From an uncultured bacterium (GTDB taxonomy: Bacteria; UBA8481): a DNA stretch of 64,000 nucleotides. The stretch covers positions 8,943-72,942 of the forward strand of contig CAZCME010000001.1 in NCBI GenBank assembly GCA_964499705.1, in the 5' to 3' direction. The notes under the pieces were generated by a model. The model had not been told where the DNA came from. It saw nothing but the letters and a program-made list of their open reading frames with translations, and did no database searches. Positions 1-64,000 of the stretch are shown here, in pieces. Positions within the stretch are counted from its first letter, which is position 1. Each line of letters begins with the position of its first letter. The position numbers and the translations under genes were made by a program.

Positions 1-1
1 A

Positions 2-580
2 ATTCGGCACGGATCCTCGTCCGGGTTCACGCTGATCGAGCTTCTCGTCGTCTGCGTTATCATTGGCGTCCTGGCGGCCATCGCTCTGTCCAAGCTCGGC
101 CGGTCCCTGGCTCATGCTAAACTGGCCCAGTCGATTTCCAATGCCAAGACGATCGAGCGCGCGGGCTGGATGTACAAGGCCGTGAAAGGGCAATTACCGG
201 TCATCGCGGCGGATGGATCAGGCACTCCGGCGCCCATGCAGAGCGGTTCGCCCGCATGCGACCAGATCGGATCGGGTCGCTATGCGGGTGGGTACAACGT
301 CTGTTCCTACATGAAGCAATGGATCAGCGAAGTTCCCAGGAATACCACCGGGTGCGGATCGGCCACGACGTTCATATGGAATTCCAGCCCTGACGATCTC
401 GACGATTATCCGGCCTCTGCCGAAGGGGGATTCCACTTTCAGCGTTGCTACGGGTTCGTGATGATCAACTGCAACACGTTTTTTCTAGATTCGGACAAAT
501 ACTATTACGAAATGGGGCAGTCGTGGACGGACGCGACCAAGCCCACTTCTCTTTCCGGCGCAACGTGCGCCTTTAATTAG
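2..580 (+). CDS. prepilin-type N-terminal cleavage/methylation-domain protein (type IV pilin / T2SS pseudopilin-like), 5' end outside window
   Basis: In-frame translation from nt 2 gives ...GFTLIELLVVCVIIGVLAAIALSKLG..., the class III signal-peptide/prepilin motif (G|FTLIEL + hydrophobic helix). The frame continues into track ORF 170..580 with no upstream stop. Cys-rich C-terminal part. Confidence 0.6.
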   Translation: MRHGSSSGFTLIELLVVCVIIGVLAAIALSKLGRSLAHAKLAQSISNAKTIERAGWMYKAVKGQLPVIAADGSGTPAPMQSGSPACDQIGSGRYAGGYNVCSYMKQWISEVPRNTTGCGSATTFIWNSSPDDLDDYPASAEGGFHFQRCYGFVMINCNTFFLDSDKYYYEMGQSWTDATKPTSLSGATCAFN

Positions 581-674
581 CTTGTATGAAGCTCGTGCCC
601 CTGCCTAAGATCGTCTCGGATAACATGACCTTCTTGTCTCGTCGCAGATCGTATCGTTCTCGGGCGTTCTAGAT

Positions 675-1583
675 ATGCGCTGGTATCTATTCAAGAACGA
701 AACCGTGTATGGGCCGTATGTCGAGGAGCAGCTCAGCGCGTTTTTGAAATCGGAAGATCTCGTCGCCCGGGAAGGCACGGCCACATGGATCAAGGCGGTC
801 GAGGATCCTGATCTGGCGGACGCCTTGTCCGGCATCATCCAGCCCGCCATGGAATGGCATATCGCTCCATTGCATCGCGCGCGCATGGGTCCCCTGACGC
901 GGATCGCCGTAGAGAACATGATCAAGCGAGGTGAACTCGGTCCGCAGGATATGATCCGACATCAGTCATGGCAGAAGGATGTGCCCTTGGGCCAGACCAA
1001 GCTCTACCATTTTCTCACGACGCCCTATGTCAAGATCGAGGACATCCCGCCCGAGGACCTCATCGTCGCGCCGCGCCAGGTGATGGCGCCGGGAAGTCCC
1101 TCGCCTGTCTCGTTCCGAGACAAGATCGTCGCGACCTTTCCGAAGGTCCGATTTGATTTCGCCGTGACGCCCAGGGTCAAGGCGATGATCGTCGCCGCGG
1201 TTCTCCTGCCGCCCTTCATCTGCAGCGTCCATGATTACGTCCGAAGCGCGCCGAAAATCTCGTCGGCGCAGAGGGAAGGATGGAGCATTCCTCGTCTGGT
1301 GGCAGGAGGTCGCGACGTGAAGATGGTCATCGGTCTTCCGCCGCAGCCCGGCGAGATCACGGTCGTCGCCGTGAATGAAGCAACGCAGGAATTCAGCCTG
1401 TTCGTCAAGCTCGATGCCCGAACGCCCCAGGTTACCTCCAAAGAGATCAACCTCCGGTTCGAGGAGATGGCGAAGAACGACAGCATCCGTCGCGTGCGCG
1501 TTCTGTATAAGAACGACATCATCGCCGAACGCAAGTTCTCCGCCATATCCGTGGAAAAACTCGAAAGGAAGAAACCGCAGTGA
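675..1583 (+). CDS. hypothetical protein with N-terminal DUF4339 (GYF-like) domain
   Basis: N-terminus MRWYLFKNETVYGPYVEEQLSAFLKSEDLVAREGTATWIKAVEDP resembles the DUF4339 'W-Y-Y..G..GP....L' motif. The stop overlaps the next start (GTGA). Confidence 0.4.
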   Translation: MRWYLFKNETVYGPYVEEQLSAFLKSEDLVAREGTATWIKAVEDPDLADALSGIIQPAMEWHIAPLHRARMGPLTRIAVENMIKRGELGPQDMIRHQSWQKDVPLGQTKLYHFLTTPYVKIEDIPPEDLIVAPRQVMAPGSPSPVSFRDKIVATFPKVRFDFAVTPRVKAMIVAAVLLPPFICSVHDYVRSAPKISSAQREGWSIPRLVAGGRDVKMVIGLPPQPGEITVVAVNEATQEFSLFVKLDARTPQVTSKEINLRFEEMAKNDSIRRVRVLYKNDIIAERKFSAISVEKLERKKPQ

Positions 1584-2866
1584 TCGATCCGTTGTCCGAT
1601 AACCCATCGTCCCCGTCTCCGCCGCCTCCGCCGCCTCCGCACGGGCGCGCGGATATCCGTGCGCGCCGCCCCGAGACACTGCCGATCCTGGCCGCGCTCC
1701 TCGTGGCGGCCGCGCTTATCGCTCAAGGGTCCGACTGGCTCGCGCAATGGTACGTGCCTCCCCCCTCGCATGACGAGGCTCCCTTCATCATCTGGCTCTT
1801 CAGCGCCGAGGCCGAGGCGATCGCGTTGCCGCTCGCGCAGTTCCGCGCGGATCATCCGGGTGTCAACATCGTCGTCCGGAAGTTCGAATGGGATTTTCCG
1901 CTCCTGGAGCAGATGCCTCTGCATAACGGTATGGAACAGCCGAGCCTCATCCAGATGGGAACTACGTGGCTGCCCGCAGCCGCCCGGGCCGGGCTCGTCA
2001 TTCCGCTCGACTCCCTCCTGGATCGTTCCAACATCGGTGAGGAGATCTTTCATCCCGAGGCGTGGCGCACCTGCGTGTTCGATTCCCGGACATATGGAGT
2101 TCCGTGGTATATGGAGGACCGGTGCCTTATCTATCGCACCGACATGCTGCCGCGGGCTCCGGTGAGTTGGGACGACTTCCGCGCCTGGAAGCCGCTCGTT
2201 GCGCCGAACAAGCCTCTGCTCCTGCCGCACGGCGAGTGGTCGGTCTTCGGAATCTTTCTTTTCCAGGAAGGAGCCGATCCGTTGAAGCCCCTCTCGCCCG
2301 AATGGGTCCGCGCGCTGGATCAATACATGAGCTTCTTCAAGGACGGCACCACGATTTACGGCGACACCCTCGCGGAATTCCACCATCTCGATGCGTTCGC
2401 GGAAGGCCGGTACGCGGCGTTCGTGGCCGGACCGTGGATTGTGCCGATCCTTGAAAAGAATTATTCGAAGCTCGCCGATTCGTGGACCGTCGTTCCGCTG
2501 CCCGCCTTGCGCGGCAGAAACACGTCACTGCTCGGCGGTTCGAACTGGGTCATCCCCACGCGTGCTCCGAAAGCCGAGCTCGCCTGGGACTTCATCGAGC
2601 AGATGTCGCGGCCGGGCGCGCAAGCGGAATGGAAACGGATCTCCGGAGGCCTGCCGGCCGTCAGAAAGGCATGGCGCTTCGATCACGAGGAAGGCTCCAC
2701 GGGCCGCGCCGCGTTCCAGGGGCAGTTGTCCGACGTTCGCGCCGCCCCGATTTCTCCGGCATGGGAGCGCATCGAGCATCGCTACGCGGAGATTCTCAAG
2801 GACGTTATCGGTGATACAATGACGCCCGCCGAAGCGCGCGCGGCGCTGGCGAAGGAAATGGAATGA
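1580..2866 (+). CDS. ABC transporter substrate-binding protein, family 1 (sugar-type), with Pro-rich N-terminal region
   Basis: Conserved SBP_bac_1-like segments (..IQMGTTWLPAAARAGLVIPLD.., ..GVPWYMEDRCLIYRTD..). N-terminal hydrophobic anchor LPILAALLVAAALIA preceded by PSSPSPPPPPPP. GTG start overlapping the upstream stop. Confidence 0.6.
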   Translation: MIDPLSDNPSSPSPPPPPPPHGRADIRARRPETLPILAALLVAAALIAQGSDWLAQWYVPPPSHDEAPFIIWLFSAEAEAIALPLAQFRADHPGVNIVVRKFEWDFPLLEQMPLHNGMEQPSLIQMGTTWLPAAARAGLVIPLDSLLDRSNIGEEIFHPEAWRTCVFDSRTYGVPWYMEDRCLIYRTDMLPRAPVSWDDFRAWKPLVAPNKPLLLPHGEWSVFGIFLFQEGADPLKPLSPEWVRALDQYMSFFKDGTTIYGDTLAEFHHLDAFAEGRYAAFVAGPWIVPILEKNYSKLADSWTVVPLPALRGRNTSLLGGSNWVIPTRAPKAELAWDFIEQMSRPGAQAEWKRISGGLPAVRKAWRFDHEEGSTGRAAFQGQLSDVRAAPISPAWERIEHRYAEILKDVIGDTMTPAEARAALAKEME

Positions 2867-4137
2867 GCCTGGACTTGAAGAACAATCGATTCCTGCTGGC
2901 CTGGGCGATCGTGGCGACCATGGGATGCGCGGGCCTCTTCATCTGGAGCCTGCGCGAGAAAGCCCCGCAGTCCATTCCTGGCGCGGAGTCACCGGCGGCG
3001 ATCCACATCGCAAGGCCGCTCGTCATCTGGGTCTACGGCGCGGAGGCGCAGAACATCAACCTCATCCTGTCCGATTTTCGCAAATCGTTTCCGAACGAAG
3101 ATGTGCGGATCGTCGGCAAATCCTGGGGAGAATACCCCGGGCCTCTTTTGGCGTCGCTTCCCTCCAAGGAACAGCCGGATCTCATCCAGATCGGCTCCAC
3201 CTGGGTCGCGCCGCTCGTGGAATCGGGGCTGCTGTTGGCCTTGGACGACAATATCAGGACGAGTATCGTGCGGGGAGACCGGATGATCTCCGAGGCGTGG
3301 GAACTGTACCGCGCGGATTCCGCGCAGGTCGCGATCCCCTGGTATCTTGATCTTCGCGCGCTCTACTACCGGTCCGACCTCGTTCCTGATCCGCCGAAAT
3401 CCTGGGATGATCTTCGCGGCATCGCCAGGCGTCTGCGTGTCGACGTTAACGGTGACGGCCGCAAGGACCGGTACGGCCTATCCTGCGGATTCGGCGACGT
3501 GAACAATTTCCTCAGCGTCTTCTGGTCGTCCAACGGTTCTCTCGATCGCCTGGACGGCAAGGAACTGGAGACGGCCTTCGACAGGTTCGTCGGAATCTTC
3601 AAGGACGAAATCGCCGCGTTCGGACCGTATGAGGAGACGCGCGACCCGGAAGCGATTCTCGCTCTCGGTTACACCCCGATGATGATCTCCGGTCCGTGGA
3701 ACATCCGTCTCATGCAGGCGGATTATCCCTGGCTGTCCGATTCCTGGTCCACCGCCGCTCTGCCGCGGTATGAACGACGCGTATCATTCGTGGGTGGCTC
3801 CGGTTGGGCGATTCCGAAGGGCGCTAGAAATCCCGAGGGTGCCTGGAACTTCATCGAGTACATGAGCAACGTCAATCGGCAGACAGAATGGTTCCAGATC
3901 TCGGGCGATCTGCCCGCGAACAAAGAGGCGTGGGAGAAGGAAGTGATGACCGCGCCCGTCCTGGCGGGCTTTCGCGAAGCGCTCACGGAGATCAACTACC
4001 CGCCCGTCGACTCCCGCTGGTCGGAGACCGAACGGAAATGGGGAGCGATCCTGAAAGATGCCATCGACGGCAGAATGAACCGGAGCCAGGCCCTGGCCGG
4101 GTTCCGCGCGGCGGCGGAATGGATACAAACCAGGTAA
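2863..4137 (+). CDS. ABC transporter substrate-binding protein, family 1 (paralog of the upstream gene)
   Basis: Collinear similarity to the preceding SBP (..IQIGSTWVAPLVESGLLLALDD.., ..IPWYLDLRALYYRSD.., C-terminal ..AW.FIE.MS....EW..ISG.LPA.K.AW). N-terminal TM/signal LLAWAIVATMGCAGLFIW. ATGA overlap with the upstream gene. Confidence 0.6.
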   Translation: MSLDLKNNRFLLAWAIVATMGCAGLFIWSLREKAPQSIPGAESPAAIHIARPLVIWVYGAEAQNINLILSDFRKSFPNEDVRIVGKSWGEYPGPLLASLPSKEQPDLIQIGSTWVAPLVESGLLLALDDNIRTSIVRGDRMISEAWELYRADSAQVAIPWYLDLRALYYRSDLVPDPPKSWDDLRGIARRLRVDVNGDGRKDRYGLSCGFGDVNNFLSVFWSSNGSLDRLDGKELETAFDRFVGIFKDEIAAFGPYEETRDPEAILALGYTPMMISGPWNIRLMQADYPWLSDSWSTAALPRYERRVSFVGGSGWAIPKGARNPEGAWNFIEYMSNVNRQTEWFQISGDLPANKEAWEKEVMTAPVLAGFREALTEINYPPVDSRWSETERKWGAILKDAIDGRMNRSQALAGFRAAAEWIQTR

Positions 4138-4164
4138 AACCCGGGAGTCGGAATCAGGGATTAT

Positions 4165-6777
4165 CTACTTCACTTCCACTTCGCCGGTCCATCGGATTTC
4201 CCGCGATGAAGCGCCGATCAGGAGCCGATACTTGCCCGGTGCCACGGTCCACTGCCGACGCGACGGATCCCAGTAGGCGAAGGACTCAGGACCCAATGCG
4301 AGGGTTATTTTCTTTCGTTCTCCCGCGGAAAGTTCAACGCGTTGAAAGGCCTTCAATTCCTTCGGAGGCCGCTCGATGGGTGCATCCGGAGCAGCGACGT
4401 AACACTGGACGACTTCCGCGCCGGACCGATCGCCCGTATTTCCCACCTCCAGAGTGACTTCGAATCGATTCTCTCCCGTGGCGCGAATCGAAGCGTTGCG
4501 GTAGTCGAACTTTGTGTACGAAAGGCCATGGCCGAACGGGTAGAGCGGCTCGATCCCTGCACGGTCGAAATGACGATAGCCGACATAAAGCCCCTCGTCG
4601 TAACGGACCTCGACGTGGTCGCCCGGAAAATTGTCCAGGCTGGGGACATCCTCCGCGCGGCGGAAGAACGTGGTCGGAAGCCTGGCCGATGGATTCACAT
4701 CGCCGAAGAGAATATCGGCGATCGAGTTGCCGCACTCCTCGCCCGGATACCACGCCTCCGCCAGGGCGGCCACACGGTCGATCCAACTCTCCATTATTAC
4801 GGGCGCGCCGGATTGGAGCACGACGACGGTTTTAGGATTCGCCGCCGCAACGGCTTCGATGAGCGCGTCCTGGCCTTCCGGCAGATGCAGGTCCGCCCGA
4901 TCCGTTCCCTCCGACTCGATGTGCTCCGTCAAGCCGACGAAAAGCAGAACCATGTCGGCCCTTCCGGCTATCTCGACGGCGCTGTCGATATGAGGCCGGT
5001 CCCTGGGAAGGAGCCATCCGAACCGCGCGGAAGCGTCGCCGCGGTTTTCGTAGTACTCGATCTTCACATCGTACGTTCGATCTGCTTCGAGGGAAACTCC
5101 GACGCGCCTGGTTTCGTGCGAGTGATTGCTCCAGTGATCGACAATTATCCGACCGTCGAGATAGAGCCTGATCCCGTCATCGGCGCCGACACCGAGCTGA
5201 TATTCCCCCGACACCCGCGGCGCGAGGCGCCCGGTCCAGCGCACGGAAAAATGGTCGGCGGGGAAACCGACGGCGGGCGATCCCGCTCCCCACTGGAAAT
5301 CCACGGCCGCATCCACACGCGTGAAAGCGGGGACGCCTTCGCAGTTCATGTTCGTGAAATACTCGCCCCGCAGTCCGTGGATCTTCCCCCCGGCCGGCGG
5401 CCGGAGGCATGAGGAGGGAACAGGCGGCATGTCATCGTCCATGGGACATCCGACTTCATACTCGATCGCGATCTTGTCGCCGCATCGGGCTCGCAGCGCT
5501 TCGAGAGGGGAGACGGACGAGAAGGGCGTAACGCGCGAACTTCCTCCGCCGCCATACCGGGCCACGGCCGCGTTCGGGCCGATGACAGCAATGCGCTTCA
5601 CGGTACGCGGGATCGGCAGAATGTCGCGCTCGTTCTTCAGCAGAACGATGCTCGCCGCGCCGGCGTCACGCACCAAGGCGCGATGCGCGACGGAGTTCAC
5701 GTCGGCGGGCTTGCCGCGCACCTGACCGTCGAATATCCCCGTCGCAATAAGGACGCGCAAAATTCTGCGAACCTTGTCGTCCAGGATCTCCTCCTTCCAG
5801 TCGCCGGAACGAAGGGCATCCCGGAGCGATCCGTTGAGATACCTGTCCTCGGGCATTTCGATGTCGAGGCCGGCGCGCGCGGTTGGCAGAGCGCTGTGCA
5901 CCGCTCCCCAATCCGACATGACGAATCCCTGGAATCCCCATTCCTCTTTCAAAATGTCGTCGAGCAGGAACGGATTCTCCGAGCACCACGCTCCGTTGAC
6001 CTTGTTATACGCCGACATTACGGACCAGACGCCGGCTTCCACCACCGAGGCGCGGAACGCCGGAAAATAAATTTCATGGAGCGCGCGTTCCGAGACACGG
6101 ACGTCGATATGCCCGCGGTCCGTTTCCTGGTTATTGGCGGCGAAATGTTTCACCGTCGCGACGACGCTTTCGGATTGAACGCCTCGAATGTACGCGACCG
6201 CCATGCAAGAGGCGAGATATGGATCCTCGCCGAAGCTCTCGAAATTGCGTCCTCCCTGGGGAACCCGGTGGATGTTGACGCACGGCCCAAGGAGAACGTT
6301 GCGGCCGTGACCTTTCGTCTCCCGCGCGAGCGCGACGCCGAGGCGTCGCACCATCCCGGGATTCCACGTGGCCGCCATGTTGATGCTGGCGGGGAACGCG
6401 GTGGAGCGGTCCCAGCGGACTCCCACGGGCCCGTCGGTCATGAGAAAAGCGGGAATGCCGAGCCGGGGGACGGGTCTCGATGCGAATCCGTCGCCGCCCG
6501 AATCGCGCCCGTTACCGGCGATCATGGAGATCTTCTCGTCGAGCGTCATGCGGACGAGAAGGTCTTGCACACGCTCTTCGAGCGTCGCCGGTGCGCGGCC
6601 GGGGTCGCCGCTTCGCGGATCGAGGGTAAGTCCGGCGCTCCTTTCCAGATCGACGACCGGTCCGGGTTCGGCTCCGCGCGCCAGGATAGCCATGATCAGG
6701 ACAGATCCCGCAAGAAGCCCGGCCGCCGCGGATCGGGAAAGCACGAATCTTTTCCGCGCGCGGGATTCAAAAATCAC
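4165..6777 (-). CDS. glycoside hydrolase family 3 beta-glucosidase with PA14 insertion and C-terminal FN3-like domain, secreted
   Basis: GH3 motifs (..LDEKISMIAGNG.., ..GIPAFLMTDGPVGVR.., ..NVLLGPCVNIHRVPQGGRNFESFGEDPYL.., ..FVMSDWGAVHS..). PA14 region (GLRGEYFTNMNCEGVP...YDVKIEYYENRGDA). Likely GTG start at 6777 overlapping the upstream stop (GTGA), followed by signal peptide IFESRARKRFVLSRSAAAGLLAGSVLIMAILA. The track ORF start at 7065 is probably too far upstream. Confidence 0.85.
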   Translation of the reverse strand: MIFESRARKRFVLSRSAAAGLLAGSVLIMAILARGAEPGPVVDLERSAGLTLDPRSGDPGRAPATLEERVQDLLVRMTLDEKISMIAGNGRDSGGDGFASRPVPRLGIPAFLMTDGPVGVRWDRSTAFPASINMAATWNPGMVRRLGVALARETKGHGRNVLLGPCVNIHRVPQGGRNFESFGEDPYLASCMAVAYIRGVQSESVVATVKHFAANNQETDRGHIDVRVSERALHEIYFPAFRASVVEAGVWSVMSAYNKVNGAWCSENPFLLDDILKEEWGFQGFVMSDWGAVHSALPTARAGLDIEMPEDRYLNGSLRDALRSGDWKEEILDDKVRRILRVLIATGIFDGQVRGKPADVNSVAHRALVRDAGAASIVLLKNERDILPIPRTVKRIAVIGPNAAVARYGGGGSSRVTPFSSVSPLEALRARCGDKIAIEYEVGCPMDDDMPPVPSSCLRPPAGGKIHGLRGEYFTNMNCEGVPAFTRVDAAVDFQWGAGSPAVGFPADHFSVRWTGRLAPRVSGEYQLGVGADDGIRLYLDGRIIVDHWSNHSHETRRVGVSLEADRTYDVKIEYYENRGDASARFGWLLPRDRPHIDSAVEIAGRADMVLLFVGLTEHIESEGTDRADLHLPEGQDALIEAVAAANPKTVVVLQSGAPVIMESWIDRVAALAEAWYPGEECGNSIADILFGDVNPSARLPTTFFRRAEDVPSLDNFPGDHVEVRYDEGLYVGYRHFDRAGIEPLYPFGHGLSYTKFDYRNASIRATGENRFEVTLEVGNTGDRSGAEVVQCYVAAPDAPIERPPKELKAFQRVELSAGERKKITLALGPESFAYWDPSRRQWTVAPGKYRLLIGASSREIRWTGEVEVK

Positions 6778-9005
6778 CTCGGCCCGATCTCGATCGGGCC
6801 CCGCCAGATTCCACCCCCCCTTCCCTCGTCCTCCCCGCGGATTGCGACGTTGTTCGCGCCGGACTTCAGAATCGAAAACGGCACGGCGTAGGATCGCGGC
6901 ATCCTGTACGCATCCGGTCCGGGCGGCGTGCGTCCGACCTCCACGCCATTGACGTAAGCCTGATCCGCGTCGTCCACCGCTCCGAGCGTCAGCGTGATTC
7001 GCGATCCCGATTTCTTCCATGCGTCGCGTTGTTCCTCGCTCAATATGAACTCGGTCCGGATCCATCCGATACCATCATATTCGTCCCACGCCCCGCCGAA
7101 ATTCTCCCATCGATCCGGCACGGCGACATCGGTCCACTCCACATCGGCGATGTCCGCGAGCGCGAATGAACCGTCCCCGCGATGCGCCTTCCACCGGGCC
7201 GATCGAGCGAGGTCGATCGATGCCGCGGGACCGTGGACGGCGCGGGTCTTCCAACCGATGCGGGATGTTGCTTCGCGGATCCAGGAATTCCGCATGAAGA
7301 GCTTCCACAGCAGGCCGCTTCGGAAATTTTCGCACGCGAGCAGCACCGTGCCCTGGTCGATGCCGATGACGCATCTGGTCACGAACCCTCGAGACTTGTT
7401 GACTGAATCCGGAAATCCATATTTGCCCCAGGAGTCGCGGTGATCGTCATACAGGCGGCGCAGCGTCGCCAGGGACAGGTTCGGAAGGAACGGTAACGAA
7501 CCCGCGGCGGCGTACACGACGAGGCTGCCGTCCATCGGAGGATTGCCCGGCGGAAATCCGTACACGATGTAGGCGTCGTCGAGACCGTCCGCGGGCCCCA
7601 GCCCCCACCGATCGGGCGCGTAGCTGCCCGGGAATTTCTCAGCCTCGCTCAAGCAGTACGCCCGCATTCCCAGCGACATGTTCGTCGCGTTCTCGAAGAA
7701 GTCGAGCCCGCTCTTATCCGTTTTCCCCCGGAAGTCATACCACAATGTCGGGTAGATATAGAGGGCCGTCTGAGCGAACGGGAGGGTCATGTATTCGTAT
7801 CCGTCGTATGATCCGGGTCTGCGTTCCAGAGCGTACCAGCTCTCGGCGTCCAACGGATACGTCGGACTGCCGAGACCGAGGATATAGACGAGCGGCGATT
7901 CATCCACGGCGGAGGCCCAGCGATAGGGAATGAACTTTCCATTCGCGCTCACGCCCATGGAAACGAGCCGGGGATCCTGGTCGCGCGCCCACGCCCAGTC
8001 GACCCGCTTGTAGATGCGCGTGGCCAGCGCGGAGACCACGGTATCGCCGAAATACTCCATGGCCGTAATCATGCCGGACAGGAAGAGGACGGTGTCGATG
8101 GTCGAAATTTCCGTGCCGGGCTCGTCCTCGCCGGTCGACATGTTCACAAAGTGAGGAAAGAATCCGTGGACGTTCCGGATGGGGCCGTCGGCGACCGTCT
8201 TCAGGGTCGCGCGAACGCGCTCGATCCCCTCGTCGCGCGCGACCCATCCGCGCTCCACTCCGATGACGCAGGCCGACAGAGCCCATCCGGTCGCCGCGAT
8301 GGAGGAAACCACCCACTCTTCGCTCGATGCGTAGTTGTGTCCCCGGTCCTTCGTGAGTCCGGTGACCGTGTCGGATTCCCACCAGAAATATGCGAACGCT
8401 CGCCGCTCGACCAGATCGAGAAACCGGTCATCCGTCAGTTCGGAGGATCGCGCGGGATCCTGCCGCGATTCCGCGAGGAGCCGATCGGCGATCGAGCGTT
8501 CCCAGGCTTCCCGCGGCGACGGCGCGGCTTTCCATCCGACCAGGTTCACCGCGGGCGGATTTCCATCGGCGCTGCCGTGAAACATGATCTCGTGGATCGA
8601 GCTTCCCCACGCCGTGGCGCGCTTCTCGCAATGGATCCGGACCTTTTCAGTCCGGACGGCTGGATTCAGCAGGAGCACATCCTCCATGCCCGTTCCGCCC
8701 CGCTTCGTCACGATCACGTTCCACCGGCCCGCCTCGTCCGGAACGCTCACCGTGTAATCGGCCGCTCTCGCTGTTTCCCAGCGGATGACGATCGAATCGA
8801 TCCAGACGGAGCGGTCGAATGTATTCTCGATCCACTGGTCGTCGGCGAAATCGCTCGACCATCTTGTCTTGCCGTCGCCGTCGAATGCGAATTGCGGAAA
8901 GTAACGTCCTTCCGTCGTGGATGCATTGGCGGCAACGACGTAGGCGCCGAGCGGTCCGCGGTGAAGAGGACTGGCCGCGCCGCAGGCTCCGATCAGAAAT
9001 ATCAC
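6774..9005 (-). CDS. secreted glycoside hydrolase-like protein: N-terminal F5/8 type C (discoidin) domain + six-hairpin PF10091/GH144-like (putative endo-beta-1,2-glucanase family) domain + C-terminal galactose-binding-like domain
   Basis: Discoidin signature (..FDGDGKTRWSS....QWIE..F......I.I.WE.A.A..Y.V....). Central region (..GLTKDRGHNYASSEEWVVSSIAATGWALSA..ERGWVARDEG..) recalled as the PF10091/DUF3131-type (alpha/alpha)6 fold. The family assignment is from memory and needs an HMM check. Confidence 0.55.
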   Translation of the reverse strand: MIFLIGACGAASPLHRGPLGAYVVAANASTTEGRYFPQFAFDGDGKTRWSSDFADDQWIENTFDRSVWIDSIVIRWETARAADYTVSVPDEAGRWNVIVTKRGGTGMEDVLLLNPAVRTEKVRIHCEKRATAWGSSIHEIMFHGSADGNPPAVNLVGWKAAPSPREAWERSIADRLLAESRQDPARSSELTDDRFLDLVERRAFAYFWWESDTVTGLTKDRGHNYASSEEWVVSSIAATGWALSACVIGVERGWVARDEGIERVRATLKTVADGPIRNVHGFFPHFVNMSTGEDEPGTEISTIDTVLFLSGMITAMEYFGDTVVSALATRIYKRVDWAWARDQDPRLVSMGVSANGKFIPYRWASAVDESPLVYILGLGSPTYPLDAESWYALERRPGSYDGYEYMTLPFAQTALYIYPTLWYDFRGKTDKSGLDFFENATNMSLGMRAYCLSEAEKFPGSYAPDRWGLGPADGLDDAYIVYGFPPGNPPMDGSLVVYAAAGSLPFLPNLSLATLRRLYDDHRDSWGKYGFPDSVNKSRGFVTRCVIGIDQGTVLLACENFRSGLLWKLFMRNSWIREATSRIGWKTRAVHGPAASIDLARSARWKAHRGDGSFALADIADVEWTDVAVPDRWENFGGAWDEYDGIGWIRTEFILSEEQRDAWKKSGSRITLTLGAVDDADQAYVNGVEVGRTPPGPDAYRMPRSYAVPFSILKSGANNVAIRGEDEGRGGGIWRGPIEIGPR

Positions 9006-9045
9006 GATCGCGCAGAGCTCCCGTGACCTCTTGAACGCGCGCGGG

Positions 9046-12000
9046 TTAATATTCGATTTCGAGCTCCGCAGGCAGGGACTTCACCGCGATGGTCGTCTCC
9101 GTGAACTGCCCGTGGGTTTTTCCGTTTATCTTGACGGATCGAATCGGCCGGTCGAGAGGAGACTGCACAACGATCCCCCCCGGAGGCCGCGCCGTGCCCG
9201 AGAGGCCGATCCGCACGCCGTCGCCCTCTCGCACCGCGGTGTAGTTGAGAATCCCCCAGTAGGTCGGCGCTTTCTCGATGCCGACTTTCTCCCCCGACTC
9301 CAGCCACTCCTGCGGAATTCCCGCGTTGACGACCAACGTCCGGTCCGCGTCGCGCTCGTATACGAACATGCTCCGCACCGCCTTGATGTAATCCGAACCG
9401 AGCCATGTGTGCGGCATGTCGCCAATCCAGCGGCCGGGCTTCGGGTCGCGGAAGACGATCTCCGACCAGTGATTCCAGTTCGACGGGCGCTGGTCCTGGA
9501 AGAAAAACCCGAGGAGCTTATGCGCGCGATCTTTCTTTCCCATCATGATGAACGATTGCGCGTTTCGGATCTCGTACGGTGTGTAAGCCTCGCCCCATTC
9601 GGCGCCGGGAACCAGGCGCTTCTCGAAATCCTTCCAGTATTTTTCGAAGGTGATGTTCAACGCGGGTTGCGGAAGATGATCGAGCTCGCCGCCGGGGAAG
9701 AGCGCGATGGAGGTCGCGGTGGCGTCGAAGTCGCCCAGGTCGACCGCGCCGGGGATGTGATCGATGTGGAACATCTTCTGCGACAGCTCGATGGAATCGA
9801 GGATGCACTTCCGGAAATCCTCCGATTCGTCACGATATTTTCGCGCGAGTTCTTTCTTCCCGAGAATTTCGCAGATGGCCGAGGCATCCTTCATGCCCTT
9901 CAAGCAGAGAAAATCGTCCCAGAGCGAAAAAACGGGCTTGGCGGAGTATCCCTCGTGGCTGATGGATTCCTCAACGAGGCCGTATCCGACCCGCTTGGCG
10001 TCGGCCCCGTTCTTGTATTCGTCCGTCTTCCGGCGGTTCCGCATCGCGATGATGAATTCCGCCGCCTTCCGGATCTCCTCGAAGTGCTGCTGCAGGAAAG
10101 CGCGGTCGCCGGTGAAACGGTAATATTGCATGAAGCCGTATATGAACTCGCCGTTGGAATCATTTTCCGGGACGCCGTCGGCTCCGCGGTCGTCCACGAC
10201 GCACGGGACGCGGCCGTCGGGGAAGAGGAACTTCGCGTACCAGGTCAGATACTCTCGGACTTCCTTCTGATTGTTCATCCTGAGAATCGCCGCGGATGTC
10301 AGGGCTCCGTCGCGGATCCAGGAACGGAGGTAGCTGCGGGAACCCGGCTGCATCCGGTAGCCGTCGCGGTTCAGGAAGATGTAGGCGAGATTGGATTTCA
10401 GGGTCTCGATGTATTTGTTCGCGCTCGGCGGAACGTGAAAGACGACGCGATCGAGCCGGTCGGCCCACCAGTCGATCTGAGTCTTCATCTTGTCTCCGAT
10501 AAGTTTCGCCGCCGCACCCGGAGCCTGGTTCGTCGCGAGCGAAGGCGAAGCCTTGTGGAAGGGGACCGCGAGATGGAAGACGGCTGACTCTCCGGGAGCG
10601 AGATCGAAGGGGTATTCGAGAACGCCGGATCCGTATCCGTCCTGGTCCGCGATGGACTGTTCCGCCGGCACGCGGCCCTCCTTCAGGAATTCGGTGATGT
10701 CGCCGGATGCGTAGGGCGCCGCGCCGAAGGCTTGCGGCCTGGAGAGAGGAAGCACGCGCTGGTCGTCATTGACGCGGACGATCGCGTTGTCGTACGCGAT
10801 GGACCGGATCTTCGCGGCGCCGCCGACCTGGTTCAGCTTCTGCCAGGGGGGATTCACCTGGAAGGGGCGGATCGCGAGAAAGAGCTTGCCGGCCGCCCTC
10901 TGTTCGGTCGAAGGGTTGGAGACGACGTAGGACGCATAGAGCGTCGATGCTCCAGCCTGGCCGTCGGAGAAGAGCCGGGTCGAGAGCCGCACGTCGTTAC
11001 AGCTCCACCGTACTTCCGGGATCGGAAGGTAACCGCGTTCGAGAAACTGCGATGTCGTCACGTCCGCCCATGTGACCAGACGTCCTCCGCCGGCGGTTCC
11101 GAGATAGAGAAAAGGCTCTATGGAGAATTGCTCGCGGTCGACTTCGAAAGCCCCCTCCTCGTTGAAGAGAGCCTCCTTGACATCCTCCGTGACTCCGACG
11201 ATCGTCCAGTAGGTCGCATCCTGTGAAAAATATTTCGGAAAATATCCTCGCGGCGCTTCCTCCGCCATGATCTCGTACGTCTTGTTCTGGTCGCCGCCGG
11301 CTTTCGCTCCCTTCAGTTCGAGCTCCCTGATTTCATATCCGCCTGAGCCTTCGAGACAGACGATCTTGATGTGTCGCGCTTCGCTCTCATGGAATACCAG
11401 CCGATCCCGCCCGCCGTTTCCGCGCCGGGTCGCGTAAACTTCCGTCCAGCTCTTTTCGTCGGATGACAGGTACACTTCATAGTTCTTCGCGAAAGATTCT
11501 CCCCAGTGGATGTGAAGACCTCCGATGTCGCGGTCGCGGCCGAGATCGAGCGCAAGCCATGGCTCCGCGCCGGGCGTGCTGGCGCCGCCCGCGCTCTGCC
11601 ACTGCGTATGCATGTCACCGTCGCGCGCATTCGAGGCGGGCGATTGCTCCGAGGAAGCGGAGAGCTTGAGCTCGTCTTCGAGCCCTTTCATGGAGATCTC
11701 GAAGATGGAGTTACCCCACTCCGTTCCGCGCTTCTTCGCGTCGATCTTGACATAGCGCGCCGAGCGTTTACCGAAATACAGATCGTCGATCCCGCCCGTG
11801 CCCGCCTCGGTGGAGTAGACGCGCGCCCATTCGCGCCGATCGGTCGAAACGAGAATGTCATAGACTTTCGCGTAGGCCGCTTCCCAGTGAATGACCATGC
11901 CGACGAAGTCGCGGGTTTCGCCGAGATCCAATTCGATCCATTGCGCATCCTTGTGCTCGCTCGCCCAGCGGGACCCTTTGTCACCGTCGACGGCCTTGGA

Positions 12001-12675
12001 GGCGTCGGCGTCCGGATTTTCCATGGAGGAGGCGGTGGCGATCATCTTGAACTTCGTCCTGGCCGAGGAGAGATCGACAAGCGTCAGCTCGTCGATCGCG
12101 ACCGTGCCGCTCCCGCCCTCCCCGCACGAGACGGCGAATTCCATCTTCGCGACGCGTGATGGAACGCCGCCTCCGGCCGGACCCCACGCGAACGCGATCT
12201 GGCTCTTGCGGACGGAGACTTTCGTCCATTCGGAGGGGAACTTGAAATTCTCGAAGCGCTTCCAGAACGTGTTGCCGTCCTTGTCGATGAGCTTGAACTC
12301 GAGCGTGTTGTCGGGGCTGTTCCCCTTCACAAAGAAGGTGAACTTGTAATCGTCGGGCAGGTCGAACGGAGCGTCCTTCGCGGCGACGACATACCCGGAG
12401 GGCGTGGGGAAGGCGAATTCGAACTGAAGAGCATTTCCCTTCGATCCGTCGCATGCGCCCAGTTTCAGGGCGACGCCCTGTGCCGAGAGCGGCGACCAGG
12501 ATCCGGCGTTTTCGAAATCGTCGACCACCGTCTCGACGGCCCGCGGAATCACCCGCTCCGCTTCGCCCGGTGTCGCCACGGTCTTACCGCACGCTCCAAT
12601 GCCGATCATGAGGCCGAAGGGGATCACCAGGAGAAAAACGCAAAACAATCGTGATGTAAGCGGTTTCATAAGCAT
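9046..12675 (-). CDS. lipoprotein with at least three F5/8 type C (discoidin) domains and a C-terminal six-hairpin (alpha/alpha)6 glycosidase-like domain
   Basis: Lipoprotein signal MLMKPLTSRLFCVFLLVIPFGLMIGIGAC with GGAG 9 nt upstream of ATG at 12675 (the track start at 12771 is probably too far upstream). Repeated discoidin motifs (..DGDKGSRWAS....QWIELDLGE...., ..NARDGDMHTQWQS...). C-terminal ..RSWIRDGALTSAAILRMNNQKEVREYL.. is typical of six-hairpin glycosidases. Confidence 0.7.
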   Translation of the reverse strand: MLMKPLTSRLFCVFLLVIPFGLMIGIGACGKTVATPGEAERVIPRAVETVVDDFENAGSWSPLSAQGVALKLGACDGSKGNALQFEFAFPTPSGYVVAAKDAPFDLPDDYKFTFFVKGNSPDNTLEFKLIDKDGNTFWKRFENFKFPSEWTKVSVRKSQIAFAWGPAGGGVPSRVAKMEFAVSCGEGGSGTVAIDELTLVDLSSARTKFKMIATASSMENPDADASKAVDGDKGSRWASEHKDAQWIELDLGETRDFVGMVIHWEAAYAKVYDILVSTDRREWARVYSTEAGTGGIDDLYFGKRSARYVKIDAKKRGTEWGNSIFEISMKGLEDELKLSASSEQSPASNARDGDMHTQWQSAGGASTPGAEPWLALDLGRDRDIGGLHIHWGESFAKNYEVYLSSDEKSWTEVYATRRGNGGRDRLVFHESEARHIKIVCLEGSGGYEIRELELKGAKAGGDQNKTYEIMAEEAPRGYFPKYFSQDATYWTIVGVTEDVKEALFNEEGAFEVDREQFSIEPFLYLGTAGGGRLVTWADVTTSQFLERGYLPIPEVRWSCNDVRLSTRLFSDGQAGASTLYASYVVSNPSTEQRAAGKLFLAIRPFQVNPPWQKLNQVGGAAKIRSIAYDNAIVRVNDDQRVLPLSRPQAFGAAPYASGDITEFLKEGRVPAEQSIADQDGYGSGVLEYPFDLAPGESAVFHLAVPFHKASPSLATNQAPGAAAKLIGDKMKTQIDWWADRLDRVVFHVPPSANKYIETLKSNLAYIFLNRDGYRMQPGSRSYLRSWIRDGALTSAAILRMNNQKEVREYLTWYAKFLFPDGRVPCVVDDRGADGVPENDSNGEFIYGFMQYYRFTGDRAFLQQHFEEIRKAAEFIIAMRNRRKTDEYKNGADAKRVGYGLVEESISHEGYSAKPVFSLWDDFLCLKGMKDASAICEILGKKELARKYRDESEDFRKCILDSIELSQKMFHIDHIPGAVDLGDFDATATSIALFPGGELDHLPQPALNITFEKYWKDFEKRLVPGAEWGEAYTPYEIRNAQSFIMMGKKDRAHKLLGFFFQDQRPSNWNHWSEIVFRDPKPGRWIGDMPHTWLGSDYIKAVRSMFVYERDADRTLVVNAGIPQEWLESGEKVGIEKAPTYWGILNYTAVREGDGVRIGLSGTARPPGGIVVQSPLDRPIRSVKINGKTHGQFTETTIAVKSLPAELEIEY

Positions 12676-12722
12676 AGTTATAATACTCCGGCCGCGAAAG
12701 AACAAGGGGTATTTAAAGGATT

Positions 12723-13554
12723 TTAGCCGCCGTCCCGGGAGATCGCGTAGGCCGTCAGCGCGGCCGCGCACATCAGGAATCCGAGCGCGGCGCCGAAAAG
12801 CCGGAGCGAAGTGTGCGCGACGGCGCGGAACTGGCTCGATCGGAGCGAATACTTCAGGGCTCCGCGCGCAAGAAATAAGCCCGTCATGCCGGAGTTGATG
12901 AAGGCGACGGATTGCGCCGCGAGAGCGACCAGCAGAAGCGAGGCGCGGGCGAAATTCTCCGGATCCACGATGAGGAGCGACTGCAGCGCCGCCGAGGCGC
13001 CCATGCCTCCGTGCCGGATGAGAATCGCCATGGCGATGCCCCAGAGCGATCCGGTCCAGGAAAGAATGAGCGCCATGCCGGCTTCCTTGTAGATCGCCGC
13101 GAGGAAGAAGGAGATTCCCGTGAGGACGACTCCGGAGAGAAATGCCTTGCCGAACATCTCGCCGAAGGGGAGGCCGTAATAGATGAGCTTGTTGAAGAAG
13201 ACGCCGTTGATCTGGAAGGAGAAGAGGTCGAGAACGACGGATTTCCTGATCGTGACCGCGAAGAGAAAGAAGGCTGCGACGATTCCGAAGAGCACGGTCA
13301 TGAGATTGACGACGAGTTCAGTGGAAGCGGCATAGGGCGTGCCCGCGTCGGGATTCCAGGAGATATCCCGGTGGCGCGCGAAGAACTCGCGCGTAAGTTC
13401 CACAAGCCCGAGCGCCGTCATGGCGACGCCGAGCGCGCCGATGAACTGGAGGGCCAGAATTTTGGATGCGATGATGCCAGCGAGGCTATAGCTCATGCTG
13501 AGCAGAAAGAGCATGGGCCTGGCAGGGACGTGCTGAACGCCGGCGATATCTTTC
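12723..13554 (-). CDS. hypothetical polytopic membrane protein
   Basis: Multiple hydrophobic helices (LFLLSMSYSLAGIIASKILALQFIGALGVAMTALGLV, LMTVLFGIVAAFFLFAVTI, VVLTGISFFLAAIY...). Start at ATG 13554 (MKDIAG) is chosen by protein logic; the upstream part of track ORF 12723..13973 looks non-coding. Start is uncertain. Confidence 0.45.
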
Positions 13555-13755
13555 ATGCATGGAGGAGACCAGATTGGTTGTGGAGTGTCAACGGTGAATA
13601 ACCTGTGGAATGAATTTTCGATAAAAAACCCCGCTTTCCATTGTTTTGCCTTGACATATAACTGCATAAATTGAAACTTTCGGAAATACATCGACGCAGG
13701 CCAAGGATGAAGCATTGAACGCAGAACGCAGGTTGAAGGTATGAGGAGAGAACAG

Positions 13756-15003
13756 ATGGCGTCGCAGAGACAGCGCACCGTAGTCGGCCTCGATATAGGC
13801 ACCACCAAGGTGTGCGCCATCATCGGAGAAATCGGGGACAACGGGATCATCGACATCGTCGGAGTCGGCCAGTCCCCTTCGGACGGTCTTAGGAAGGGCG
13901 TCGTCGTCAACCTGGAATCCACCGTCAAGTCCATCACCAAGGCCATCGAGGAAGCGGAACTGATGTCGGGCACGGAAGTCTCTTCCGTCTACGTCGGAAT
14001 CGCCGGCGGCCACATCAAGGGTATCAACTCCCGAGGCGTCATCGCGGTCTCCCGGGCCGACAAGGAGATCACGCAGCCCGATGTCGATCGTGTCATCGAC
14101 GCGGCCCGCGCCGTCTCCATTCCGATGGACCGCGAAGTCATCCATGTGCTGCCGCAGGAATTCACCGTCGACGACCAGGACGGGATCAAGGATCCGGTCG
14201 GAATGTCCGGCACGCGCCTCGAAGCCGAGGTTCACATCGTCACCGGCGCCGTCACATCCGCTCAGAACATCGTTCGCTCCGTCAATCGCGCCGGCTTCGA
14301 GGTGAACGACATCGTCCTCGAGCCTCTTGCTTCCTCCTTCGCGGTGCTGACGGAAGACGAAAAGGAGCTCGGCGTCGTTCTCGTCGACATCGGCGGCGGC
14401 ACGACCGACCTCGCGCTCTTCGTCGAGGGCGCCATCTGGCAGACGGAAGTTCTCGCCATCGGCGGCGGCAATGTCACCAAGGATATCTCCGTCGGCCTCC
14501 GGACTCCGATCGCCGAAGCGGAGCAGATCAAGTTGAAATACGGCTGCGCGATGACGGAGCTTGTGAAGGCGGACGAGGAGATCGAAGTGCCGTCCGTCGG
14601 AGGCCGGAAGGCCAAGGGACTGCCGCGAACGGTGCTGGCGGAGATCATCCAGCCGCGGATGGAGGAGATCTTCCTCCTGCTCTCCCGCGAGATCAAGAAA
14701 ACGGGTTACGAGGACCTCGTGGCGGGCGGTGTCGTCCTGACGGGTGGCGCGTCGGCGATGGAAGGGGTGCAGGAACTGGCGGAGCGGATTCTCGACATGC
14801 CCGTCCGCATCGGTTCCCCGAAGGGCATCTCCGGTCTCGTCGACGTCGTGAACTCGCCGGTCTTTGCCACGGGTGTGGGACTGGTTTTTTACGGCGCGAA
14901 GAATTTCGAGGACGGCGGAGCCCACACGCCGCGATTGCCGGCGGGCGACCTGTTCCGCGGAATCACGAACAGGATGAAGGAGTGGTTCGGGGAGTTTTTT
15001 TGA
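13756..15003 (+). CDS. ftsA: cell division protein FtsA
   Basis: Actin-like ATPase motifs (VVGLDIGTTKVCAIIGE..., ..VLVDIGGGTTDLALF.., ..VLTGGASAMEGVQELAERIL..). GAGGAG RBS 8 nt upstream of ATG 13756. Confidence 0.9.
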   Translation: MASQRQRTVVGLDIGTTKVCAIIGEIGDNGIIDIVGVGQSPSDGLRKGVVVNLESTVKSITKAIEEAELMSGTEVSSVYVGIAGGHIKGINSRGVIAVSRADKEITQPDVDRVIDAARAVSIPMDREVIHVLPQEFTVDDQDGIKDPVGMSGTRLEAEVHIVTGAVTSAQNIVRSVNRAGFEVNDIVLEPLASSFAVLTEDEKELGVVLVDIGGGTTDLALFVEGAIWQTEVLAIGGGNVTKDISVGLRTPIAEAEQIKLKYGCAMTELVKADEEIEVPSVGGRKAKGLPRTVLAEIIQPRMEEIFLLLSREIKKTGYEDLVAGGVVLTGGASAMEGVQELAERILDMPVRIGSPKGISGLVDVVNSPVFATGVGLVFYGAKNFEDGGAHTPRLPAGDLFRGITNRMKEWFGEFF

Positions 15004-15011
15004 CATTCGTT

Positions 15012-15070
15012 ATCAGTCGTTGTTCATTCGTCATTTTTCATTGAAAAATGACGAATGAACAACGACTGAT
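15012..15070. promoter_or_regulatory. perfect 29-bp inverted repeat (atcagtcgttgttcattcgtcatttttca / tgaaaaatgacgaatgaacaacgactgat) in the ftsA-ftsZ intergenic region
   Basis: Read directly from the sequence. The arms are exact reverse complements separated by about 1 nt. It lies 8 nt after the ftsA stop and about 128 nt before the ftsZ start. Confidence 0.6.
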
Positions 15071-15197
15071 GAACACTGGAAAAGGAGGTATGAAGTAACA
15101 GCAGTCAACGCGGCAGGACACACAGATACGAACGAAGCTTCGCTCCCGGTCATCGACCGGCGGCGACATCGAAGCAAAGAAAGTCGGAGGGTTTAAC

Positions 15198-16385
15198 GTG
15201 CCATTCACATTTGATCTGGCGGATGAGGTTACTCAACGCCCCACAGTCATCAAAGTCATCGGAGTCGGAGGCGGCGGCGGAAACGCGGTGGACAGGATGA
15301 TCCAGTCGCGCATGCGCGGCGTCGACTTCCTGATCGCCAACACCGATGCGCAAGTCATCCGCAAGTCCGTCTGCCCCACGAAGCTGGCCATCGGCCAGAA
15401 AGTGACGGCTGGACTGGGTTGCGGAGCGAATCCTGAAAACGGAAGGATGTCGGCCGAAGAGGATCGCGAAATAGTCAAGTCTCAGCTTGAAGGCGCGGAC
15501 ATGATCTTCGTCACCTGCGGCATGGGCGGCGGAACCGGTTCCGGAGCGGGTCCTGTCATCGCGGGCATCGCGAAGGAACTCGGCGCCTTGACCGTCGGCG
15601 TCGTCACGAAGCCGTTTCATTTCGAAGGTCGGCACCGGATGCGCCAGGCGGAAAACGCCATCGAGGAACTTCGCGCCAACGTCGACACCTTGATCGTCAT
15701 CCCCAATGAAAAGCTCCTCAATGTCGCGGAACGCCGGACAGGCGTGCGCGAGGCGTTCCGGATGGCGGACGATATTCTCCGCAAGGGCGTCCAGGGTATC
15801 TCGGACATCATCCTTGTCCCCGGGGAGATCAATGTCGACTTCGCCGATGTCAGGACGATCATGCAGGAACGCGGCGACGCGCTCATGGGCATGGGAGCCG
15901 GCCAGGGCGAGAAACGCGCCACGATCGCCGCCAACCAGGCGATCCAGTCGCCACTCCTCGATGACATTAACATCTCCGGAGCGACGGGCCTCTTGGTCAA
16001 CATCACCGGAGGTTCCGATCTTTCGCTTGCCGAAGTCAGCGACGCGATGGACATCATCACCGCCGCGTGCGACGAGGAGTGCAACATCATCTACGGCCAG
16101 GTGATCGACGAGAGCCTGAATGACGAGTGCCGGATCACGGTGATCGCGACGGGCTTCAACAAGAAGAAGGAGATCGTCAAGCACGCATCCCCCAACGTTC
16201 AGCCGATCCGCGCCGTGACCGCCGGCCGTGTCGTCCAGCCCGTGCCGGGTCCGTTCGTCCGCCGGCAGATGCCGGTGGCTCCGGAACCTGCCGTGGTCGA
16301 TGAGGTCGTGACGCGCCGGCAGATCGGCCGCGCCGAGGATCTCGATACGCCCACATTCCTGAGGTGGGGCCAGCAGGAACACTGA
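15198..16385 (+). CDS. ftsZ: cell division GTPase FtsZ
   Basis: Tubulin signature ([17 protein letters not shown]..., ..[19 protein letters not shown].., ..[11 protein letters not shown]..). GTG start. Confidence 0.92.
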
Positions 16386-16419
16386 TTTCCCGGACGGTAA
16401 GATCGAATGGACACGTTTT

Positions 16420-16450
16420 CGCCCCGCACTTCGGTGCGGGGCGTTTGTCC
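16420..16450 (+). terminator. rho-independent terminator after ftsZ
   Basis: GC-rich hairpin cgccccgcac-ttcg-gtgcggggcg followed by TTTGT. Confidence 0.6.
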
Positions 16451-16504
16451 GGAGATCGAACATTAATTTTCGAAAAACGGCTTAACCCTTTACAATGAGT
16501 GCCC

Positions 16505-17593
16505 ATGCTTGACGACATTCTGAATTCCGCGGCCGCGCTCGGCGCGTCGGACATCCATTTCCATATCGGAGTCCAGCCCGTCGTGCGCCTGCACGGCGAC
16601 CTGACGCCCATGGAGAATTTTCCGGCCCTGTCGCCCGACCATCTGAAGGAACTGGCGGCGGCGATCTTCCGTCCCGGCCAGGCGACCGCGTTCGACCGCG
16701 GCGAGGAGATCGACACGAGCTATTCCCTGGCCGGTGTCGGGCGATTCCGGTGCAATATCTTCAAGCAGCGGGGAACGATCGGCATCGTCATGCGGCGCAT
16801 CTCCAACCACATACCGACGATCGATGAATTGAATCTTCCCGCCGGCGTCGAATACCTGACTCGTTATCAGCGCGGGCTCGTTCTCGTCACCGGTATGACC
16901 GGCTCCGGAAAGTCCACGACGCTCGCCGCCATGATCGGCCGCATCAACTCCACGCGCCGATGCCACATCGTGACGCTGGAGGATCCGATCGAATACCTGC
17001 ATCACGACAACATCAGCATCGTGACGCAGAGGGAGATCGGGCAGGATTCCATGGATTTCGCTCGTGCGCTCCGATCCGTCCTCCGGCAGGATCCCGACGT
17101 CATTCTCATCGGAGAAATGCGCGACGCGGAGACGATCAAGATCGCGCTCACCGCGGCGGAGACGGGCCACCTCGTCCTCTCCACGCTCCACACGACAACC
17201 GCGCCGCAGTCGATCGAGCGCATGCTGGAATATTTCCAGCCGGAAATGAGGCCGGTCATCCGGCAGCAGATGGCATTTCACCTGAGAGGAATCGTTTCGC
17301 AGAGGCTGCTGACGCGCCTCGACGGCCACGGCATGATTCCGGCCGTGGAGATCATGCTGATGAACCCGGTGGTCCAGAAGAAAGTCATCGAGGGCAAGAT
17401 CGGAATATTGAAGTCCGTCATTCACCAGGCGTCAAACGAAGGTATGCAGACGTTCGATCAGCATCTCGTCGCCCTGTATAACGCTCAGCTTGTTTCCTAC
17501 GAGGAAGCCCAGTCTCAATGCTCCAACCCGGATTCCTTCCCTCTGTATTGCCAGGGCTTCTTCTCCGATATCGTATCCGGCATGGAAGGCTAG
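16505..17593 (+). CDS. pilT: type IV pilus retraction ATPase PilT
   Basis: Walker A GMTGSGKSTTLAAMI. Conserved ..DPIEYLH.., ..ILIGEMRDAETIKIALTAAETGHLVLSTLHT.. Length ~360 aa (an alternative GTG start at 16499 is possible). Confidence 0.85.
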   Translation: MLDDILNSAAALGASDIHFHIGVQPVVRLHGDLTPMENFPALSPDHLKELAAAIFRPGQATAFDRGEEIDTSYSLAGVGRFRCNIFKQRGTIGIVMRRISNHIPTIDELNLPAGVEYLTRYQRGLVLVTGMTGSGKSTTLAAMIGRINSTRRCHIVTLEDPIEYLHHDNISIVTQREIGQDSMDFARALRSVLRQDPDVILIGEMRDAETIKIALTAAETGHLVLSTLHTTTAPQSIERMLEYFQPEMRPVIRQQMAFHLRGIVSQRLLTRLDGHGMIPAVEIMLMNPVVQKKVIEGKIGILKSVIHQASNEGMQTFDQHLVALYNAQLVSYEEAQSQCSNPDSFPLYCQGFFSDIVSGMEG

Positions 17594-17726
17594 ATTGACC
17601 ATCCGGAGGCCCGACCGTGCGATGGCGCGCACGATCGTGACGCGTGTGCGGAAGCATTCGCACCTGCGGCCGAGGTTGCGGATCGTTCCAGCGCGTGCGA
17701 ATCCTGGAATCACCCGCGACTTCGTG

Positions 17727-19004
17727 ATGCGCGCACTCCTGTACTGGTTCTTCGGCGGGATCGGAATCGGGATCGCCGTTCTCATTCTCGCGCAGGGCGC
17801 GGGCGCCGAGACGATCAAGCTTCCCGGGGCCAACGGAGTCCTGACGCCCGTGCCCGTCGTGTCCATAAAGGGGGCGCAGGCCGGAGATTATGTCGACGCG
17901 CGGGAGGTGGCGCGGATCCTCAGGGGAACCTACCAGTACAATCCCGCCACCAGGATCTTCGTCATCGATGCGCAGGGAAGAAAAACATCCTTCCTCGTGG
18001 GAAGCGAGCGATTCCTGATCCGCAAGACCGGCGTCGCTCCGGTCGCGGGCCGCGTCACGAAGCCGCCGATCCGGAACCGGGGACGAACGCTTATGCCCCG
18101 GACATCCGCATCCTCGTTTCTGAAGCAATTCAACAAGGCCGCGATGAAAACCATTCCGTCGAATCTCCTGGAGAATCTTCCGATTCCCATCAAGCCCGAC
18201 ACGAGGGCGACCTCCCCGGTTCCCGCTCCGTCCACCAACGCGACACCGGTGACGACGCCCGTTGCGATTGTGCCTGGTAACGCGCGCGTGGCGCCGTTTA
18301 TCCGCAATATCGTCATCGACGCGGGGCATGGAGACCAGGACGCCGGAGCCGTCGGACCGGGCGGGACGAAGGAGAAGGACGTCAACCTCGATGTTGCCGT
18401 GAAGCTCGCGGATTTTCTTTCGGCGCGGACCGCAGGCAAGGTGACGCTCACCAGGAAAGACGACACGTTTCTCTCCTTGAAGGAGCGAGTCGACCGCGCG
18501 AAGGGTGTTCATGCCGACCTCTTCATATCGGTCCACACGAATTCCTCCGGAGGCCGCAACCGTCGCCTGGCGACGGGTTCGGAAGTCTACTTCTTCTCCT
18601 CGCCGTCCGATGAGGACGCCCGTCGCGCGGAGAAACTGGAGGGCGGACCCTTCGATCCGAAGGCGGAAGGAATCGACCCGGTCCTGTGGGATCTCATGCT
18701 GGCCGGCAACGTCGTGGAATCGCACAAGCTCGCGGAAGCCGTGTCGGCGCGTCTCCCGAAAGCCGTCGGTCTTCCGAACCGCGGCGTCCGGTCGGCTCGC
18801 TTCTATGTCATGTACTACGGCGTCATGTCCAACATCCCGTCAATCCTCGTGGAGCTCGGCTTCGTCTCGAATCCCGACGAGGAACAGAAGCTCGCCGATC
18901 CGGAATGGCGGACGAAGGCTGCCGAAGCTATCGCGGGGGCGACCGTCGAATATCTCAAGGACCTGGAAAGGCGATACCCCGGAGGAAAAGGCTGGGTGAG
19001 GTAA
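17727..19004 (+). CDS. N-acetylmuramoyl-L-alanine amidase (Amidase_3, AmiC-like) with N-terminal signal/AMIN-like region
   Basis: Amidase_3 motifs (..IVIDAGHGDQDAGAVGPGGTKEKDVNLDVAVKLADFL.., ..ADLFISVHTNS.., ..VLVELGFVSNPDEE..). Signal-like MRALLYWFFGGIGIGIAVLILAQGAGA. Confidence 0.85.
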   Translation: MRALLYWFFGGIGIGIAVLILAQGAGAETIKLPGANGVLTPVPVVSIKGAQAGDYVDAREVARILRGTYQYNPATRIFVIDAQGRKTSFLVGSERFLIRKTGVAPVAGRVTKPPIRNRGRTLMPRTSASSFLKQFNKAAMKTIPSNLLENLPIPIKPDTRATSPVPAPSTNATPVTTPVAIVPGNARVAPFIRNIVIDAGHGDQDAGAVGPGGTKEKDVNLDVAVKLADFLSARTAGKVTLTRKDDTFLSLKERVDRAKGVHADLFISVHTNSSGGRNRRLATGSEVYFFSSPSDEDARRAEKLEGGPFDPKAEGIDPVLWDLMLAGNVVESHKLAEAVSARLPKAVGLPNRGVRSARFYVMYYGVMSNIPSILVELGFVSNPDEEQKLADPEWRTKAAEAIAGATVEYLKDLERRYPGGKGWVR

Positions 19005-19005
19005 A

Positions 19006-19671
19006 ATGGAAGCCATCACCGCATTTTCGTTCGACGACATGACGCTGCCGGACCAGGGGGGCGAATTCGATCTGGCCCTGCAGAATTACTTCAGCTTCAT
19101 CCGGCGTTTTGGTCTTCGCGATGGATGCGTGGCGCGACAGGTTCATGGCGCGTCGATCATCGAGGCCGCGGGATTGCCGCGAACGCGGCCCATCTTTCCC
19201 GTCGTGTACGGCGAGGCGGATGCGATCTGGACCGCGGAGCCGGATGTCTGGGTCGGCGTTTACACGGCCGACTGCCTGCCGCTGCTTCTGGATGCCGGTG
19301 AGCGAGTCATGGCGGTGCACGCGGGATGGCGGGGGCTCGCGGCGGGAATCATCTCCAACGCGATCGAAGCCGCCGGAGGCGCCTCCAGGGTCAAGAGCGT
19401 GACGCTCGGTCCGGCGGCCGCGGGATGCTGTTATGAAGTCGGCGGCGAGGTGCTCGACGCGATCGACAAGGCGGGAATCGAACCGGTCTCCTCGGGGCGC
19501 AATCTCGATCTGCCCCTGACCGCGGAGCGGCATCTGCGCGCGCTGGGCGTCGGCACGATTCTCCGGAGCGATCCCTTCGGCTGCACCATCTGCGACCGGC
19601 GATTCCGATCGTACCGGCGCGACGGCGACTGCTCAGGCAGGAACCTTTCTGTCATCGCGCTGAAGAACTGA
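19006..19671 (+). CDS. pgeF: peptidoglycan editing factor PgeF / YfiH (Cu-oxidase_4, DUF152)
   Basis: Hallmark motifs ..YTADCLPLLL.. and ..AVHAGWRGLAAGI.. Starts 2 nt after the amidase stop. Confidence 0.8.
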   Translation: MEAITAFSFDDMTLPDQGGEFDLALQNYFSFIRRFGLRDGCVARQVHGASIIEAAGLPRTRPIFPVVYGEADAIWTAEPDVWVGVYTADCLPLLLDAGERVMAVHAGWRGLAAGIISNAIEAAGGASRVKSVTLGPAAAGCCYEVGGEVLDAIDKAGIEPVSSGRNLDLPLTAERHLRALGVGTILRSDPFGCTICDRRFRSYRRDGDCSGRNLSVIALKN

Positions 19672-19673
19672 CC

Positions 19674-20783
19674 TTGCGCGTTCTCATCTCGTGCATCACG
19701 TATCATCCGACCGTCGGCGGCGCGGATGACTTCGTCCGCAGCATCGCGGAGGGTGTCGCCGCGGCGCGCCATGAAGTTCTCGTCGTCGCGTCCGATCTCC
19801 AGCAGCATGTCGCGGGCGTCAAGCTCGCCGACATCCGGCCGCGCAGGATGAACGGCGTGAGGATCGTGCGGTGCCAGAGCCGGAACATGCCGGGGCATGT
19901 CTATCCGGTATGGCCCGGTTTCTTCTCCCATGCGAAATCGTTCAAGCCGGACGTGGTTCATGGTTTCGGCCTCGGATACTGGAGCGCGGATGCCGCGGCG
20001 CGGCTGCGTTCTTCCTGCCCCGTCATCATCTCGCCGACGGGTGGCCGCTATCGATCCGGCCGCCTCTACGGCCTCCTGCGCGCCTCGCTCCTCAAGGATA
20101 CGCTCCAGGCCGATCTCTGGACCGCGCTCTCCCTCGATGAACGCGAGGCGCTTCGCGAAGCGCATCCGGGATCGCCGCGCATCGAGATACTCTCGCCTTC
20201 GATCGTTCCCGCGGAATGGACCCGCGAGCGGCTCGATCCGTTTCCCGATGTGCCTCGGCCGCGCGTCCTGTTCGCCGGGAGATTATCGCGGGACAAGGGT
20301 GTGTTCGACCTGATCGAAGCTGTCGGCCTCGCGCGGCGGACGTGCGAGGCGCGTCTTCTCATCGTCGGTCCCGATTACGGCGCGGGTGAATTGCCCCCGT
20401 CTGACGGCGTGCACTACGCGGGAGAACTGGATCGGGAGAAACTTGTCGCCGCCTATCAGCACTGCGATCTGCTCGTCCTGCCGTCCTACCATGAGGGATT
20501 TGGGATTGTTCTCCTCGAGGCCGGCGCCGCCGGAAAACCGGTGATCGCCTACGACAATTCCTCCATGCCGGAGCTCTGCCGCCACAACGAAAACGGGCTC
20601 CTCGTCGAGACGGGCTCGGTCGAAGCCCTGGGCTCCGCGATCGCCTCGCTTCTCTCCAATCCGTCCCTGGCCGGAAGGATGGGCGCCCGCGGCCGCGAGA
20701 TCGCGTTCCGGGATTATTCGAGGAGCGCGATGGTGGAGCGCGTTCTGGGATATTACAAGGAAGCCCTGGGCCGGATGTCTTGA
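19674..20783 (+). CDS. glycosyltransferase family 4 (GT-B, group 1)
   Basis: C-terminal GT1 signature (..RVLFAGRLSRDKGVFDLIEAV.., ..LLVLPSYHEGFGIVLLEAGAAGKPVIAYD...ELCRHNENGLLVE..). Non-ATG (TTG) start inferred. Confidence 0.75.
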   Translation: MRVLISCITYHPTVGGADDFVRSIAEGVAAARHEVLVVASDLQQHVAGVKLADIRPRRMNGVRIVRCQSRNMPGHVYPVWPGFFSHAKSFKPDVVHGFGLGYWSADAAARLRSSCPVIISPTGGRYRSGRLYGLLRASLLKDTLQADLWTALSLDEREALREAHPGSPRIEILSPSIVPAEWTRERLDPFPDVPRPRVLFAGRLSRDKGVFDLIEAVGLARRTCEARLLIVGPDYGAGELPPSDGVHYAGELDREKLVAAYQHCDLLVLPSYHEGFGIVLLEAGAAGKPVIAYDNSSMPELCRHNENGLLVETGSVEALGSAIASLLSNPSLAGRMGARGREIAFRDYSRSAMVERVLGYYKEALGRMS

Positions 20784-20865
20784 GGCAGGACGAATAAAGA
20801 CCCTGAACGGTGAACGTAAATCGCATTGATTCTCCCGGGGCTCTCACCGATAATCTATCATCACT

Positions 20866-21918
20866 ATGACCGTCATCCGTGCTCATCCGCGGGCGATTCA
20901 CTTCTTCTCGTCCATCATGCTCTCTTCCTCCGAGGCGGAGGTGGCCCGTCGATTCTGGGACCGCGTGGACTCCACGGAGCGGATCGTCATCATGTCCCAT
21001 ATCAGCCCGGACGGAGACGCCATCGGATCCATGCTGGGGCTCTATCACGCCCTGGTTTCCATCGGGAAATCTCCGCATATCGTCTGTCACGATCCCGCTC
21101 CGGCGCATTTCGCCTTTCTCTCCGGAAGCGACCTGATCATCTCCACGCGGCAATACCTCAAGGACCATGAAGCGCCCGATCTCGCGATCGTCCTGGACTG
21201 TTCGCATCCCGCGCGGCTGGGCTCGTCCATGGAGATCGTCGAGGCCGCGGAGCATGTCGCGATCGTGGATCATCACGCCGATCGTGCGTTCCTCGAGGGG
21301 ATCCAGCTGATCGACGAGCGTTCGTCCTCCACCGGCGAACTCCTCTTCAGGCTCCTGAAGCACGGCAACATCACCATCACATCCGAGGCCGCGCTCGCGC
21401 TGTACGTCGCGATCGTGACGGATACGGGTTCGTTCCGGTACGGCAATACGTCCTCCGTCTCCTTCAACGTCGTGGCGGAACTGATGCAGGCGGGAACCAT
21501 CGACGTCCAGAGCGTCGGCTATTCGCTCTTCGCGCGCGACACCTTGAACCGGATGAAGCTCCGCGGCATGGTGCTCGCGCACGCGCGGATCGACCACGAG
21601 ATCATCCATTCGATGATCACGCAGGAGATGATCCGCGCCTCGGAATGCGCGGAACCGGAAGCGGAAGGGATCATCGACGACCTTGCGCTCTGCGGGAACG
21701 CGGAGATTGCCGCGATCTTCTGGGAGCTTGCCGACGGATCGACGCGCGTTCAGCTCCGGTCGATCCGCGCCGGACATGTTCTGGGCATCGCGAGGGCGAT
21801 CGGCGGAGGCGGGCATCATCGAGCGGCGGGAGGACGAATGCCGGGCGTCGCCGTGGACGAAGCGCGCCGCCGTGTATTTGCCGCGGCAGGGGCATCATCC
21901 AGTTCCGCCGGATCATAG
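20866..21918 (+). CDS. nrnA: DHH/DHHA1 phosphoesterase, NrnA-like (oligoribonuclease / pAp phosphatase)
   Basis: Motifs ..IVIMSHISPDGDAIGS.., ..AIVDHH.., ..IVTDTGSFRYGNTS.., and C-terminal GGGH (..ARAIGGGGHHRAAGG..). Confidence 0.75.
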   Translation: MTVIRAHPRAIHFFSSIMLSSSEAEVARRFWDRVDSTERIVIMSHISPDGDAIGSMLGLYHALVSIGKSPHIVCHDPAPAHFAFLSGSDLIISTRQYLKDHEAPDLAIVLDCSHPARLGSSMEIVEAAEHVAIVDHHADRAFLEGIQLIDERSSSTGELLFRLLKHGNITITSEAALALYVAIVTDTGSFRYGNTSSVSFNVVAELMQAGTIDVQSVGYSLFARDTLNRMKLRGMVLAHARIDHEIIHSMITQEMIRASECAEPEAEGIIDDLALCGNAEIAAIFWELADGSTRVQLRSIRAGHVLGIARAIGGGGHHRAAGGRMPGVAVDEARRRVFAAAGASSSSAGS

Positions 21919-21944
21919 GTTCGACCGTGACGTGCCGCGTCGTG

Positions 21945-23339
21945 ATGTTTCTCCTCGGCATCCTCTGCGCCGCGCCTCCCGTTTCTGCGGAACCCGAACC
22001 CGGTTCCTCCCTGAAGATCCTCATTTGTCTCGACGGCGTTCCCCTCGAACTCATCCGAAAACTCCAGGACGAGGGACGCTTCCATTCTTTCCGGCCGCCG
22101 GCGCCGCTGATCAGCACTTTTCCGGCGATCACGGAGATCATGCTGACGGAGCTTTTTGGCGTGGAACCTCCTCCGGGGTACGGACTACGGTATTACGACA
22201 AAGCCGCCAATGAGCTCCGGGGAGGCCTGGGCGATGCTTCCGCGATATCCGTCTGGTTCAAGCTCTACGATTTCGTGACGCCCATGATGGATCGCGGGCT
22301 GACGTACATGTGGGGGCGGTGGAGCGTGCGGGATCTCGATTATCTCCGGAAGCACCTCGCGCGGGCCGACTCCGGGATTCTCCTCATGCATCTCGATTCG
22401 ACCGATGCGTTGATGCACCACGAGCGATCCGCGGTGACGGTGAACTGGCTGAGGAGCCTCGACTCGGCGCTCGTGGAATTTCTGGGGCGGCGGAACGGGC
22501 AGGACGTGGAGATCGTTCTCTTTTCCGATCATGGAAACGACATGCGCGAGACGCGCCGGATCCCGATCGAGGATCACCTGAAGCGATCGGGGTGGAAACC
22601 CGGGTCCGTCATCGACGGTGAGAGCGGGATCGCAATTCTGCCGACGGGGCTCATCAGCACCGGGTATGTATACACCGCGCGCGAAGCCGAGGCCGCGGCC
22701 TCCATCGCGGGGCTGCGCGGCGTGGAGCTTTGCGCGTACGAGGCCGGGGGAATCGCGCACGTTACGGGCAGAAACGGCCACGCGCGCGTCGAGCGGCGCG
22801 GCGATGCGTCGGGCTGGCGATACAGGTATGAAACGGATTCCGGAGATCCGCTCGCGATGGTACCCGTCATCCGGGCGATGAAGGATTCCGGTCTTCTGGA
22901 TGCGGACGGATTTGCCGATGATAGAGAATGGTTCACGGCGACGCTTTCGCACGAGTATCCGGACGCGTTGAACCGCGTGTACGGCGGAGTCACCGGTCAT
23001 GTCAGGAACGTCGGCGACGTGCTGATGTCCCTGGATCCGGGATGGCATTGCGGATCGCGCGTGCTTTCGGCGTTTCTCAACTTCAAGGGGACGCACGGCT
23101 CGTTGCGGAAGGCCTCGATCACCGGCTTCGCGATCTCCAACCGGCGCTCGCTTCGTCCGCTCCGCGCCGAGGAACTCCTCGACGAGCTGGGCTGGCGCAA
23201 TGAGGTCGGCATTGATGCGGCGACCCGAGGAGTAGCAATGCGGGGGACATTGCCTCCTCCCCGCGGCGAGCTGCGCGGCGTGCATGTGCTGGAGCATCGC
23301 GAAGGATGGGACCGCAGAGGCACGGACGCGGTGAACTGA
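21945..23339 (+). CDS. alkaline-phosphatase-superfamily protein (type I phosphodiesterase / nucleotide pyrophosphatase-like), secreted
   Basis: Signal MFLLGILCAAPPVSA. Metal-site-like motifs ..ILICLDGVP.. and ..IVLFSDHGNDM.. typical of the ENPP/AlkP core. Start chosen at ATG 21945; the track ORF from 21645 overlaps nrnA. Confidence 0.5.
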   Translation: MFLLGILCAAPPVSAEPEPGSSLKILICLDGVPLELIRKLQDEGRFHSFRPPAPLISTFPAITEIMLTELFGVEPPPGYGLRYYDKAANELRGGLGDASAISVWFKLYDFVTPMMDRGLTYMWGRWSVRDLDYLRKHLARADSGILLMHLDSTDALMHHERSAVTVNWLRSLDSALVEFLGRRNGQDVEIVLFSDHGNDMRETRRIPIEDHLKRSGWKPGSVIDGESGIAILPTGLISTGYVYTAREAEAAASIAGLRGVELCAYEAGGIAHVTGRNGHARVERRGDASGWRYRYETDSGDPLAMVPVIRAMKDSGLLDADGFADDREWFTATLSHEYPDALNRVYGGVTGHVRNVGDVLMSLDPGWHCGSRVLSAFLNFKGTHGSLRKASITGFAISNRRSLRPLRAEELLDELGWRNEVGIDAATRGVAMRGTLPPPRGELRGVHVLEHREGWDRRGTDAVN

Positions 23340-23356
23340 ACGGCGAAAGGGAGACG

Positions 23357-23800
23357 ATGACGGACGGAGCGGACAAAACGGGCGCGGAAGAAAAGTTCGA
23401 TGCCGCATTCGTGCCGGTGATCGAGGAGGAAAACGGCGTGGAGGAGATGGTCTCCCTGGACCGTTCGTCGTTATCCGTGGAGGATCGCCTGATAACGGCG
23501 GCGCTCGAGACCGAGGAAGTGGAGATCGCGGTCCGGATCGATCCTCGCCTGAAACTGGGAGTCGCTCTCGTGGCGTCTTCCTTCATCATCAGCCTTCTGC
23601 TCGGCCCGATCGTCGCGATCCTCTATGGCACGAAGTGGTTCGCCTACGCCTACGGATGCAGCTGGCTCGTCTTCTTCATCGGCATTGGGATCGGCGGCAG
23701 GCCCGCGAACGAGGCCGTGAAGAATTGGCGCGTCCGCGTGCACAGGACGATCAGCGAGCGGCTCCGCAAGCGCCTGGAGAAAAGGCGTTCGGAATCATGA
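23357..23800 (+). CDS. hypothetical small membrane protein (2 TM)
   Basis: Acidic N-terminal part then two hydrophobic helices (LGVALVASSFIISLLLGPIVAILYG, WLVFFIGIGIGG). No recognisable family. Confidence 0.35.
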   Translation: MTDGADKTGAEEKFDAAFVPVIEEENGVEEMVSLDRSSLSVEDRLITAALETEEVEIAVRIDPRLKLGVALVASSFIISLLLGPIVAILYGTKWFAYAYGCSWLVFFIGIGIGGRPANEAVKNWRVRVHRTISERLRKRLEKRRSES

Positions 23801-24607
23801 CGCCGCGAAATGCTCCGCGCATGCCCGGATAAATCCGGCCGAGCCGCCGATGACGCCTCCGAGCGTGACAGGTCTCGCGGAATTGAAGGGAATCGGCCGG
23901 GCGTTGTGCGTCGTCAACATCCCGCCGGCTGCTTCGAGAATCGCGCCCGCGCCGGCGATGTCCCATTCCGAGCGCGGCTCGATCGTAACGACTCCATCCG
24001 CTTCCCCCGCGGCGACCCTGCAGATCTTGAACGCGATCGAACCGCAGGGATCGAGATCGAATCTCGACTCATGCGGTTTCCACTGGCCGCGCCTGGTTTC
24101 GGACCGCGAGACGAAGATCTTCGGGCGTGCCGCCGGAGACGCCGCCAACGCGATCGGTTGATCGTTCAGGGTGGCCCCGCCGTTTTTCGAACCGCGATAC
24201 AGTAATTTGCGCGTCGGTTGAAAGACGACGCCGGCCACGATTTCCGGTCCGACAGCCAGGCCGATGGACACGACATACTCGGGAACACCGGAAATGAATT
24301 CCTTCGTGCCGTCGATCGGATCGATGATCCAGACGCGCTTCTTCGCCAGACGGTCCGTGGAGTCGGCGGTTTCCTCGGAGAGCCATCCGTCCTCGGGAAA
24401 CTCCCGCGAGAGTATCGCCTGGATCGCATCGTTGGCCTCGATATCGGCCACGGTGACGGGATGCCCCGGAGCCTTCTGGCGAGTATCGAGCTTATCCGTT
24501 CCGAAGTAGCGCTCGGTGATTTCTCCCGCCGCCAGAGCGGCGCGGGTCGCGGCGGCCAGCTCGCTCGAATAGGGGGCCGAACCGTTGCCGGAGATCGCCG
24601 CGGACAA
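23795..24607 (-). CDS. inositol monophosphatase / CysQ-family phosphatase (3'(2'),5'-bisphosphate nucleotidase-like)
   Basis: Motifs ..WLSEE.., ..VWIIDPIDGTKEFI.., ..VVSIGLAVGPEIVAGVVFQP.., ..WDIAGAGAIL... Confidence 0.7.
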   Translation of the reverse strand: MSAAISGNGSAPYSSELAAATRAALAAGEITERYFGTDKLDTRQKAPGHPVTVADIEANDAIQAILSREFPEDGWLSEETADSTDRLAKKRVWIIDPIDGTKEFISGVPEYVVSIGLAVGPEIVAGVVFQPTRKLLYRGSKNGGATLNDQPIALAASPAARPKIFVSRSETRRGQWKPHESRFDLDPCGSIAFKICRVAAGEADGVVTIEPRSEWDIAGAGAILEAAGGMLTTHNARPIPFNSARPVTLGGVIGGSAGFIRACAEHFAAS

Positions 24608-24653
24608 GGAAATTACACCCGTGCGACGTCGCGACAGTGCGATCCTGTCATCA

Positions 24654-25127
24654 TCACATTTTGTATTTCGACATCTCGTCGGGGCTCAGTTGTTCGAGGT
24701 ATTCCTTGTACTGCTCCGCCTGGGCTTCCTTCAGGAATTCCTCGATGTGGCTCGTCTCGTCGCAGACGGCTTTCTCCGCCAGGATGGGCGCGCCGGCCCG
24801 CAGGGCGAGCGCGATGGAGTCGCTGGGGCGGGCGTCGACGGCGACGTTTCTGCCGTCGAGCTCGAGGGCGATCTCCGCGAAGAATGTGCCGTTTTTAACC
24901 TCGTGGATGATGACGTATTTCATGGCGACGCCGAGCTTCTCGATCATGTCGAGCATCAGGTCGTGTGTCATGGGACGGGGGAGCTCCACTTCTTCCAGAG
25001 CCATGATGATCGACGTCGCTTCGTAGGGGCCGATCCAGATCGGGAGCCCGAACTTCTTGTCCTCGCTCTCCAGGATGACGATGGGAGTCTGGTTGCGCGG
25101 ATCGAGAACGACATTGCGGACCGTCAT
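24654..25127 (-). CDS. bifunctional nuclease family protein (DUF151/BFN) with C-terminal UVR-like motif
   Basis: ..IVILESEDKKFGLPIWIGPYEATSI...MTHDLMLDMIEKLG.....IHEVKNGTFFAEIAL....VAVDARPSDSIALALRAGAPI.. matches the BFN family. Start placed at ATG 25127 (MTVRNVVLD); the longer track ORF is probably not translated. Confidence 0.6.
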   Translation of the reverse strand: MTVRNVVLDPRNQTPIVILESEDKKFGLPIWIGPYEATSIIMALEEVELPRPMTHDLMLDMIEKLGVAMKYVIIHEVKNGTFFAEIALELDGRNVAVDARPSDSIALALRAGAPILAEKAVCDETSHIEEFLKEAQAEQYKEYLEQLSPDEMSKYKM

Positions 25128-25173
25128 CGCGATGATGCTGGGATTATCGGGCTCGGCGATCTTCCGGTATTGT

Positions 25174-26658
25174 TCAGCCACGGCCCGGCTTGCCGCTTCG
25201 GCCGTCCGGCGACGCGCGCGGTCCTTCGCCCTTTCCGAGGGGACGGAATTTGAATCCGAGACGCCTGGCGTCCGATGATTCGAGCATGATCTCAACCGCT
25301 TTCCTGTCGTTCTTGATGGACAATTCCGCGACGCCATCGCCCGCCAGGATGACGCCGGCGTGGAGCGTGCCGGCCACCGTCACGAGCGGCTTAAGATCAA
25401 GCGGCTTCACCTTTTTGGCAAGGACTTTCTCTTCCTCTTCCAGGGCGCTGATCCGCTCCTTCAGGCGCGGAAATCCCTCCGCGCTCTTGGCGAGCTGTCC
25501 GATCCTCTCCTTGTTCTTCTCGGGATCTTCGAGCGTGAGGCGGCGCATGTCCTGGAGCGCGCCGCGAAGCGCTTCGGACTGGGCGCGCAGATGAGCGAGC
25601 ACCTCCTCGATCTCCTCGATCCGCTTCTGCGCCTCCGCGCTCTGCCAGTCGCCCAGGAAGACAAGCGTGCGCGGATTGGCTTCCGCGCCCAGGTCGCGGC
25701 AGGACAGGGATTTCAGGAAGGAGATTTCGCCGCCGAGGATGGCGGCGGGAGTGTCTTCGAGCGTGATGCTTCCGCCGGCGCGGATCCTGGAATGATAGAT
25801 ATGTTCCTTCACAAGGACGTCGCCTCCGGCTTCCACGGTGGCATTCTCTATAAAGCGCGCGAAGATATTCTTCGCGGCGGTGATTCTTCCCTTGTTGTGG
25901 CCGCGCACGGCGTGCGCGAACGTGATCGATCCGTTCCGGCTCGTCACTTCGCTTCCTTCGCAATCTCCCTTGATGTGGATGTTTCCGCCCGCCACGACGG
26001 AGAAACCCTCGGCGACGCGGCCGCGGATCTCGCAGTCGCCGATGCAGTTGATGTTGCCCGTGGCGATGTCGACGGAAGAGCCGAGCACGAATGTCGGTTC
26101 GACGTGCAGTTCGAATTTCTTTCCCGCCGCCTGGACGCGCATCAGGTGGCCGTCCATGAGGGAGACGAGCTTGGAGCCGTCGGGAGTCGTGGCCGTGTTC
26201 TTGCCGGCCGGAAGGGGAGGATCGTGAACGGGCTTTGGGGGCACGGGTTGCCCGCGCACGTTCGTGCCGGGCAGCCCCGGCATTGCGGGTTCCTTTTCCG
26301 CCAGAATCTGCCCCTTTACGACGTTGTGGACGAGCTGGAGATCATGGAGGTCGACGCGGCCGTTTTCGAGCTGGCGGGGAGCGCGCGCCGTGGAAGGGTT
26401 TTCGCGGAGCGTGACGATCGCGTCGACGCCGGGCTTCGGAGGAGAACCTTGCGCGATGACGGACCGATGTCCGGAAGCGGCTTCCAGAGCACGCGCGATG
26501 GCCTCGTCATCGATGCCGAAGAGGACTCCCTCTTCCGCCAGCGCTGACTTGATATCCGCGGGCGTGGGTTTCTCGGCAGGATCCTTCCAGAAGACGCGGA
26601 TTGTGGCGGCCATGGCATCCCTGGAGATTTCGACCCGGATATTCTCGGATGGAGTCAT
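25174..26658 (-). CDS. FapA family protein (DUF342; beta-helix + C-terminal coiled coil)
   Basis: Repetitive beta-helix segment (..GSSVDIATGNINCIGDCEIRGRVAEGFSVVAGGNIHIKGDCEGSEVTSRNGSITF..) and C-terminal coiled-coil (..LRAQSEALRGALQDMRRLT..LEEEEKVLAKKVK..). Confidence 0.6.
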   Translation of the reverse strand: MTPSENIRVEISRDAMAATIRVFWKDPAEKPTPADIKSALAEEGVLFGIDDEAIARALEAASGHRSVIAQGSPPKPGVDAIVTLRENPSTARAPRQLENGRVDLHDLQLVHNVVKGQILAEKEPAMPGLPGTNVRGQPVPPKPVHDPPLPAGKNTATTPDGSKLVSLMDGHLMRVQAAGKKFELHVEPTFVLGSSVDIATGNINCIGDCEIRGRVAEGFSVVAGGNIHIKGDCEGSEVTSRNGSITFAHAVRGHNKGRITAAKNIFARFIENATVEAGGDVLVKEHIYHSRIRAGGSITLEDTPAAILGGEISFLKSLSCRDLGAEANPRTLVFLGDWQSAEAQKRIEEIEEVLAHLRAQSEALRGALQDMRRLTLEDPEKNKERIGQLAKSAEGFPRLKERISALEEEEKVLAKKVKPLDLKPLVTVAGTLHAGVILAGDGVAELSIKNDRKAVEIMLESSDARRLGFKFRPLGKGEGPRASPDGRSGKPGRG

Positions 26659-26736
26659 GGGAGAAGTATGAAGGATGAAGGGTGAATTATGAAGGAGGAA
26701 GTGGGGAGGGACGACGATTTCGATTCTTGATGCATT

Positions 26737-26790
26737 ATGAAATCCGAAATCCTAAATGCTTCCTGCGGAGGAAAAATTAGGATTTCGGAT
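26737..26790. terminator. 16-bp perfect stem hairpin (aaatccgaaatcctaa ... ttaggatttcggattt) between FapA-like gene and phosphoglucomutase; probable terminator
   Basis: Read directly from the sequence. Flanked by A/T runs on both sides. Located just downstream of the minus-strand pgm stop. Confidence 0.5.
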
Positions 26791-26802
26791 TTATTTTTCG
26801 TC

Positions 26803-28242
26803 TTATCCGTTCAGGAGATCCCGTCCTGCCTGCTCCAGGGCGGGCAGGCGATCCGGTGGCCCTTCGACGTAGATGCGGACGACGGGCTCCGTGCCGGAGA
26901 AGCGGGCCATGATCCAGGAGCCGTCATCGAGGAGGAACTTGGATCCGTCGATCTCGATTTTCCGGACGACGTTCCGACCCGCCAGCATCGCGGGTTTCGC
27001 GGCGGCGCGATCGAGGAGCTTCTGGCGATCCTCGGGTTTGTAATGGAGATTGATGCGATTGGACGCGATGTCTCCGGCGCGGCGCTTCAGGTCCGCGAGA
27101 ATTTCGCCGAGCGGCTTGCTACGACGGGCGACCATTTCGGCGACGAGGAGACACGCGAGGATTCCGTCTTTCTCGGGAACATGTCCGCGGATGGTGAGTC
27201 CTCCGGATTCTTCGCCGCCGATGACGAACGTGGGATCCTTGGCCATCTCCGCCGCGATCCACTTGAAACCGACCGGGACTTCGACGATGGAGCAACCATG
27301 CAGCTTCGCGACGGCGTCGACGAAATGGCTTGTGGCGACCGTCCTGACGACGGTGCCCTTCCACCCCCGGCTCTCCACCAGGTGATCAAGCAGCATCGCG
27401 AGGATCTCGTTGGCGTTGGGGGCGACGACAGGCTTGCCGGAGCCGACGGGCGCGAAGACGCCGAAGCGGTCGGCGTCTCCGTCGGTCGCCAGCCCCAGGT
27501 TGAAGCCTCCTTCGTCCAGCCGGGCGAGGAAATCGCCGACGTACGCGGGCGCGGGTTCCGGAGGCTTCCCTCCGAATCGCGCGTCGGGCTTGTCGTTCAT
27601 CACTTCGATCGGGCAGCCGGCTTCGGTAAGCAGCGCGTCGAGATAACCCCGGGACGTGCCGAACATGCAGTTGCAGAGGATCCTGAATCCGGATTTGCGG
27701 ATCGATTCGAGATCGACGATCTCACGAATTCGTTTCTTGTATTCGGAACAGGGGTTGATGCGATCGGCGGGAGCATCGCCCATGGGAATCGGCTGGCGCG
27801 CGATCTGCAATTCCATGATCCGGTGTTCCAGGGATTTCGTCAGTTCCTTGGATGCAGGCCCTCCGTTGGCGGGGGAGAATTTGATGCCTTGATATTCCGC
27901 GGGGTTGTGGCTTGCCGTGAAATTGATGCCGCCGGCCGCCTTGCCGCGGATGATCTCCCAGGCCACAACGGGCGTCGGGCAGTCGCGGTCGGTCAGGAGC
28001 GGCCGGACGCCCGCGGCGGCGAGGACGCGGGCGGCCTGGAGCGCGAACGTTTCGCCGAGAAAGCGTGTATCGTGGGAGACGACGACGCCCTTCTCGCCGT
28101 CGCCGTTCGCGTTGACCTCGTCCGCGATGGCGCGGACGACGAACCGGGCGTTCTCGAACGTGAATTCGTCCGCCAGGATGGCGCGCCATCCGGAAGTGCC
28201 GAAGGTGATGGGAGTGAGCGTGATGGTGGAATTCTGAGACAT
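26803..28242 (-). CDS. phosphoglucomutase/phosphomannomutase family protein
   Basis: Active-site region ..GINFTASHNPAEYQGIKFSP.. N-terminal ..ITFGTSGWRA.. Metal-binding ..GLATDGDADRFGV.. Confidence 0.85.
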   Translation of the reverse strand: MSQNSTITLTPITFGTSGWRAILADEFTFENARFVVRAIADEVNANGDGEKGVVVSHDTRFLGETFALQAARVLAAAGVRPLLTDRDCPTPVVAWEIIRGKAAGGINFTASHNPAEYQGIKFSPANGGPASKELTKSLEHRIMELQIARQPIPMGDAPADRINPCSEYKKRIREIVDLESIRKSGFRILCNCMFGTSRGYLDALLTEAGCPIEVMNDKPDARFGGKPPEPAPAYVGDFLARLDEGGFNLGLATDGDADRFGVFAPVGSGKPVVAPNANEILAMLLDHLVESRGWKGTVVRTVATSHFVDAVAKLHGCSIVEVPVGFKWIAAEMAKDPTFVIGGEESGGLTIRGHVPEKDGILACLLVAEMVARRSKPLGEILADLKRRAGDIASNRINLHYKPEDRQKLLDRAAAKPAMLAGRNVVRKIEIDGSKFLLDDGSWIMARFSGTEPVVRIYVEGPPDRLPALEQAGRDLLNG

Positions 28243-28295
28243 GGGAACCTCGATCGATTTCTGATTTCAAATTCTCACACGACTGATGTGAAACG

Positions 28296-28345
28296 CGCAC
28301 ATCATAAATCTGAAATCCTGAATCTGAAATCATAAATCTGAAATC
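28296..28345. repeat. three tandem degenerate ~14-bp repeats (ataaatctgaaatc / ctgaatctgaaatc / ataaatctgaaatc) sharing the core AAATC(Y)GAAATC with the 26737..26790 hairpin
   Basis: Read directly from the sequence, in the divergent promoter region between pgm (-) and the lptE-like gene (+). Confidence 0.5.
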
Positions 28346-28422
28346 GCTCTCCTTATCCACAGGGCGACGAATCGACCGCCGCCGCGATAGACAGGCCGAT
28401 TTTCATGAAGTAATTTACTTTC

Positions 28423-29019
28423 ATGCGGAGACGACACGATAACCTGAAAATGATATGTCTTATTTTCATGGCGCCCCTGCTGCTGGCCGCGGACTGCAAG
28501 GAACCGGAAATTTCACTTCCCTCCCACATTCGCTCCATCGCCATTCCCACGTTCGTCAACCGCACATCGCGGTCGGGCCTCGAACTGGACGTCACGCAGC
28601 GGGTTCTTAACGAATTCACGGCCTCGTCCAAGCTCGCGGTGACGCCGAATGTGTCCGAAGCCGATGCCATCATCATGGGCGAGATCTACGATTACCAGCG
28701 CACTCCGATATCCTGGGATCAGACGAATCGGATCGTGCAGTACAAGATCAAGATCCGGGCGCGGGTGAGCTTCGAGGATCGCACGACGGGACAAACGATC
28801 TGGCGCGTCGAGGACGTGGACGGGATCACGTCGTACTCGCAGATCGCCTCGCCTCCGGAGACGGAGGAATCGGGGATCTTCAAGGCAGCCGACGAACTGG
28901 CCCGCGACATCCTCTTTCTTGTCTTCGAGCAGCGCCAGTATTCGGAAGACGACCTGCTGTTCTCGGATAAGCGCGAGACATCGGGCGTGACTCCGGGCGC
29001 GGTCGAACGCCGCAGGTAG
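28423..29019 (+). CDS. lipoprotein, LptE-like (LPS-assembly lipoprotein) candidate
   Basis: Lipobox (..MAPLLLAADC..). Overall pattern (..IAIPTFVNRT......L...F.......V.P.....D..I.G.I..Y......) resembles LptE/RlpB. Sits immediately upstream of holA as in the conserved leuS-lptE-holA arrangement. The family call is from memory and synteny only. Confidence 0.45.
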   Translation: MRRRHDNLKMICLIFMAPLLLAADCKEPEISLPSHIRSIAIPTFVNRTSRSGLELDVTQRVLNEFTASSKLAVTPNVSEADAIIMGEIYDYQRTPISWDQTNRIVQYKIKIRARVSFEDRTTGQTIWRVEDVDGITSYSQIASPPETEESGIFKAADELARDILFLVFEQRQYSEDDLLFSDKRETSGVTPGAVERRR

Positions 29020-29042
29020 CAGCGGCTCCACGCGAGTACGCC

Positions 29043-30035
29043 TTGGCCACGGGCGCATCCCCAACCTTCCTGAACCGCGCCGCCGCGGAGCGGTGGTTCG
29101 ATCCAAAGGCTTCGCGTCGCAGCGTATTCCTTCTTGCCGGCTCAGACCTGATCGCGCTCCGTGAGCTCAAGCGAAAACTTATCCGGAACTTCGGCGGTGA
29201 GGATCCGCTCGGCCTGTCGCGGACGGAAGTGGACGCGGGCGACCTGTCTCCGGGGGAGATGATGGATCTTCTGGCGGAGCTGCCGCTTTTTGCCAGTTGC
29301 CGCGTGATCGTGGTTCGTTCCGCGGAAGAGCTGGCGGACGAGAAGAAATTTCCGGGCGCGCTCGCGACGATCGAGAAGCTCGATGAGTTGACGCTCCTGA
29401 TCCTGCTGATGGATGGATCGGCTAAAGAACTGGCCAGGCTGGACCTGGCGCAGAGATGCCTTGCAATGAAGACGGCGGCTTACTGCTATGCGCCGCGCGA
29501 CGACCGGGAAGCGGAGACATGGGTGAGGGAATTCGGCGCGAGGAATGGATTCAAGATGGACCTCGATGCGGCGAAATCGATTGTTCAGCTCGTCGGGAAC
29601 GATCCGGTGGAGCTGGCTCCGGAGATCGAGAAGGTCGCCTTCGCGACGGACGGGAAGATCAATGTCGCGTCGGTTCGGGAGAATCTTGTGTACCACCGGG
29701 AGCATCCTGTCTTCGACTGGGCGGAAGCGGTCATGAGTGGAAATCCGCGCGCGTTGCGATTGACGGCGCCCGCGACGGATTACGGCAAGGAGGGTGTTGC
29801 TGCGATCGGTGCCCTGGCTTCGAGGATCCAGGATCTCGACCGACTGGAGCGAGGCGAAAATCTTGGTTATTTCCCAAGGATCGCCGCGGAGAAATCGGTC
29901 CGGCTCTGGAGTGCGGAGCGGCGGAAGAACGCGCGTGAAATCCTGCTGGATCTTGATTTGGCGCTGAAATCCACGGCGCAGGAGCTGCATCTGGCCCGGA
30001 TAGAAATGGCGACACTTAAGATGATGGAAGCGTAG
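29043..30035 (+). CDS. holA: DNA polymerase III delta subunit HolA
   Basis: ..VFLLAGSDLIALRELKRKLI.., ..GEMMDLLAELPLFASCRVIVVRSAEEL.., C-terminal ..ILLDLDLALKST.. typical of HolA. Confidence 0.7.
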   Translation: MATGASPTFLNRAAAERWFDPKASRRSVFLLAGSDLIALRELKRKLIRNFGGEDPLGLSRTEVDAGDLSPGEMMDLLAELPLFASCRVIVVRSAEELADEKKFPGALATIEKLDELTLLILLMDGSAKELARLDLAQRCLAMKTAAYCYAPRDDREAETWVREFGARNGFKMDLDAAKSIVQLVGNDPVELAPEIEKVAFATDGKINVASVRENLVYHREHPVFDWAEAVMSGNPRALRLTAPATDYGKEGVAAIGALASRIQDLDRLERGENLGYFPRIAAEKSVRLWSAERRKNAREILLDLDLALKSTAQELHLARIEMATLKMMEA

Positions 30036-30230
30036 TCCATGTAAAAGGCTCCTGCCGGGGCGCTCCGCCAAGTCGGACACCTTCCTCAAAAATAGTTAAA
30101 CTTCCCCCATTGACAAAATAATCCAGGATAAAGTAAATTTATCTAAATCGGTTTAGTAAATCGGTTTTAGTCCTGCTTGTTGAGCGCTTTTAGTCATTAT
30201 TGTTTAGGTAAATAACGCGAGGAGGTTGCA

Positions 30231-30498
30231 TGTGACGCTGGAAATGAAACGAAACATGAGCGTTTTCCCGATTGCGTGTTTAGTGATAGGATGCCTGACA
30301 AGCTGCGGCCCTGTTCGGACTGTTGTCGTTCGCGTTGATGATCTTCGTTCAGATTTTATCGCTCTGGAGTCGAGTCTCGAGAACGAAACATGGCAGGAGC
30401 AACACAGTCGCCTGGATAAAAGAGAGAGCCATCGATCCGTCGCCGCCGCGCGCGTGTTGATCGTGGCCATGACCGCGCCGAGCGTGGGGAGGAGATAA
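30231..30498 (+). CDS. possible small lipoprotein (about 88 aa)
   Basis: aGGAGGt RBS 6 nt upstream of GTG 30231. Predicted lipoprotein signal MTLEMKRNMSVFPIACLVIGCLTSCG. Lies in an AT-rich island. No homology recognised. Confidence 0.3.
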
Positions 30499-30504
30499 GT
30501 CCGC

Positions 30505-31581
30505 ATGGTTAACAAGCAGAAGCCCGTCACGATAGAAATGGTCGCATCGCAGGCCGGCGTCTCCAAGACGACGGTCTCCTTCGTCCTCAACAATAATCCA
30601 TCCATCAGCGAAGCCACGCGCAAGAAGGTTCTGCAAATTGTCGACCAACTCGGCTACCAGCCCAACACCAACGCCCGGAATCTCTCCTCCAAGAAGACGC
30701 GAACGATCTGCATCGTCCTTCCCGAATTGGGACACATCTTCGAGGATCCCTACTTCGCCCGCGCCATCGGCGGTGTGTATGACGAAGTCGAAGCCGCGGA
30801 TTACCGGCTCATCCTGAAGAAAGCCTCGTTCGAATTCGCGAAGGACAAGGAATACCTGAACCTCTTCCGCCGGAAGGAAATCGCCGGAATGCTGTATGTC
30901 GGCTCCACGCTCGACGACCAGTACCTCGCCGAATTTGTCGACACCGGTTTTCCGTTCATTCTCGTCAACAGCTACCTGCCCGGGATCAACATCCCCTTCG
31001 TCATCTCGGACAACGTGACCGCGGCCTACGTCGCGACGCATCACCTGATCGAACTGGGTCACACGCGGATCGGGCATATCGCGGGATCCAGGAACACGAC
31101 GACGGCGATCGATCGGATCGCGGGATATCGAAAGGCGCTGGAGGAAGCCGGGATCGGCTTCGATCCCGACTTCATCGCCGAAGGCCACTACAACAAGAAC
31201 ATGGCATCGGCGGCGACGCGACGGCTCTTCGAGCTTTCCGAGCGGCCCACCGCGATCTTCGCCGGAAACGACATGATGGCGCTCGGCGTCCTGGACGCCG
31301 CTTCCACGCTCGGGCTCCGCGTTCCGGAAGATTGCGCTCTCGTCGGAGGCGACAACATCGAGATTTCGCAGTTCACGAATCCGCCCCTGACGACGATCGA
31401 TCAGCCGATCTACGAGGTCTCGCGGACGGCGATCCGGACGTTGTTCGAGCTCATCAGCGGGGAGATTCTCCCGTCGGAAGCGCGCAAGATGACCCCGACG
31501 CAGCTCATCGTGAGGAAATCCTGCGGCGCGAAATCGGGAGTGGAAAACGGAAAGAGGGTCGGAGCAGCCGGTGCCAAGTAG
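30505..31581 (+). CDS. LacI-family transcriptional regulator
   Basis: N-terminal HTH (..VTIEMVASQAGVSKTTVSFVLNNNPSISEATRKKVLQIVDQLGYQPNTNARNL..) and periplasmic-binding-fold C-domain (..ICIVLPEL.., ..IGHIAGS....DRIAGYRKALEEAGI..). Confidence 0.88.
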   Translation: MVNKQKPVTIEMVASQAGVSKTTVSFVLNNNPSISEATRKKVLQIVDQLGYQPNTNARNLSSKKTRTICIVLPELGHIFEDPYFARAIGGVYDEVEAADYRLILKKASFEFAKDKEYLNLFRRKEIAGMLYVGSTLDDQYLAEFVDTGFPFILVNSYLPGINIPFVISDNVTAAYVATHHLIELGHTRIGHIAGSRNTTTAIDRIAGYRKALEEAGIGFDPDFIAEGHYNKNMASAATRRLFELSERPTAIFAGNDMMALGVLDAASTLGLRVPEDCALVGGDNIEISQFTNPPLTTIDQPIYEVSRTAIRTLFELISGEILPSEARKMTPTQLIVRKSCGAKSGVENGKRVGAAGAK

Positions 31582-31836
31582 AATCGAAAGTACACACCGC
31601 ATGCCGGATCATGTGACACCTGTCATCTTGCCGTATGAAGCAACAAGTAAGAAAAAGTACACTGTGAATCGTTGGTCGCGTCGGTAATGAATCTTATGAT
31701 ACGCAGGGCGATTTTTTCATGAAGAACGATCGTCGCGGCACAGTGCATTTCATGAATCTATTCGCGGGAGAAAACAGGACGGTGCGGAGCAACTTGATGC
31801 GGGGCATGTCGGGGGCGACGGGACACGAATGATCTG

Positions 31837-34800
31837 ATGAAAACAAGGCGATCACCGTCGCAGCCTTCCTACGCTCTCCTCGCATCCCTCTTCCATCGAT
31901 TCATCCTCTTAGCATCTCTCTTCCTCGTCGTGACATCCGTGGAGGCATGGACTCTCGCCGATCAGCAGATGCCGACGTCCTGGGCCGGCCACTCGTACAC
32001 GCCGTCGCCCGGCGACTGGCGTTACTTCGGCGTCTATCAGGTGATGACCGACCGGTTCTACGACGGCAATCCTTCGAACAACACGGCGCATAATTATTCC
32101 ACCGACTTTGGCGCGCCCTCGGGCCAGCTTCCCACGGAAGGCAACCGCCGGACGATCGGCGGCGACTTCCAGGGCATGAAGGAGAACATCGACTACATCA
32201 AGTCGCTCGGTTACGACGCCATCTGGATCTCCAATCCGTTCATGGGCACCGAAGCCAACGGTTACGCGCCGACGACGTACAACTGCATCGACCCGAAGCT
32301 CGGCACGGTCCAGGAATTCCGCGATCTCGTCGACGCCGCGCACGCGCGCGGGATGTACGTCATTGTCGACATGGTCGGGAACCACTTCGCGAACTGGTTC
32401 ACCGATCACGCCTTCAACGGCGCCGGTTACGGCACTCCGACGTATGCCACGGATGCGTCCAAGCGTTACGGCGCGACCTTCAACGACGCGATCGGGGAGG
32501 GGAACTTCCACAACTACGGCAACATCTCGAACTGGAACGCGCCGTGGGACCTGGAGCACGGCGAACTGGTCGGACTTGACGACCTCATCACGGAAGACGC
32601 GTATGTCCGGAACTACGTCATCGACCACTACGTCAACATGATCAAGGCTTTCGACATCGACGGATTCCGCGTCGACGCGATCAAGCACGTGAACATCAAC
32701 GATTGGGCGTTGATCTGCTCCGGGATCCGCGCCGGAGCCGCCGCCGTAGGAAAGAGTAACTTCTACATGTTCGGCGAAGCCTTCTCCGGTTCGCACGACG
32801 CCGTCGGCTACTACACCGGCAACAAGGCCGGCACGGGCACGAAGATCATGAACGGCATGATGGACTACGCGATGTACCAGCAGGGTGTGCCGTGGATGCT
32901 CTTCAATGACCAGTGGGGCCTGAAAAACTGGGTCGCGGGAATGAACAACGCTTCGTACGACATGGGACAGGGGAACGGGACGACGGTGTGGAACTTCGGG
33001 AACATGAATGTCCACTTCGCCGACAACCATGACGTCGCGCGGTTTCTCTCGTCAGGAGACTGGGACAGGATGCTCTCGGTCCAGGGCATGCTGACGATGA
33101 TCGAGGGCCTGGGCGCGATGTACTACGGCGGCGAGCAGGCCTTCAACACGGCGGGGACGGACGGACGCGGGGCGTACGGCGCGCTGTACGATCATCCCTT
33201 CCAGTGGGACAACGCGGTCGGCGACAACGTCAATATGTCGTTCTGGTTGTATAAAAAGATCGCGAAGATGATGGCGGCGCGGCGACGCATCGGCGCCGGG
33301 CTCGGTACCGGAACGACGCTTCTGGATCCCCAGAACGGCATCTTCGCCTTCCGGCGCGGGAATGACGCCTTCGTCGCGATCAACGGCACGAACATGACGC
33401 AGTCGGCGACGTTCAACGTCGGGCTCTCAGGGACATGGACGAACCTCGTCGACGGATCGTCGGGTTCGGGCCCGAGCCTTGCGATTTCGCTTCCGAAGTA
33501 CGAAGTGGGCGTCTGGATCCGGAACATCGCGGATCCGGTTCTCGAGCCGATGGTGACGGATGTTTCTCCCGCCAACGGCGCCTTGACCGGCGCGACGACA
33601 TTGACGATCACCTTCGACCAGAACATGGATCCGGCATCGACGATCGCGGCGGCCTCGATCGCGCCGGATCCGGGCGGAACATGGAACGTGACCGGCGCGA
33701 CGCTGACGAGGACGGGGATGACGGTGCAACCGGGGGTCACGTACGTTGTGAAGGTCGCCAAGACCGCGACGAACGCGACCGGCAAGGCGATGTACGGCGG
33801 ATTCGTCTCGCGGTTCAAGGGGAGCTATTCTTCTCCCGTCGTCAACGGCAATGTCATTACGTTCAACTACCAGGGCGGAGCGACGGCCAAGGTTAAAGGA
33901 AACTGGGCGATTACGGGGGGATCGAACGGAGTCTACACGGCGGCTTACAACGCGGCGTGGACGGGCCCTGCCGTGGACATGATTCAGTCGAACGGTTTGT
34001 GGACCGCGACGATCACGCTGACGGAGAACACGGTCTTCGAGTACGGCTTCGAGATCAACGGCGCGTGGACGAACGATCCGGTGAACACGAATCATGCGGT
34101 AAACGGGAACGACAGGTTCACTTCCGGAGCGGGAACTCCTGCCGGTCCGGATTCCGTACCGCCGGTTTTCGGCGGTCTGACATCGGCGACGGACGCGGGG
34201 ACGAGCGGAAAAGTCAACCTCGCGTGGTCCGCCGCGACGGACACCTCGACGCCGATCAAGTACAACATCTTCTGGACCAATAACGCGGCGGATTCCGTCG
34301 CGAAGTCGTACGTCGACATGACCCCGAACGCGGTCGTTTCCAGCGCGACCTCGTACCAGGTGACGGGACTGACGAACGGCGCCCAGTACTGGTTTGTCGT
34401 CCGTGCCGAAGACGCCAAGACCGGAGCGGGCGGGCCGGGCGGCGGAAACCAGGAGACGAACCTCGTCGACAGGACTGCAACGCCGACAGGACTCGCTTCG
34501 CCGATCGTCAATGGCAATGTCGTGACGTTCGCGTTTTCGGGAGGCGGGCTCGGGAAGGTGAAGGGGAGCTGGATCGTGACGGGCGGGTCGAACGGGAACT
34601 ACACCGCCAACTACGATTCGACATGGAACGCGGGCGCGACGACGAACATGGTTCTTTCCGGATCGGTCTGGCGCTGCACGTTCACTCTTCCCGCCAACAC
34701 CACCTTCGAGTACGGATTCGAGATCGACAGCGCCTGGACGAACGATCCGTTGAACACGAATCATGCGGCGAACGGAAACGATAAATTCACGACGGGCGCC

Positions 34801-37800
34801 GCATCCAACGGAGACACGACGCCTCCATCCTTCGCAGGCCTGGCGACGGCGGTCGATTCCGGAACGGGCGGACGGGTATCCCTCGCATGGGCCGCCGGCA
34901 CGGATGCTACAGGCCCCGTCCGATACAACGTCTACTGGACGAACAGCGCCGCCGCGCAGGTCTCGAAGTCGTACGTCGACGGGACGCCCGATGCGACGAC
35001 GACATCGACGTCGTACCTCGCCAGTGGATTGACGAACGCGTCCCAGTACTGGTTCGTTGTCCGCGCGGAGGACTCCGCGTTCGGCAGCGGTCCCAACGGC
35101 GGCAACCAGGATACGAATCTCGTCGATCAGACGGCGACCCCCTCGGGCGCCTCCAACACGGCGCCTACCGCGAACGCCCAGAACACGACGACGCCGCAAA
35201 ACACGGCGAAGGTCATCACGCTGACGGGATCGGATCCCGAAGGGAGCTCGCTGACGTTCGCGATCGCGACGCAGCCTTCCAATGGAACGCTGTCGGCGAT
35301 CACCGCGATCAACGCGACGTCGGCGTCGGTGACGTACACGCCGAACACGAACTTCAACGGCAACGACGCTTTCACCTTCACGGTCAACGACGGCCTGCTG
35401 ACATCGGCGTCCGCCAATGTCGGCGTGAACGTCGTCTCGGGCGCGCGGCCGCCGATCTACATCTCCTTCCTCTGGCACATGCACCAGCCGAAGTACTGGC
35501 CGGACGAGCCGGCGACGGCGACGGAAGGGCGGACCGACTACGGATTCAGCATCCGGACGATCCACACGGACCGCACCGGGCCTTACACTTCGTGGCCGAT
35601 CGATGCGATCCAGAACGCGATGAACGCCGGTCTCGCAAACAGCGGAGCGCAAGTGACATTCACGGGATCCTTGACGGAAAACCTGAACGACTACGAGGCG
35701 GCCGGATGGGCTTTTGGCGGATGGAAGAACCGCTGGCGCGAAGGAATGCAATGGCGAACGGCGCTCAATAATCCCCGACTCGACATCACCCAGTTCCCTT
35801 ACTTCCACGTCCTGCAGCCGCTCATCGGCGACAAGTGGACGCGCGAGCACATCCGGCTGTTCCAGAACATGTACCAGGGAACGTTCTCCGCGGCGGCGCA
35901 ATCAAAAGGCATGTTCCCGACGGAGAATTGCGTCTCCGATTTCCTCATTCCGGCATGGAAGGACAACGGCATCGACTGGGTGATCGTGGACAATGTCCAC
36001 TTCGACCGCACGGCGCTGGGGTATCCTTGGAGCTCCGGCGGAAACCTGTACGAGATGAACGGCGCCGACATCCTCAATCCGAATCCGAACGACTGGGTCC
36101 AGTTGAATGGGCTCTGGGCTCCGACCAAGATCTCCGCCCGCTGGGGCCATCAGCCTCACTACATGCAGTACGTCGATCCGACGACCGGCACGGTCCGCAA
36201 GATGATCGCGGTGCCGGGATCGCGGTATCTCGGCAACGAGGATGCGCGCGGCGGGTACGGAGCGCTCCAGTATGACGCCGTCCTGTCGCAGCTCGAGCCG
36301 TTCAACACGGATCCGGCCCATCCGATCCTCGTCGTCCTGCCGCACGACGGCGACAACTACGGCGGCGGCACGGACGGGTATTATCACGGCAATTTCTCCG
36401 CGATGATCTCCTGGCTCCAGTCGAATCCCACGCGGTTCCAGTTGATCACGATCCAGGATTATCTCTCCATGTTTCCGCCGGACCAGAGCGACGTGATGCA
36501 CATCGAGCCGGGCGGATGGTCGGGCGCGGACAACGGCGATCCGGAATACAAGAAGTGGAACGGAGATCCGGCGGCGGACGGATACAGTCCGGACCGGAAT
36601 TCGTGGATGACGCTGATGGCGGCGGAGAACCGGGTCGAGCACGCGGAGCGGCTCCAGCCGACGAACGGCAACGTCGCGACGGCGATCCGGAAGATGATGG
36701 TCGGCATGACGTCCTGCTATTGGTACTGGGACGGCTCTCCGCCGTGGGACTACCACGTGACGCGCGCCTGCAACGAGGCGGTCGGGCTCGTCGATCCGAT
36801 CATCGCTGGCGGCGGCGCCGATCTCCAGCCGCCGACGGTCTTCCTGCCGCAGCGCGATCCGTACAATCCGGGCGGCAAGGAATGGAACATCCAGCAGGCC
36901 TCGAACCTGAAGGTCTTCACGCCGGCCTACGACGTCTCGGGCCTCCGGCGCGTCGAGCTGAAGTATCGCGTGGACGACGACGGGAATAATCCGATCGCCG
37001 ATGTCGCGAATGAGGTGTACGCGGGCGGCGCGGGTGTCGGCGCCTGGCAAACGCTCTCGATGACCGTCGATGCCTTCCCGGCGTCGCGGTCGAATCCGCA
37101 GCCGATCTATCGCGCCAACATCTACGCCGCGACGATAGACGGGACGAACCTGGCGAACAAGCTGGTGGATTATTACGTCGAGGCGGAAGACAACGCGGGG
37201 CTTATCACGAAGACCGTGATCCAGCATGTGAAGTGGGGCGGCACGGGTGGCGGCGGCGGCGGCACGACGATCTGGTCGCCCTCGGCGCCGACGTCATCGG
37301 ACACGATCACGGTGACGTGGACGAAAGCCAGCAAGCTCCATTGGGGCGTCAACAACTGGGTGGCGCCGAATGCGGTCTATTGGCCGGCGGGAAGCGTCGC
37401 GTGGGACGCTCAGTCGATCGAATCGCCCCTGGACGGCAGCTTCAAGATCGTGATCGGACCGTTCAATAATCCGGCCCAGACCGTGACGGAAGTGAATATC
37501 GTCTTCCACAACAACGACGGCACCTGGGACAACAACGGCGGACTCAACTGGAAGATTCCGATTCTCGTGGATACGGCGCCGCCCGCGCGTCCGGCGACAC
37601 CCATTCTCACCTCCGGCAATACGACGATCGATCTCACCTGGGCGGCCAATGGTGAAGCGGACTTGAACGGCTATCGCCTTTACCGCGCGCTCGCCGCCGC
37701 GGGACCGCACTCGCTCATCGCGACGCTCGCCAGGACCGCGACGACGTTCAACGACAGCGGGCTTTCGAACGGGACGACGTATCACTACGTATTACGCGCG

Positions 37801-40800
37801 TATGACAATGCGGCGAACACGTCGGACAGCTCGATCTCCACGTCGGCGACGCCGTCCGGCGTGGACGTCACTCCGCCGAGTATCACATCGGGCCTCTCGG
37901 CGCTCTCGCTACAGCAGGCGGTGCGGATTACGTGGAATCGCAATCTGGAATCCGACATGGATTCGTACGTGATCTTCCGCAGGACGAGCTCCGGCGTCTT
38001 CACGCAGGCGGCGCTGGCCGACAGCGTGACGTCGACATACACCGATACGGGGCTTTCGGCAGGGGAGACGTACACGTATCTGATCCGTGCGCGGGACCGT
38101 TCCGGCAATCTCGCGGACTCGTCCGCGACGGCGACGGCGGTTGCTCAGCCGAATACGCCGCCCGCGGCGCCGTCGGGCTTCTACGCTTTGCCGTGGGATT
38201 CCTCGGTACGGTTGCGGTGGAATCGGAACACGGAGGGCGACTTTGCGGGATACCGGGTCTTCCGCGCAGGTGTTACGGGCGGGCCCTACACGCAGATTTC
38301 CGGGTTGCTGACGGACACGCAGTTCACGGATTCGGGTCTTGCGAACGGGACGACGTATTTTTACGTTCTCGCCGCAGTGGATACCGCCGGCGGCCAGTCC
38401 TCCTATACCACAGAAGATTCAACGACGCCGCGCCCGCTCATCAATGTTCTCTTCCGCGTCGACGTCAACGGGCTTTCCGGCGTCACGATCGTCCGGATCG
38501 CCGGCGATCTCTTTACGCCCTCCTGGATCCCGACGGCCAATCCCCTGCGTGATCTTGGCGGCGGAATCTGGGGCGAGACCTTCGCGATGCCGATATCCAC
38601 GGCGCTTCAGTACAAGTACGTGACGAACGGCGCGAATTGGGAGAACGACTTCGCGACCGCTTCCGGCAAGCGCGAGATCACGGTTGTCTCTATGACTGCC
38701 GATTCGCGCATGTTCGTGAACAACAAGTGGAATGTCGCGGGCGATCCGGCGCCGACGTCGCCTCCGGGACTGCAGGCCACCGCCACGAGCCAGAAGGTGA
38801 CGCTGCGGTGGAGCAACTCCTTCGAGTACGACATCGTCGGATTCAACCTGTATCGTTCCACGACTTCGGGTTCGGGTTACTCGCTCATCGCGTCGCTCGG
38901 GACCGAGACGGGTTACAACGACACGAATGTGATCAACGGCGATACGTACTACTACGTGATGGCGGCGCGGGACCAGGTGGGACAGATCGGGCTTTTCTCC
39001 GCACAGGTCCAGGCGACGCCGGGCGCGAACCAGCCGCCCGCGGTTCCGAACGGGTTGAATGCGACGGCGGGTGATCGCCGCGTCACGCTCGTCTGGAACG
39101 CCAACGCGGAGGTCGATCTTGCCGGTTACCATCTTTATCGCGCGACGGTCGCAGGCGGGCCCTATGCGAAGATCAACACGGATACGATCCTCGGCACATC
39201 CTACGTCGACACCGGCGTCACGAACGGCGACACGTTCTATTATGTGCTAAGGTCGGTCGACATCTACGACTCGCAGAGCGCGTACTCCACGGAGGATTCC
39301 GCAACGCCTCGCGCTCCGGACACGACGGCGCCGCCGGTTCCGACCGGCCTTGTCGCGACTCCCGCTTCGGGCCAGGTCACGCTCAACTGGAACCACGTCG
39401 TCGCTGCCGACAGCACGGGCTACAATGTTTTCCGCGGGATATCCCCGTCGGGTCCTTTCGGCAAGATCAACGGGTCGCTTGCGTCGACGAACTCCTACGT
39501 CGATCTCACGGTCTCAAACGGCGTCTGGTACTACTACAACGTCCGGTCGGTCGATATGGTGAACAACCAGAGCGAATCGTCGGCGACCGTCTCGGCGCAG
39601 CCGCAGACCGCCGTCGGAGGAATCGAGGACCGGACGATCGACGGGAGCTTCTTCGACTGGAAGTACACGGACGTCCGTGCGCTCGACACATACGTCGACA
39701 ACAATTACCTCTGGTGGGACGGCTTTGCGAATCATCCGGTCGGGTACGATCCGAGCCGCGACCTGACTGCTGTGTACTCGCGCGAGGGAACTTCCGATTA
39801 TTTCTTCCGCGTCGATTTCCAGGATCTCGCGTTGGGCGTCGAGCAGACGAACATGAACCTGTATCTTGCGCTCGACTGGAATTCCGCGACAGGCCAGGCC
39901 TTCTTCCCCGACTTCGTCGACGCCCAGACGTCGCAACCGTGGGAGCTGATCATCGCGATCTACGACGGGGGCACGACAGGGAAGACTCTCTGGAAACCCG
40001 ACTGGACGACGATCGCGTCTCCGAATGTGCGCGCCTCGTTCAACAGTCAATGGGACGCGGTCGAGATCGCCGTGCCGAAATCGCACCTGACGAATCTCGG
40101 ATGGGTCTCGGGTCAGAAGATCCATCTCCAGGTCTTCACGACCCGCGACGGCACGAACAGCGGCGCGGGCGAGGTCGCGAGCCTGCCCGACATTACCGAC
40201 GCCATGCCCGACTCCTACACGCAGGACGCCTATTTGAACGGCGTCATCTCGACCGAGTCTACGGTCGGCCGCGCGAAGTATTCGGTCATCCTCCACGGCA
40301 ACCAGTCCCTTAACCCCGGCGGCGATATCAACAAGTGGATCTACGATGCTGTCGCGGTGACGCCGAACGGCAATCCGTCCGGCTATCACCGGGCGCTCCA
40401 GACGATGGAGCAATGCAACACGCCGGTGAACATTCACGTCTCCGGATCGCTCGCCGCCGTCATGGACATGGCGAACACGACGAACCCCCTGAACGACGGA
40501 CCGACATTCAACCAGCGGATTGCGGACTTCGTCGACGACGATTGGAACGACGGCCGCAAGGGTCACATCATCGGCGGCGTATACGCGGAGCACATCATGC
40601 CATATTTCCGCGACGACACATCGATCGGAATCACGATCAACTCCCGTGCGCAGGAACTCAAGACCGACGTCCTGACGAGTTTCTACTCCCTCTCCCGGCA
40701 TCCGAAGGTCTTCTGGATCCCGGAGCGCGTCGTCGATGGCCAGACGCTCGACAACGTCATCCTCGACCGCCGCACGAACACGCCGACCGGTTACACGACG

Positions 40801-43800
40801 ACGATTCTCGATAACCTGACGCACATTTACTACTGGCTCGGTTCGTCGTTCGCTCATACGAACGAGTTCAAGCTTCTCCGGATCAACGGCGTTAACGTCT
40901 TCCAGATCAACGACCATTACGATGACCGGAAGTTCTGGGCGCAGGACAACGCCGCTAATTACGAAGTCCGGACGCGGCTTCTTGATCTCGCGCGCGCCGC
41001 GGACCAGGAGCAGGTCATGATCGTCTTCGACGACTGGGAGGCCTACGCCGGCCGGTCTTTCGCGTCGCCGAACACAATCCACGACGGGCCGGACAACTTC
41101 GATGTCTCGATGAAGTGGATCGCGCAGCATCCGTGGGTCGAGGTCGTGACGCTGGAGCAGCTTCTCGACCGGAACTGGACGCCGGTCGACGCCGGGACGA
41201 ACCTGACGTATCCGAAATCGACTTATCAGTGGCTGCTGCATGCTTCGGAGATGGGCTACGACAACTGGTACTGGGGCAGCGCGCAGGAGGAGAATTTCAG
41301 CCAGCAGATTCCGCTTCTCACGGGAGATCGCTATTCGTCGCCGGCGGTTCTGAACCCGATCCCGTCCGGCAAGCGATACGGATCGATCTGGGACGCGGGG
41401 ACGATTCTCCGCGACGTCTGGAGCGACATCCAGGCGTTGCCGGGGAATCAGTTGAAGCGGCTATCGGAGCAGGGATACATCCACCTCATCTACGAGACGG
41501 CTTGGCACGACGAGGACATCTCTGATAAGGCGTGGGATCCTGTTACGCGGGTCTTCACTAATCCGGACAATACCTGGGACGGGACGAGCTATTGGGCGTA
41601 TGACCTCCACGGGCACGTGCGGCACATGGGGTATCTCGCGGAGGCGGCTCGATGGGCGGATTCGGTCTCCGCGGGGGCGCAGAGCGCGCTGACGGTGGTG
41701 CAGACGAAGGATCTGGATTACGACGGCGAGAGTGAATACATCCTGAAGAACTCGAGAGTCTTCGGCGTCTTCGAGAACGACGGCGGGCGCATGGTGCTGG
41801 GCGTCTCATACGACACGGCGCAGGGCGGATTCGTGATGGTCGGCAACATCATCACGAATGCTCCTTCGGAAGGCGAGGAAGAGGACGGCTCGCGGCGCAT
41901 CTCCGCATTCGCGGACATGAACAACAGCGCGTACATCAACGCGAATTACTCCGTCGCGACAGGGACGGACTCCATCGTCTTCACATCCCCGGATGGATTG
42001 ATCCGGAAGGATATCCGGTTGCAGCACGGTTCCGGGACGTTCGAGGCTGCATATCGCGAGAATCTTACCGGGCCCGTCTACATCAGGAACGGACTGATCG
42101 CGAACCTCCATGAGATGACGTACACCGGCGAGCGGTACGTCCAGATCGTCGGCGCGACGAACGGGTCGTACTACGGCGTGAAGAACACAAGAGCCGGCGG
42201 CGAGATTCGCCTTAACTTCGGCGGGACGACGTTCAACAGCGCCTTCACCGACGGAACGATGGATAACACGAATTCACCGTTCGTGAAGGCCGTCGAAGTG
42301 ACGGGCAACGGGAATTTCACGATGTCCTTGACGTTGAATACCGACGACACGTCGGTGATTCTCGATACGCCTCCTGTTCCCTCGGGGCTCTCGGCGACTG
42401 GTGGAAACGGCCAGGTCTATCTCTCGTGGTCGCCCGTTTCGTCGGCATCGCTCGCGGGATATCACGTCTATCGCGGCACGGTGAATGGCGGGCCTTATTC
42501 GAAGATCAGCGACACACGGGCGCAGACAAATTACACGGATACGGGTGTATCGAACGGGACGACGTACTATTACGTCGTGAAGTCGGTCTCGGTTCGCGGC
42601 GCGTCTTCGGCGAATTCGAACCAGGCAACGGCCACGCCGAATCCGCCGACCGATACGCCTGCGGCGCCGACCGGCGTCACGGCAACCGCGGGGAACACGG
42701 AGATCACGGTCAACTGGACCGCGACGGACACGACTCTGGCGGGCTGGCATGTGTACCGTAGCGCGGCGCAGGGCGGGCCGTACACGCAGGTCAATGGTTC
42801 GATTCTCACCGGAGGATCCTTCACATCGACAGCGCTCACGAACGGGACGCGCTATTACTTCGTCGTGAAGGCGCAGTCGTTGTCGGGATTGTTGTCCGCT
42901 TACTCGTCCGAAGTTTCTGAAACGCCGAGCGCGTCCGCGAATGTAACGACGGTGCTGACGGCGCCATCGGCGGGACAGACGCTGACGGGAGCGGTTCCGT
43001 TCACGGCGACCTGCACGGCGCCGCAGGGAGTGAATCGCGTCGAGTTCAAAGTCGATGGCGCGCTGGCGGGGACGGCGACGACGCCGGAGCAGGCCGGCGG
43101 CGACAGCGCGGCGGGAGTCTGGGGTGTCGGGAGCAAGACGATCACGATCGACGGCGTGAACACGGCAGGGGAGTGGACGACGGCGTGCCGGATCGCGCGC
43201 GACCCGGCATGGGATCACGCCAACGTCATGAACGGCGCATGGGCGACGCACGAGACGCCGTTCGACTACACGGATCTCTACGCCGCATGGGACGCGACGT
43301 ATCTCTACATCGGAATCCAGATCGTCGACGTGACCGACATCAAGGACCCATCGAACGCGGGCTCCTCGAATGGCACGCCCGCGCGCGCGATGAACCTGCC
43401 GCAGTGGCTCGCGTTCGACGTCGCTCCGGGCGGCTACACGGGTGTCAATGGCGCGGGTGCGAACACGGCGGAGTACGATGCGTGGAAGAAAGGCCAGCTC
43501 TTCGGAGGCGGCACCGGCGTCGATACGCAGATCTACTTTGCTTCGAACTTCTGGCAGGGACCGTTCCTCATTCCGTATCGCAATGGCTTCTTCCCGGATT
43601 CGAACACGATCGGGAAGCAACTGGGAGTCTTCCACGGCGCATCAGGCCAGGGATTGGCCGGAACGGAAGTCATCGGGCTCGACGGGACGAACTTCGTCGC
43701 TCAGGGACACAACACGGGCAGGAACTCCTTCTTCGAGCTTAAGATCCCTCTCTCGTATCTCGGCGGCCCGGATCTGGCCACGAGAACGATCGGGATCATG

Positions 43801-46800
43801 GTCGGCCAGGGGGACGGCACCAACGCGTCCGGAGTCGATTGCATTCCGGACGATCCGGCGACATTGAACACGCAGGGCGTCGAAGTGTACAACTCGCCGA
43901 AGGAATGGGCCGACGTCGACATCTTCACGGTTCCGTTCGCCAAGATCGGAACTTCGACGGGCGGCAGCGGCGCCTCGAATACCTACCGCGTCATCGTCAA
44001 CACCGCCAACTACCAGGACGGCGCGCGCGTCGTGACCGCGACGGGCATCGCGAATGGCGCGGGCGGCTCGGCATCATCATCAGCGAACGTCACTTTCGCC
44101 AACGCAGCTCCGCCGCCTCCGGCGCCGACCGGTGTCGTCGCGACGCCGGCTTCGACGCTAGTCGCTCTGAACTGGAGCGCGGCCACGGGCGCTACCGGCT
44201 ACAACGTCTATATGGCGACGGTTTCCGGCGGGCCCTACACGAAGCAGAATACGTCGCTCGTTGCGGGGACGCAGTATTCGATCCCGAGCCTGACGAACGG
44301 CACGACGTATTACTTCGTCGTGACCGCGGTGAACGGCCAGGGTCTCGAGTCGCCGTACTCGTCGCAGGTGCAGGGCATTCCGGCCGCGGGCGTCAACGTC
44401 GTCTTCACCGTCGACATGCGGAACGCCGGCGCATACTCAAGCGTCCAGGTCGCGGGCAACCAGTTCACGCCGGCGTGGACACCGTCGGCGACGCCGCTCG
44501 CGAACAACACGGGCGGGACCTGGACGGTCACGCGGTCGTTCCCGTCGGGAACGCAGATCCAGTACAAATACGTGAAGGACTCGACGGGTTGGGAAGCCGA
44601 CTTCGCGACGACGTCGAAGAATCGCGAGATCACGGTTGCCGACCAGGGTGGCGGAGTGATGTATGTCGATAACGTCTGGGGTCAGGAAGGCAATGCCGCT
44701 CCTGCCGGCCCGACGGGCGTGACCCTCACGGCCGCTCAATCGAGCATCACGGTCTCCTGGACGAGGAGCACATCCTTCGACGTCATCTCGCACTGCGTCT
44801 ACCGCTCCCAGACATCCGGCGGTCCCTGGAACCTCGTTCACGAGACCTCGACGGTGAACTCGTGGGTCGACACGGGTCTGACGAACGGAACGCGCTATTA
44901 CTATGTTGTAAGAGCGAAGGACCGCGCGAACCAATACTCCGCCTATTCGACCGAAGTGAACGCGACGCCGGGGAACGATCCGGCGCCTGCCGCGCCGACG
45001 GGCCTGGCCGCGACCGCAGGCGTCAACCAGATCGCGCTATCGTGGAATCCGAACACGGAGCCCGACCATTCCGGGTACAACGTCTGGTACACGGTCTCCG
45101 GCGGAAACGGCGTTCCCGTAAAGATCAACGGCGCGATCATTCCAACGGCCGGCTACACGCATACGAATCTCGATCCGAACCTGACGTACACGTACTACAT
45201 CACCTGCGTCGACTCGGGCGCCAACGAAGGGCCGGCGTCCGCGACGGTCGCACGCCAGCCGCTGAACGGAGGGAGCCAGCAGCCGATCTACATCGCGTAT
45301 CAGTGGCACATGCATCAGCCGATCTACTGGCCGTACGAGAATATCAGGACGACGTATACGACCCGCACGAACTACGCCTACGTCCGCGACGTCCTGGCGT
45401 GGCCCGACCGGGTGGATGCGTACACGCATAATCCGGTCGACGCCGTCGCGAACCACATGGCTTCCAAGCCCAACTGGGGCGCTCAGATCAGCTATTCCGG
45501 TTCCCTGCAGGAGAATATCAACAACATGGCCGCGGCCAGCGACGGATATTTTCCGGGATGGAACAACCGGTATGCGGAAGGACACGGCTGGACCACGACC
45601 CTCGGCAACCGCCGGGTGGATCTCGTCTCCTTCGGGTATCATCATCCGCTCCTGCCGTTCATCGATTATCGCGACGCCCGGCTCCAGATCCAGATGCACC
45701 GCCGCATCACGACCACGACATTCGGCAATCCCTACTCGCTCGGCATGTTCCCGGCCGAAAGCGCCTTCTCGGAGCGGATCATTCCGCAGCTTCTCGACGA
45801 GGGACTCCAGTGGGTGATGGTCGACAATCTCCATCTCGACCATTGCAACAAGAACTTCCCCTGGGCCGCGGGAGAAAAAATCAATCCCCCGAATCGCGCG
45901 GACGCCGTGAATCCTCCGCAGGGCACGTACATCAATCTCTCCTGCCAGACGAACACGAACTACAACGTCTCGCCCTGGGGATTGCGGCCGCACTACGCGA
46001 AATACGTGAATCCGAACGACGGCACGGAGCGGAAGATGATCATCGTTCCGCTCGAACGTTCTCTCGGCTACGACGATAGCTACGGCGACCGCACGCCGCA
46101 GGCTCGGCTCCAGGCTTTCCTGCCGCACAACACGGATCCGGCTCACCCGTTGCTCGTCGTGCTCGCGCACGACGGCGACAACGCGGGCGCTTCCGGGTTC
46201 CGGTATTACGTGGAGACGATGGGCTGGCTGGCGGGCGCGGATCCGAACCAGTTCCGATTCACGACGGTGCAGGATTATCTCCAGATGTTCCCGCCGGACG
46301 TCAACGACGTCGTCCACATCACGGACGGCTCATGGGTCGGCGCCGATCTCGGCGACCAGGAATTGAAGAAGTGGCTGGGCGATCCGTACCAGAGCGGCGT
46401 CGTGAACTTCGAGCAGGGCTTCAGCTCCGACTGGAACTCCTGGATGGTCATCACGGCCGGGAAGAACCGGATGCTGACGGCGGAAGCGATCGCGCCGGCG
46501 TCCGGCGACATCGGCGGGATCGTCTACAAGAACGGGAACAACACAGACAAGGCTTGGGCGGAGTTCCTTGTGGGCGAAGCGAGCTGCTTCTGGTACTGGG
46601 ACGGGACGGTGCAGTGGGACGAGCAGCCCTCTCGTGCCGTGGCGAACGCGATGGTGTATGCCGATCCGATCATCGCCTCCTCGCCGGGAACGGACAATAT
46701 CGCGCCGAACATCTTCTCGCTCCAGCGCGAGCCGTACAATCCGGGCGCGACCGAGGCCTTCAAGGGCGTCCAGCCCTCGGACTTCCAGGTCTTCACCTTC

Positions 46801-49800
46801 ATCTACGACGTAAACGCGGTTTCGAATGCGACGCTCTACTACCGCATCGACGCCGACGGCGAGAATCCGATCGGCGACAATGCGAACGAGATCTACGCGG
46901 GCGGAGCGGGAGTCGGGCCGTGGGTCGCGCTGACGATGGAGACGCGCGTCTACGCCATGCCGCCTGCCGCGCAGATCCAGCCGCAGTATCGCGCGGAGAT
47001 CTACCGCGCGTTCATCAACGGTCTCTCGAACACCCTCGTCGATTATTACGTCACCGCGACCGACGGCCGCGGGAATGTGTCGAAGTCCGATATTTATCAT
47101 TGCTACATCGGTGATCCGAATTCGGGAGGTGGCGGGGGACGCTGGACGCCGGCCAACCCGACGTCGTCCGACACGATCACCATCACCGGCGACAAGGCCG
47201 GAAAGCTTCACTGGGGAGTGAACGGCTGGGTAGCGCCGAACGGCGTCTACTGGCCCTCGGGCACGACGACGTATGACGCGCAGTCGGTCGAGTCTCCGCT
47301 CGACGGCACATTCAAGATCGTGATCGGGCCGTTCAATAACGCCGCGCAAGCCGTGACGCGCGTCGATTTCGTCTTTCACTACAACGACGGAACATGGGAC
47401 GCCAACAGCGGGTTGAACTATCGCATCGACATCACGAACGACACGACGCCGCCGGCCCAACCGACCGGCTTCACCTCATCGCCGGGCAACGGTTTCGTCC
47501 AGCTTGGGTGGACTCTCGGCGCGGGCGACGTCTCGTCGTACAAGATCTACCGCGGGACGACCTCGGGCGGGCCGTACTCCCAGGTCGTTTCGACCGGACG
47601 CGTCGCGACCTACACGGACACGGCGGTCGTGAATGCGACGACGTACTACTACGTCCTTCGTTCGGCCGATGCAACCGGCAATCTGTCCGATACGACGACG
47701 CAGATCTCCGCGACGCCTTCCGGCGTAGACACGACGCCTCCGGCGAAGCCTTCTAACGTGAACGCGACCGCGTCGGAGTTCGGCGCGACGGTCTCGTGGA
47801 CGGCGAACAACGAGTACGATCTGGCGGGCTATCGGATCTATCGGTCGATTACGGCAGGATCGAGCCACGTCCTTATCGAGACGACGTCGCTCACGTCGCG
47901 TTCGCACTCTGGCCTCAATCCCGCCGACACGTACTACTACGTCATCGTCGCGTTCGATTCTTCTGGAAACGCATCCGACACATCGACGGAAAAAGCGATC
48001 AAGCCGCTTGCGGCCCAGCCGCCGGCCGCTCCGACGGGCGTCGCCATCACGGCGGGCAACGCGGTCTGCACGATCACGTGGAATGCGAACGGGGAGCCTG
48101 ACCTCGCGGGATACAACGTCTACCGCGCTCAAGGCTCGTCCACCGCACCGTATGTGAAGGTGAATGGCTCGACGGTTGTCGTTACGAATTACGCCAACTC
48201 CGGCCTCACGAATGATACGACGTACTACTTCCGGATCCGCGCGGTGGACACGGCGGGCGCGGAGTCGGATTCGTCCGCGATCGTCTCCGCGACGCCCGTG
48301 GCAGGAATCACCGTGGCGTTCCGCGTGAACGTGACCGGATTCTCGCCGGGCGTGGTCCAGATCGCCGGCAATCAGTTGACTCCGACGTGGACGCCCTCCG
48401 CGAATCCCATGACGAACGAGGGCGCCAACATCTGGAAGATCGAGAAGACGTATCCGGTCGGTACGGTGATCCAGTACAAGTTTGTCCGCGACACGACGAC
48501 CTGGGAAAGCGACTTCCCGGCGGGCGCGTCGACGAATCGCGACATCACCGTTGTCGATCAGGGCGGCGGGAAGATGTACGTCAACAACACATGGAATGTC
48601 GACGGCGACGCGATTCCCGCGACGCCGACGGGATTGCAGGCGACGGCAGGAGCGGGGGCCGTGAACCTCACGTGGAATGCCGTGACCGTCTTCGACCTGG
48701 ACGGCTACTGTGTCTACCGCGCGACCGCCGTGGGCGGGCCGTATGCGAAGATCGCGAACCAGATCACGCTGACGAGCCGGAACGATTCGGGGCTCGTCAA
48801 CGGGACGACGTACTATTACTACGTCACCGCGGAGGATTCCGCGGGACAGGCGAGCGGCGCTTCGTCGACGGTGAACGCGACGCCGATCATTCCCGATACG
48901 ACCTCTCCCGCCGTCGTTTCCGGTGTCGACGCGACGGTCCAGGGCTCGACGATTCGCGTCGCCTGGAATCCCAACGGCGAAACGGATGTGGTCGGATACC
49001 GGGTCTACCGTTCCGCGAGCGCGAACGGCGCCTACACGCAGTTGAACGGGACGATCGAGACCGATTCCGACTATTCCGACTCCACGGTCTCCGTGAACAC
49101 GGTCTACCACTACCGCGTGAGGGCGCAGGATGCCTCGGGGAATCTCTCCGACACATCGAGCGCCGATTCCGCCTCGGTCACGGGCAATCCGATCGGCGTC
49201 GACGGCGATCCTTCCGAATGGACCGGCACGGGTCCAACGACCGACCGGACGTATAGCATCATCAACGGCCAGTGGATCTGGAGGGATCCGCCCGCCGACC
49301 AGCGGACGGATGCGACGGATCCGGACTCGAACTACGACCTGACGGAAGTTCGATTCACGGGCGATGTGAACGGCGTTTCGTTCCTCGGCAAGTTCACGGA
49401 TATTTCCGCCTCCAATCTTCCGTTCATCTCCCTGGCCGTCGACAAGGACCAGCTCGCCGGATCGGGCGAGGAGTGGTTCTCCTCGAACACCGACATGACG
49501 ATGGCGGACACGGGACGCCGCGATTACGAGATCGTCATCAACTCCAACAAGACCGGCTACTACGGCGTCGGCGACAACAACTGGAACTGGAGCGACACGG
49601 GATCGTCCTTCATCTCGCCGGGCAATAATGTGATCGAAGCGAACTTCCAGTGGTATTCGCTCGGGATCACCCTGCCTAAGCTCGTCCGGTTCACGATGGG
49701 CGTCGCGCAGCACGACGGCGCGGGAAGCGCCGCGGAGATCTTCGGCTCCGACGCGTTGGACGCCGTCACGACGGCGACGGGCAACACCTGGACGGAGATA

Positions 49801-52800
49801 TCCGACGGCCAGCTCGACTACAACTTCGACATTGGCTTCAACGCCGACGGCAAGGTGAACTCCGCTCCGGATACTCCGACGTGGATTGCGCCGGCGGACG
49901 GAGCGAACCTCACGTCGCCCCTGATCACGTTCCAGTGGAACCAGTCGGACACGGACGGCGCGATCGCGGTCAGTCCCTATTATGAGATCCAATACGCGAC
50001 GAACTCCGGCTTCACCACCGGGCTCGTCATCGATTCCGGCGCGGGCAACCTGACGTCGCGCGACAGGACATTCTCCGGCAGCGGCACGTACTACTCCCGC
50101 GTCCGGATGCGCGACGACTTCCTCTGGTCGGGCTGGTCCGCGACACGGACATTCTCCGTCGTCGATTCGACCGCGCCCGACGGCAGCGCGTCCGACTGGC
50201 TCGGCGTCGCCTCGACGACGGCCAACGAGAGCACGGTCGACAAGGGCGAGTGGATCTGGACGGACGCGAACACGGATGAGCGGACGGACGGCACGGATCC
50301 GGACGGAAACTACGACCTGAAGGAACTGCGCCTGAAGGGTGACACGAGCTATCTCTTCATCCTCGCGAAGTTCCGCGACATCACCACGACGACGCTGCCG
50401 TACCTGGCGATCGGCGTCGAGACCGACCAGATCTACGGAAACGGCCAGAAGTGGTTCGGTAACGGCTCCGACCTGCAGATGGACACGAACGCCTGGCGCG
50501 AACTCGAGCTCGTGATGAACAACAACAACGTCGGATTCTATTCGACGATCAACTCCTGGGTCTGGAACGACAGCGGAGCACGGACAATCTCGACGACGAA
50601 CGACCTGATCGAAGCGCGGTACGTCTGGTCGGATCTGAAGATCGTCCTGCCGAAGAAGCTCCGGTTCTCGGCGATGACGGCGGAGAACGACGCGGGCAAC
50701 GTGAAAGATCGGTACAACGCGGACGCGCTCGACGTCGTGACGCAATACAGCGGCAACACGTGGGGCGAGGTCCAGGATACCGTTCTCAACTTCTGGGTCG
50801 ATCTCGACTTCAACCGGAGCGGGCTCATCAATACCCGGCCCGGCAAGCCGTCGCTCATCGCTCCGCTCGCCGGCGTCACGCTGAACACGTCCACCGTCTC
50901 GTTCCAGTTCGCATGGAGTGACGCGGACTCCGGCGCGATCGCGAATCCGAAGATCGAGCTGCAGCTCTCGACCGATTCGGCGTTCCAGACGATCGTCGCC
51001 ACCTGCGTGGAGTTCGATCTCGACACGCTCTGCGCAGCGTCGCTTTCGTCCGGAGGCAACTTCTGGTGGCGCGTCCGGACGTTCGACGACTTCGAGACCT
51101 CGGTCTGGTCTGACACGCGCGACTTCCGCGCCGATTTCTACGCGGCGCCGATCACGCTCCTGGAGCCGCCCGACGGCATCGACACGAACACGTCCTTCGT
51201 CCGCTTCGCGTGGACGCAGCCGCTCGATGACCTCTCCGGTCTCGATTCGTTCCTCCTGGAGATCGGCACATCATCGACATTCGATACCTACCAGCAGACG
51301 CGGACGGTCGATTCGAATTCGTACCAGCTCCTGAAGCAGGGCGAGACGGTCTACTACTGGCGCGTCCGCGCGGTGGATCGAGCGGGCAACATGGCGACGA
51401 GCGCGACGCGGTGGCTGAGGCTTGACACGTCCGTGACGGTGAGCGCGGTGACGCCGACAGCGGGCGCGGCAACCAACGATTCGACGCCGACATACACGTG
51501 GACGGGCAACGGTTCGGTCTACGTCTTCCAGCTCGCGCCGGACGCGACCTTCTTCACGCTGCAGGATTCGGTGACGCTCCCCGGAACGACGTACGCTCCG
51601 AGCGGAGCGACGTATCACGCGCATGGTGGACACTACTGGCGCGTTCTCGCGTGGGACACGGTCGGCAATTCCGCTTCTACCGCGAGCCGCGCGATCGGAA
51701 TCGACACGTCGGTCAGCGTGAATTTCGGCGCGCCGGCGAACTCCACCGACACCAACCAGCAGCGGCCGGTCTTTTCATGGAGCGGCGATGCGGACACGTG
51801 GACGTTCGAGATCTCGCGCTTCACGGACTTCTCGGTTCTCTACGACAACACGACGACGGCGGCGCTGACCTATCAACCGGGCGCCAATTACGCGGGTGAC
51901 ACGTACTACTGGCGCGTCCGCGGACAGGACACGTTCGGGAATACTGCCACGGCCACCTACCGGCAGATCGTCATCGACACCGGCATCACGGTAAACCAGA
52001 CATCGCCGATCGACGGCGTCGAGACGAACGATGCGACGCCGACCTTTGCCTGGACGGGCGATGCGGACACGTACATCGTGGAGATCGCGACGGACGCCGG
52101 ATTCGCGGCGATCATGGACTCGAAGACGACGAACGGTCTCTCCCATACCCCGGCGGCGAATTACAACCAGGGACTCTTCTACTGGAGGATCCGCGCTCAG
52201 AAGACGGCCGGCTCTTCCAAGACGACACCGACGCGCACGTTCCGGATCGACACGTCCGTCGTCGTGACGCTCGTTTCGCCCGTCGCGAATCTTGAGACGA
52301 GAAGCCTCCGTCCCGTCTTCACATGGACGGGCGACGCGCTCTCATACAACTTCCAGGCTTCGACGTCGGCGACCTTCGCGACGCTCGTCGACACGACGAT
52401 CTCTTCCGGTTTGATCCGCACCGCCGCCGCCGACTATCGCGCCGACACCTACTACTGGCGCATTGTAGCGCGTGACACGGTCGGTAACATCGAGACGTCC
52501 CCGGTCCGGATCCTGATCGTCGATACCGGCGTGACCGTTTCGTCCTCCACGCCGGCTGACGGATTCCGCACGAACGATTCGACTCCGACGTTCACGTGGA
52601 CGGGGACAGGGGAGACGTACATCCTGCAGGTGTCGCGCTTCACGGGATTCGACACGTTGACGGACGTCGTCACGACGGCGGCATCGACTTATACGCCATC
52701 CGCTTACTACGGAGCCGCAGCGTATCACTGGCGCGTGATCGCTTCGGACGACGCCGGCAATATCGAGACGTCCGTCGACCGGATCGTCACGATCGATACG

Positions 52801-55800
52801 TCGATCACGGTCGCACTCTCCTCGCCGTCGAATGTGTTCCGGACGAACAGCACGGCTCCGGCATTCGCCTGGACCGGCGACGCCGACACGTGGACACTGC
52901 AGGTGGCGCGCGACGCGGCCTTCACGGCGATCGTGGAGAACCGGACCCAGACGCTTGCGTCCTTCACCGGAGCCGGTTACAGCGCCGACACGTACTACTG
53001 GCGAGTTTCCGGCGCCGACTACGCCGGGAATCGCGACACGACTTCGTCACGCTCATTCACGGTCGACACGACGGCGGCGGTGACGCTCACGTCTCCCGCC
53101 GCGTCGACGGTGACGAGCGACTCGACTCCGTCTTTCACCTGGACGGGCGACGGCGACACCTTCACGATCCAGGTCTCGTCCTCGTCCACGTTCGCGACCA
53201 TCCAGGACAGCGCGATCTCGGGCGGCTACACCTATACTCCGTCCGCCCGTTACTACGGTTCCGGCGTCTGGTACTGGCGCGTTCTCTCGCGCGACGTCGC
53301 GGGCAACGCGGAGACGACCGCGTCGCGGACATTCACGGTGGATACGGGCGTCGTCGTGACGCTCTCGACGCCCGCCGACGGCGCCCGCGTCAACTTCGTG
53401 ACGCCGACGTTCGCCTGGACGGGTGACGCCAACATCTACGTGATCCAGGTCTCGACCGCATCGACATTCGCCTCTCTCGTGGACTCGAAGACGACAACCG
53501 CCTTGAACCATACGCCGGCCTTCGCCTATCCCGCGGACACGGTCTATTGGCGCATCGTCGGTTTCGATACGGTCAATGTCGAGACGAGCGCATCGCGCGT
53601 TCTCGTGATCGACACGCAGGTGGCCGTCTCGCTCACGTCTCCCGCGAACGGATCCCGGACGAACGACTCGACGCCCGCCTTCGCGTGGACGGGCGGCGGC
53701 GACACATGGAACATCGAGGTCTCCCGCTTCTCCAACTTCGGATCGCTTCTTGACGCCGCCACCCTGGCCGGGACGACGACCTACACTCCGGCGCAGTACT
53801 ATCCGGCGGATACGCTGTACTGGCGGGTGACCGCGCGGGATTCCGTCGGCAATTCCGCGACCACGGCGTCCCGCTCGCTCGTCATCGACACCTCCGTCGT
53901 CGCTGCGCTCTCGTCGCCCGACGATCTCTTCCAGACGAACGACACGACGCCGGCGTTCGTCTGGACGGGCGACGCCCAGACCTGGCTCCTTCAGGTCTCG
54001 CGCTTCACGAACTTCAGCGTCCTCTTCGACTCGTCCGCGACCGCGTCCACCAGCTACACGACGACGATCCTGTATCCGACGGATACCTATTACTGGCGCA
54101 TCGCAGGGCAGGACGACGTGGGGAATCGCGAGACGACCGCATACCGGACGCTCATCATCGACACCGGCCTGGTCGTCAACCTCGCGACGCCCGCGGCGAA
54201 TCTCGAGACGAAGAGCCTGAGGCCGGTCTTCTCATGGAGCGGCAACGCGGACACGTACATCTTCCAATTGAGCGCATCGGCAGCGTTCGCGACGATTCTG
54301 GACAGCCAGACGGGCGCGACCGCGACCTTTACGCCCGTGGCCGATCGCGCCGCCGACACGTACTACTGGCGCGTCGTGGCGAAGGACAACGCGGGCAACA
54401 CGGAGACCTCCGCGTCGCGCGTTCTCTTCATCGACACGGCACCGCCGTCCGCCCCGGCGCTCGCGTCCCCCGCCGACAGCGCGACGACGCGTAACGTCAT
54501 CACGGTCTTCACGTGGACGGGCGATGCCGATTCGTACGCCATCGAGCTGGCGCGCGACTCCGTCTTCGCTTCCGTCGTCCTCGCGGAGACGAGGCCCACC
54601 GTTTCGGCGACGTCGCCTCAGCTCGGGCGCGACACTTACTGGTGGCGCGTACGCGGCTACGACGACGCGGGCAACGCGGGACCCTGGAGCGGCATGCGGG
54701 CTCTGTTCGTCGATACGCTCATCACGGTATCGGGCACGACACCCGCGGACGGCGCGCGGACGAACGACTCCACGCCGACCTTCACCTGGACCGGCAACGG
54801 CGACACGTACACGATCGAGGTGTCGCGCCTCGCCAATTTCGCCGCGCTCACGATCCAGGCGACGACGACGGCCTCGACCTTCACGGCCGGAGGTTCGCTC
54901 GGCGCCGACACGTACTACTGGCGCGTCAGCGCCGTCGATTCGTTCGGCAATGCCGGCGTTTCGACGACCCGTTCCTTCGCCGTCGACACGTCCGCGACGG
55001 TGACGCTCGCGACGCCCGCGGACAATACGGTCACGAACGACACAACACCCTCCTTCGCGTGGTCGGGCGACGGAGATACCTGGACGATCCAGGTCTCGCG
55101 ACTCGCCAACTTCTCGACGATCTACGACGCGTCGACCTCCGCCGTGGCGACATACACGACGGGAGGCTATTACGGAGCGGACACGTACTACTGGCGTGTC
55201 GTCTCGCTCGACCAGGCGGGCAACTCGGAGACCTCCGGATCGAGGATCATCGTGATCGATACCGCGGTATCCTCGACGCTCGCCACGCCGGCCGACAGCA
55301 CCCGGACGAGCGATTCGACTCCCTCCTTCACATGGACCGGCTCGGGCGACACGTACCGGCTCGATATTTCGAAGTCGATCACGTTCGCGCCGCTGCAGGC
55401 GACGGCCACGACGTCGGCGGTTTCGCATACGCTCACGACATACCTCGGCCAGGACACTTACTACTGGCGCATCGTTTCGCTCGACGTGGCCGGCAATACC
55501 GATACGTCCGCGGGCAGGATGCTTGTGATTGACACGTCCGCGACGGTGTCGCTGACGTCTCCCGCCGCAGGCACACGGACGAACGACTCAACGCCCGCGT
55601 TCTCATGGAGCGGGGAGGCGGATACATGGACGTTCGAGATCGCCCGGATCGCGGACTTCTCCGCGCTCGTGGAGAGCCGCGTCACCGCGGCGACGTCCTA
55701 TACGCCCTCGACCCTCTATTACGGCCATGACACGTATTACTGGCGTGTCTCGGGATCCGACGTCGCGGGTAATTCCGCCGTCGCCGCCTCCCGGACGCTT

Positions 55801-58800
55801 TACATCGATACGCTCATCTCCGTCAGCGCATCCTCGCCCGCCGCGAATGCGGAGACATTGGTGCTGCGGCCGGCCTTCGCCTGGACGGGAGCAGCGGACT
55901 CTTACCGGTTCGACCTCTCGCGGTCGGCGACCTTCGCGACGCTCGTGGAGACATCCGCGATGACGGCGCAGGGACTGACGATCGCCTCGAGCCTGACTGC
56001 GGACACGTACTATTGGCGCGTGGCGGCCTGGGATGCGGCCGGCAACGCCGACACGACCGCGGCGCGGACTCTCTTCGTCGACACGGGCGTCACCGTTGCG
56101 TCGGCGCCGCCCGCCGACAATACGAGGACGAACGATTCGTCGCCCTCCTTCACGTGGGCGGGCGACGGCGATTCATACACGTTCCAGATCGCGCGCGACA
56201 CATCCTTCGGTGCGATCGTCGATTCGAGAACCACGGCTGCGGCGGCCTACACGACCTCCTTCTACTACGGGGCGGACACGTATTACTGGCGCGTGCTGGC
56301 GACGGATGACGCGGGCAATCTGGCGTCTTCCGCCTCGCGGCTCATCGTGATCGACACGGGCGTCGTCATCGCGCTTTCATCGCCCGCCGACGGCGCGCTC
56401 TCGAACGATTCCACGCCGGCTTTCACGTGGACGGGCGACGCGGATACGTACGTTCTCCAGGTATCCAGCACGTCGACGTTCGCTGCGATCTTCGACTCGA
56501 GAACGACCTCGGCGACGACATATACGCCTTCCTCGGGATATGCGACCGACACCTACTGGTGGCGCGTGATCGGATACGACGCGCTGGGCAACGTTGAGAC
56601 GACGGCATCCCGGACGTTCCGGCTCATGACGGCCGTTGCCGTCAACCTCCTGACGCCGTCGGACAGTTTCTACGCGAACGTGCTCTCCCCGTCTTTCACG
56701 TGGACCGGCACGGGCGACACGTACACGTTTCAGCTCTCGTCGTCCCCGACGTTCGCGACGCTTGCGGAGAGCGTCCAGCAGCCGACGCTCTCGAGAACCA
56801 CCGCTCTCTCGCTGGGAGCGGGTGTCTGGTATTGGCGCGTCATCGCCCGCGACGTGGCCGGGAACACCGACACGGCCGTCGCGCGCGCGCTCGTCATCGA
56901 CACCTCCGCTTCGGTCGCACTGGCGACGCCGGCGGATGCGACGCGCACGAGCGATTCGACGCCGTCCTACTCATGGACGGGCGACGGGGACACATGGACG
57001 GTTCAGATTGCGCGCGACGCAGGCTTTGCAACAATCGTGCAGCAGTCGACGGTGAACGTTCAGACATACACCGCGACGATCCTCCCGGAGGACACGTACT
57101 ACTGGCGCGTGATCGCGAGAGACAAAGCCGGCAACTCCGACACGGCTGCCGCTCGCAGCTTCATCGTCGATACCTTTGTCAGTGTCGCGCTCGATACGCC
57201 GGGAGACCTGTACAAGTCCCGCGACGTCACGCCGAACCTTTTCTGGACCGGCACGGGCGATACGTACCGCGTGGAGATATCCCGCTCGGCGACCTTCGCG
57301 CCGCTTTACGAGACAGCGACTCTTGCGGCTTCGCCCTTCAACTCTGCCGTCGTTTACCCGGGCGACACCTATTACTGGCGCGTCATCGCGACGGACCAGG
57401 CGGGCAACTTCGACACGACAGCGGCGCGCCGGTTCATCGTCGACACAACGGCGCCGGACACATCAACGACTGTGACGCTCACGACGCCCGCCGATCAGCA
57501 CGACACGAGCGACTCGACGCCGACCTTCCTCTGGTCGGGCGACGCGGACACGTACATCATCCAGGTCGCGCGTGACACGTCGTTCGCGGCGCTTGTCGAC
57601 GCAGCGACGCTTTCCGGCGCGGTCTCGTATACGACGGCCGGATACTATGCGCAGGATACATACTACTGGCGCGTCATCGGATTCGACGTTGCCGGCAATT
57701 ACGACACAACGCCGGCCCGCCGCATTGCGATCGATACAACGGTGAACGTGGCTCTCGCGTCGCCGTCCGATGCCATTCAGACGCTCGATACGCGTCCGAC
57801 GTTCACGTGGACCGGCGACGGCGACACATATCTGCTGGAGCTCGCCTTCAACGACAACACCTTTGCGACGCTCCATGATTCCCAACTGAGCTCGGCGCTG
57901 ACCTACCGTCCCTCCGCCGCGAAATACATGGGAGCCGGGATCTACTACTGGAGAGTGACGGTCTGGGATCGGCTCGGCAATCAGAAGACCGCGTCCACCC
58001 GGTCGCTCTTTATTGACACGGAAGTCCGCGTCACGCTCTCGACGCCTGCCGACGGCGATTCGACGACGAACAACCGGCCGACGTACACCTGGGCGGGCGA
58101 CGCGGACACGTACTGGCTCCAGGTCTCCACGAGCGCGGTCTTCGCCACGATCTACGATTCGAAGTATCAGGCGGCGAACAGCTACACGCCGGGCTTCTCG
58201 TCATCCGGCGGCACTTATTACTGGCGCGTGACCGGCTACGATCAGGCCGGCAACATCTTCACAACGACCGGCCGGTCGCTGCTCATCGTGAACGCGCTGA
58301 CGCTCTCGCTCACAGCTCCGGCCGACAACATCCGCACGACCGATTCGACGCCGTCCTTCACCTGGACGGGCAACGGCGATTCCTACACGTTCGAGATCTC
58401 CAAATCGTCATCGTTTGCGACGACGATCGACACGAAGAACCTTACGGTGACGAATTACGCGCCCGCGGGCTACTACGGAGCCGACACGTACTACTGGCGC
58501 GTCATCGGCCGCGACTCGGCCGGCAACACCTTCACGTCGCCGACGCGCACGCTCGGCATCGACACCATCGCGGCGGTTTCCCTGACGTCGCCGGCGAGCG
58601 GCACGCGGACGAAGGATACGCGCCCGATCCTGGTGTGGTCCGGCGACGCGACGTCGAACGCGAGCGACGTCTTCACGGTCCAGGTCTCGACGTCCCTCTC
58701 CTTCGCGACGATCGCGGCGACGACGTCCGGCTATGTCTCCTCCTACCAGCCGACGCTTGTCGCGGATACATACTACTGGCGCGTGCTTCTCGTCGATGCG

Positions 58801-60819
58801 GCGGGCAATGCGGACACGTCCGCGACCCGCATTCTCGTGATCGACACGATCGCGCGCGTCACGCCGACGGCTCCCGCCGACGGGCTCCGCACGAACAGCA
58901 CGACGCCCGCTTTCACATGGACCGGCGACGGCGACGCCTTCACAATCCAGGTCTCGAAGGTGAATACGTTCGCGACGATCGCGGCGACAACGACCGGATC
59001 GATCTACAGCTATACGCCGACGCTTGCCGCGGATACGTATTACTGGCGCATCTTCGTCACGGACGCCGCCGGCAACGCGGACACATCCGCGACGAGATCT
59101 CTCGTCATCGACACGCTGGCCTCGGCGACATTGACCGTCCCGGCGGATAACCTCCGCACGAGCGACTCGCGCCCGATCTTCACATGGACGGGCGACGGAG
59201 ATACCTTCACGATCCAGGTCTCGAAGGCGAACACGTTCGCTTCGATCGCGTACACGAATACGTCCTCCGTGATGACATACCAGACGACGCTCGCGACGGA
59301 CACATACTACTGGCGTGTGCTCGCTTCGGACGCGGCCGGCAACGCGGGCGTTTCGGCCACGCGCACGCTCGTGATCGACACGAGCGTCGTCGTGACGCTC
59401 ACATCACCTGCAGATCTCTTCGCTCAGACGGAGACGAAGCCGACATTCACATGGACCGGCGACGCGGATACATACATCCTTCAGATCTCGACCTCCTCCT
59501 CCTTCGCGACGATCTTCGACTCGAAGACGACCTCGTCTACCTCTTACACACCTGCGCTCGGCTACGCGCTCGACACGTACTACTGGCGCGTTACAGGTCA
59601 GGACAACCTCGGCAATGTCTTTACGACCGCGTCGAGAACGCTCTATCTTGTCCTCATTCCGCCGCCTCCGGCGCCGAACGATTCGACGACGTCCTTTGCC
59701 GACGTCATAACGGTCTCGAGTTCGCTCGGTTCCTCCGGTCTCCGCGTGACCGGCACGTCCATTACGCTGTCGACCGGCTTCAGCGATTCCGTTCTCTCCG
59801 TCGTTTTCGAATATCGGACGGTGATGGACGCGACATGGCGCTCGTGCACGATCGCGACGAACAGCGGCTCGAACCCGGATACGAAGGGGCCGCTCTGGAG
59901 CATCTACTGGGATGTCTCGGCACTGCCCGAGGACACGTACTACCTCCGCGCGACCGCGACCAAGCTGGACGGAACGATGGACTCCACACCCTCCACGATC
60001 AGCCTGATGAAGAGCGCGATATTGCCGCAGATCCAGGAGTGGCACGACACGGCGCTGAACCGGCACATCCGCCGCCAGGCCGTGATGCGCGCGACATGGG
60101 ACACGATCATGATTGCCGACGGCACGATGCTCATTATTCCGCCGACCGCGATTCCGGGGACGGACAGCATGTGGGCGCGGGTCACGGCCCATGCCGCGGC
60201 TCCTGCGGAAGCGCCCGCTCCGGGCGCCGGCAGCGTTCTCGTAGCCGGAACATCAGGCACGTATCGCCGTTTCGAATTCGAGAACGGCCAGTCGACGTTC
60301 AACGATTACGTCACGATCGGGATGCCGTATTCCGAAGCCGGGCTCACCGTCACCGAAGGCGAACTGGCCATCTACTATTACGACGCGGGCCTCCAGAGCT
60401 GGGTCAAGACCGACAGTTGCTGGGTGGACACGGTCCGGAACATGGCCTGGTGCCGCGTCCGCCACTTCACGGACTTCGCCGTCTTCGGAGCCGCCGCCGC
60501 CGGAAATCTCGGCAGCGTCATCGTCTATCCGAATCCGTTCGTTCCCTATGACAACGACGTCCAGACCGGCCAGCCGTTCGTGCGGGGCGACAACACGACC
60601 GGCATCATCTTCTCGCGGGTCACATCCACGGTCGACATCGACATCTACACGATCGCGGGCCGCAAGGTCTCCACGATCCATGCGACGAACACGGGCGGCA
60701 ACGTCCAATGGGATGTCCGGAACGACGAAGGCCGTGAAGTCGCCTCCGGCGTCTACTTCGCCATCATCCGCGCGCCGAACGGCGAGCGGAGCGTGCAGAA
60801 GTTCATGGTGATCCGATGA
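31837..60819 (+). CDS. giant secreted multi-modular alpha-glucan-active protein (9,660 aa): signal peptide, GH13 alpha-amylase catalytic domain, CBM48-like x2, GH57-like catalytic module x2 plus one divergent GH57-like module, CBM25/26-like x2, CBM20-like x3, CBM9-like region, >25 FN3 domains, 32 tandem ~91-aa FN3-like repeats, C-terminal T9SS-type sorting domain
   Basis: Single uninterrupted ORF in the six-frame track. N-terminal signal (MKTRRSPSQPSYALLASLFHRFILLASLFLVVTSVEA). GH13 regions I-IV (..DAIWISNPF.., ..GFRVDAIKHV.., ..FGEAFS.., ..FADNHDVARF..). GH57 regions (..FLWHMHQP.., ..LPHDGDNYGG.., ..SCYWYWDG..) occur twice. C-terminal ..VIVYPNPFVPYDN....GIIFSRVTSTVDIDIYTIAGRKVSTIHATNTGGNVQWDVRNDEGREVASGVYFAIIRAPNGERSVQKFMVIR is T9SS-CTD-like. 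Confidence 0.8.
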   Translation: MKTRRSPSQPSYALLASLFHRFILLASLFLVVTSVEAWTLADQQMPTSWAGHSYTPSPGDWRYFGVYQVMTDRFYDGNPSNNTAHNYSTDFGAPSGQLPTEGNRRTIGGDFQGMKENIDYIKSLGYDAIWISNPFMGTEANGYAPTTYNCIDPKLGTVQEFRDLVDAAHARGMYVIVDMVGNHFANWFTDHAFNGAGYGTPTYATDASKRYGATFNDAIGEGNFHNYGNISNWNAPWDLEHGELVGLDDLITEDAYVRNYVIDHYVNMIKAFDIDGFRVDAIKHVNINDWALICSGIRAGAAAVGKSNFYMFGEAFSGSHDAVGYYTGNKAGTGTKIMNGMMDYAMYQQGVPWMLFNDQWGLKNWVAGMNNASYDMGQGNGTTVWNFGNMNVHFADNHDVARFLSSGDWDRMLSVQGMLTMIEGLGAMYYGGEQAFNTAGTDGRGAYGALYDHPFQWDNAVGDNVNMSFWLYKKIAKMMAARRRIGAGLGTGTTLLDPQNGIFAFRRGNDAFVAINGTNMTQSATFNVGLSGTWTNLVDGSSGSGPSLAISLPKYEVGVWIRNIADPVLEPMVTDVSPANGALTGATTLTITFDQNMDPASTIAAASIAPDPGGTWNVTGATLTRTGMTVQPGVTYVVKVAKTATNATGKAMYGGFVSRFKGSYSSPVVNGNVITFNYQGGATAKVKGNWAITGGSNGVYTAAYNAAWTGPAVDMIQSNGLWTATITLTENTVFEYGFEINGAWTNDPVNTNHAVNGNDRFTSGAGTPAGPDSVPPVFGGLTSATDAGTSGKVNLAWSAATDTSTPIKYNIFWTNNAADSVAKSYVDMTPNAVVSSATSYQVTGLTNGAQYWFVVRAEDAKTGAGGPGGGNQETNLVDRTATPTGLASPIVNGNVVTFAFSGGGLGKVKGSWIVTGGSNGNYTANYDSTWNAGATTNMVLSGSVWRCTFTLPANTTFEYGFEIDSAWTNDPLNTNHAANGNDKFTTGAASNGDTTPPSFAGLATAVDSGTGGRVSLAWAAGTDATGPVRYNVYWTNSAAAQVSKSYVDGTPDATTTSTSYLASGLTNASQYWFVVRAEDSAFGSGPNGGNQDTNLVDQTATPSGASNTAPTANAQNTTTPQNTAKVITLTGSDPEGSSLTFAIATQPSNGTLSAITAINATSASVTYTPNTNFNGNDAFTFTVNDGLLTSASANVGVNVVSGARPPIYISFLWHMHQPKYWPDEPATATEGRTDYGFSIRTIHTDRTGPYTSWPIDAIQNAMNAGLANSGAQVTFTGSLTENLNDYEAAGWAFGGWKNRWREGMQWRTALNNPRLDITQFPYFHVLQPLIGDKWTREHIRLFQNMYQGTFSAAAQSKGMFPTENCVSDFLIPAWKDNGIDWVIVDNVHFDRTALGYPWSSGGNLYEMNGADILNPNPNDWVQLNGLWAPTKISARWGHQPHYMQYVDPTTGTVRKMIAVPGSRYLGNEDARGGYGALQYDAVLSQLEPFNTDPAHPILVVLPHDGDNYGGGTDGYYHGNFSAMISWLQSNPTRFQLITIQDYLSMFPPDQSDVMHIEPGGWSGADNGDPEYKKWNGDPAADGYSPDRNSWMTLMAAENRVEHAERLQPTNGNVATAIRKMMVGMTSCYWYWDGSPPWDYHVTRACNEAVGLVDPIIAGGGADLQPPTVFLPQRDPYNPGGKEWNIQQASNLKVFTPAYDVSGLRRVELKYRVDDDGNNPIADVANEVYAGGAGVGAWQTLSMTVDAFPASRSNPQPIYRANIYAATIDGTNLANKLVDYYVEAEDNAGLITKTVIQHVKWGGTGGGGGGTTIWSPSAPTSSDTITVTWTKASKLHWGVNNWVAPNAVYWPAGSVAWDAQSIESPLDGSFKIVIGPFNNPAQTVTEVNIVFHNNDGTWDNNGGLNWKIPILVDTAPPARPATPILTSGNTTIDLTWAANGEADLNGYRLYRALAAAGPHSLIATLARTATTFNDSGLSNGTTYHYVLRAYDNAANTSDSSISTSATPSGVDVTPPSITSGLSALSLQQAVRITWNRNLESDMDSYVIFRRTSSGVFTQAALADSVTSTYTDTGLSAGETYTYLIRARDRSGNLADSSATATAVAQPNTPPAAPSGFYALPWDSSVRLRWNRNTEGDFAGYRVFRAGVTGGPYTQISGLLTDTQFTDSGLANGTTYFYVLAAVDTAGGQSSYTTEDSTTPRPLINVLFRVDVNGLSGVTIVRIAGDLFTPSWIPTANPLRDLGGGIWGETFAMPISTALQYKYVTNGANWENDFATASGKREITVVSMTADSRMFVNNKWNVAGDPAPTSPPGLQATATSQKVTLRWSNSFEYDIVGFNLYRSTTSGSGYSLIASLGTETGYNDTNVINGDTYYYVMAARDQVGQIGLFSAQVQATPGANQPPAVPNGLNATAGDRRVTLVWNANAEVDLAGYHLYRATVAGGPYAKINTDTILGTSYVDTGVTNGDTFYYVLRSVDIYDSQSAYSTEDSATPRAPDTTAPPVPTGLVATPASGQVTLNWNHVVAADSTGYNVFRGISPSGPFGKINGSLASTNSYVDLTVSNGVWYYYNVRSVDMVNNQSESSATVSAQPQTAVGGIEDRTIDGSFFDWKYTDVRALDTYVDNNYLWWDGFANHPVGYDPSRDLTAVYSREGTSDYFFRVDFQDLALGVEQTNMNLYLALDWNSATGQAFFPDFVDAQTSQPWELIIAIYDGGTTGKTLWKPDWTTIASPNVRASFNSQWDAVEIAVPKSHLTNLGWVSGQKIHLQVFTTRDGTNSGAGEVASLPDITDAMPDSYTQDAYLNGVISTESTVGRAKYSVILHGNQSLNPGGDINKWIYDAVAVTPNGNPSGYHRALQTMEQCNTPVNIHVSGSLAAVMDMANTTNPLNDGPTFNQRIADFVDDDWNDGRKGHIIGGVYAEHIMPYFRDDTSIGITINSRAQELKTDVLTSFYSLSRHPKVFWIPERVVDGQTLDNVILDRRTNTPTGYTTTILDNLTHIYYWLGSSFAHTNEFKLLRINGVNVFQINDHYDDRKFWAQDNAANYEVRTRLLDLARAADQEQVMIVFDDWEAYAGRSFASPNTIHDGPDNFDVSMKWIAQHPWVEVVTLEQLLDRNWTPVDAGTNLTYPKSTYQWLLHASEMGYDNWYWGSAQEENFSQQIPLLTGDRYSSPAVLNPIPSGKRYGSIWDAGTILRDVWSDIQALPGNQLKRLSEQGYIHLIYETAWHDEDISDKAWDPVTRVFTNPDNTWDGTSYWAYDLHGHVRHMGYLAEAARWADSVSAGAQSALTVVQTKDLDYDGESEYILKNSRVFGVFENDGGRMVLGVSYDTAQGGFVMVGNIITNAPSEGEEEDGSRRISAFADMNNSAYINANYSVATGTDSIVFTSPDGLIRKDIRLQHGSGTFEAAYRENLTGPVYIRNGLIANLHEMTYTGERYVQIVGATNGSYYGVKNTRAGGEIRLNFGGTTFNSAFTDGTMDNTNSPFVKAVEVTGNGNFTMSLTLNTDDTSVILDTPPVPSGLSATGGNGQVYLSWSPVSSASLAGYHVYRGTVNGGPYSKISDTRAQTNYTDTGVSNGTTYYYVVKSVSVRGASSANSNQATATPNPPTDTPAAPTGVTATAGNTEITVNWTATDTTLAGWHVYRSAAQGGPYTQVNGSILTGGSFTSTALTNGTRYYFVVKAQSLSGLLSAYSSEVSETPSASANVTTVLTAPSAGQTLTGAVPFTATCTAPQGVNRVEFKVDGALAGTATTPEQAGGDSAAGVWGVGSKTITIDGVNTAGEWTTACRIARDPAWDHANVMNGAWATHETPFDYTDLYAAWDATYLYIGIQIVDVTDIKDPSNAGSSNGTPARAMNLPQWLAFDVAPGGYTGVNGAGANTAEYDAWKKGQLFGGGTGVDTQIYFASNFWQGPFLIPYRNGFFPDSNTIGKQLGVFHGASGQGLAGTEVIGLDGTNFVAQGHNTGRNSFFELKIPLSYLGGPDLATRTIGIMVGQGDGTNASGVDCIPDDPATLNTQGVEVYNSPKEWADVDIFTVPFAKIGTSTGGSGASNTYRVIVNTANYQDGARVVTATGIANGAGGSASSSANVTFANAAPPPPAPTGVVATPASTLVALNWSAATGATGYNVYMATVSGGPYTKQNTSLVAGTQYSIPSLTNGTTYYFVVTAVNGQGLESPYSSQVQGIPAAGVNVVFTVDMRNAGAYSSVQVAGNQFTPAWTPSATPLANNTGGTWTVTRSFPSGTQIQYKYVKDSTGWEADFATTSKNREITVADQGGGVMYVDNVWGQEGNAAPAGPTGVTLTAAQSSITVSWTRSTSFDVISHCVYRSQTSGGPWNLVHETSTVNSWVDTGLTNGTRYYYVVRAKDRANQYSAYSTEVNATPGNDPAPAAPTGLAATAGVNQIALSWNPNTEPDHSGYNVWYTVSGGNGVPVKINGAIIPTAGYTHTNLDPNLTYTYYITCVDSGANEGPASATVARQPLNGGSQQPIYIAYQWHMHQPIYWPYENIRTTYTTRTNYAYVRDVLAWPDRVDAYTHNPVDAVANHMASKPNWGAQISYSGSLQENINNMAAASDGYFPGWNNRYAEGHGWTTTLGNRRVDLVSFGYHHPLLPFIDYRDARLQIQMHRRITTTTFGNPYSLGMFPAESAFSERIIPQLLDEGLQWVMVDNLHLDHCNKNFPWAAGEKINPPNRADAVNPPQGTYINLSCQTNTNYNVSPWGLRPHYAKYVNPNDGTERKMIIVPLERSLGYDDSYGDRTPQARLQAFLPHNTDPAHPLLVVLAHDGDNAGASGFRYYVETMGWLAGADPNQFRFTTVQDYLQMFPPDVNDVVHITDGSWVGADLGDQELKKWLGDPYQSGVVNFEQGFSSDWNSWMVITAGKNRMLTAEAIAPASGDIGGIVYKNGNNTDKAWAEFLVGEASCFWYWDGTVQWDEQPSRAVANAMVYADPIIASSPGTDNIAPNIFSLQREPYNPGATEAFKGVQPSDFQVFTFIYDVNAVSNATLYYRIDADGENPIGDNANEIYAGGAGVGPWVALTMETRVYAMPPAAQIQPQYRAEIYRAFINGLSNTLVDYYVTATDGRGNVSKSDIYHCYIGDPNSGGGGGRWTPANPTSSDTITITGDKAGKLHWGVNGWVAPNGVYWPSGTTTYDAQSVESPLDGTFKIVIGPFNNAAQAVTRVDFVFHYNDGTWDANSGLNYRIDITNDTTPPAQPTGFTSSPGNGFVQLGWTLGAGDVSSYKIYRGTTSGGPYSQVVSTGRVATYTDTAVVNATTYYYVLRSADATGNLSDTTTQISATPSGVDTTPPAKPSNVNATASEFGATVSWTANNEYDLAGYRIYRSITAGSSHVLIETTSLTSRSHSGLNPADTYYYVIVAFDSSGNASDTSTEKAIKPLAAQPPAAPTGVAITAGNAVCTITWNANGEPDLAGYNVYRAQGSSTAPYVKVNGSTVVVTNYANSGLTNDTTYYFRIRAVDTAGAESDSSAIVSATPVAGITVAFRVNVTGFSPGVVQIAGNQLTPTWTPSANPMTNEGANIWKIEKTYPVGTVIQYKFVRDTTTWESDFPAGASTNRDITVVDQGGGKMYVNNTWNVDGDAIPATPTGLQATAGAGAVNLTWNAVTVFDLDGYCVYRATAVGGPYAKIANQITLTSRNDSGLVNGTTYYYYVTAEDSAGQASGASSTVNATPIIPDTTSPAVVSGVDATVQGSTIRVAWNPNGETDVVGYRVYRSASANGAYTQLNGTIETDSDYSDSTVSVNTVYHYRVRAQDASGNLSDTSSADSASVTGNPIGVDGDPSEWTGTGPTTDRTYSIINGQWIWRDPPADQRTDATDPDSNYDLTEVRFTGDVNGVSFLGKFTDISASNLPFISLAVDKDQLAGSGEEWFSSNTDMTMADTGRRDYEIVINSNKTGYYGVGDNNWNWSDTGSSFISPGNNVIEANFQWYSLGITLPKLVRFTMGVAQHDGAGSAAEIFGSDALDAVTTATGNTWTEISDGQLDYNFDIGFNADGKVNSAPDTPTWIAPADGANLTSPLITFQWNQSDTDGAIAVSPYYEIQYATNSGFTTGLVIDSGAGNLTSRDRTFSGSGTYYSRVRMRDDFLWSGWSATRTFSVVDSTAPDGSASDWLGVASTTANESTVDKGEWIWTDANTDERTDGTDPDGNYDLKELRLKGDTSYLFILAKFRDITTTTLPYLAIGVETDQIYGNGQKWFGNGSDLQMDTNAWRELELVMNNNNVGFYSTINSWVWNDSGARTISTTNDLIEARYVWSDLKIVLPKKLRFSAMTAENDAGNVKDRYNADALDVVTQYSGNTWGEVQDTVLNFWVDLDFNRSGLINTRPGKPSLIAPLAGVTLNTSTVSFQFAWSDADSGAIANPKIELQLSTDSAFQTIVATCVEFDLDTLCAASLSSGGNFWWRVRTFDDFETSVWSDTRDFRADFYAAPITLLEPPDGIDTNTSFVRFAWTQPLDDLSGLDSFLLEIGTSSTFDTYQQTRTVDSNSYQLLKQGETVYYWRVRAVDRAGNMATSATRWLRLDTSVTVSAVTPTAGAATNDSTPTYTWTGNGSVYVFQLAPDATFFTLQDSVTLPGTTYAPSGATYHAHGGHYWRVLAWDTVGNSASTASRAIGIDTSVSVNFGAPANSTDTNQQRPVFSWSGDADTWTFEISRFTDFSVLYDNTTTAALTYQPGANYAGDTYYWRVRGQDTFGNTATATYRQIVIDTGITVNQTSPIDGVETNDATPTFAWTGDADTYIVEIATDAGFAAIMDSKTTNGLSHTPAANYNQGLFYWRIRAQKTAGSSKTTPTRTFRIDTSVVVTLVSPVANLETRSLRPVFTWTGDALSYNFQASTSATFATLVDTTISSGLIRTAAADYRADTYYWRIVARDTVGNIETSPVRILIVDTGVTVSSSTPADGFRTNDSTPTFTWTGTGETYILQVSRFTGFDTLTDVVTTAASTYTPSAYYGAAAYHWRVIASDDAGNIETSVDRIVTIDTSITVALSSPSNVFRTNSTAPAFAWTGDADTWTLQVARDAAFTAIVENRTQTLASFTGAGYSADTYYWRVSGADYAGNRDTTSSRSFTVDTTAAVTLTSPAASTVTSDSTPSFTWTGDGDTFTIQVSSSSTFATIQDSAISGGYTYTPSARYYGSGVWYWRVLSRDVAGNAETTASRTFTVDTGVVVTLSTPADGARVNFVTPTFAWTGDANIYVIQVSTASTFASLVDSKTTTALNHTPAFAYPADTVYWRIVGFDTVNVETSASRVLVIDTQVAVSLTSPANGSRTNDSTPAFAWTGGGDTWNIEVSRFSNFGSLLDAATLAGTTTYTPAQYYPADTLYWRVTARDSVGNSATTASRSLVIDTSVVAALSSPDDLFQTNDTTPAFVWTGDAQTWLLQVSRFTNFSVLFDSSATASTSYTTTILYPTDTYYWRIAGQDDVGNRETTAYRTLIIDTGLVVNLATPAANLETKSLRPVFSWSGNADTYIFQLSASAAFATILDSQTGATATFTPVADRAADTYYWRVVAKDNAGNTETSASRVLFIDTAPPSAPALASPADSATTRNVITVFTWTGDADSYAIELARDSVFASVVLAETRPTVSATSPQLGRDTYWWRVRGYDDAGNAGPWSGMRALFVDTLITVSGTTPADGARTNDSTPTFTWTGNGDTYTIEVSRLANFAALTIQATTTASTFTAGGSLGADTYYWRVSAVDSFGNAGVSTTRSFAVDTSATVTLATPADNTVTNDTTPSFAWSGDGDTWTIQVSRLANFSTIYDASTSAVATYTTGGYYGADTYYWRVVSLDQAGNSETSGSRIIVIDTAVSSTLATPADSTRTSDSTPSFTWTGSGDTYRLDISKSITFAPLQATATTSAVSHTLTTYLGQDTYYWRIVSLDVAGNTDTSAGRMLVIDTSATVSLTSPAAGTRTNDSTPAFSWSGEADTWTFEIARIADFSALVESRVTAATSYTPSTLYYGHDTYYWRVSGSDVAGNSAVAASRTLYIDTLISVSASSPAANAETLVLRPAFAWTGAADSYRFDLSRSATFATLVETSAMTAQGLTIASSLTADTYYWRVAAWDAAGNADTTAARTLFVDTGVTVASAPPADNTRTNDSSPSFTWAGDGDSYTFQIARDTSFGAIVDSRTTAAAAYTTSFYYGADTYYWRVLATDDAGNLASSASRLIVIDTGVVIALSSPADGALSNDSTPAFTWTGDADTYVLQVSSTSTFAAIFDSRTTSATTYTPSSGYATDTYWWRVIGYDALGNVETTASRTFRLMTAVAVNLLTPSDSFYANVLSPSFTWTGTGDTYTFQLSSSPTFATLAESVQQPTLSRTTALSLGAGVWYWRVIARDVAGNTDTAVARALVIDTSASVALATPADATRTSDSTPSYSWTGDGDTWTVQIARDAGFATIVQQSTVNVQTYTATILPEDTYYWRVIARDKAGNSDTAAARSFIVDTFVSVALDTPGDLYKSRDVTPNLFWTGTGDTYRVEISRSATFAPLYETATLAASPFNSAVVYPGDTYYWRVIATDQAGNFDTTAARRFIVDTTAPDTSTTVTLTTPADQHDTSDSTPTFLWSGDADTYIIQVARDTSFAALVDAATLSGAVSYTTAGYYAQDTYYWRVIGFDVAGNYDTTPARRIAIDTTVNVALASPSDAIQTLDTRPTFTWTGDGDTYLLELAFNDNTFATLHDSQLSSALTYRPSAAKYMGAGIYYWRVTVWDRLGNQKTASTRSLFIDTEVRVTLSTPADGDSTTNNRPTYTWAGDADTYWLQVSTSAVFATIYDSKYQAANSYTPGFSSSGGTYYWRVTGYDQAGNIFTTTGRSLLIVNALTLSLTAPADNIRTTDSTPSFTWTGNGDSYTFEISKSSSFATTIDTKNLTVTNYAPAGYYGADTYYWRVIGRDSAGNTFTSPTRTLGIDTIAAVSLTSPASGTRTKDTRPILVWSGDATSNASDVFTVQVSTSLSFATIAATTSGYVSSYQPTLVADTYYWRVLLVDAAGNADTSATRILVIDTIARVTPTAPADGLRTNSTTPAFTWTGDGDAFTIQVSKVNTFATIAATTTGSIYSYTPTLAADTYYWRIFVTDAAGNADTSATRSLVIDTLASATLTVPADNLRTSDSRPIFTWTGDGDTFTIQVSKANTFASIAYTNTSSVMTYQTTLATDTYYWRVLASDAAGNAGVSATRTLVIDTSVVVTLTSPADLFAQTETKPTFTWTGDADTYILQISTSSSFATIFDSKTTSSTSYTPALGYALDTYYWRVTGQDNLGNVFTTASRTLYLVLIPPPPAPNDSTTSFADVITVSSSLGSSGLRVTGTSITLSTGFSDSVLSVVFEYRTVMDATWRSCTIATNSGSNPDTKGPLWSIYWDVSALPEDTYYLRATATKLDGTMDSTPSTISLMKSAILPQIQEWHDTALNRHIRRQAVMRATWDTIMIADGTMLIIPPTAIPGTDSMWARVTAHAAAPAEAPAPGAGSVLVAGTSGTYRRFEFENGQSTFNDYVTIGMPYSEAGLTVTEGELAIYYYDAGLQSWVKTDSCWVDTVRNMAWCRVRHFTDFAVFGAAAAGNLGSVIVYPNPFVPYDNDVQTGQPFVRGDNTTGIIFSRVTSTVDIDIYTIAGRKVSTIHATNTGGNVQWDVRNDEGREVASGVYFAIIRAPNGERSVQKFMVIR
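31960..33530 (+). other. GH13 alpha-amylase-type catalytic domain of the giant protein
   Basis: Conserved regions at 32161..32240 (GDFQGMKENIDYIKSLGYDAIWISNPF), about 32662..32690 (GFRVDAIKHV, nucleophile Asp), about 32770 (FGEAFSG, acid/base Glu) and about 33016..33045 (FADNHDVARF). Confidence 0.8.
35441..36840 (+). other. GH57-like catalytic module 1 of the giant protein
   Basis: HMHQP at 35476..35490. ..MFPTENC.. (putative nucleophile Glu region). VVLPHDGDNYGGG at about 36328..36366 (GH57 region IV HDDGEKFG-like). SCYWYWDG at 36711..36734 (region V CNDAYWHG-like). Confidence 0.6.
40270..41300 (+). other. divergent third GH57-like module of the giant protein (possibly non-canonical or non-catalytic)
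   Basis: ..SVILHGNQSLNPGG.. in place of HQP. ..VFDDWEAYAG.. at 41023..41049 in place of HDDGE. ..YDNWYWGS.. at 41257..41280 in the region-V position. Confidence 0.4.
45270..46700 (+). other. GH57-like catalytic module 2 of the giant protein
   Basis: QWHMHQPIYW at about 45301..45330. ..MFPAESAFSE.. VVLAHDGDNAGAS at about 46153..46191. SCFWYWDG at 46582..46605. Collinear with module 1. Confidence 0.6.
50830..59650 (+). repeat. in-frame tandem array of about 32 FN3-like repeats (period ~275 bp / ~91 aa) inside the giant gene
   Basis: Each unit carries ..TP.F.WTGD(A)DTY..QVS....FA......T....YTP.....DTYYWRV.A.D.AGN..T...R.L.IDT.. The (Y/W)(Y/W)WR(V/I) core occurs 32 times between about 51060 and 59580 at 265-285-bp spacing. 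Nucleotide copies differ mostly at wobble positions. Confidence 0.85.
60530..60816 (+). other. T9SS-type C-terminal sorting domain (Por secretion CTD / FlgD-Ig-like) of the giant protein
   Basis: Last ~90 aa: YPNPF...(G)IIF........DIDIYTIAGRKV.........G..V.WD..N..G..VASGVYFAII....G....QKFMVIR is the canonical CTD pattern. Confidence 0.6.
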
Positions 60820-62273
60820 CCTTGTTTGTTAACCACAAAGACACAAAGACACGAAGAAGAACGAAAAAATATTATTTCGTTCTTCTTCGTGTCTTTGTGT
60901 CTTCGTGGTTATTTGCCGTTGCTTCCGATGCCGCCACATTTTCGGGCGCCGGATCCACGGGTGCGCAATTTCTGGAACTCGGCGTCGGAGCGAGGTCGGC
61001 GGCGATGGGGGAGGCTAATGCCGCGTGGGCGAACGACGTCTACGGCCTCTACTACAATCCGGCGGGCGTCGCCCGGTCCTCCCGATTCGAGGCCGGCTTC
61101 GTTCATAACAATCTCTTCAGCGAAATTTCCTACAATTACCTCGGCTATATCCATCCACTTTCCTACGGCGGGACGATCGGCGTTGATCTGACCTATCTCG
61201 ACCTGGGCACCGTCAAGCGCACCACGATCGCCTCGGGAACCGCCGGAACATTTCTCGGCACGGCCAGCGCTCATGATTTCGCGGTGGGTCTCACATACGC
61301 GCGGCCCTTTCGCTCCTTCCTCGACCTCGGCGGAAAGATCAAGGTCATCAACGAGAGCCTCGACGACAGGAGCGCGACCGCGGTCGCTGTGGACCTGGGC
61401 GCCACCTGGCGGCCTCCGGTTCAAGGATTGACAGTCGGTCTCTCCGCGTCCAACATGGGATCCTCCCTGAAATTCGTCCGCGAATCGGAGGACCTGCCAT
61501 TCACCGTCCGTCTTGGCGGCGGATACAGGAACGCCACGGGCCGATGGGGCGTCGTTTCCGATGTCGTATGGATCTCCAACCAGGATGTCGAGGCCAAGGT
61601 GGGCGGCGAAGTCTGGGTCTGGCCGGAGCATTTCGTCCTGCGGGCGGGATTCAACGCCGCGAATGAAGTGACACGCGGCGGAGCCACGGCCGGAGCGGGA
61701 TTCCACTGGGACGACCTTGCCGTCGATTACGCGTTCACGCCGTACGGAGATCTTGGCAACGGCCACCAGGTGTCCTTGACGTATCAGTTCGGACAGCCGC
61801 GTCGCGCGCCCGGCGGCGCCGTCATCAGGCGCGCCGATCCGGCATCGACATCCGCGACCGCGCCCCAGCCCGCGGGCTCCACGCGTCAGCAGTACATGCC
61901 CGTCGTTGCGCAGCAGCCCAACTCGCTCCTGGCCATGCCCTTCCGTTTCCAGTCGGGAGATCCTAAATTCGTCTGGCTGGGATCGGCCATCCCGGAGGTC
62001 TTTCATCATCTCTGGAAAAAGTCGAACCTTAAGGCCGCCGATGCCGTGAGCGCCGCCTACACAGTGGAAGGCGATTACTGGGTCGTCGACAATCTCCTCA
62101 TCATCACCGCGAAGCTGAATCACGAAGGATACGAAGCGAAGACCTTCCAGTGGCGCGGCGACGTCAGTCGCGCGTTTCTCATCTTCGACGACATGGTTCA
62201 TGACGTGAACAACGAATTGCTGTTGCGTGGCGTTTCGATCCCCATCCCCTCGTGGCCGCGAAGAAGGCGATAA
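60816..62273 (+). CDS. PorV/PorQ-family outer-membrane beta-barrel protein (T9SS cargo shuttle-like)
   Basis: Mature N-terminus ..GAGSTGAQFLELGVGARSAAMGEANAAWANDVYGLYYNPAGVA.. matches the PorV-family hallmark (..aqFL.lgvgARa.amGgAf.A.adD.sa.y.NPAGla). Alternating beta-strand pattern follows. ATGA overlap with the stop of the giant gene. Confidence 0.6.
   Translation: MTLFVNHKDTKTRRRTKKYYFVLLRVFVSSWLFAVASDAATFSGAGSTGAQFLELGVGARSAAMGEANAAWANDVYGLYYNPAGVARSSRFEAGFVHNNLFSEISYNYLGYIHPLSYGGTIGVDLTYLDLGTVKRTTIASGTAGTFLGTASAHDFAVGLTYARPFRSFLDLGGKIKVINESLDDRSATAVAVDLGATWRPPVQGLTVGLSASNMGSSLKFVRESEDLPFTVRLGGGYRNATGRWGVVSDVVWISNQDVEAKVGGEVWVWPEHFVLRAGFNAANEVTRGGATAGAGFHWDDLAVDYAFTPYGDLGNGHQVSLTYQFGQPRRAPGGAVIRRADPASTSATAPQPAGSTRQQYMPVVAQQPNSLLAMPFRFQSGDPKFVWLGSAIPEVFHHLWKKSNLKAADAVSAAYTVEGDYWVVDNLLIITAKLNHEGYEAKTFQWRGDVSRAFLIFDDMVHDVNNELLLRGVSIPIPSWPRRRR
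60831..60910. promoter_or_regulatory. about 36-bp-arm inverted repeat (aaccacaaagacacaaagacacgaagaagaacgaaa / tttcgttcttcttcgtgtctttgtgtcttcgtggtt, one mismatch) with an 8-nt aaatatta loop, 12 nt after the giant gene stop and inside the 5' coding region of the porV-like ORF
   Basis: Read directly from the sequence. Candidate intrinsic terminator/attenuator or RNA-processing structure. Its two arms encode the K/R-rich n-region and the hydrophobic h-region of the predicted PorV signal peptide. Confidence 0.55.
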
Positions 62274-62294
62274 GAGAAGGACGAGGGATGAGGG

Positions 62295-62876
62295 ATGAAG
62301 TACGGCTACTGCATGAGGATGGTATTCTTCATCTTTTTCCTCTCTTCCTGCGCTCCGCTTTACGCCGTCTTCGAACAGGACGATCCCCGGCTCATCATGA
62401 AAGTGGATCGTCTCTACCGGCTTCCACTTCCCGCTGACGGCGGCTCCTATCTCCTCATCCAGGGCGTCGGCGGCAAGTTGAGCCACACGGGCGACCAGAC
62501 GTGGGCGTTCGACTGGGCGATGCCGGAAGGGACGCCCGTTTGCGCGGCGCGTGCCGGCGTCGTGGAAACTGTGTTGATGGAGAGGGAGTCCGCGACGGTA
62601 CCTCTGGAATCGCGCGTCGCCGGAGAAGTGAGAATCCGCCACGCGGACGACACGCTGGGCGTCTACGCCCATATCCGCTCGGCCCGTGTTGAAAAGGGGA
62701 GACGAGTCGCGGCGGGGGATATTATCGCCGAGAGCGGCAACACGGGATTCTCCACGCGGCCGCATCTCCACTTTCACGTGGAGAAGGACGGCAGGAGCAT
62801 CCCGGTGGGGTTCAGCGATGTGGATGATGAAGAGGGAACGCCGCGTTCCGGCCGCGATTACGCGGCGCGGTATTGA
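62295..62876 (+). CDS. M23 family metallopeptidase (LytM/lysostaphin-like), lipoprotein
   Basis: M23 motifs ..HTGDQTWAFDWAMPEGTPVCAARAGVV.. (HxxxD) and ..GNTGFSTRPHLHFHV.. (HxH). Lipobox FFLSSCAPL. GAGGG RBS. Confidence 0.8.
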   Translation: MKYGYCMRMVFFIFFLSSCAPLYAVFEQDDPRLIMKVDRLYRLPLPADGGSYLLIQGVGGKLSHTGDQTWAFDWAMPEGTPVCAARAGVVETVLMERESATVPLESRVAGEVRIRHADDTLGVYAHIRSARVEKGRRVAAGDIIAESGNTGFSTRPHLHFHVEKDGRSIPVGFSDVDDEEGTPRSGRDYAARY

Positions 62877-62906
62877 AGCGAGCGAGGCGAACGAAGCGAA
62901 GGACGA

Positions 62907-63155
62907 TTACTTCGCGGCGGCCTTTTTTGCGACGCGGGATACGATCCTGGAAGCGGTGTTGCGGTGCAGGACGCCTTTTCTTGCCGCGCGTCCGACGGCG
63001 CTGGTGACCAGCTTCAATGCGGCATCCCGGTCTGCGCCCGTCGCCGCTTCAGCCTTCTTGCGCAGCGTCTTGATGGCCGCGATGGCGGACTGGTTTCTGG
63101 CTCGGCGCCTGGTGGCCTGACGCTCTTTCTTCAGGGCGTCCTTGTGTCGCTTCAT
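62907..63155 (-). CDS. rpsT: 30S ribosomal protein S20
   Basis: MKRHKDALKKERQATRRRARNQSAIAAIKTLRKKAEAA...AARKGVLHRNTASRIVSRVAKKAAA is a typical bS20 sequence. ATG at 63155; the longer track ORF start is unlikely. Confidence 0.85.
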   Translation of the reverse strand: MKRHKDALKKERQATRRRARNQSAIAAIKTLRKKAEAATGADRDAALKLVTSAVGRAARKGVLHRNTASRIVSRVAKKAAAK

Positions 63156-63370
63156 GTCAGTGGTCTCCTCGTTCAAATTGCCCGGTCCCTCAGGACGGCG
63201 CAACACAATACTCCAGGGAGTCGACACCGGTCAAGAAATTTGCAATTTGTGATTTTTTGTCTTTTCCTTGTCATTAAAATCATGTACAAAAACGCGCCGG
63301 CAGGTTGAAAGACCCGGATTTTAGGGTTGAAAAGCGATAGAATCTTAACGAACGCAAAGGATCGAGTCTC

Positions 63371-63874
63371 ATGGCGAAAACCGCGAAAACGAAGAAAGCC
63401 GTCCCCGGAAAGAAGGCGACGAAGGCTCCGGCGAAGAAATCCGCCCCGGTGAAGGCGCCCTCAGCCAAGGCGGTTGTGATGAAGAAGTCATCCAACGGAA
63501 AACCCGCAAAAGCAGCGCCTCTGAAGATCGAGAAAATCCGCGAGCAACTTCTCCTGGAGCAGGCCAAGCTGAAAAAGCGCATCGGTGTCATTCATGACGA
63601 CGATTCCACTTCGGATAACTCCGATGTCGGCGATATCGCCGACGTCGCGGCGTCCCACGAGACCCGCGAGATTCTCCGTGAGCTTCAGTCGACCGAGGAA
63701 GAACAATACAAGCAGATCCAGGCGGCCTTGAAACGGATCGAAGCCGGCACGTATGGGAAATGCCAGAGATGCGGCAACGCGATCGAGCCCGCCCGGCTCG
63801 AAGCCCTTCCCCATGCTCCCACATGCATCGCCTGCAAGCGCAAAGAGGAACGCGGCGAGTTTCCGAAGTCCTGA
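63371..63874 (+). CDS. DksA/TraR-family C4 zinc-finger protein with N-terminal histone-H1-like Lys/Ala/Pro-rich tail
   Basis: C-terminal ..LKRIEAGTYGKCQRCGNAIEPARLEALPHAPTCIACKRKEE.. is the DksA/TraR C4 finger. A coiled-coil-like region precedes it. The first ~55 aa (AKTAKTKKAVPGKKATKAPAKKSAPVKAPSAKA...) are low-complexity and basic. Confidence 0.7.
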   Translation: MAKTAKTKKAVPGKKATKAPAKKSAPVKAPSAKAVVMKKSSNGKPAKAAPLKIEKIREQLLLEQAKLKKRIGVIHDDDSTSDNSDVGDIADVAASHETREILRELQSTEEEQYKQIQAALKRIEAGTYGKCQRCGNAIEPARLEALPHAPTCIACKRKEERGEFPKS

Positions 63875-64000
63875 TCCGGAGCCGGTGCAGTTAACCACGT
63901 TTCTCATACGCTCCGTCGGGTTTCAATTTCTGCGCTCCTTTGCCTCGTCTTTTCGATCGCCGTCTCCGCGGATACCATCCATGTCATCCTGAAGGATCGG

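Follow-up and report, generated by a model that had tools for sequence, protein, structure and literature searches.

A giant starch-degrading surface enzyme is paired with a PorV/PorQ-family outer-membrane barrel in an uncultured bacterium

The giant protein encoded within the window (the whole 64-kb stretch of DNA analysed) is an amylase, a surface enzyme that degrades starch, and the product of the second gene is a 14-strand outer-membrane barrel of the PorV/PorQ family. The coupling of these two genes as a cargo-barrel pair conserved across relatives is strongly supported. The locus originates from an uncultured Hydrogenedentota bacterium, and its features are listed in Table 1. As originally predicted, the start of the barrel gene overlaps the stop of the giant gene, the TGA of the latter and the ATG of the former sharing the sequence ATGA; the distance to the M23 peptidase ORF, previously given as 22 bp, was measured as 21 nt.

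Table 1. Features of the giant-barrel locus.
Feature	Position	Strand	Remarks
Giant ORF (starch-degrading)	31837-60819	+	9,660 aa
Barrel ORF (PorV/PorQ family)	60816-62273	+	485 aa; second gene, after giant ORF
M23 lipoprotein ORF	62295-62876	+	193 aa; third gene

The barrel ORF carries the motif 'AQFLELGVGARSAAMGEA...YYNPAG', in agreement with the AQFL-GVGAR...NPAG hallmark that had been ascribed to it, and passes the NCBIfam PorV/PorQ family model NF033709 with 178.3 bits (cutoff 90). With an E-value of 2.9e-52, the HMM match lies far beyond chance. The family assignment therefore stands, but the original description of the protein as specifically PorV-like does not, since it consistently scores nearer to PorQ. 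The barrel fell below the cutoffs of the PorQ equivalog model (114.7 vs 220), the PorV equivalog model (73 vs 250) and the Pfam PorV model PF19572 (15.3 vs 27). At the structural level, PorV chains from the F. johnsoniae translocon matched it best. Furthermore, the barrel protein also contains a periplasmic TolB-N/CsgG-like domain that had no earlier annotation.

The C-terminal domain (CTD) of the giant protein was scored against NCBIfam TIGR04183, whose cutoff is 23 bits, and reached 25.9 bits with the last 199 aa and 28.2 bits with the last 112 aa; with such values, the threshold is cleared only narrowly. Thus, of the two profiles proposed for verifying the locus, TIGR04183 was passed by the giant protein, whereas PF19572 was not passed by the barrel. 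The CTD remained below the Pfam cutoffs of both Por_Secre_tail (20.3 vs 27) and CHU_C (20.0 vs 27). Its nearest known relative is the CTD of PorZ, which is a retained one, and the domain is of a PorZ-like/FlgD-Ig-like subtype. Consequently, a T9SS-type sorting CTD on the giant protein is upheld by the NCBIfam model though not by Pfam, and its designation as a canonical type-A CTD was too strong.

Among relatives, a gene with the same CTD was located directly upstream of 14 of the 16 barrel genes. When loci were seeded with the CTD only, a barrel was found downstream in most of them and seven pairs were recovered. Moreover, barrel divergence tracks CTD divergence (Mantel r 0.91), and the pairing reaches Elusimicrobiota and Fibrobacter. 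The coupling of barrel and cargo put forward in the original prediction is thereby sustained, but not its restriction to a single enormous cargo: proteins of 548-590 aa bearing the same tail as the giant each have their own barrel, which rules out a pairing specific to giant proteins.

The third gene had been envisaged as a further T9SS partner, in a triplet whose co-occurrence was to be surveyed. Its product is clearly recognized by Pfam PF01551 (79.1 bits, cutoff 28.7; E-value 3e-22, far beyond chance), and a lipobox-like LSSC motif is visible by eye at its N-terminus. The survey recovered the CTD gene and the barrel gene as a pair, but the M23 gene was absent from all related pair loci, and its orthologues were found elsewhere, in unrelated gene contexts. 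At one of these loci (L036), the M23 orthologue lies directly 3' of a LacI orthologue sharing 63% identity with the LacI encoded upstream of the giant gene in the window. A partnership is thus not supported, and the M23 peptidase is regarded as a chance neighbour of the cargo-barrel pair.

None of porK, porL, porM, porN, sov or porU was present within the 64-kb window. Cargo-specific carriers have been established for pairs of type-B CTDs with PorP/SprF, and PorZ/PorQ has been proposed as another such pair. The giant-barrel pair is a variant of the cognate-carrier principle already known from SprB/SprF and PorZ/PorQ.

The gene of the giant starch-degrading protein is directly followed by that of a PorV/PorQ-family barrel protein, whose ATG overlaps the TGA of the giant gene by 4 nt (ATGA). 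This overlap suggests translational coupling, which may match the output of the carrier to that of the cargo. We propose that the 485-aa barrel is probably the cognate carrier (anchor) of the giant amylase, the two making up a T9SS-type cargo-carrier pair. A gene encoding an M23 peptidase lipoprotein lies immediately beyond the pair, and 3' of it stand rpsT, in convergent orientation, and a dksA-like gene. At the other end, a LacI-family regulator may control the giant gene. The coordinates of these features are collected in the table.

Features of the giant-barrel locus, in window positions
Feature	Coordinates	Strand	Basis and remarks
LacI-family regulator	30505..31581	+	Pfam LacI, Peripla_BP_1, Peripla_BP_3; directly 5' of giant gene
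Giant cargo gene, 9,660 aa	31837..60819	+	ORF map and Pfam
Pre-CTD module, ~308 aa	59557..60480	+	tblastn
CTD (C-terminal sorting domain), PorZ-like / type-A-like, ends ...KFMVIR-stop	60481..60819	+	TIGR04183, NF052228 C-terminal region
Carrier barrel, 485 aa	60816..62273	+	NF033709
Palindrome in 5' end of carrier ORF	60830..60911	.	Inverted-repeat search
M23 metallopeptidase lipoprotein, 193 aa	62295..62876	+	PF01551

The giant comprises a signal peptide (a signal-peptide-like sequence read from the ORF translation), a GH13 alpha-amylase domain (Pfam Alpha-amylase, 128.8 bits), two GH57 domains (Glyco_hydro_57, 106.7 bits), a CBM20 (CBM_20, 45.5 bits), fn3/Ig domains and a long Big_13 array (327 bits). 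Judged from this domain composition, it is predicted to be a multi-catalytic alpha-glucan-degrading enzyme carried on an Ig-repeat stalk. Orthologous giants of 9,717 aa (locus L001), at least 4,417 aa (L034) and at least 2,752 aa (L003) occupy the same position in related loci and have the C-terminal module in common. The remaining genes of the window encode sugar-binding proteins, a GH3 enzyme, a glucoamylase-like enzyme, F5/8-type-C proteins and housekeeping functions, together with ftsA-ftsZ-pilT-amidase-pgeF. Over the plus-strand ftsA, ftsZ, pilT and amidase genes, whose identity is supported by synteny with the related loci L002 and L004, lie minus-strand shadow ORFs of 311-472 aa without family matches (12723-18725), which illustrate that ORF length is no proof of coding in a GC-rich genome.

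The CTD of the giant runs to the last residue before the stop codon. The original prediction had described it as a canonical type-A CTD. The type-A models disagree on it: TIGR04183 (cutoff 23) was passed narrowly, with 25.9-28.2 bits, whereas Pfam Por_Secre_tail (PF18962) gave 20.3 bits, below its cutoff of 27. "Canonical" goes too far, the subtype being PorZ-like. The PorZ C-terminal region of NF052228 matched the CTD with an E-value of 5.1e-13, over model positions 666-757 and with 46-48 bits, far from the 260 bits at which a full-length PorZ (two beta-propellers plus CTD) is called; the relationship to PorZ is confined to the CTD level. Furthermore, the sole significant PDB sequence match of the CTD profile was the PorZ CTD (5m11_A, residues 666-758), and the P. 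gingivalis PorZ CTD, which ends in ...RFAVIR, has the same ...F.VIR end as the CTD described here. All 12 of the 12 CTDs tested matched TIGR04183, and all 12 matched the PorZ C-terminal region more strongly. Type-B membership was ruled out by the scores with CHU_C (PF13585; 20.0 bits, cutoff 27) and with TIGR04131, which was matched by just one of the 12 CTDs, and faintly (E 0.032). Where type B has a PNGDGxND-type motif, the CTD has YPNPFVPYDND. PorZ retains its CTD after secretion (PMC11285876), and by analogy the likeness to this retained CTD would argue for retention over PorU removal with A-LPS attachment or release.

Immediately 5' of the CTD lies a pre-CTD module that matched no Pfam family and was found by tblastn at 14 loci with 36-50% identity. 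Its consensus, 'FEYR..W..C...NPDT.GP.W.I.W....LPEDTYY.RA' ... 'HFTDFAVFG', is common to the giant and to small cargoes, and recurs across 46 unrelated CTD proteins. The pre-CTD module and the PorZ-like CTD together make up a conserved cargo tail of ~420 aa. An exhaustive phmmer search detected the CTD subtype in 3,654 representative proteins of up to 6,616 aa, 408 of them at E <= 1e-10, and in the best 150 of these 3,654 matches the CTD reached the last or second-last residue in 147. NCBI labels members as 'T9SS type A sorting domain-containing protein [Candidatus Hydrogenedentota bacterium]'. The 46 mid-sized CTD proteins include M4, M36, S8 and C1 peptidases, a beta-lactamase fold, an exoglucanase, Kelch/GlxA and fn3/Ig proteins. 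Among them, PorU and PorZ were matched at the CTD level alone (best E-values 9.3e-7 and 2.5e-21, respectively), and a crude motif count gave no candidate with PorZ-like propeller repeats.

The barrel protein matched the PorV/PorQ family model NF033709 across the whole of the model (178.3 bits, cutoff 90, E 2.9e-52, model positions 1-326 of 326), and 23 of 23 barrel homologues matched it too. Thus, the "PorV-like" barrel of the original prediction was confirmed at the family level but not as PorV proper: the score was 73 bits with the PorV equivalog NF033710 (cutoff 250) and 15.3 with Pfam PF19572 (cutoff 27). The barrel is closer to PorQ, its best equivalog (NF033711), with 114.7 bits against a cutoff of 220, and the score order PorQ > PorV > PorV2 was obtained for 23 of 23 family members. 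Membership of the PorP/SprF family was ruled out by the TIGR03519 score (19.7 bits, E 4.6e-4, cutoff 90.55). Full-length homologues of the barrel share 43-59% identity, and the named ones all belong to Candidatus Hydrogenedentota.

A signal peptide (codons 1 to ~40) precedes the PorV_fam HMM match (residues 47-325; 60954-61790), which is followed by a disordered linker (residues 332-367; 61809-61916) and an alpha/beta domain (residues 371-470; 61926-62225) with a TolB-N/CsgG/PelC-like fold. In the AlphaFold model, residues 91-325 form 14 strands and residues 48-85 short N-terminal helices, the arrangement of a FadL-type barrel with an N-terminal plug. Among PDB structures, the model came closest to PorV of the F. 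johnsoniae translocon, whose chains gave a Foldseek E-value of 7.5e-15 and a target-normalised TM-score of 0.64-0.68; FadL and TodX ranked next. The C-terminal domain resembles in its fold periplasmic modules associated with the outer membrane, and the even number of strands, if the model is correct, requires this domain to be periplasmic. No OmpA-like peptidoglycan-binding domain was detected in the barrel protein. Two TolB-N-like domains are present in some paralogues, whereas in a divergent group a TPR region takes the place of this domain; the C-terminal extension of its barrels in L004 and L016, TPR-like and not alpha/beta, recalls the TPR domain of PorE.

With FadL and TodX as next-best structural matches, and with a score exactly at threshold for the uncharacterised Pfam family UPF0164, the barrel could also be read as an uptake channel of the FadL type that takes in products or hydrophobic substrates and is kept in the operon for metabolic reasons. 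We give this reading hardly any credence, as the PorV/PorQ model scores far exceed those of any transporter family, and the feature common to the upstream genes is the CTD and not their enzymology: partners of 548-590 aa are not amylases, and the CTD is also found on proteases, Kelch proteins and others.

To examine the linkage of cargo and carrier, all fetched loci were searched by tblastn with five queries: CTD, pre-CTD module, barrel, barrel C-terminal domain and M23 peptidase. A CTD-ended ORF was located directly upstream of 14 of the 16 distinct Hydrogenedentota-type barrel genes, and the C-termini of these upstream genes are nearly identical ('...HFTDFAVFG...VYPNPFVPYDND...WD.RNDDG.EVASGVYFAI...KFMVIR-stop'). 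The 4-nt overlap is also found in L001, L003 and L034, and the match coordinates abut in L007 and L026. Hydrogenedentota MAGs with such pairs include PEWQ01, RFFU01, CAZWVM01 and CAZJQD01. A metagenome scan seeded by the CTD alone retrieved 7 further distinct CTD-barrel pairs, its exceptions being a clear orphan in L027, a second orphan in L033, where the CTD match is weak, and L029, which is borderline. Moreover, across 18 pairs the identity matrices of CTD and barrel were strongly correlated (Mantel r 0.91, p 2e-4), with agreement in the nearest neighbours, a co-divergence that fits pairs inherited and duplicated as units and to which shared phylogeny also contributes. Linkage, CTD-seeded pairs and co-divergence bear out the earlier proposal of a PorV-family paralogue coupled to its cargo; conserved linkage and several specific pairs, as expected of cognate partners, are both present. 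That such a module is tied to a single enormous cargo was not supported, because the near-identical tail is found not only on the orthologous giants but also on the 548-590-aa proteins of a second paralogue group, which have their own barrel.

The same data bear on the reading of the barrel as a general housekeeping PorV (or PorQ) whose place after the giant gene is incidental. PorV/PorQ family membership and the best structural match would agree with it, and PorV is the general carrier that serves all type-A cargo in Bacteroidota (PMC12618676). Nevertheless, we regard it as highly improbable, given that each MAG holds 2-3 paralogous barrels, that 14 of 16 lie directly 3' of a CTD gene, often overlapping it, that CTD and barrel diverge together, and that the PorV and PorQ equivalog cutoffs were both failed. 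Set against the cognate-pair model itself are the passing of the broad NCBIfam models by CTD and barrel but not of the Pfam or equivalog thresholds, the part of the co-divergence that is confounded by shared phylogeny, the orphan CTD protein of L027, and the family barrels of L013 and L014, which have no CTD neighbour.

The L013 (5677-11833) and L014 (3094-8132) barrels, of ~620-690 aa and with two TolB-N-like C-terminal domains, are preceded by a protein of 1,030-1,142 aa and by pseudopilin-like ORFs whose N-terminus is of the prepilin type; this gene context hints that the subgroup may be linked with a type IV pilus or T2SS-like cluster. In the second paralogue group, the pairs end clusters of other large surface proteins (L002 1-9843, L004 1-9896, L035 1556-9961), namely Big_1/LTD proteins of 2,471-3,110 aa, F5/8-type-C and CLIPPER/DUF11 proteins, beside ftsA-ftsZ in L002 and L004. 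These cluster neighbours have no CTD and presumably take another route to the surface. The divergent paralogue group (L004 13323-16729, L011 6094-8267, L016 7614-11881) shows 42% identity in the CTD and 31-35% in the barrel.

Genes of large CTD-ended proteins that abut or overlap a PorV-like barrel gene were also found in Elusimicrobiota (L015, L017) and in a Fibrobacter MAG (L019). In the Elusimicrobiota loci, the cargo genes (L015 3-10972, L017 3-10293, L016 7614-9947) lie immediately 5' of PorV-like barrels and encode proteins of at least 3,300 aa that end in '...ASGVY...K.A.IKGSGL-stop', or have type-B-like 'ITPNGDG.ND' tails; the tail in L016 is a type-B-like 'PNGDGIND'. The same type-B-like tail occurs near a barrel in an unclassified bacterial MAG (L018 2-718).

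The M23 peptidase (PF01551, 79.1 bits, cutoff 28.7, HLH motif present) had been proposed as a further partner, processing the cargo or opening the wall for the giant. The same-strand gap of 21 nt to the barrel gene, into which no terminator fits, and the retention of the arrangement in a 99%-identical strain would favour such a third member, and the gene is probably co-transcribed with the giant and the barrel here. Nonetheless, a functional third member is very unlikely. No M23 gene was found by tblastn at the related pair loci fetched, and the M23 orthologues, of 56-58% identity, occur in other contexts, adjoining mreB (L037) or sitting between a LacI gene and an M32 peptidase gene (L036). 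In the L037 MAG, the pairs are on contigs other than that of M23. The gene triplet is shared only with a strain of 99% identity (L038, from Hainich groundwater; assembly ERZ1292639 among the ENA metagenomes, contig prefix Hain_H51), and the pair is conserved without M23, which is thus not a conserved member of the module; the partnership was not upheld. In L036, LacI and M23 are direct neighbours (6832-8486), the LacI being 63% identical to that of the window (E 1e-175) and the M23 58%, so in the window these two genes are separated by the 30-kb giant-barrel pair. This comparison of gene order suggests that the pair may have moved or been inserted as a unit between LacI and M23, and the best explanation for the peptidase is an unrelated cell-wall enzyme that lies downstream by chance.

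A near-perfect palindrome, with 41-nt arms of 95% complementarity and no spacer, covers codons 5-32 of the carrier ORF and encodes much of the predicted signal peptide, the left arm its K/R-rich part and the right arm its hydrophobic part. The RNA of 60800-60940 folds with -66.3 kcal/mol (z -11.1). The palindrome is AT-rich within a GC-rich genome, occurs once in the window and was absent from the orthologous loci in which it was looked for. Rfam returned sub-threshold miRNA/sRNA look-alikes, which were dismissed as generic hairpin matches. Lying behind the giant gene, the element could stabilise the 3' end of the mRNA or act as an attenuator; it could instead slow translation of the carrier, or be a repeat that was inserted here. 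By lowering or uncoupling carrier expression in this strain, it could also weigh against the pair model.

None of porK/L/M/N, sov/sprA, porT, porU or porZ was found in the 64-kb window or in the Pfam-labelled fetched flanks, so the translocon step of the model is one that we infer. Searches of the literature on Hydrogenedentes/Hydrogenedentota returned nothing tying the phylum to the T9SS and nothing relevant on its secretion systems. In the NCBI taxonomy, Hydrogenedentota belong to the FCB group and Elusimicrobiota lie outside it. The T9SS has been described as confined to FCB phyla (PMC11285876), an earlier survey placed it in Bacteroidetes only (PMC4793230), and its genes are reported absent from Elusimicrobiota (PMC11285876; PMC4793230).

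The absence of T9SS core genes from all fetched sequences, and the occurrence of the pairing in Elusimicrobiota, would be compatible with a self-contained display or secretion module, in which export and anchoring of the CTD partner would both fall to the FadL-like barrel, perhaps aided by BAM or a different pore, without a classical T9SS core. Such autonomy would also be compatible with a gene stoichiometry near 1:1 and with the fusion of a periplasmic domain to the barrel. We consider this arrangement unlikely: a plugged 14-strand barrel is too narrow for folded Ig or GH domains and the arrangement is without precedent, ~20 kb were sampled per locus and T9SS core genes are typically scattered in genomes, and Hydrogenedentota are an FCB phylum whose CTD is annotated as that of T9SS cargo and bears the PorZ/PorU CTD signature. 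In an extended form, to which we attach the same low probability, "one cargo, one carrier" display would be widespread and possibly ancestral, operating without PorKLMN/SprA in lineages like Elusimicrobiota through PorQ/PorV-like barrels with a TolB-N-like or TPR handle, each exporting and holding one CTD protein. If true, it would constitute a distinct outer-membrane display system and not a T9SS accessory.

We therefore return to the cognate cargo-carrier pair of T9SS type, whose proposed mechanism draws on the Bacteroidota systems. There, a FadL-family carrier binds the CTD of its substrate at the SprA/Sov translocon, from which energy input extracts the two as a complex (PMC10994853). By analogy, the giant would first be exported by Sec, and its own barrel would then recognise the CTD through extracellular loops at a T9SS-type translocon, as proposed for PorV, SprF and PorQ. 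The carrier-cargo complex would leave the translocon, the CTD would remain uncleaved and non-covalently bound to its carrier, as is the case for PorZ-PorQ and SprB-SprF, and the GH13/GH57 enzyme would be displayed on the cell surface at the tip of its long Ig-repeat stalk. The periplasmic domain of the barrel would act as a handle by which the complex is tethered to the wall or a hub in the periplasm, much as PorE, a separate protein, does for PorP. We infer a dedicated carrier and anchor from the combination of a PorZ-type CTD, a PorQ-leaning barrel and a gene order like that of SprB/SprF.

PorP/SprF-like barrels often adjoin type-B cargo genes and act as their cognate shuttles and anchors, as exemplified by SprB-SprF (PMC9143113). 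As in the F. johnsoniae SprB-SprF system (PMC9143113; PMC12618676), a giant repetitive surface protein (SprB, 669 kDa) is encoded beside its own barrel, SprF being a 14-strand FadL-family protein needed for the secretion and anchoring of SprB. Both systems include several paralogous pairs per genome as well as orphan cargoes, and both have an extended C-terminal region with the CTD (368 aa in SprB, ~420 aa here). They differ in the class of CTD (type A/PorZ here, not type B), in the barrel family (PorV/PorQ, not PorP/SprF), in the fused periplasmic TolB-N-like domain of the present barrel, in the cargo (an enzyme here, a motility adhesin there) and in phylum, here Hydrogenedentota.

The PorZ-PorQ couple of the P. 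gingivalis attachment complex (PMC10947112; PMC5121618) is similar in that the closest relative of the CTD is that of PorZ, that the barrel scores highest on the PorQ equivalog, and that PorQ is proposed to hold PorZ specifically, collecting it from Sov (PMC10947112). Unlike in that couple, the cargo here is something other than PorZ, the barrel falls short of the PorQ cutoff and the cargoes are many and different; porQ and porZ are, moreover, not described as overlapping genes. PorV (6h3i, 8gl6; PMC10994853) is in the same NCBIfam subfamily as its structural counterpart here, and binding of the CTD by extracellular loops is presumed for both, but PorV lacks a periplasmic domain and, as the product of a single gene, serves the whole of the type-A cargo, in contrast to a barrel genetically dedicated to one cargo. 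Finally, PorP-PorE likewise joins an outer-membrane barrel that holds a CTD protein to a periplasmic module that binds the wall or a hub. PorE is a separate periplasmic tether with TPR, beta-propeller and OmpA-like parts, whereas the module is fused to the barrel here; in F. johnsoniae, 6 of 10 porP-like genes lie beside porE-like genes (PMC9143113).

The cognate-carrier principle itself is established for type-B/PorP-SprF pairs. What is new is the proposed use of dedicated PorQ/PorV carriers with a fused periplasmic domain for cargo with a type-A/PorZ-like CTD, encoded by often overlapping genes and expanded in Hydrogenedentota. The Bacteroidota-based picture of the T9SS assigns one PorV to all type-A cargo and dedicated PorP/SprF carriers to type-B cargo only. 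The locus described here and its relatives point to dedicated PorQ/PorV carriers for type-A/PorZ-like cargo, with a reach that extends to Elusimicrobiota and Fibrobacter. If this is true, the cognate-carrier principle would span CTD classes and phyla, and PorZ-PorQ would look like a Bacteroidota remnant of a broader system. A barrel gene next after a CTD gene would then predict surface-anchored, not released, enzymes in uncultured FCB bacteria, and the pair described here is probably how, by analogy with the known carriers, a multi-catalytic amylase of nearly 1 MDa is held on the cell surface.
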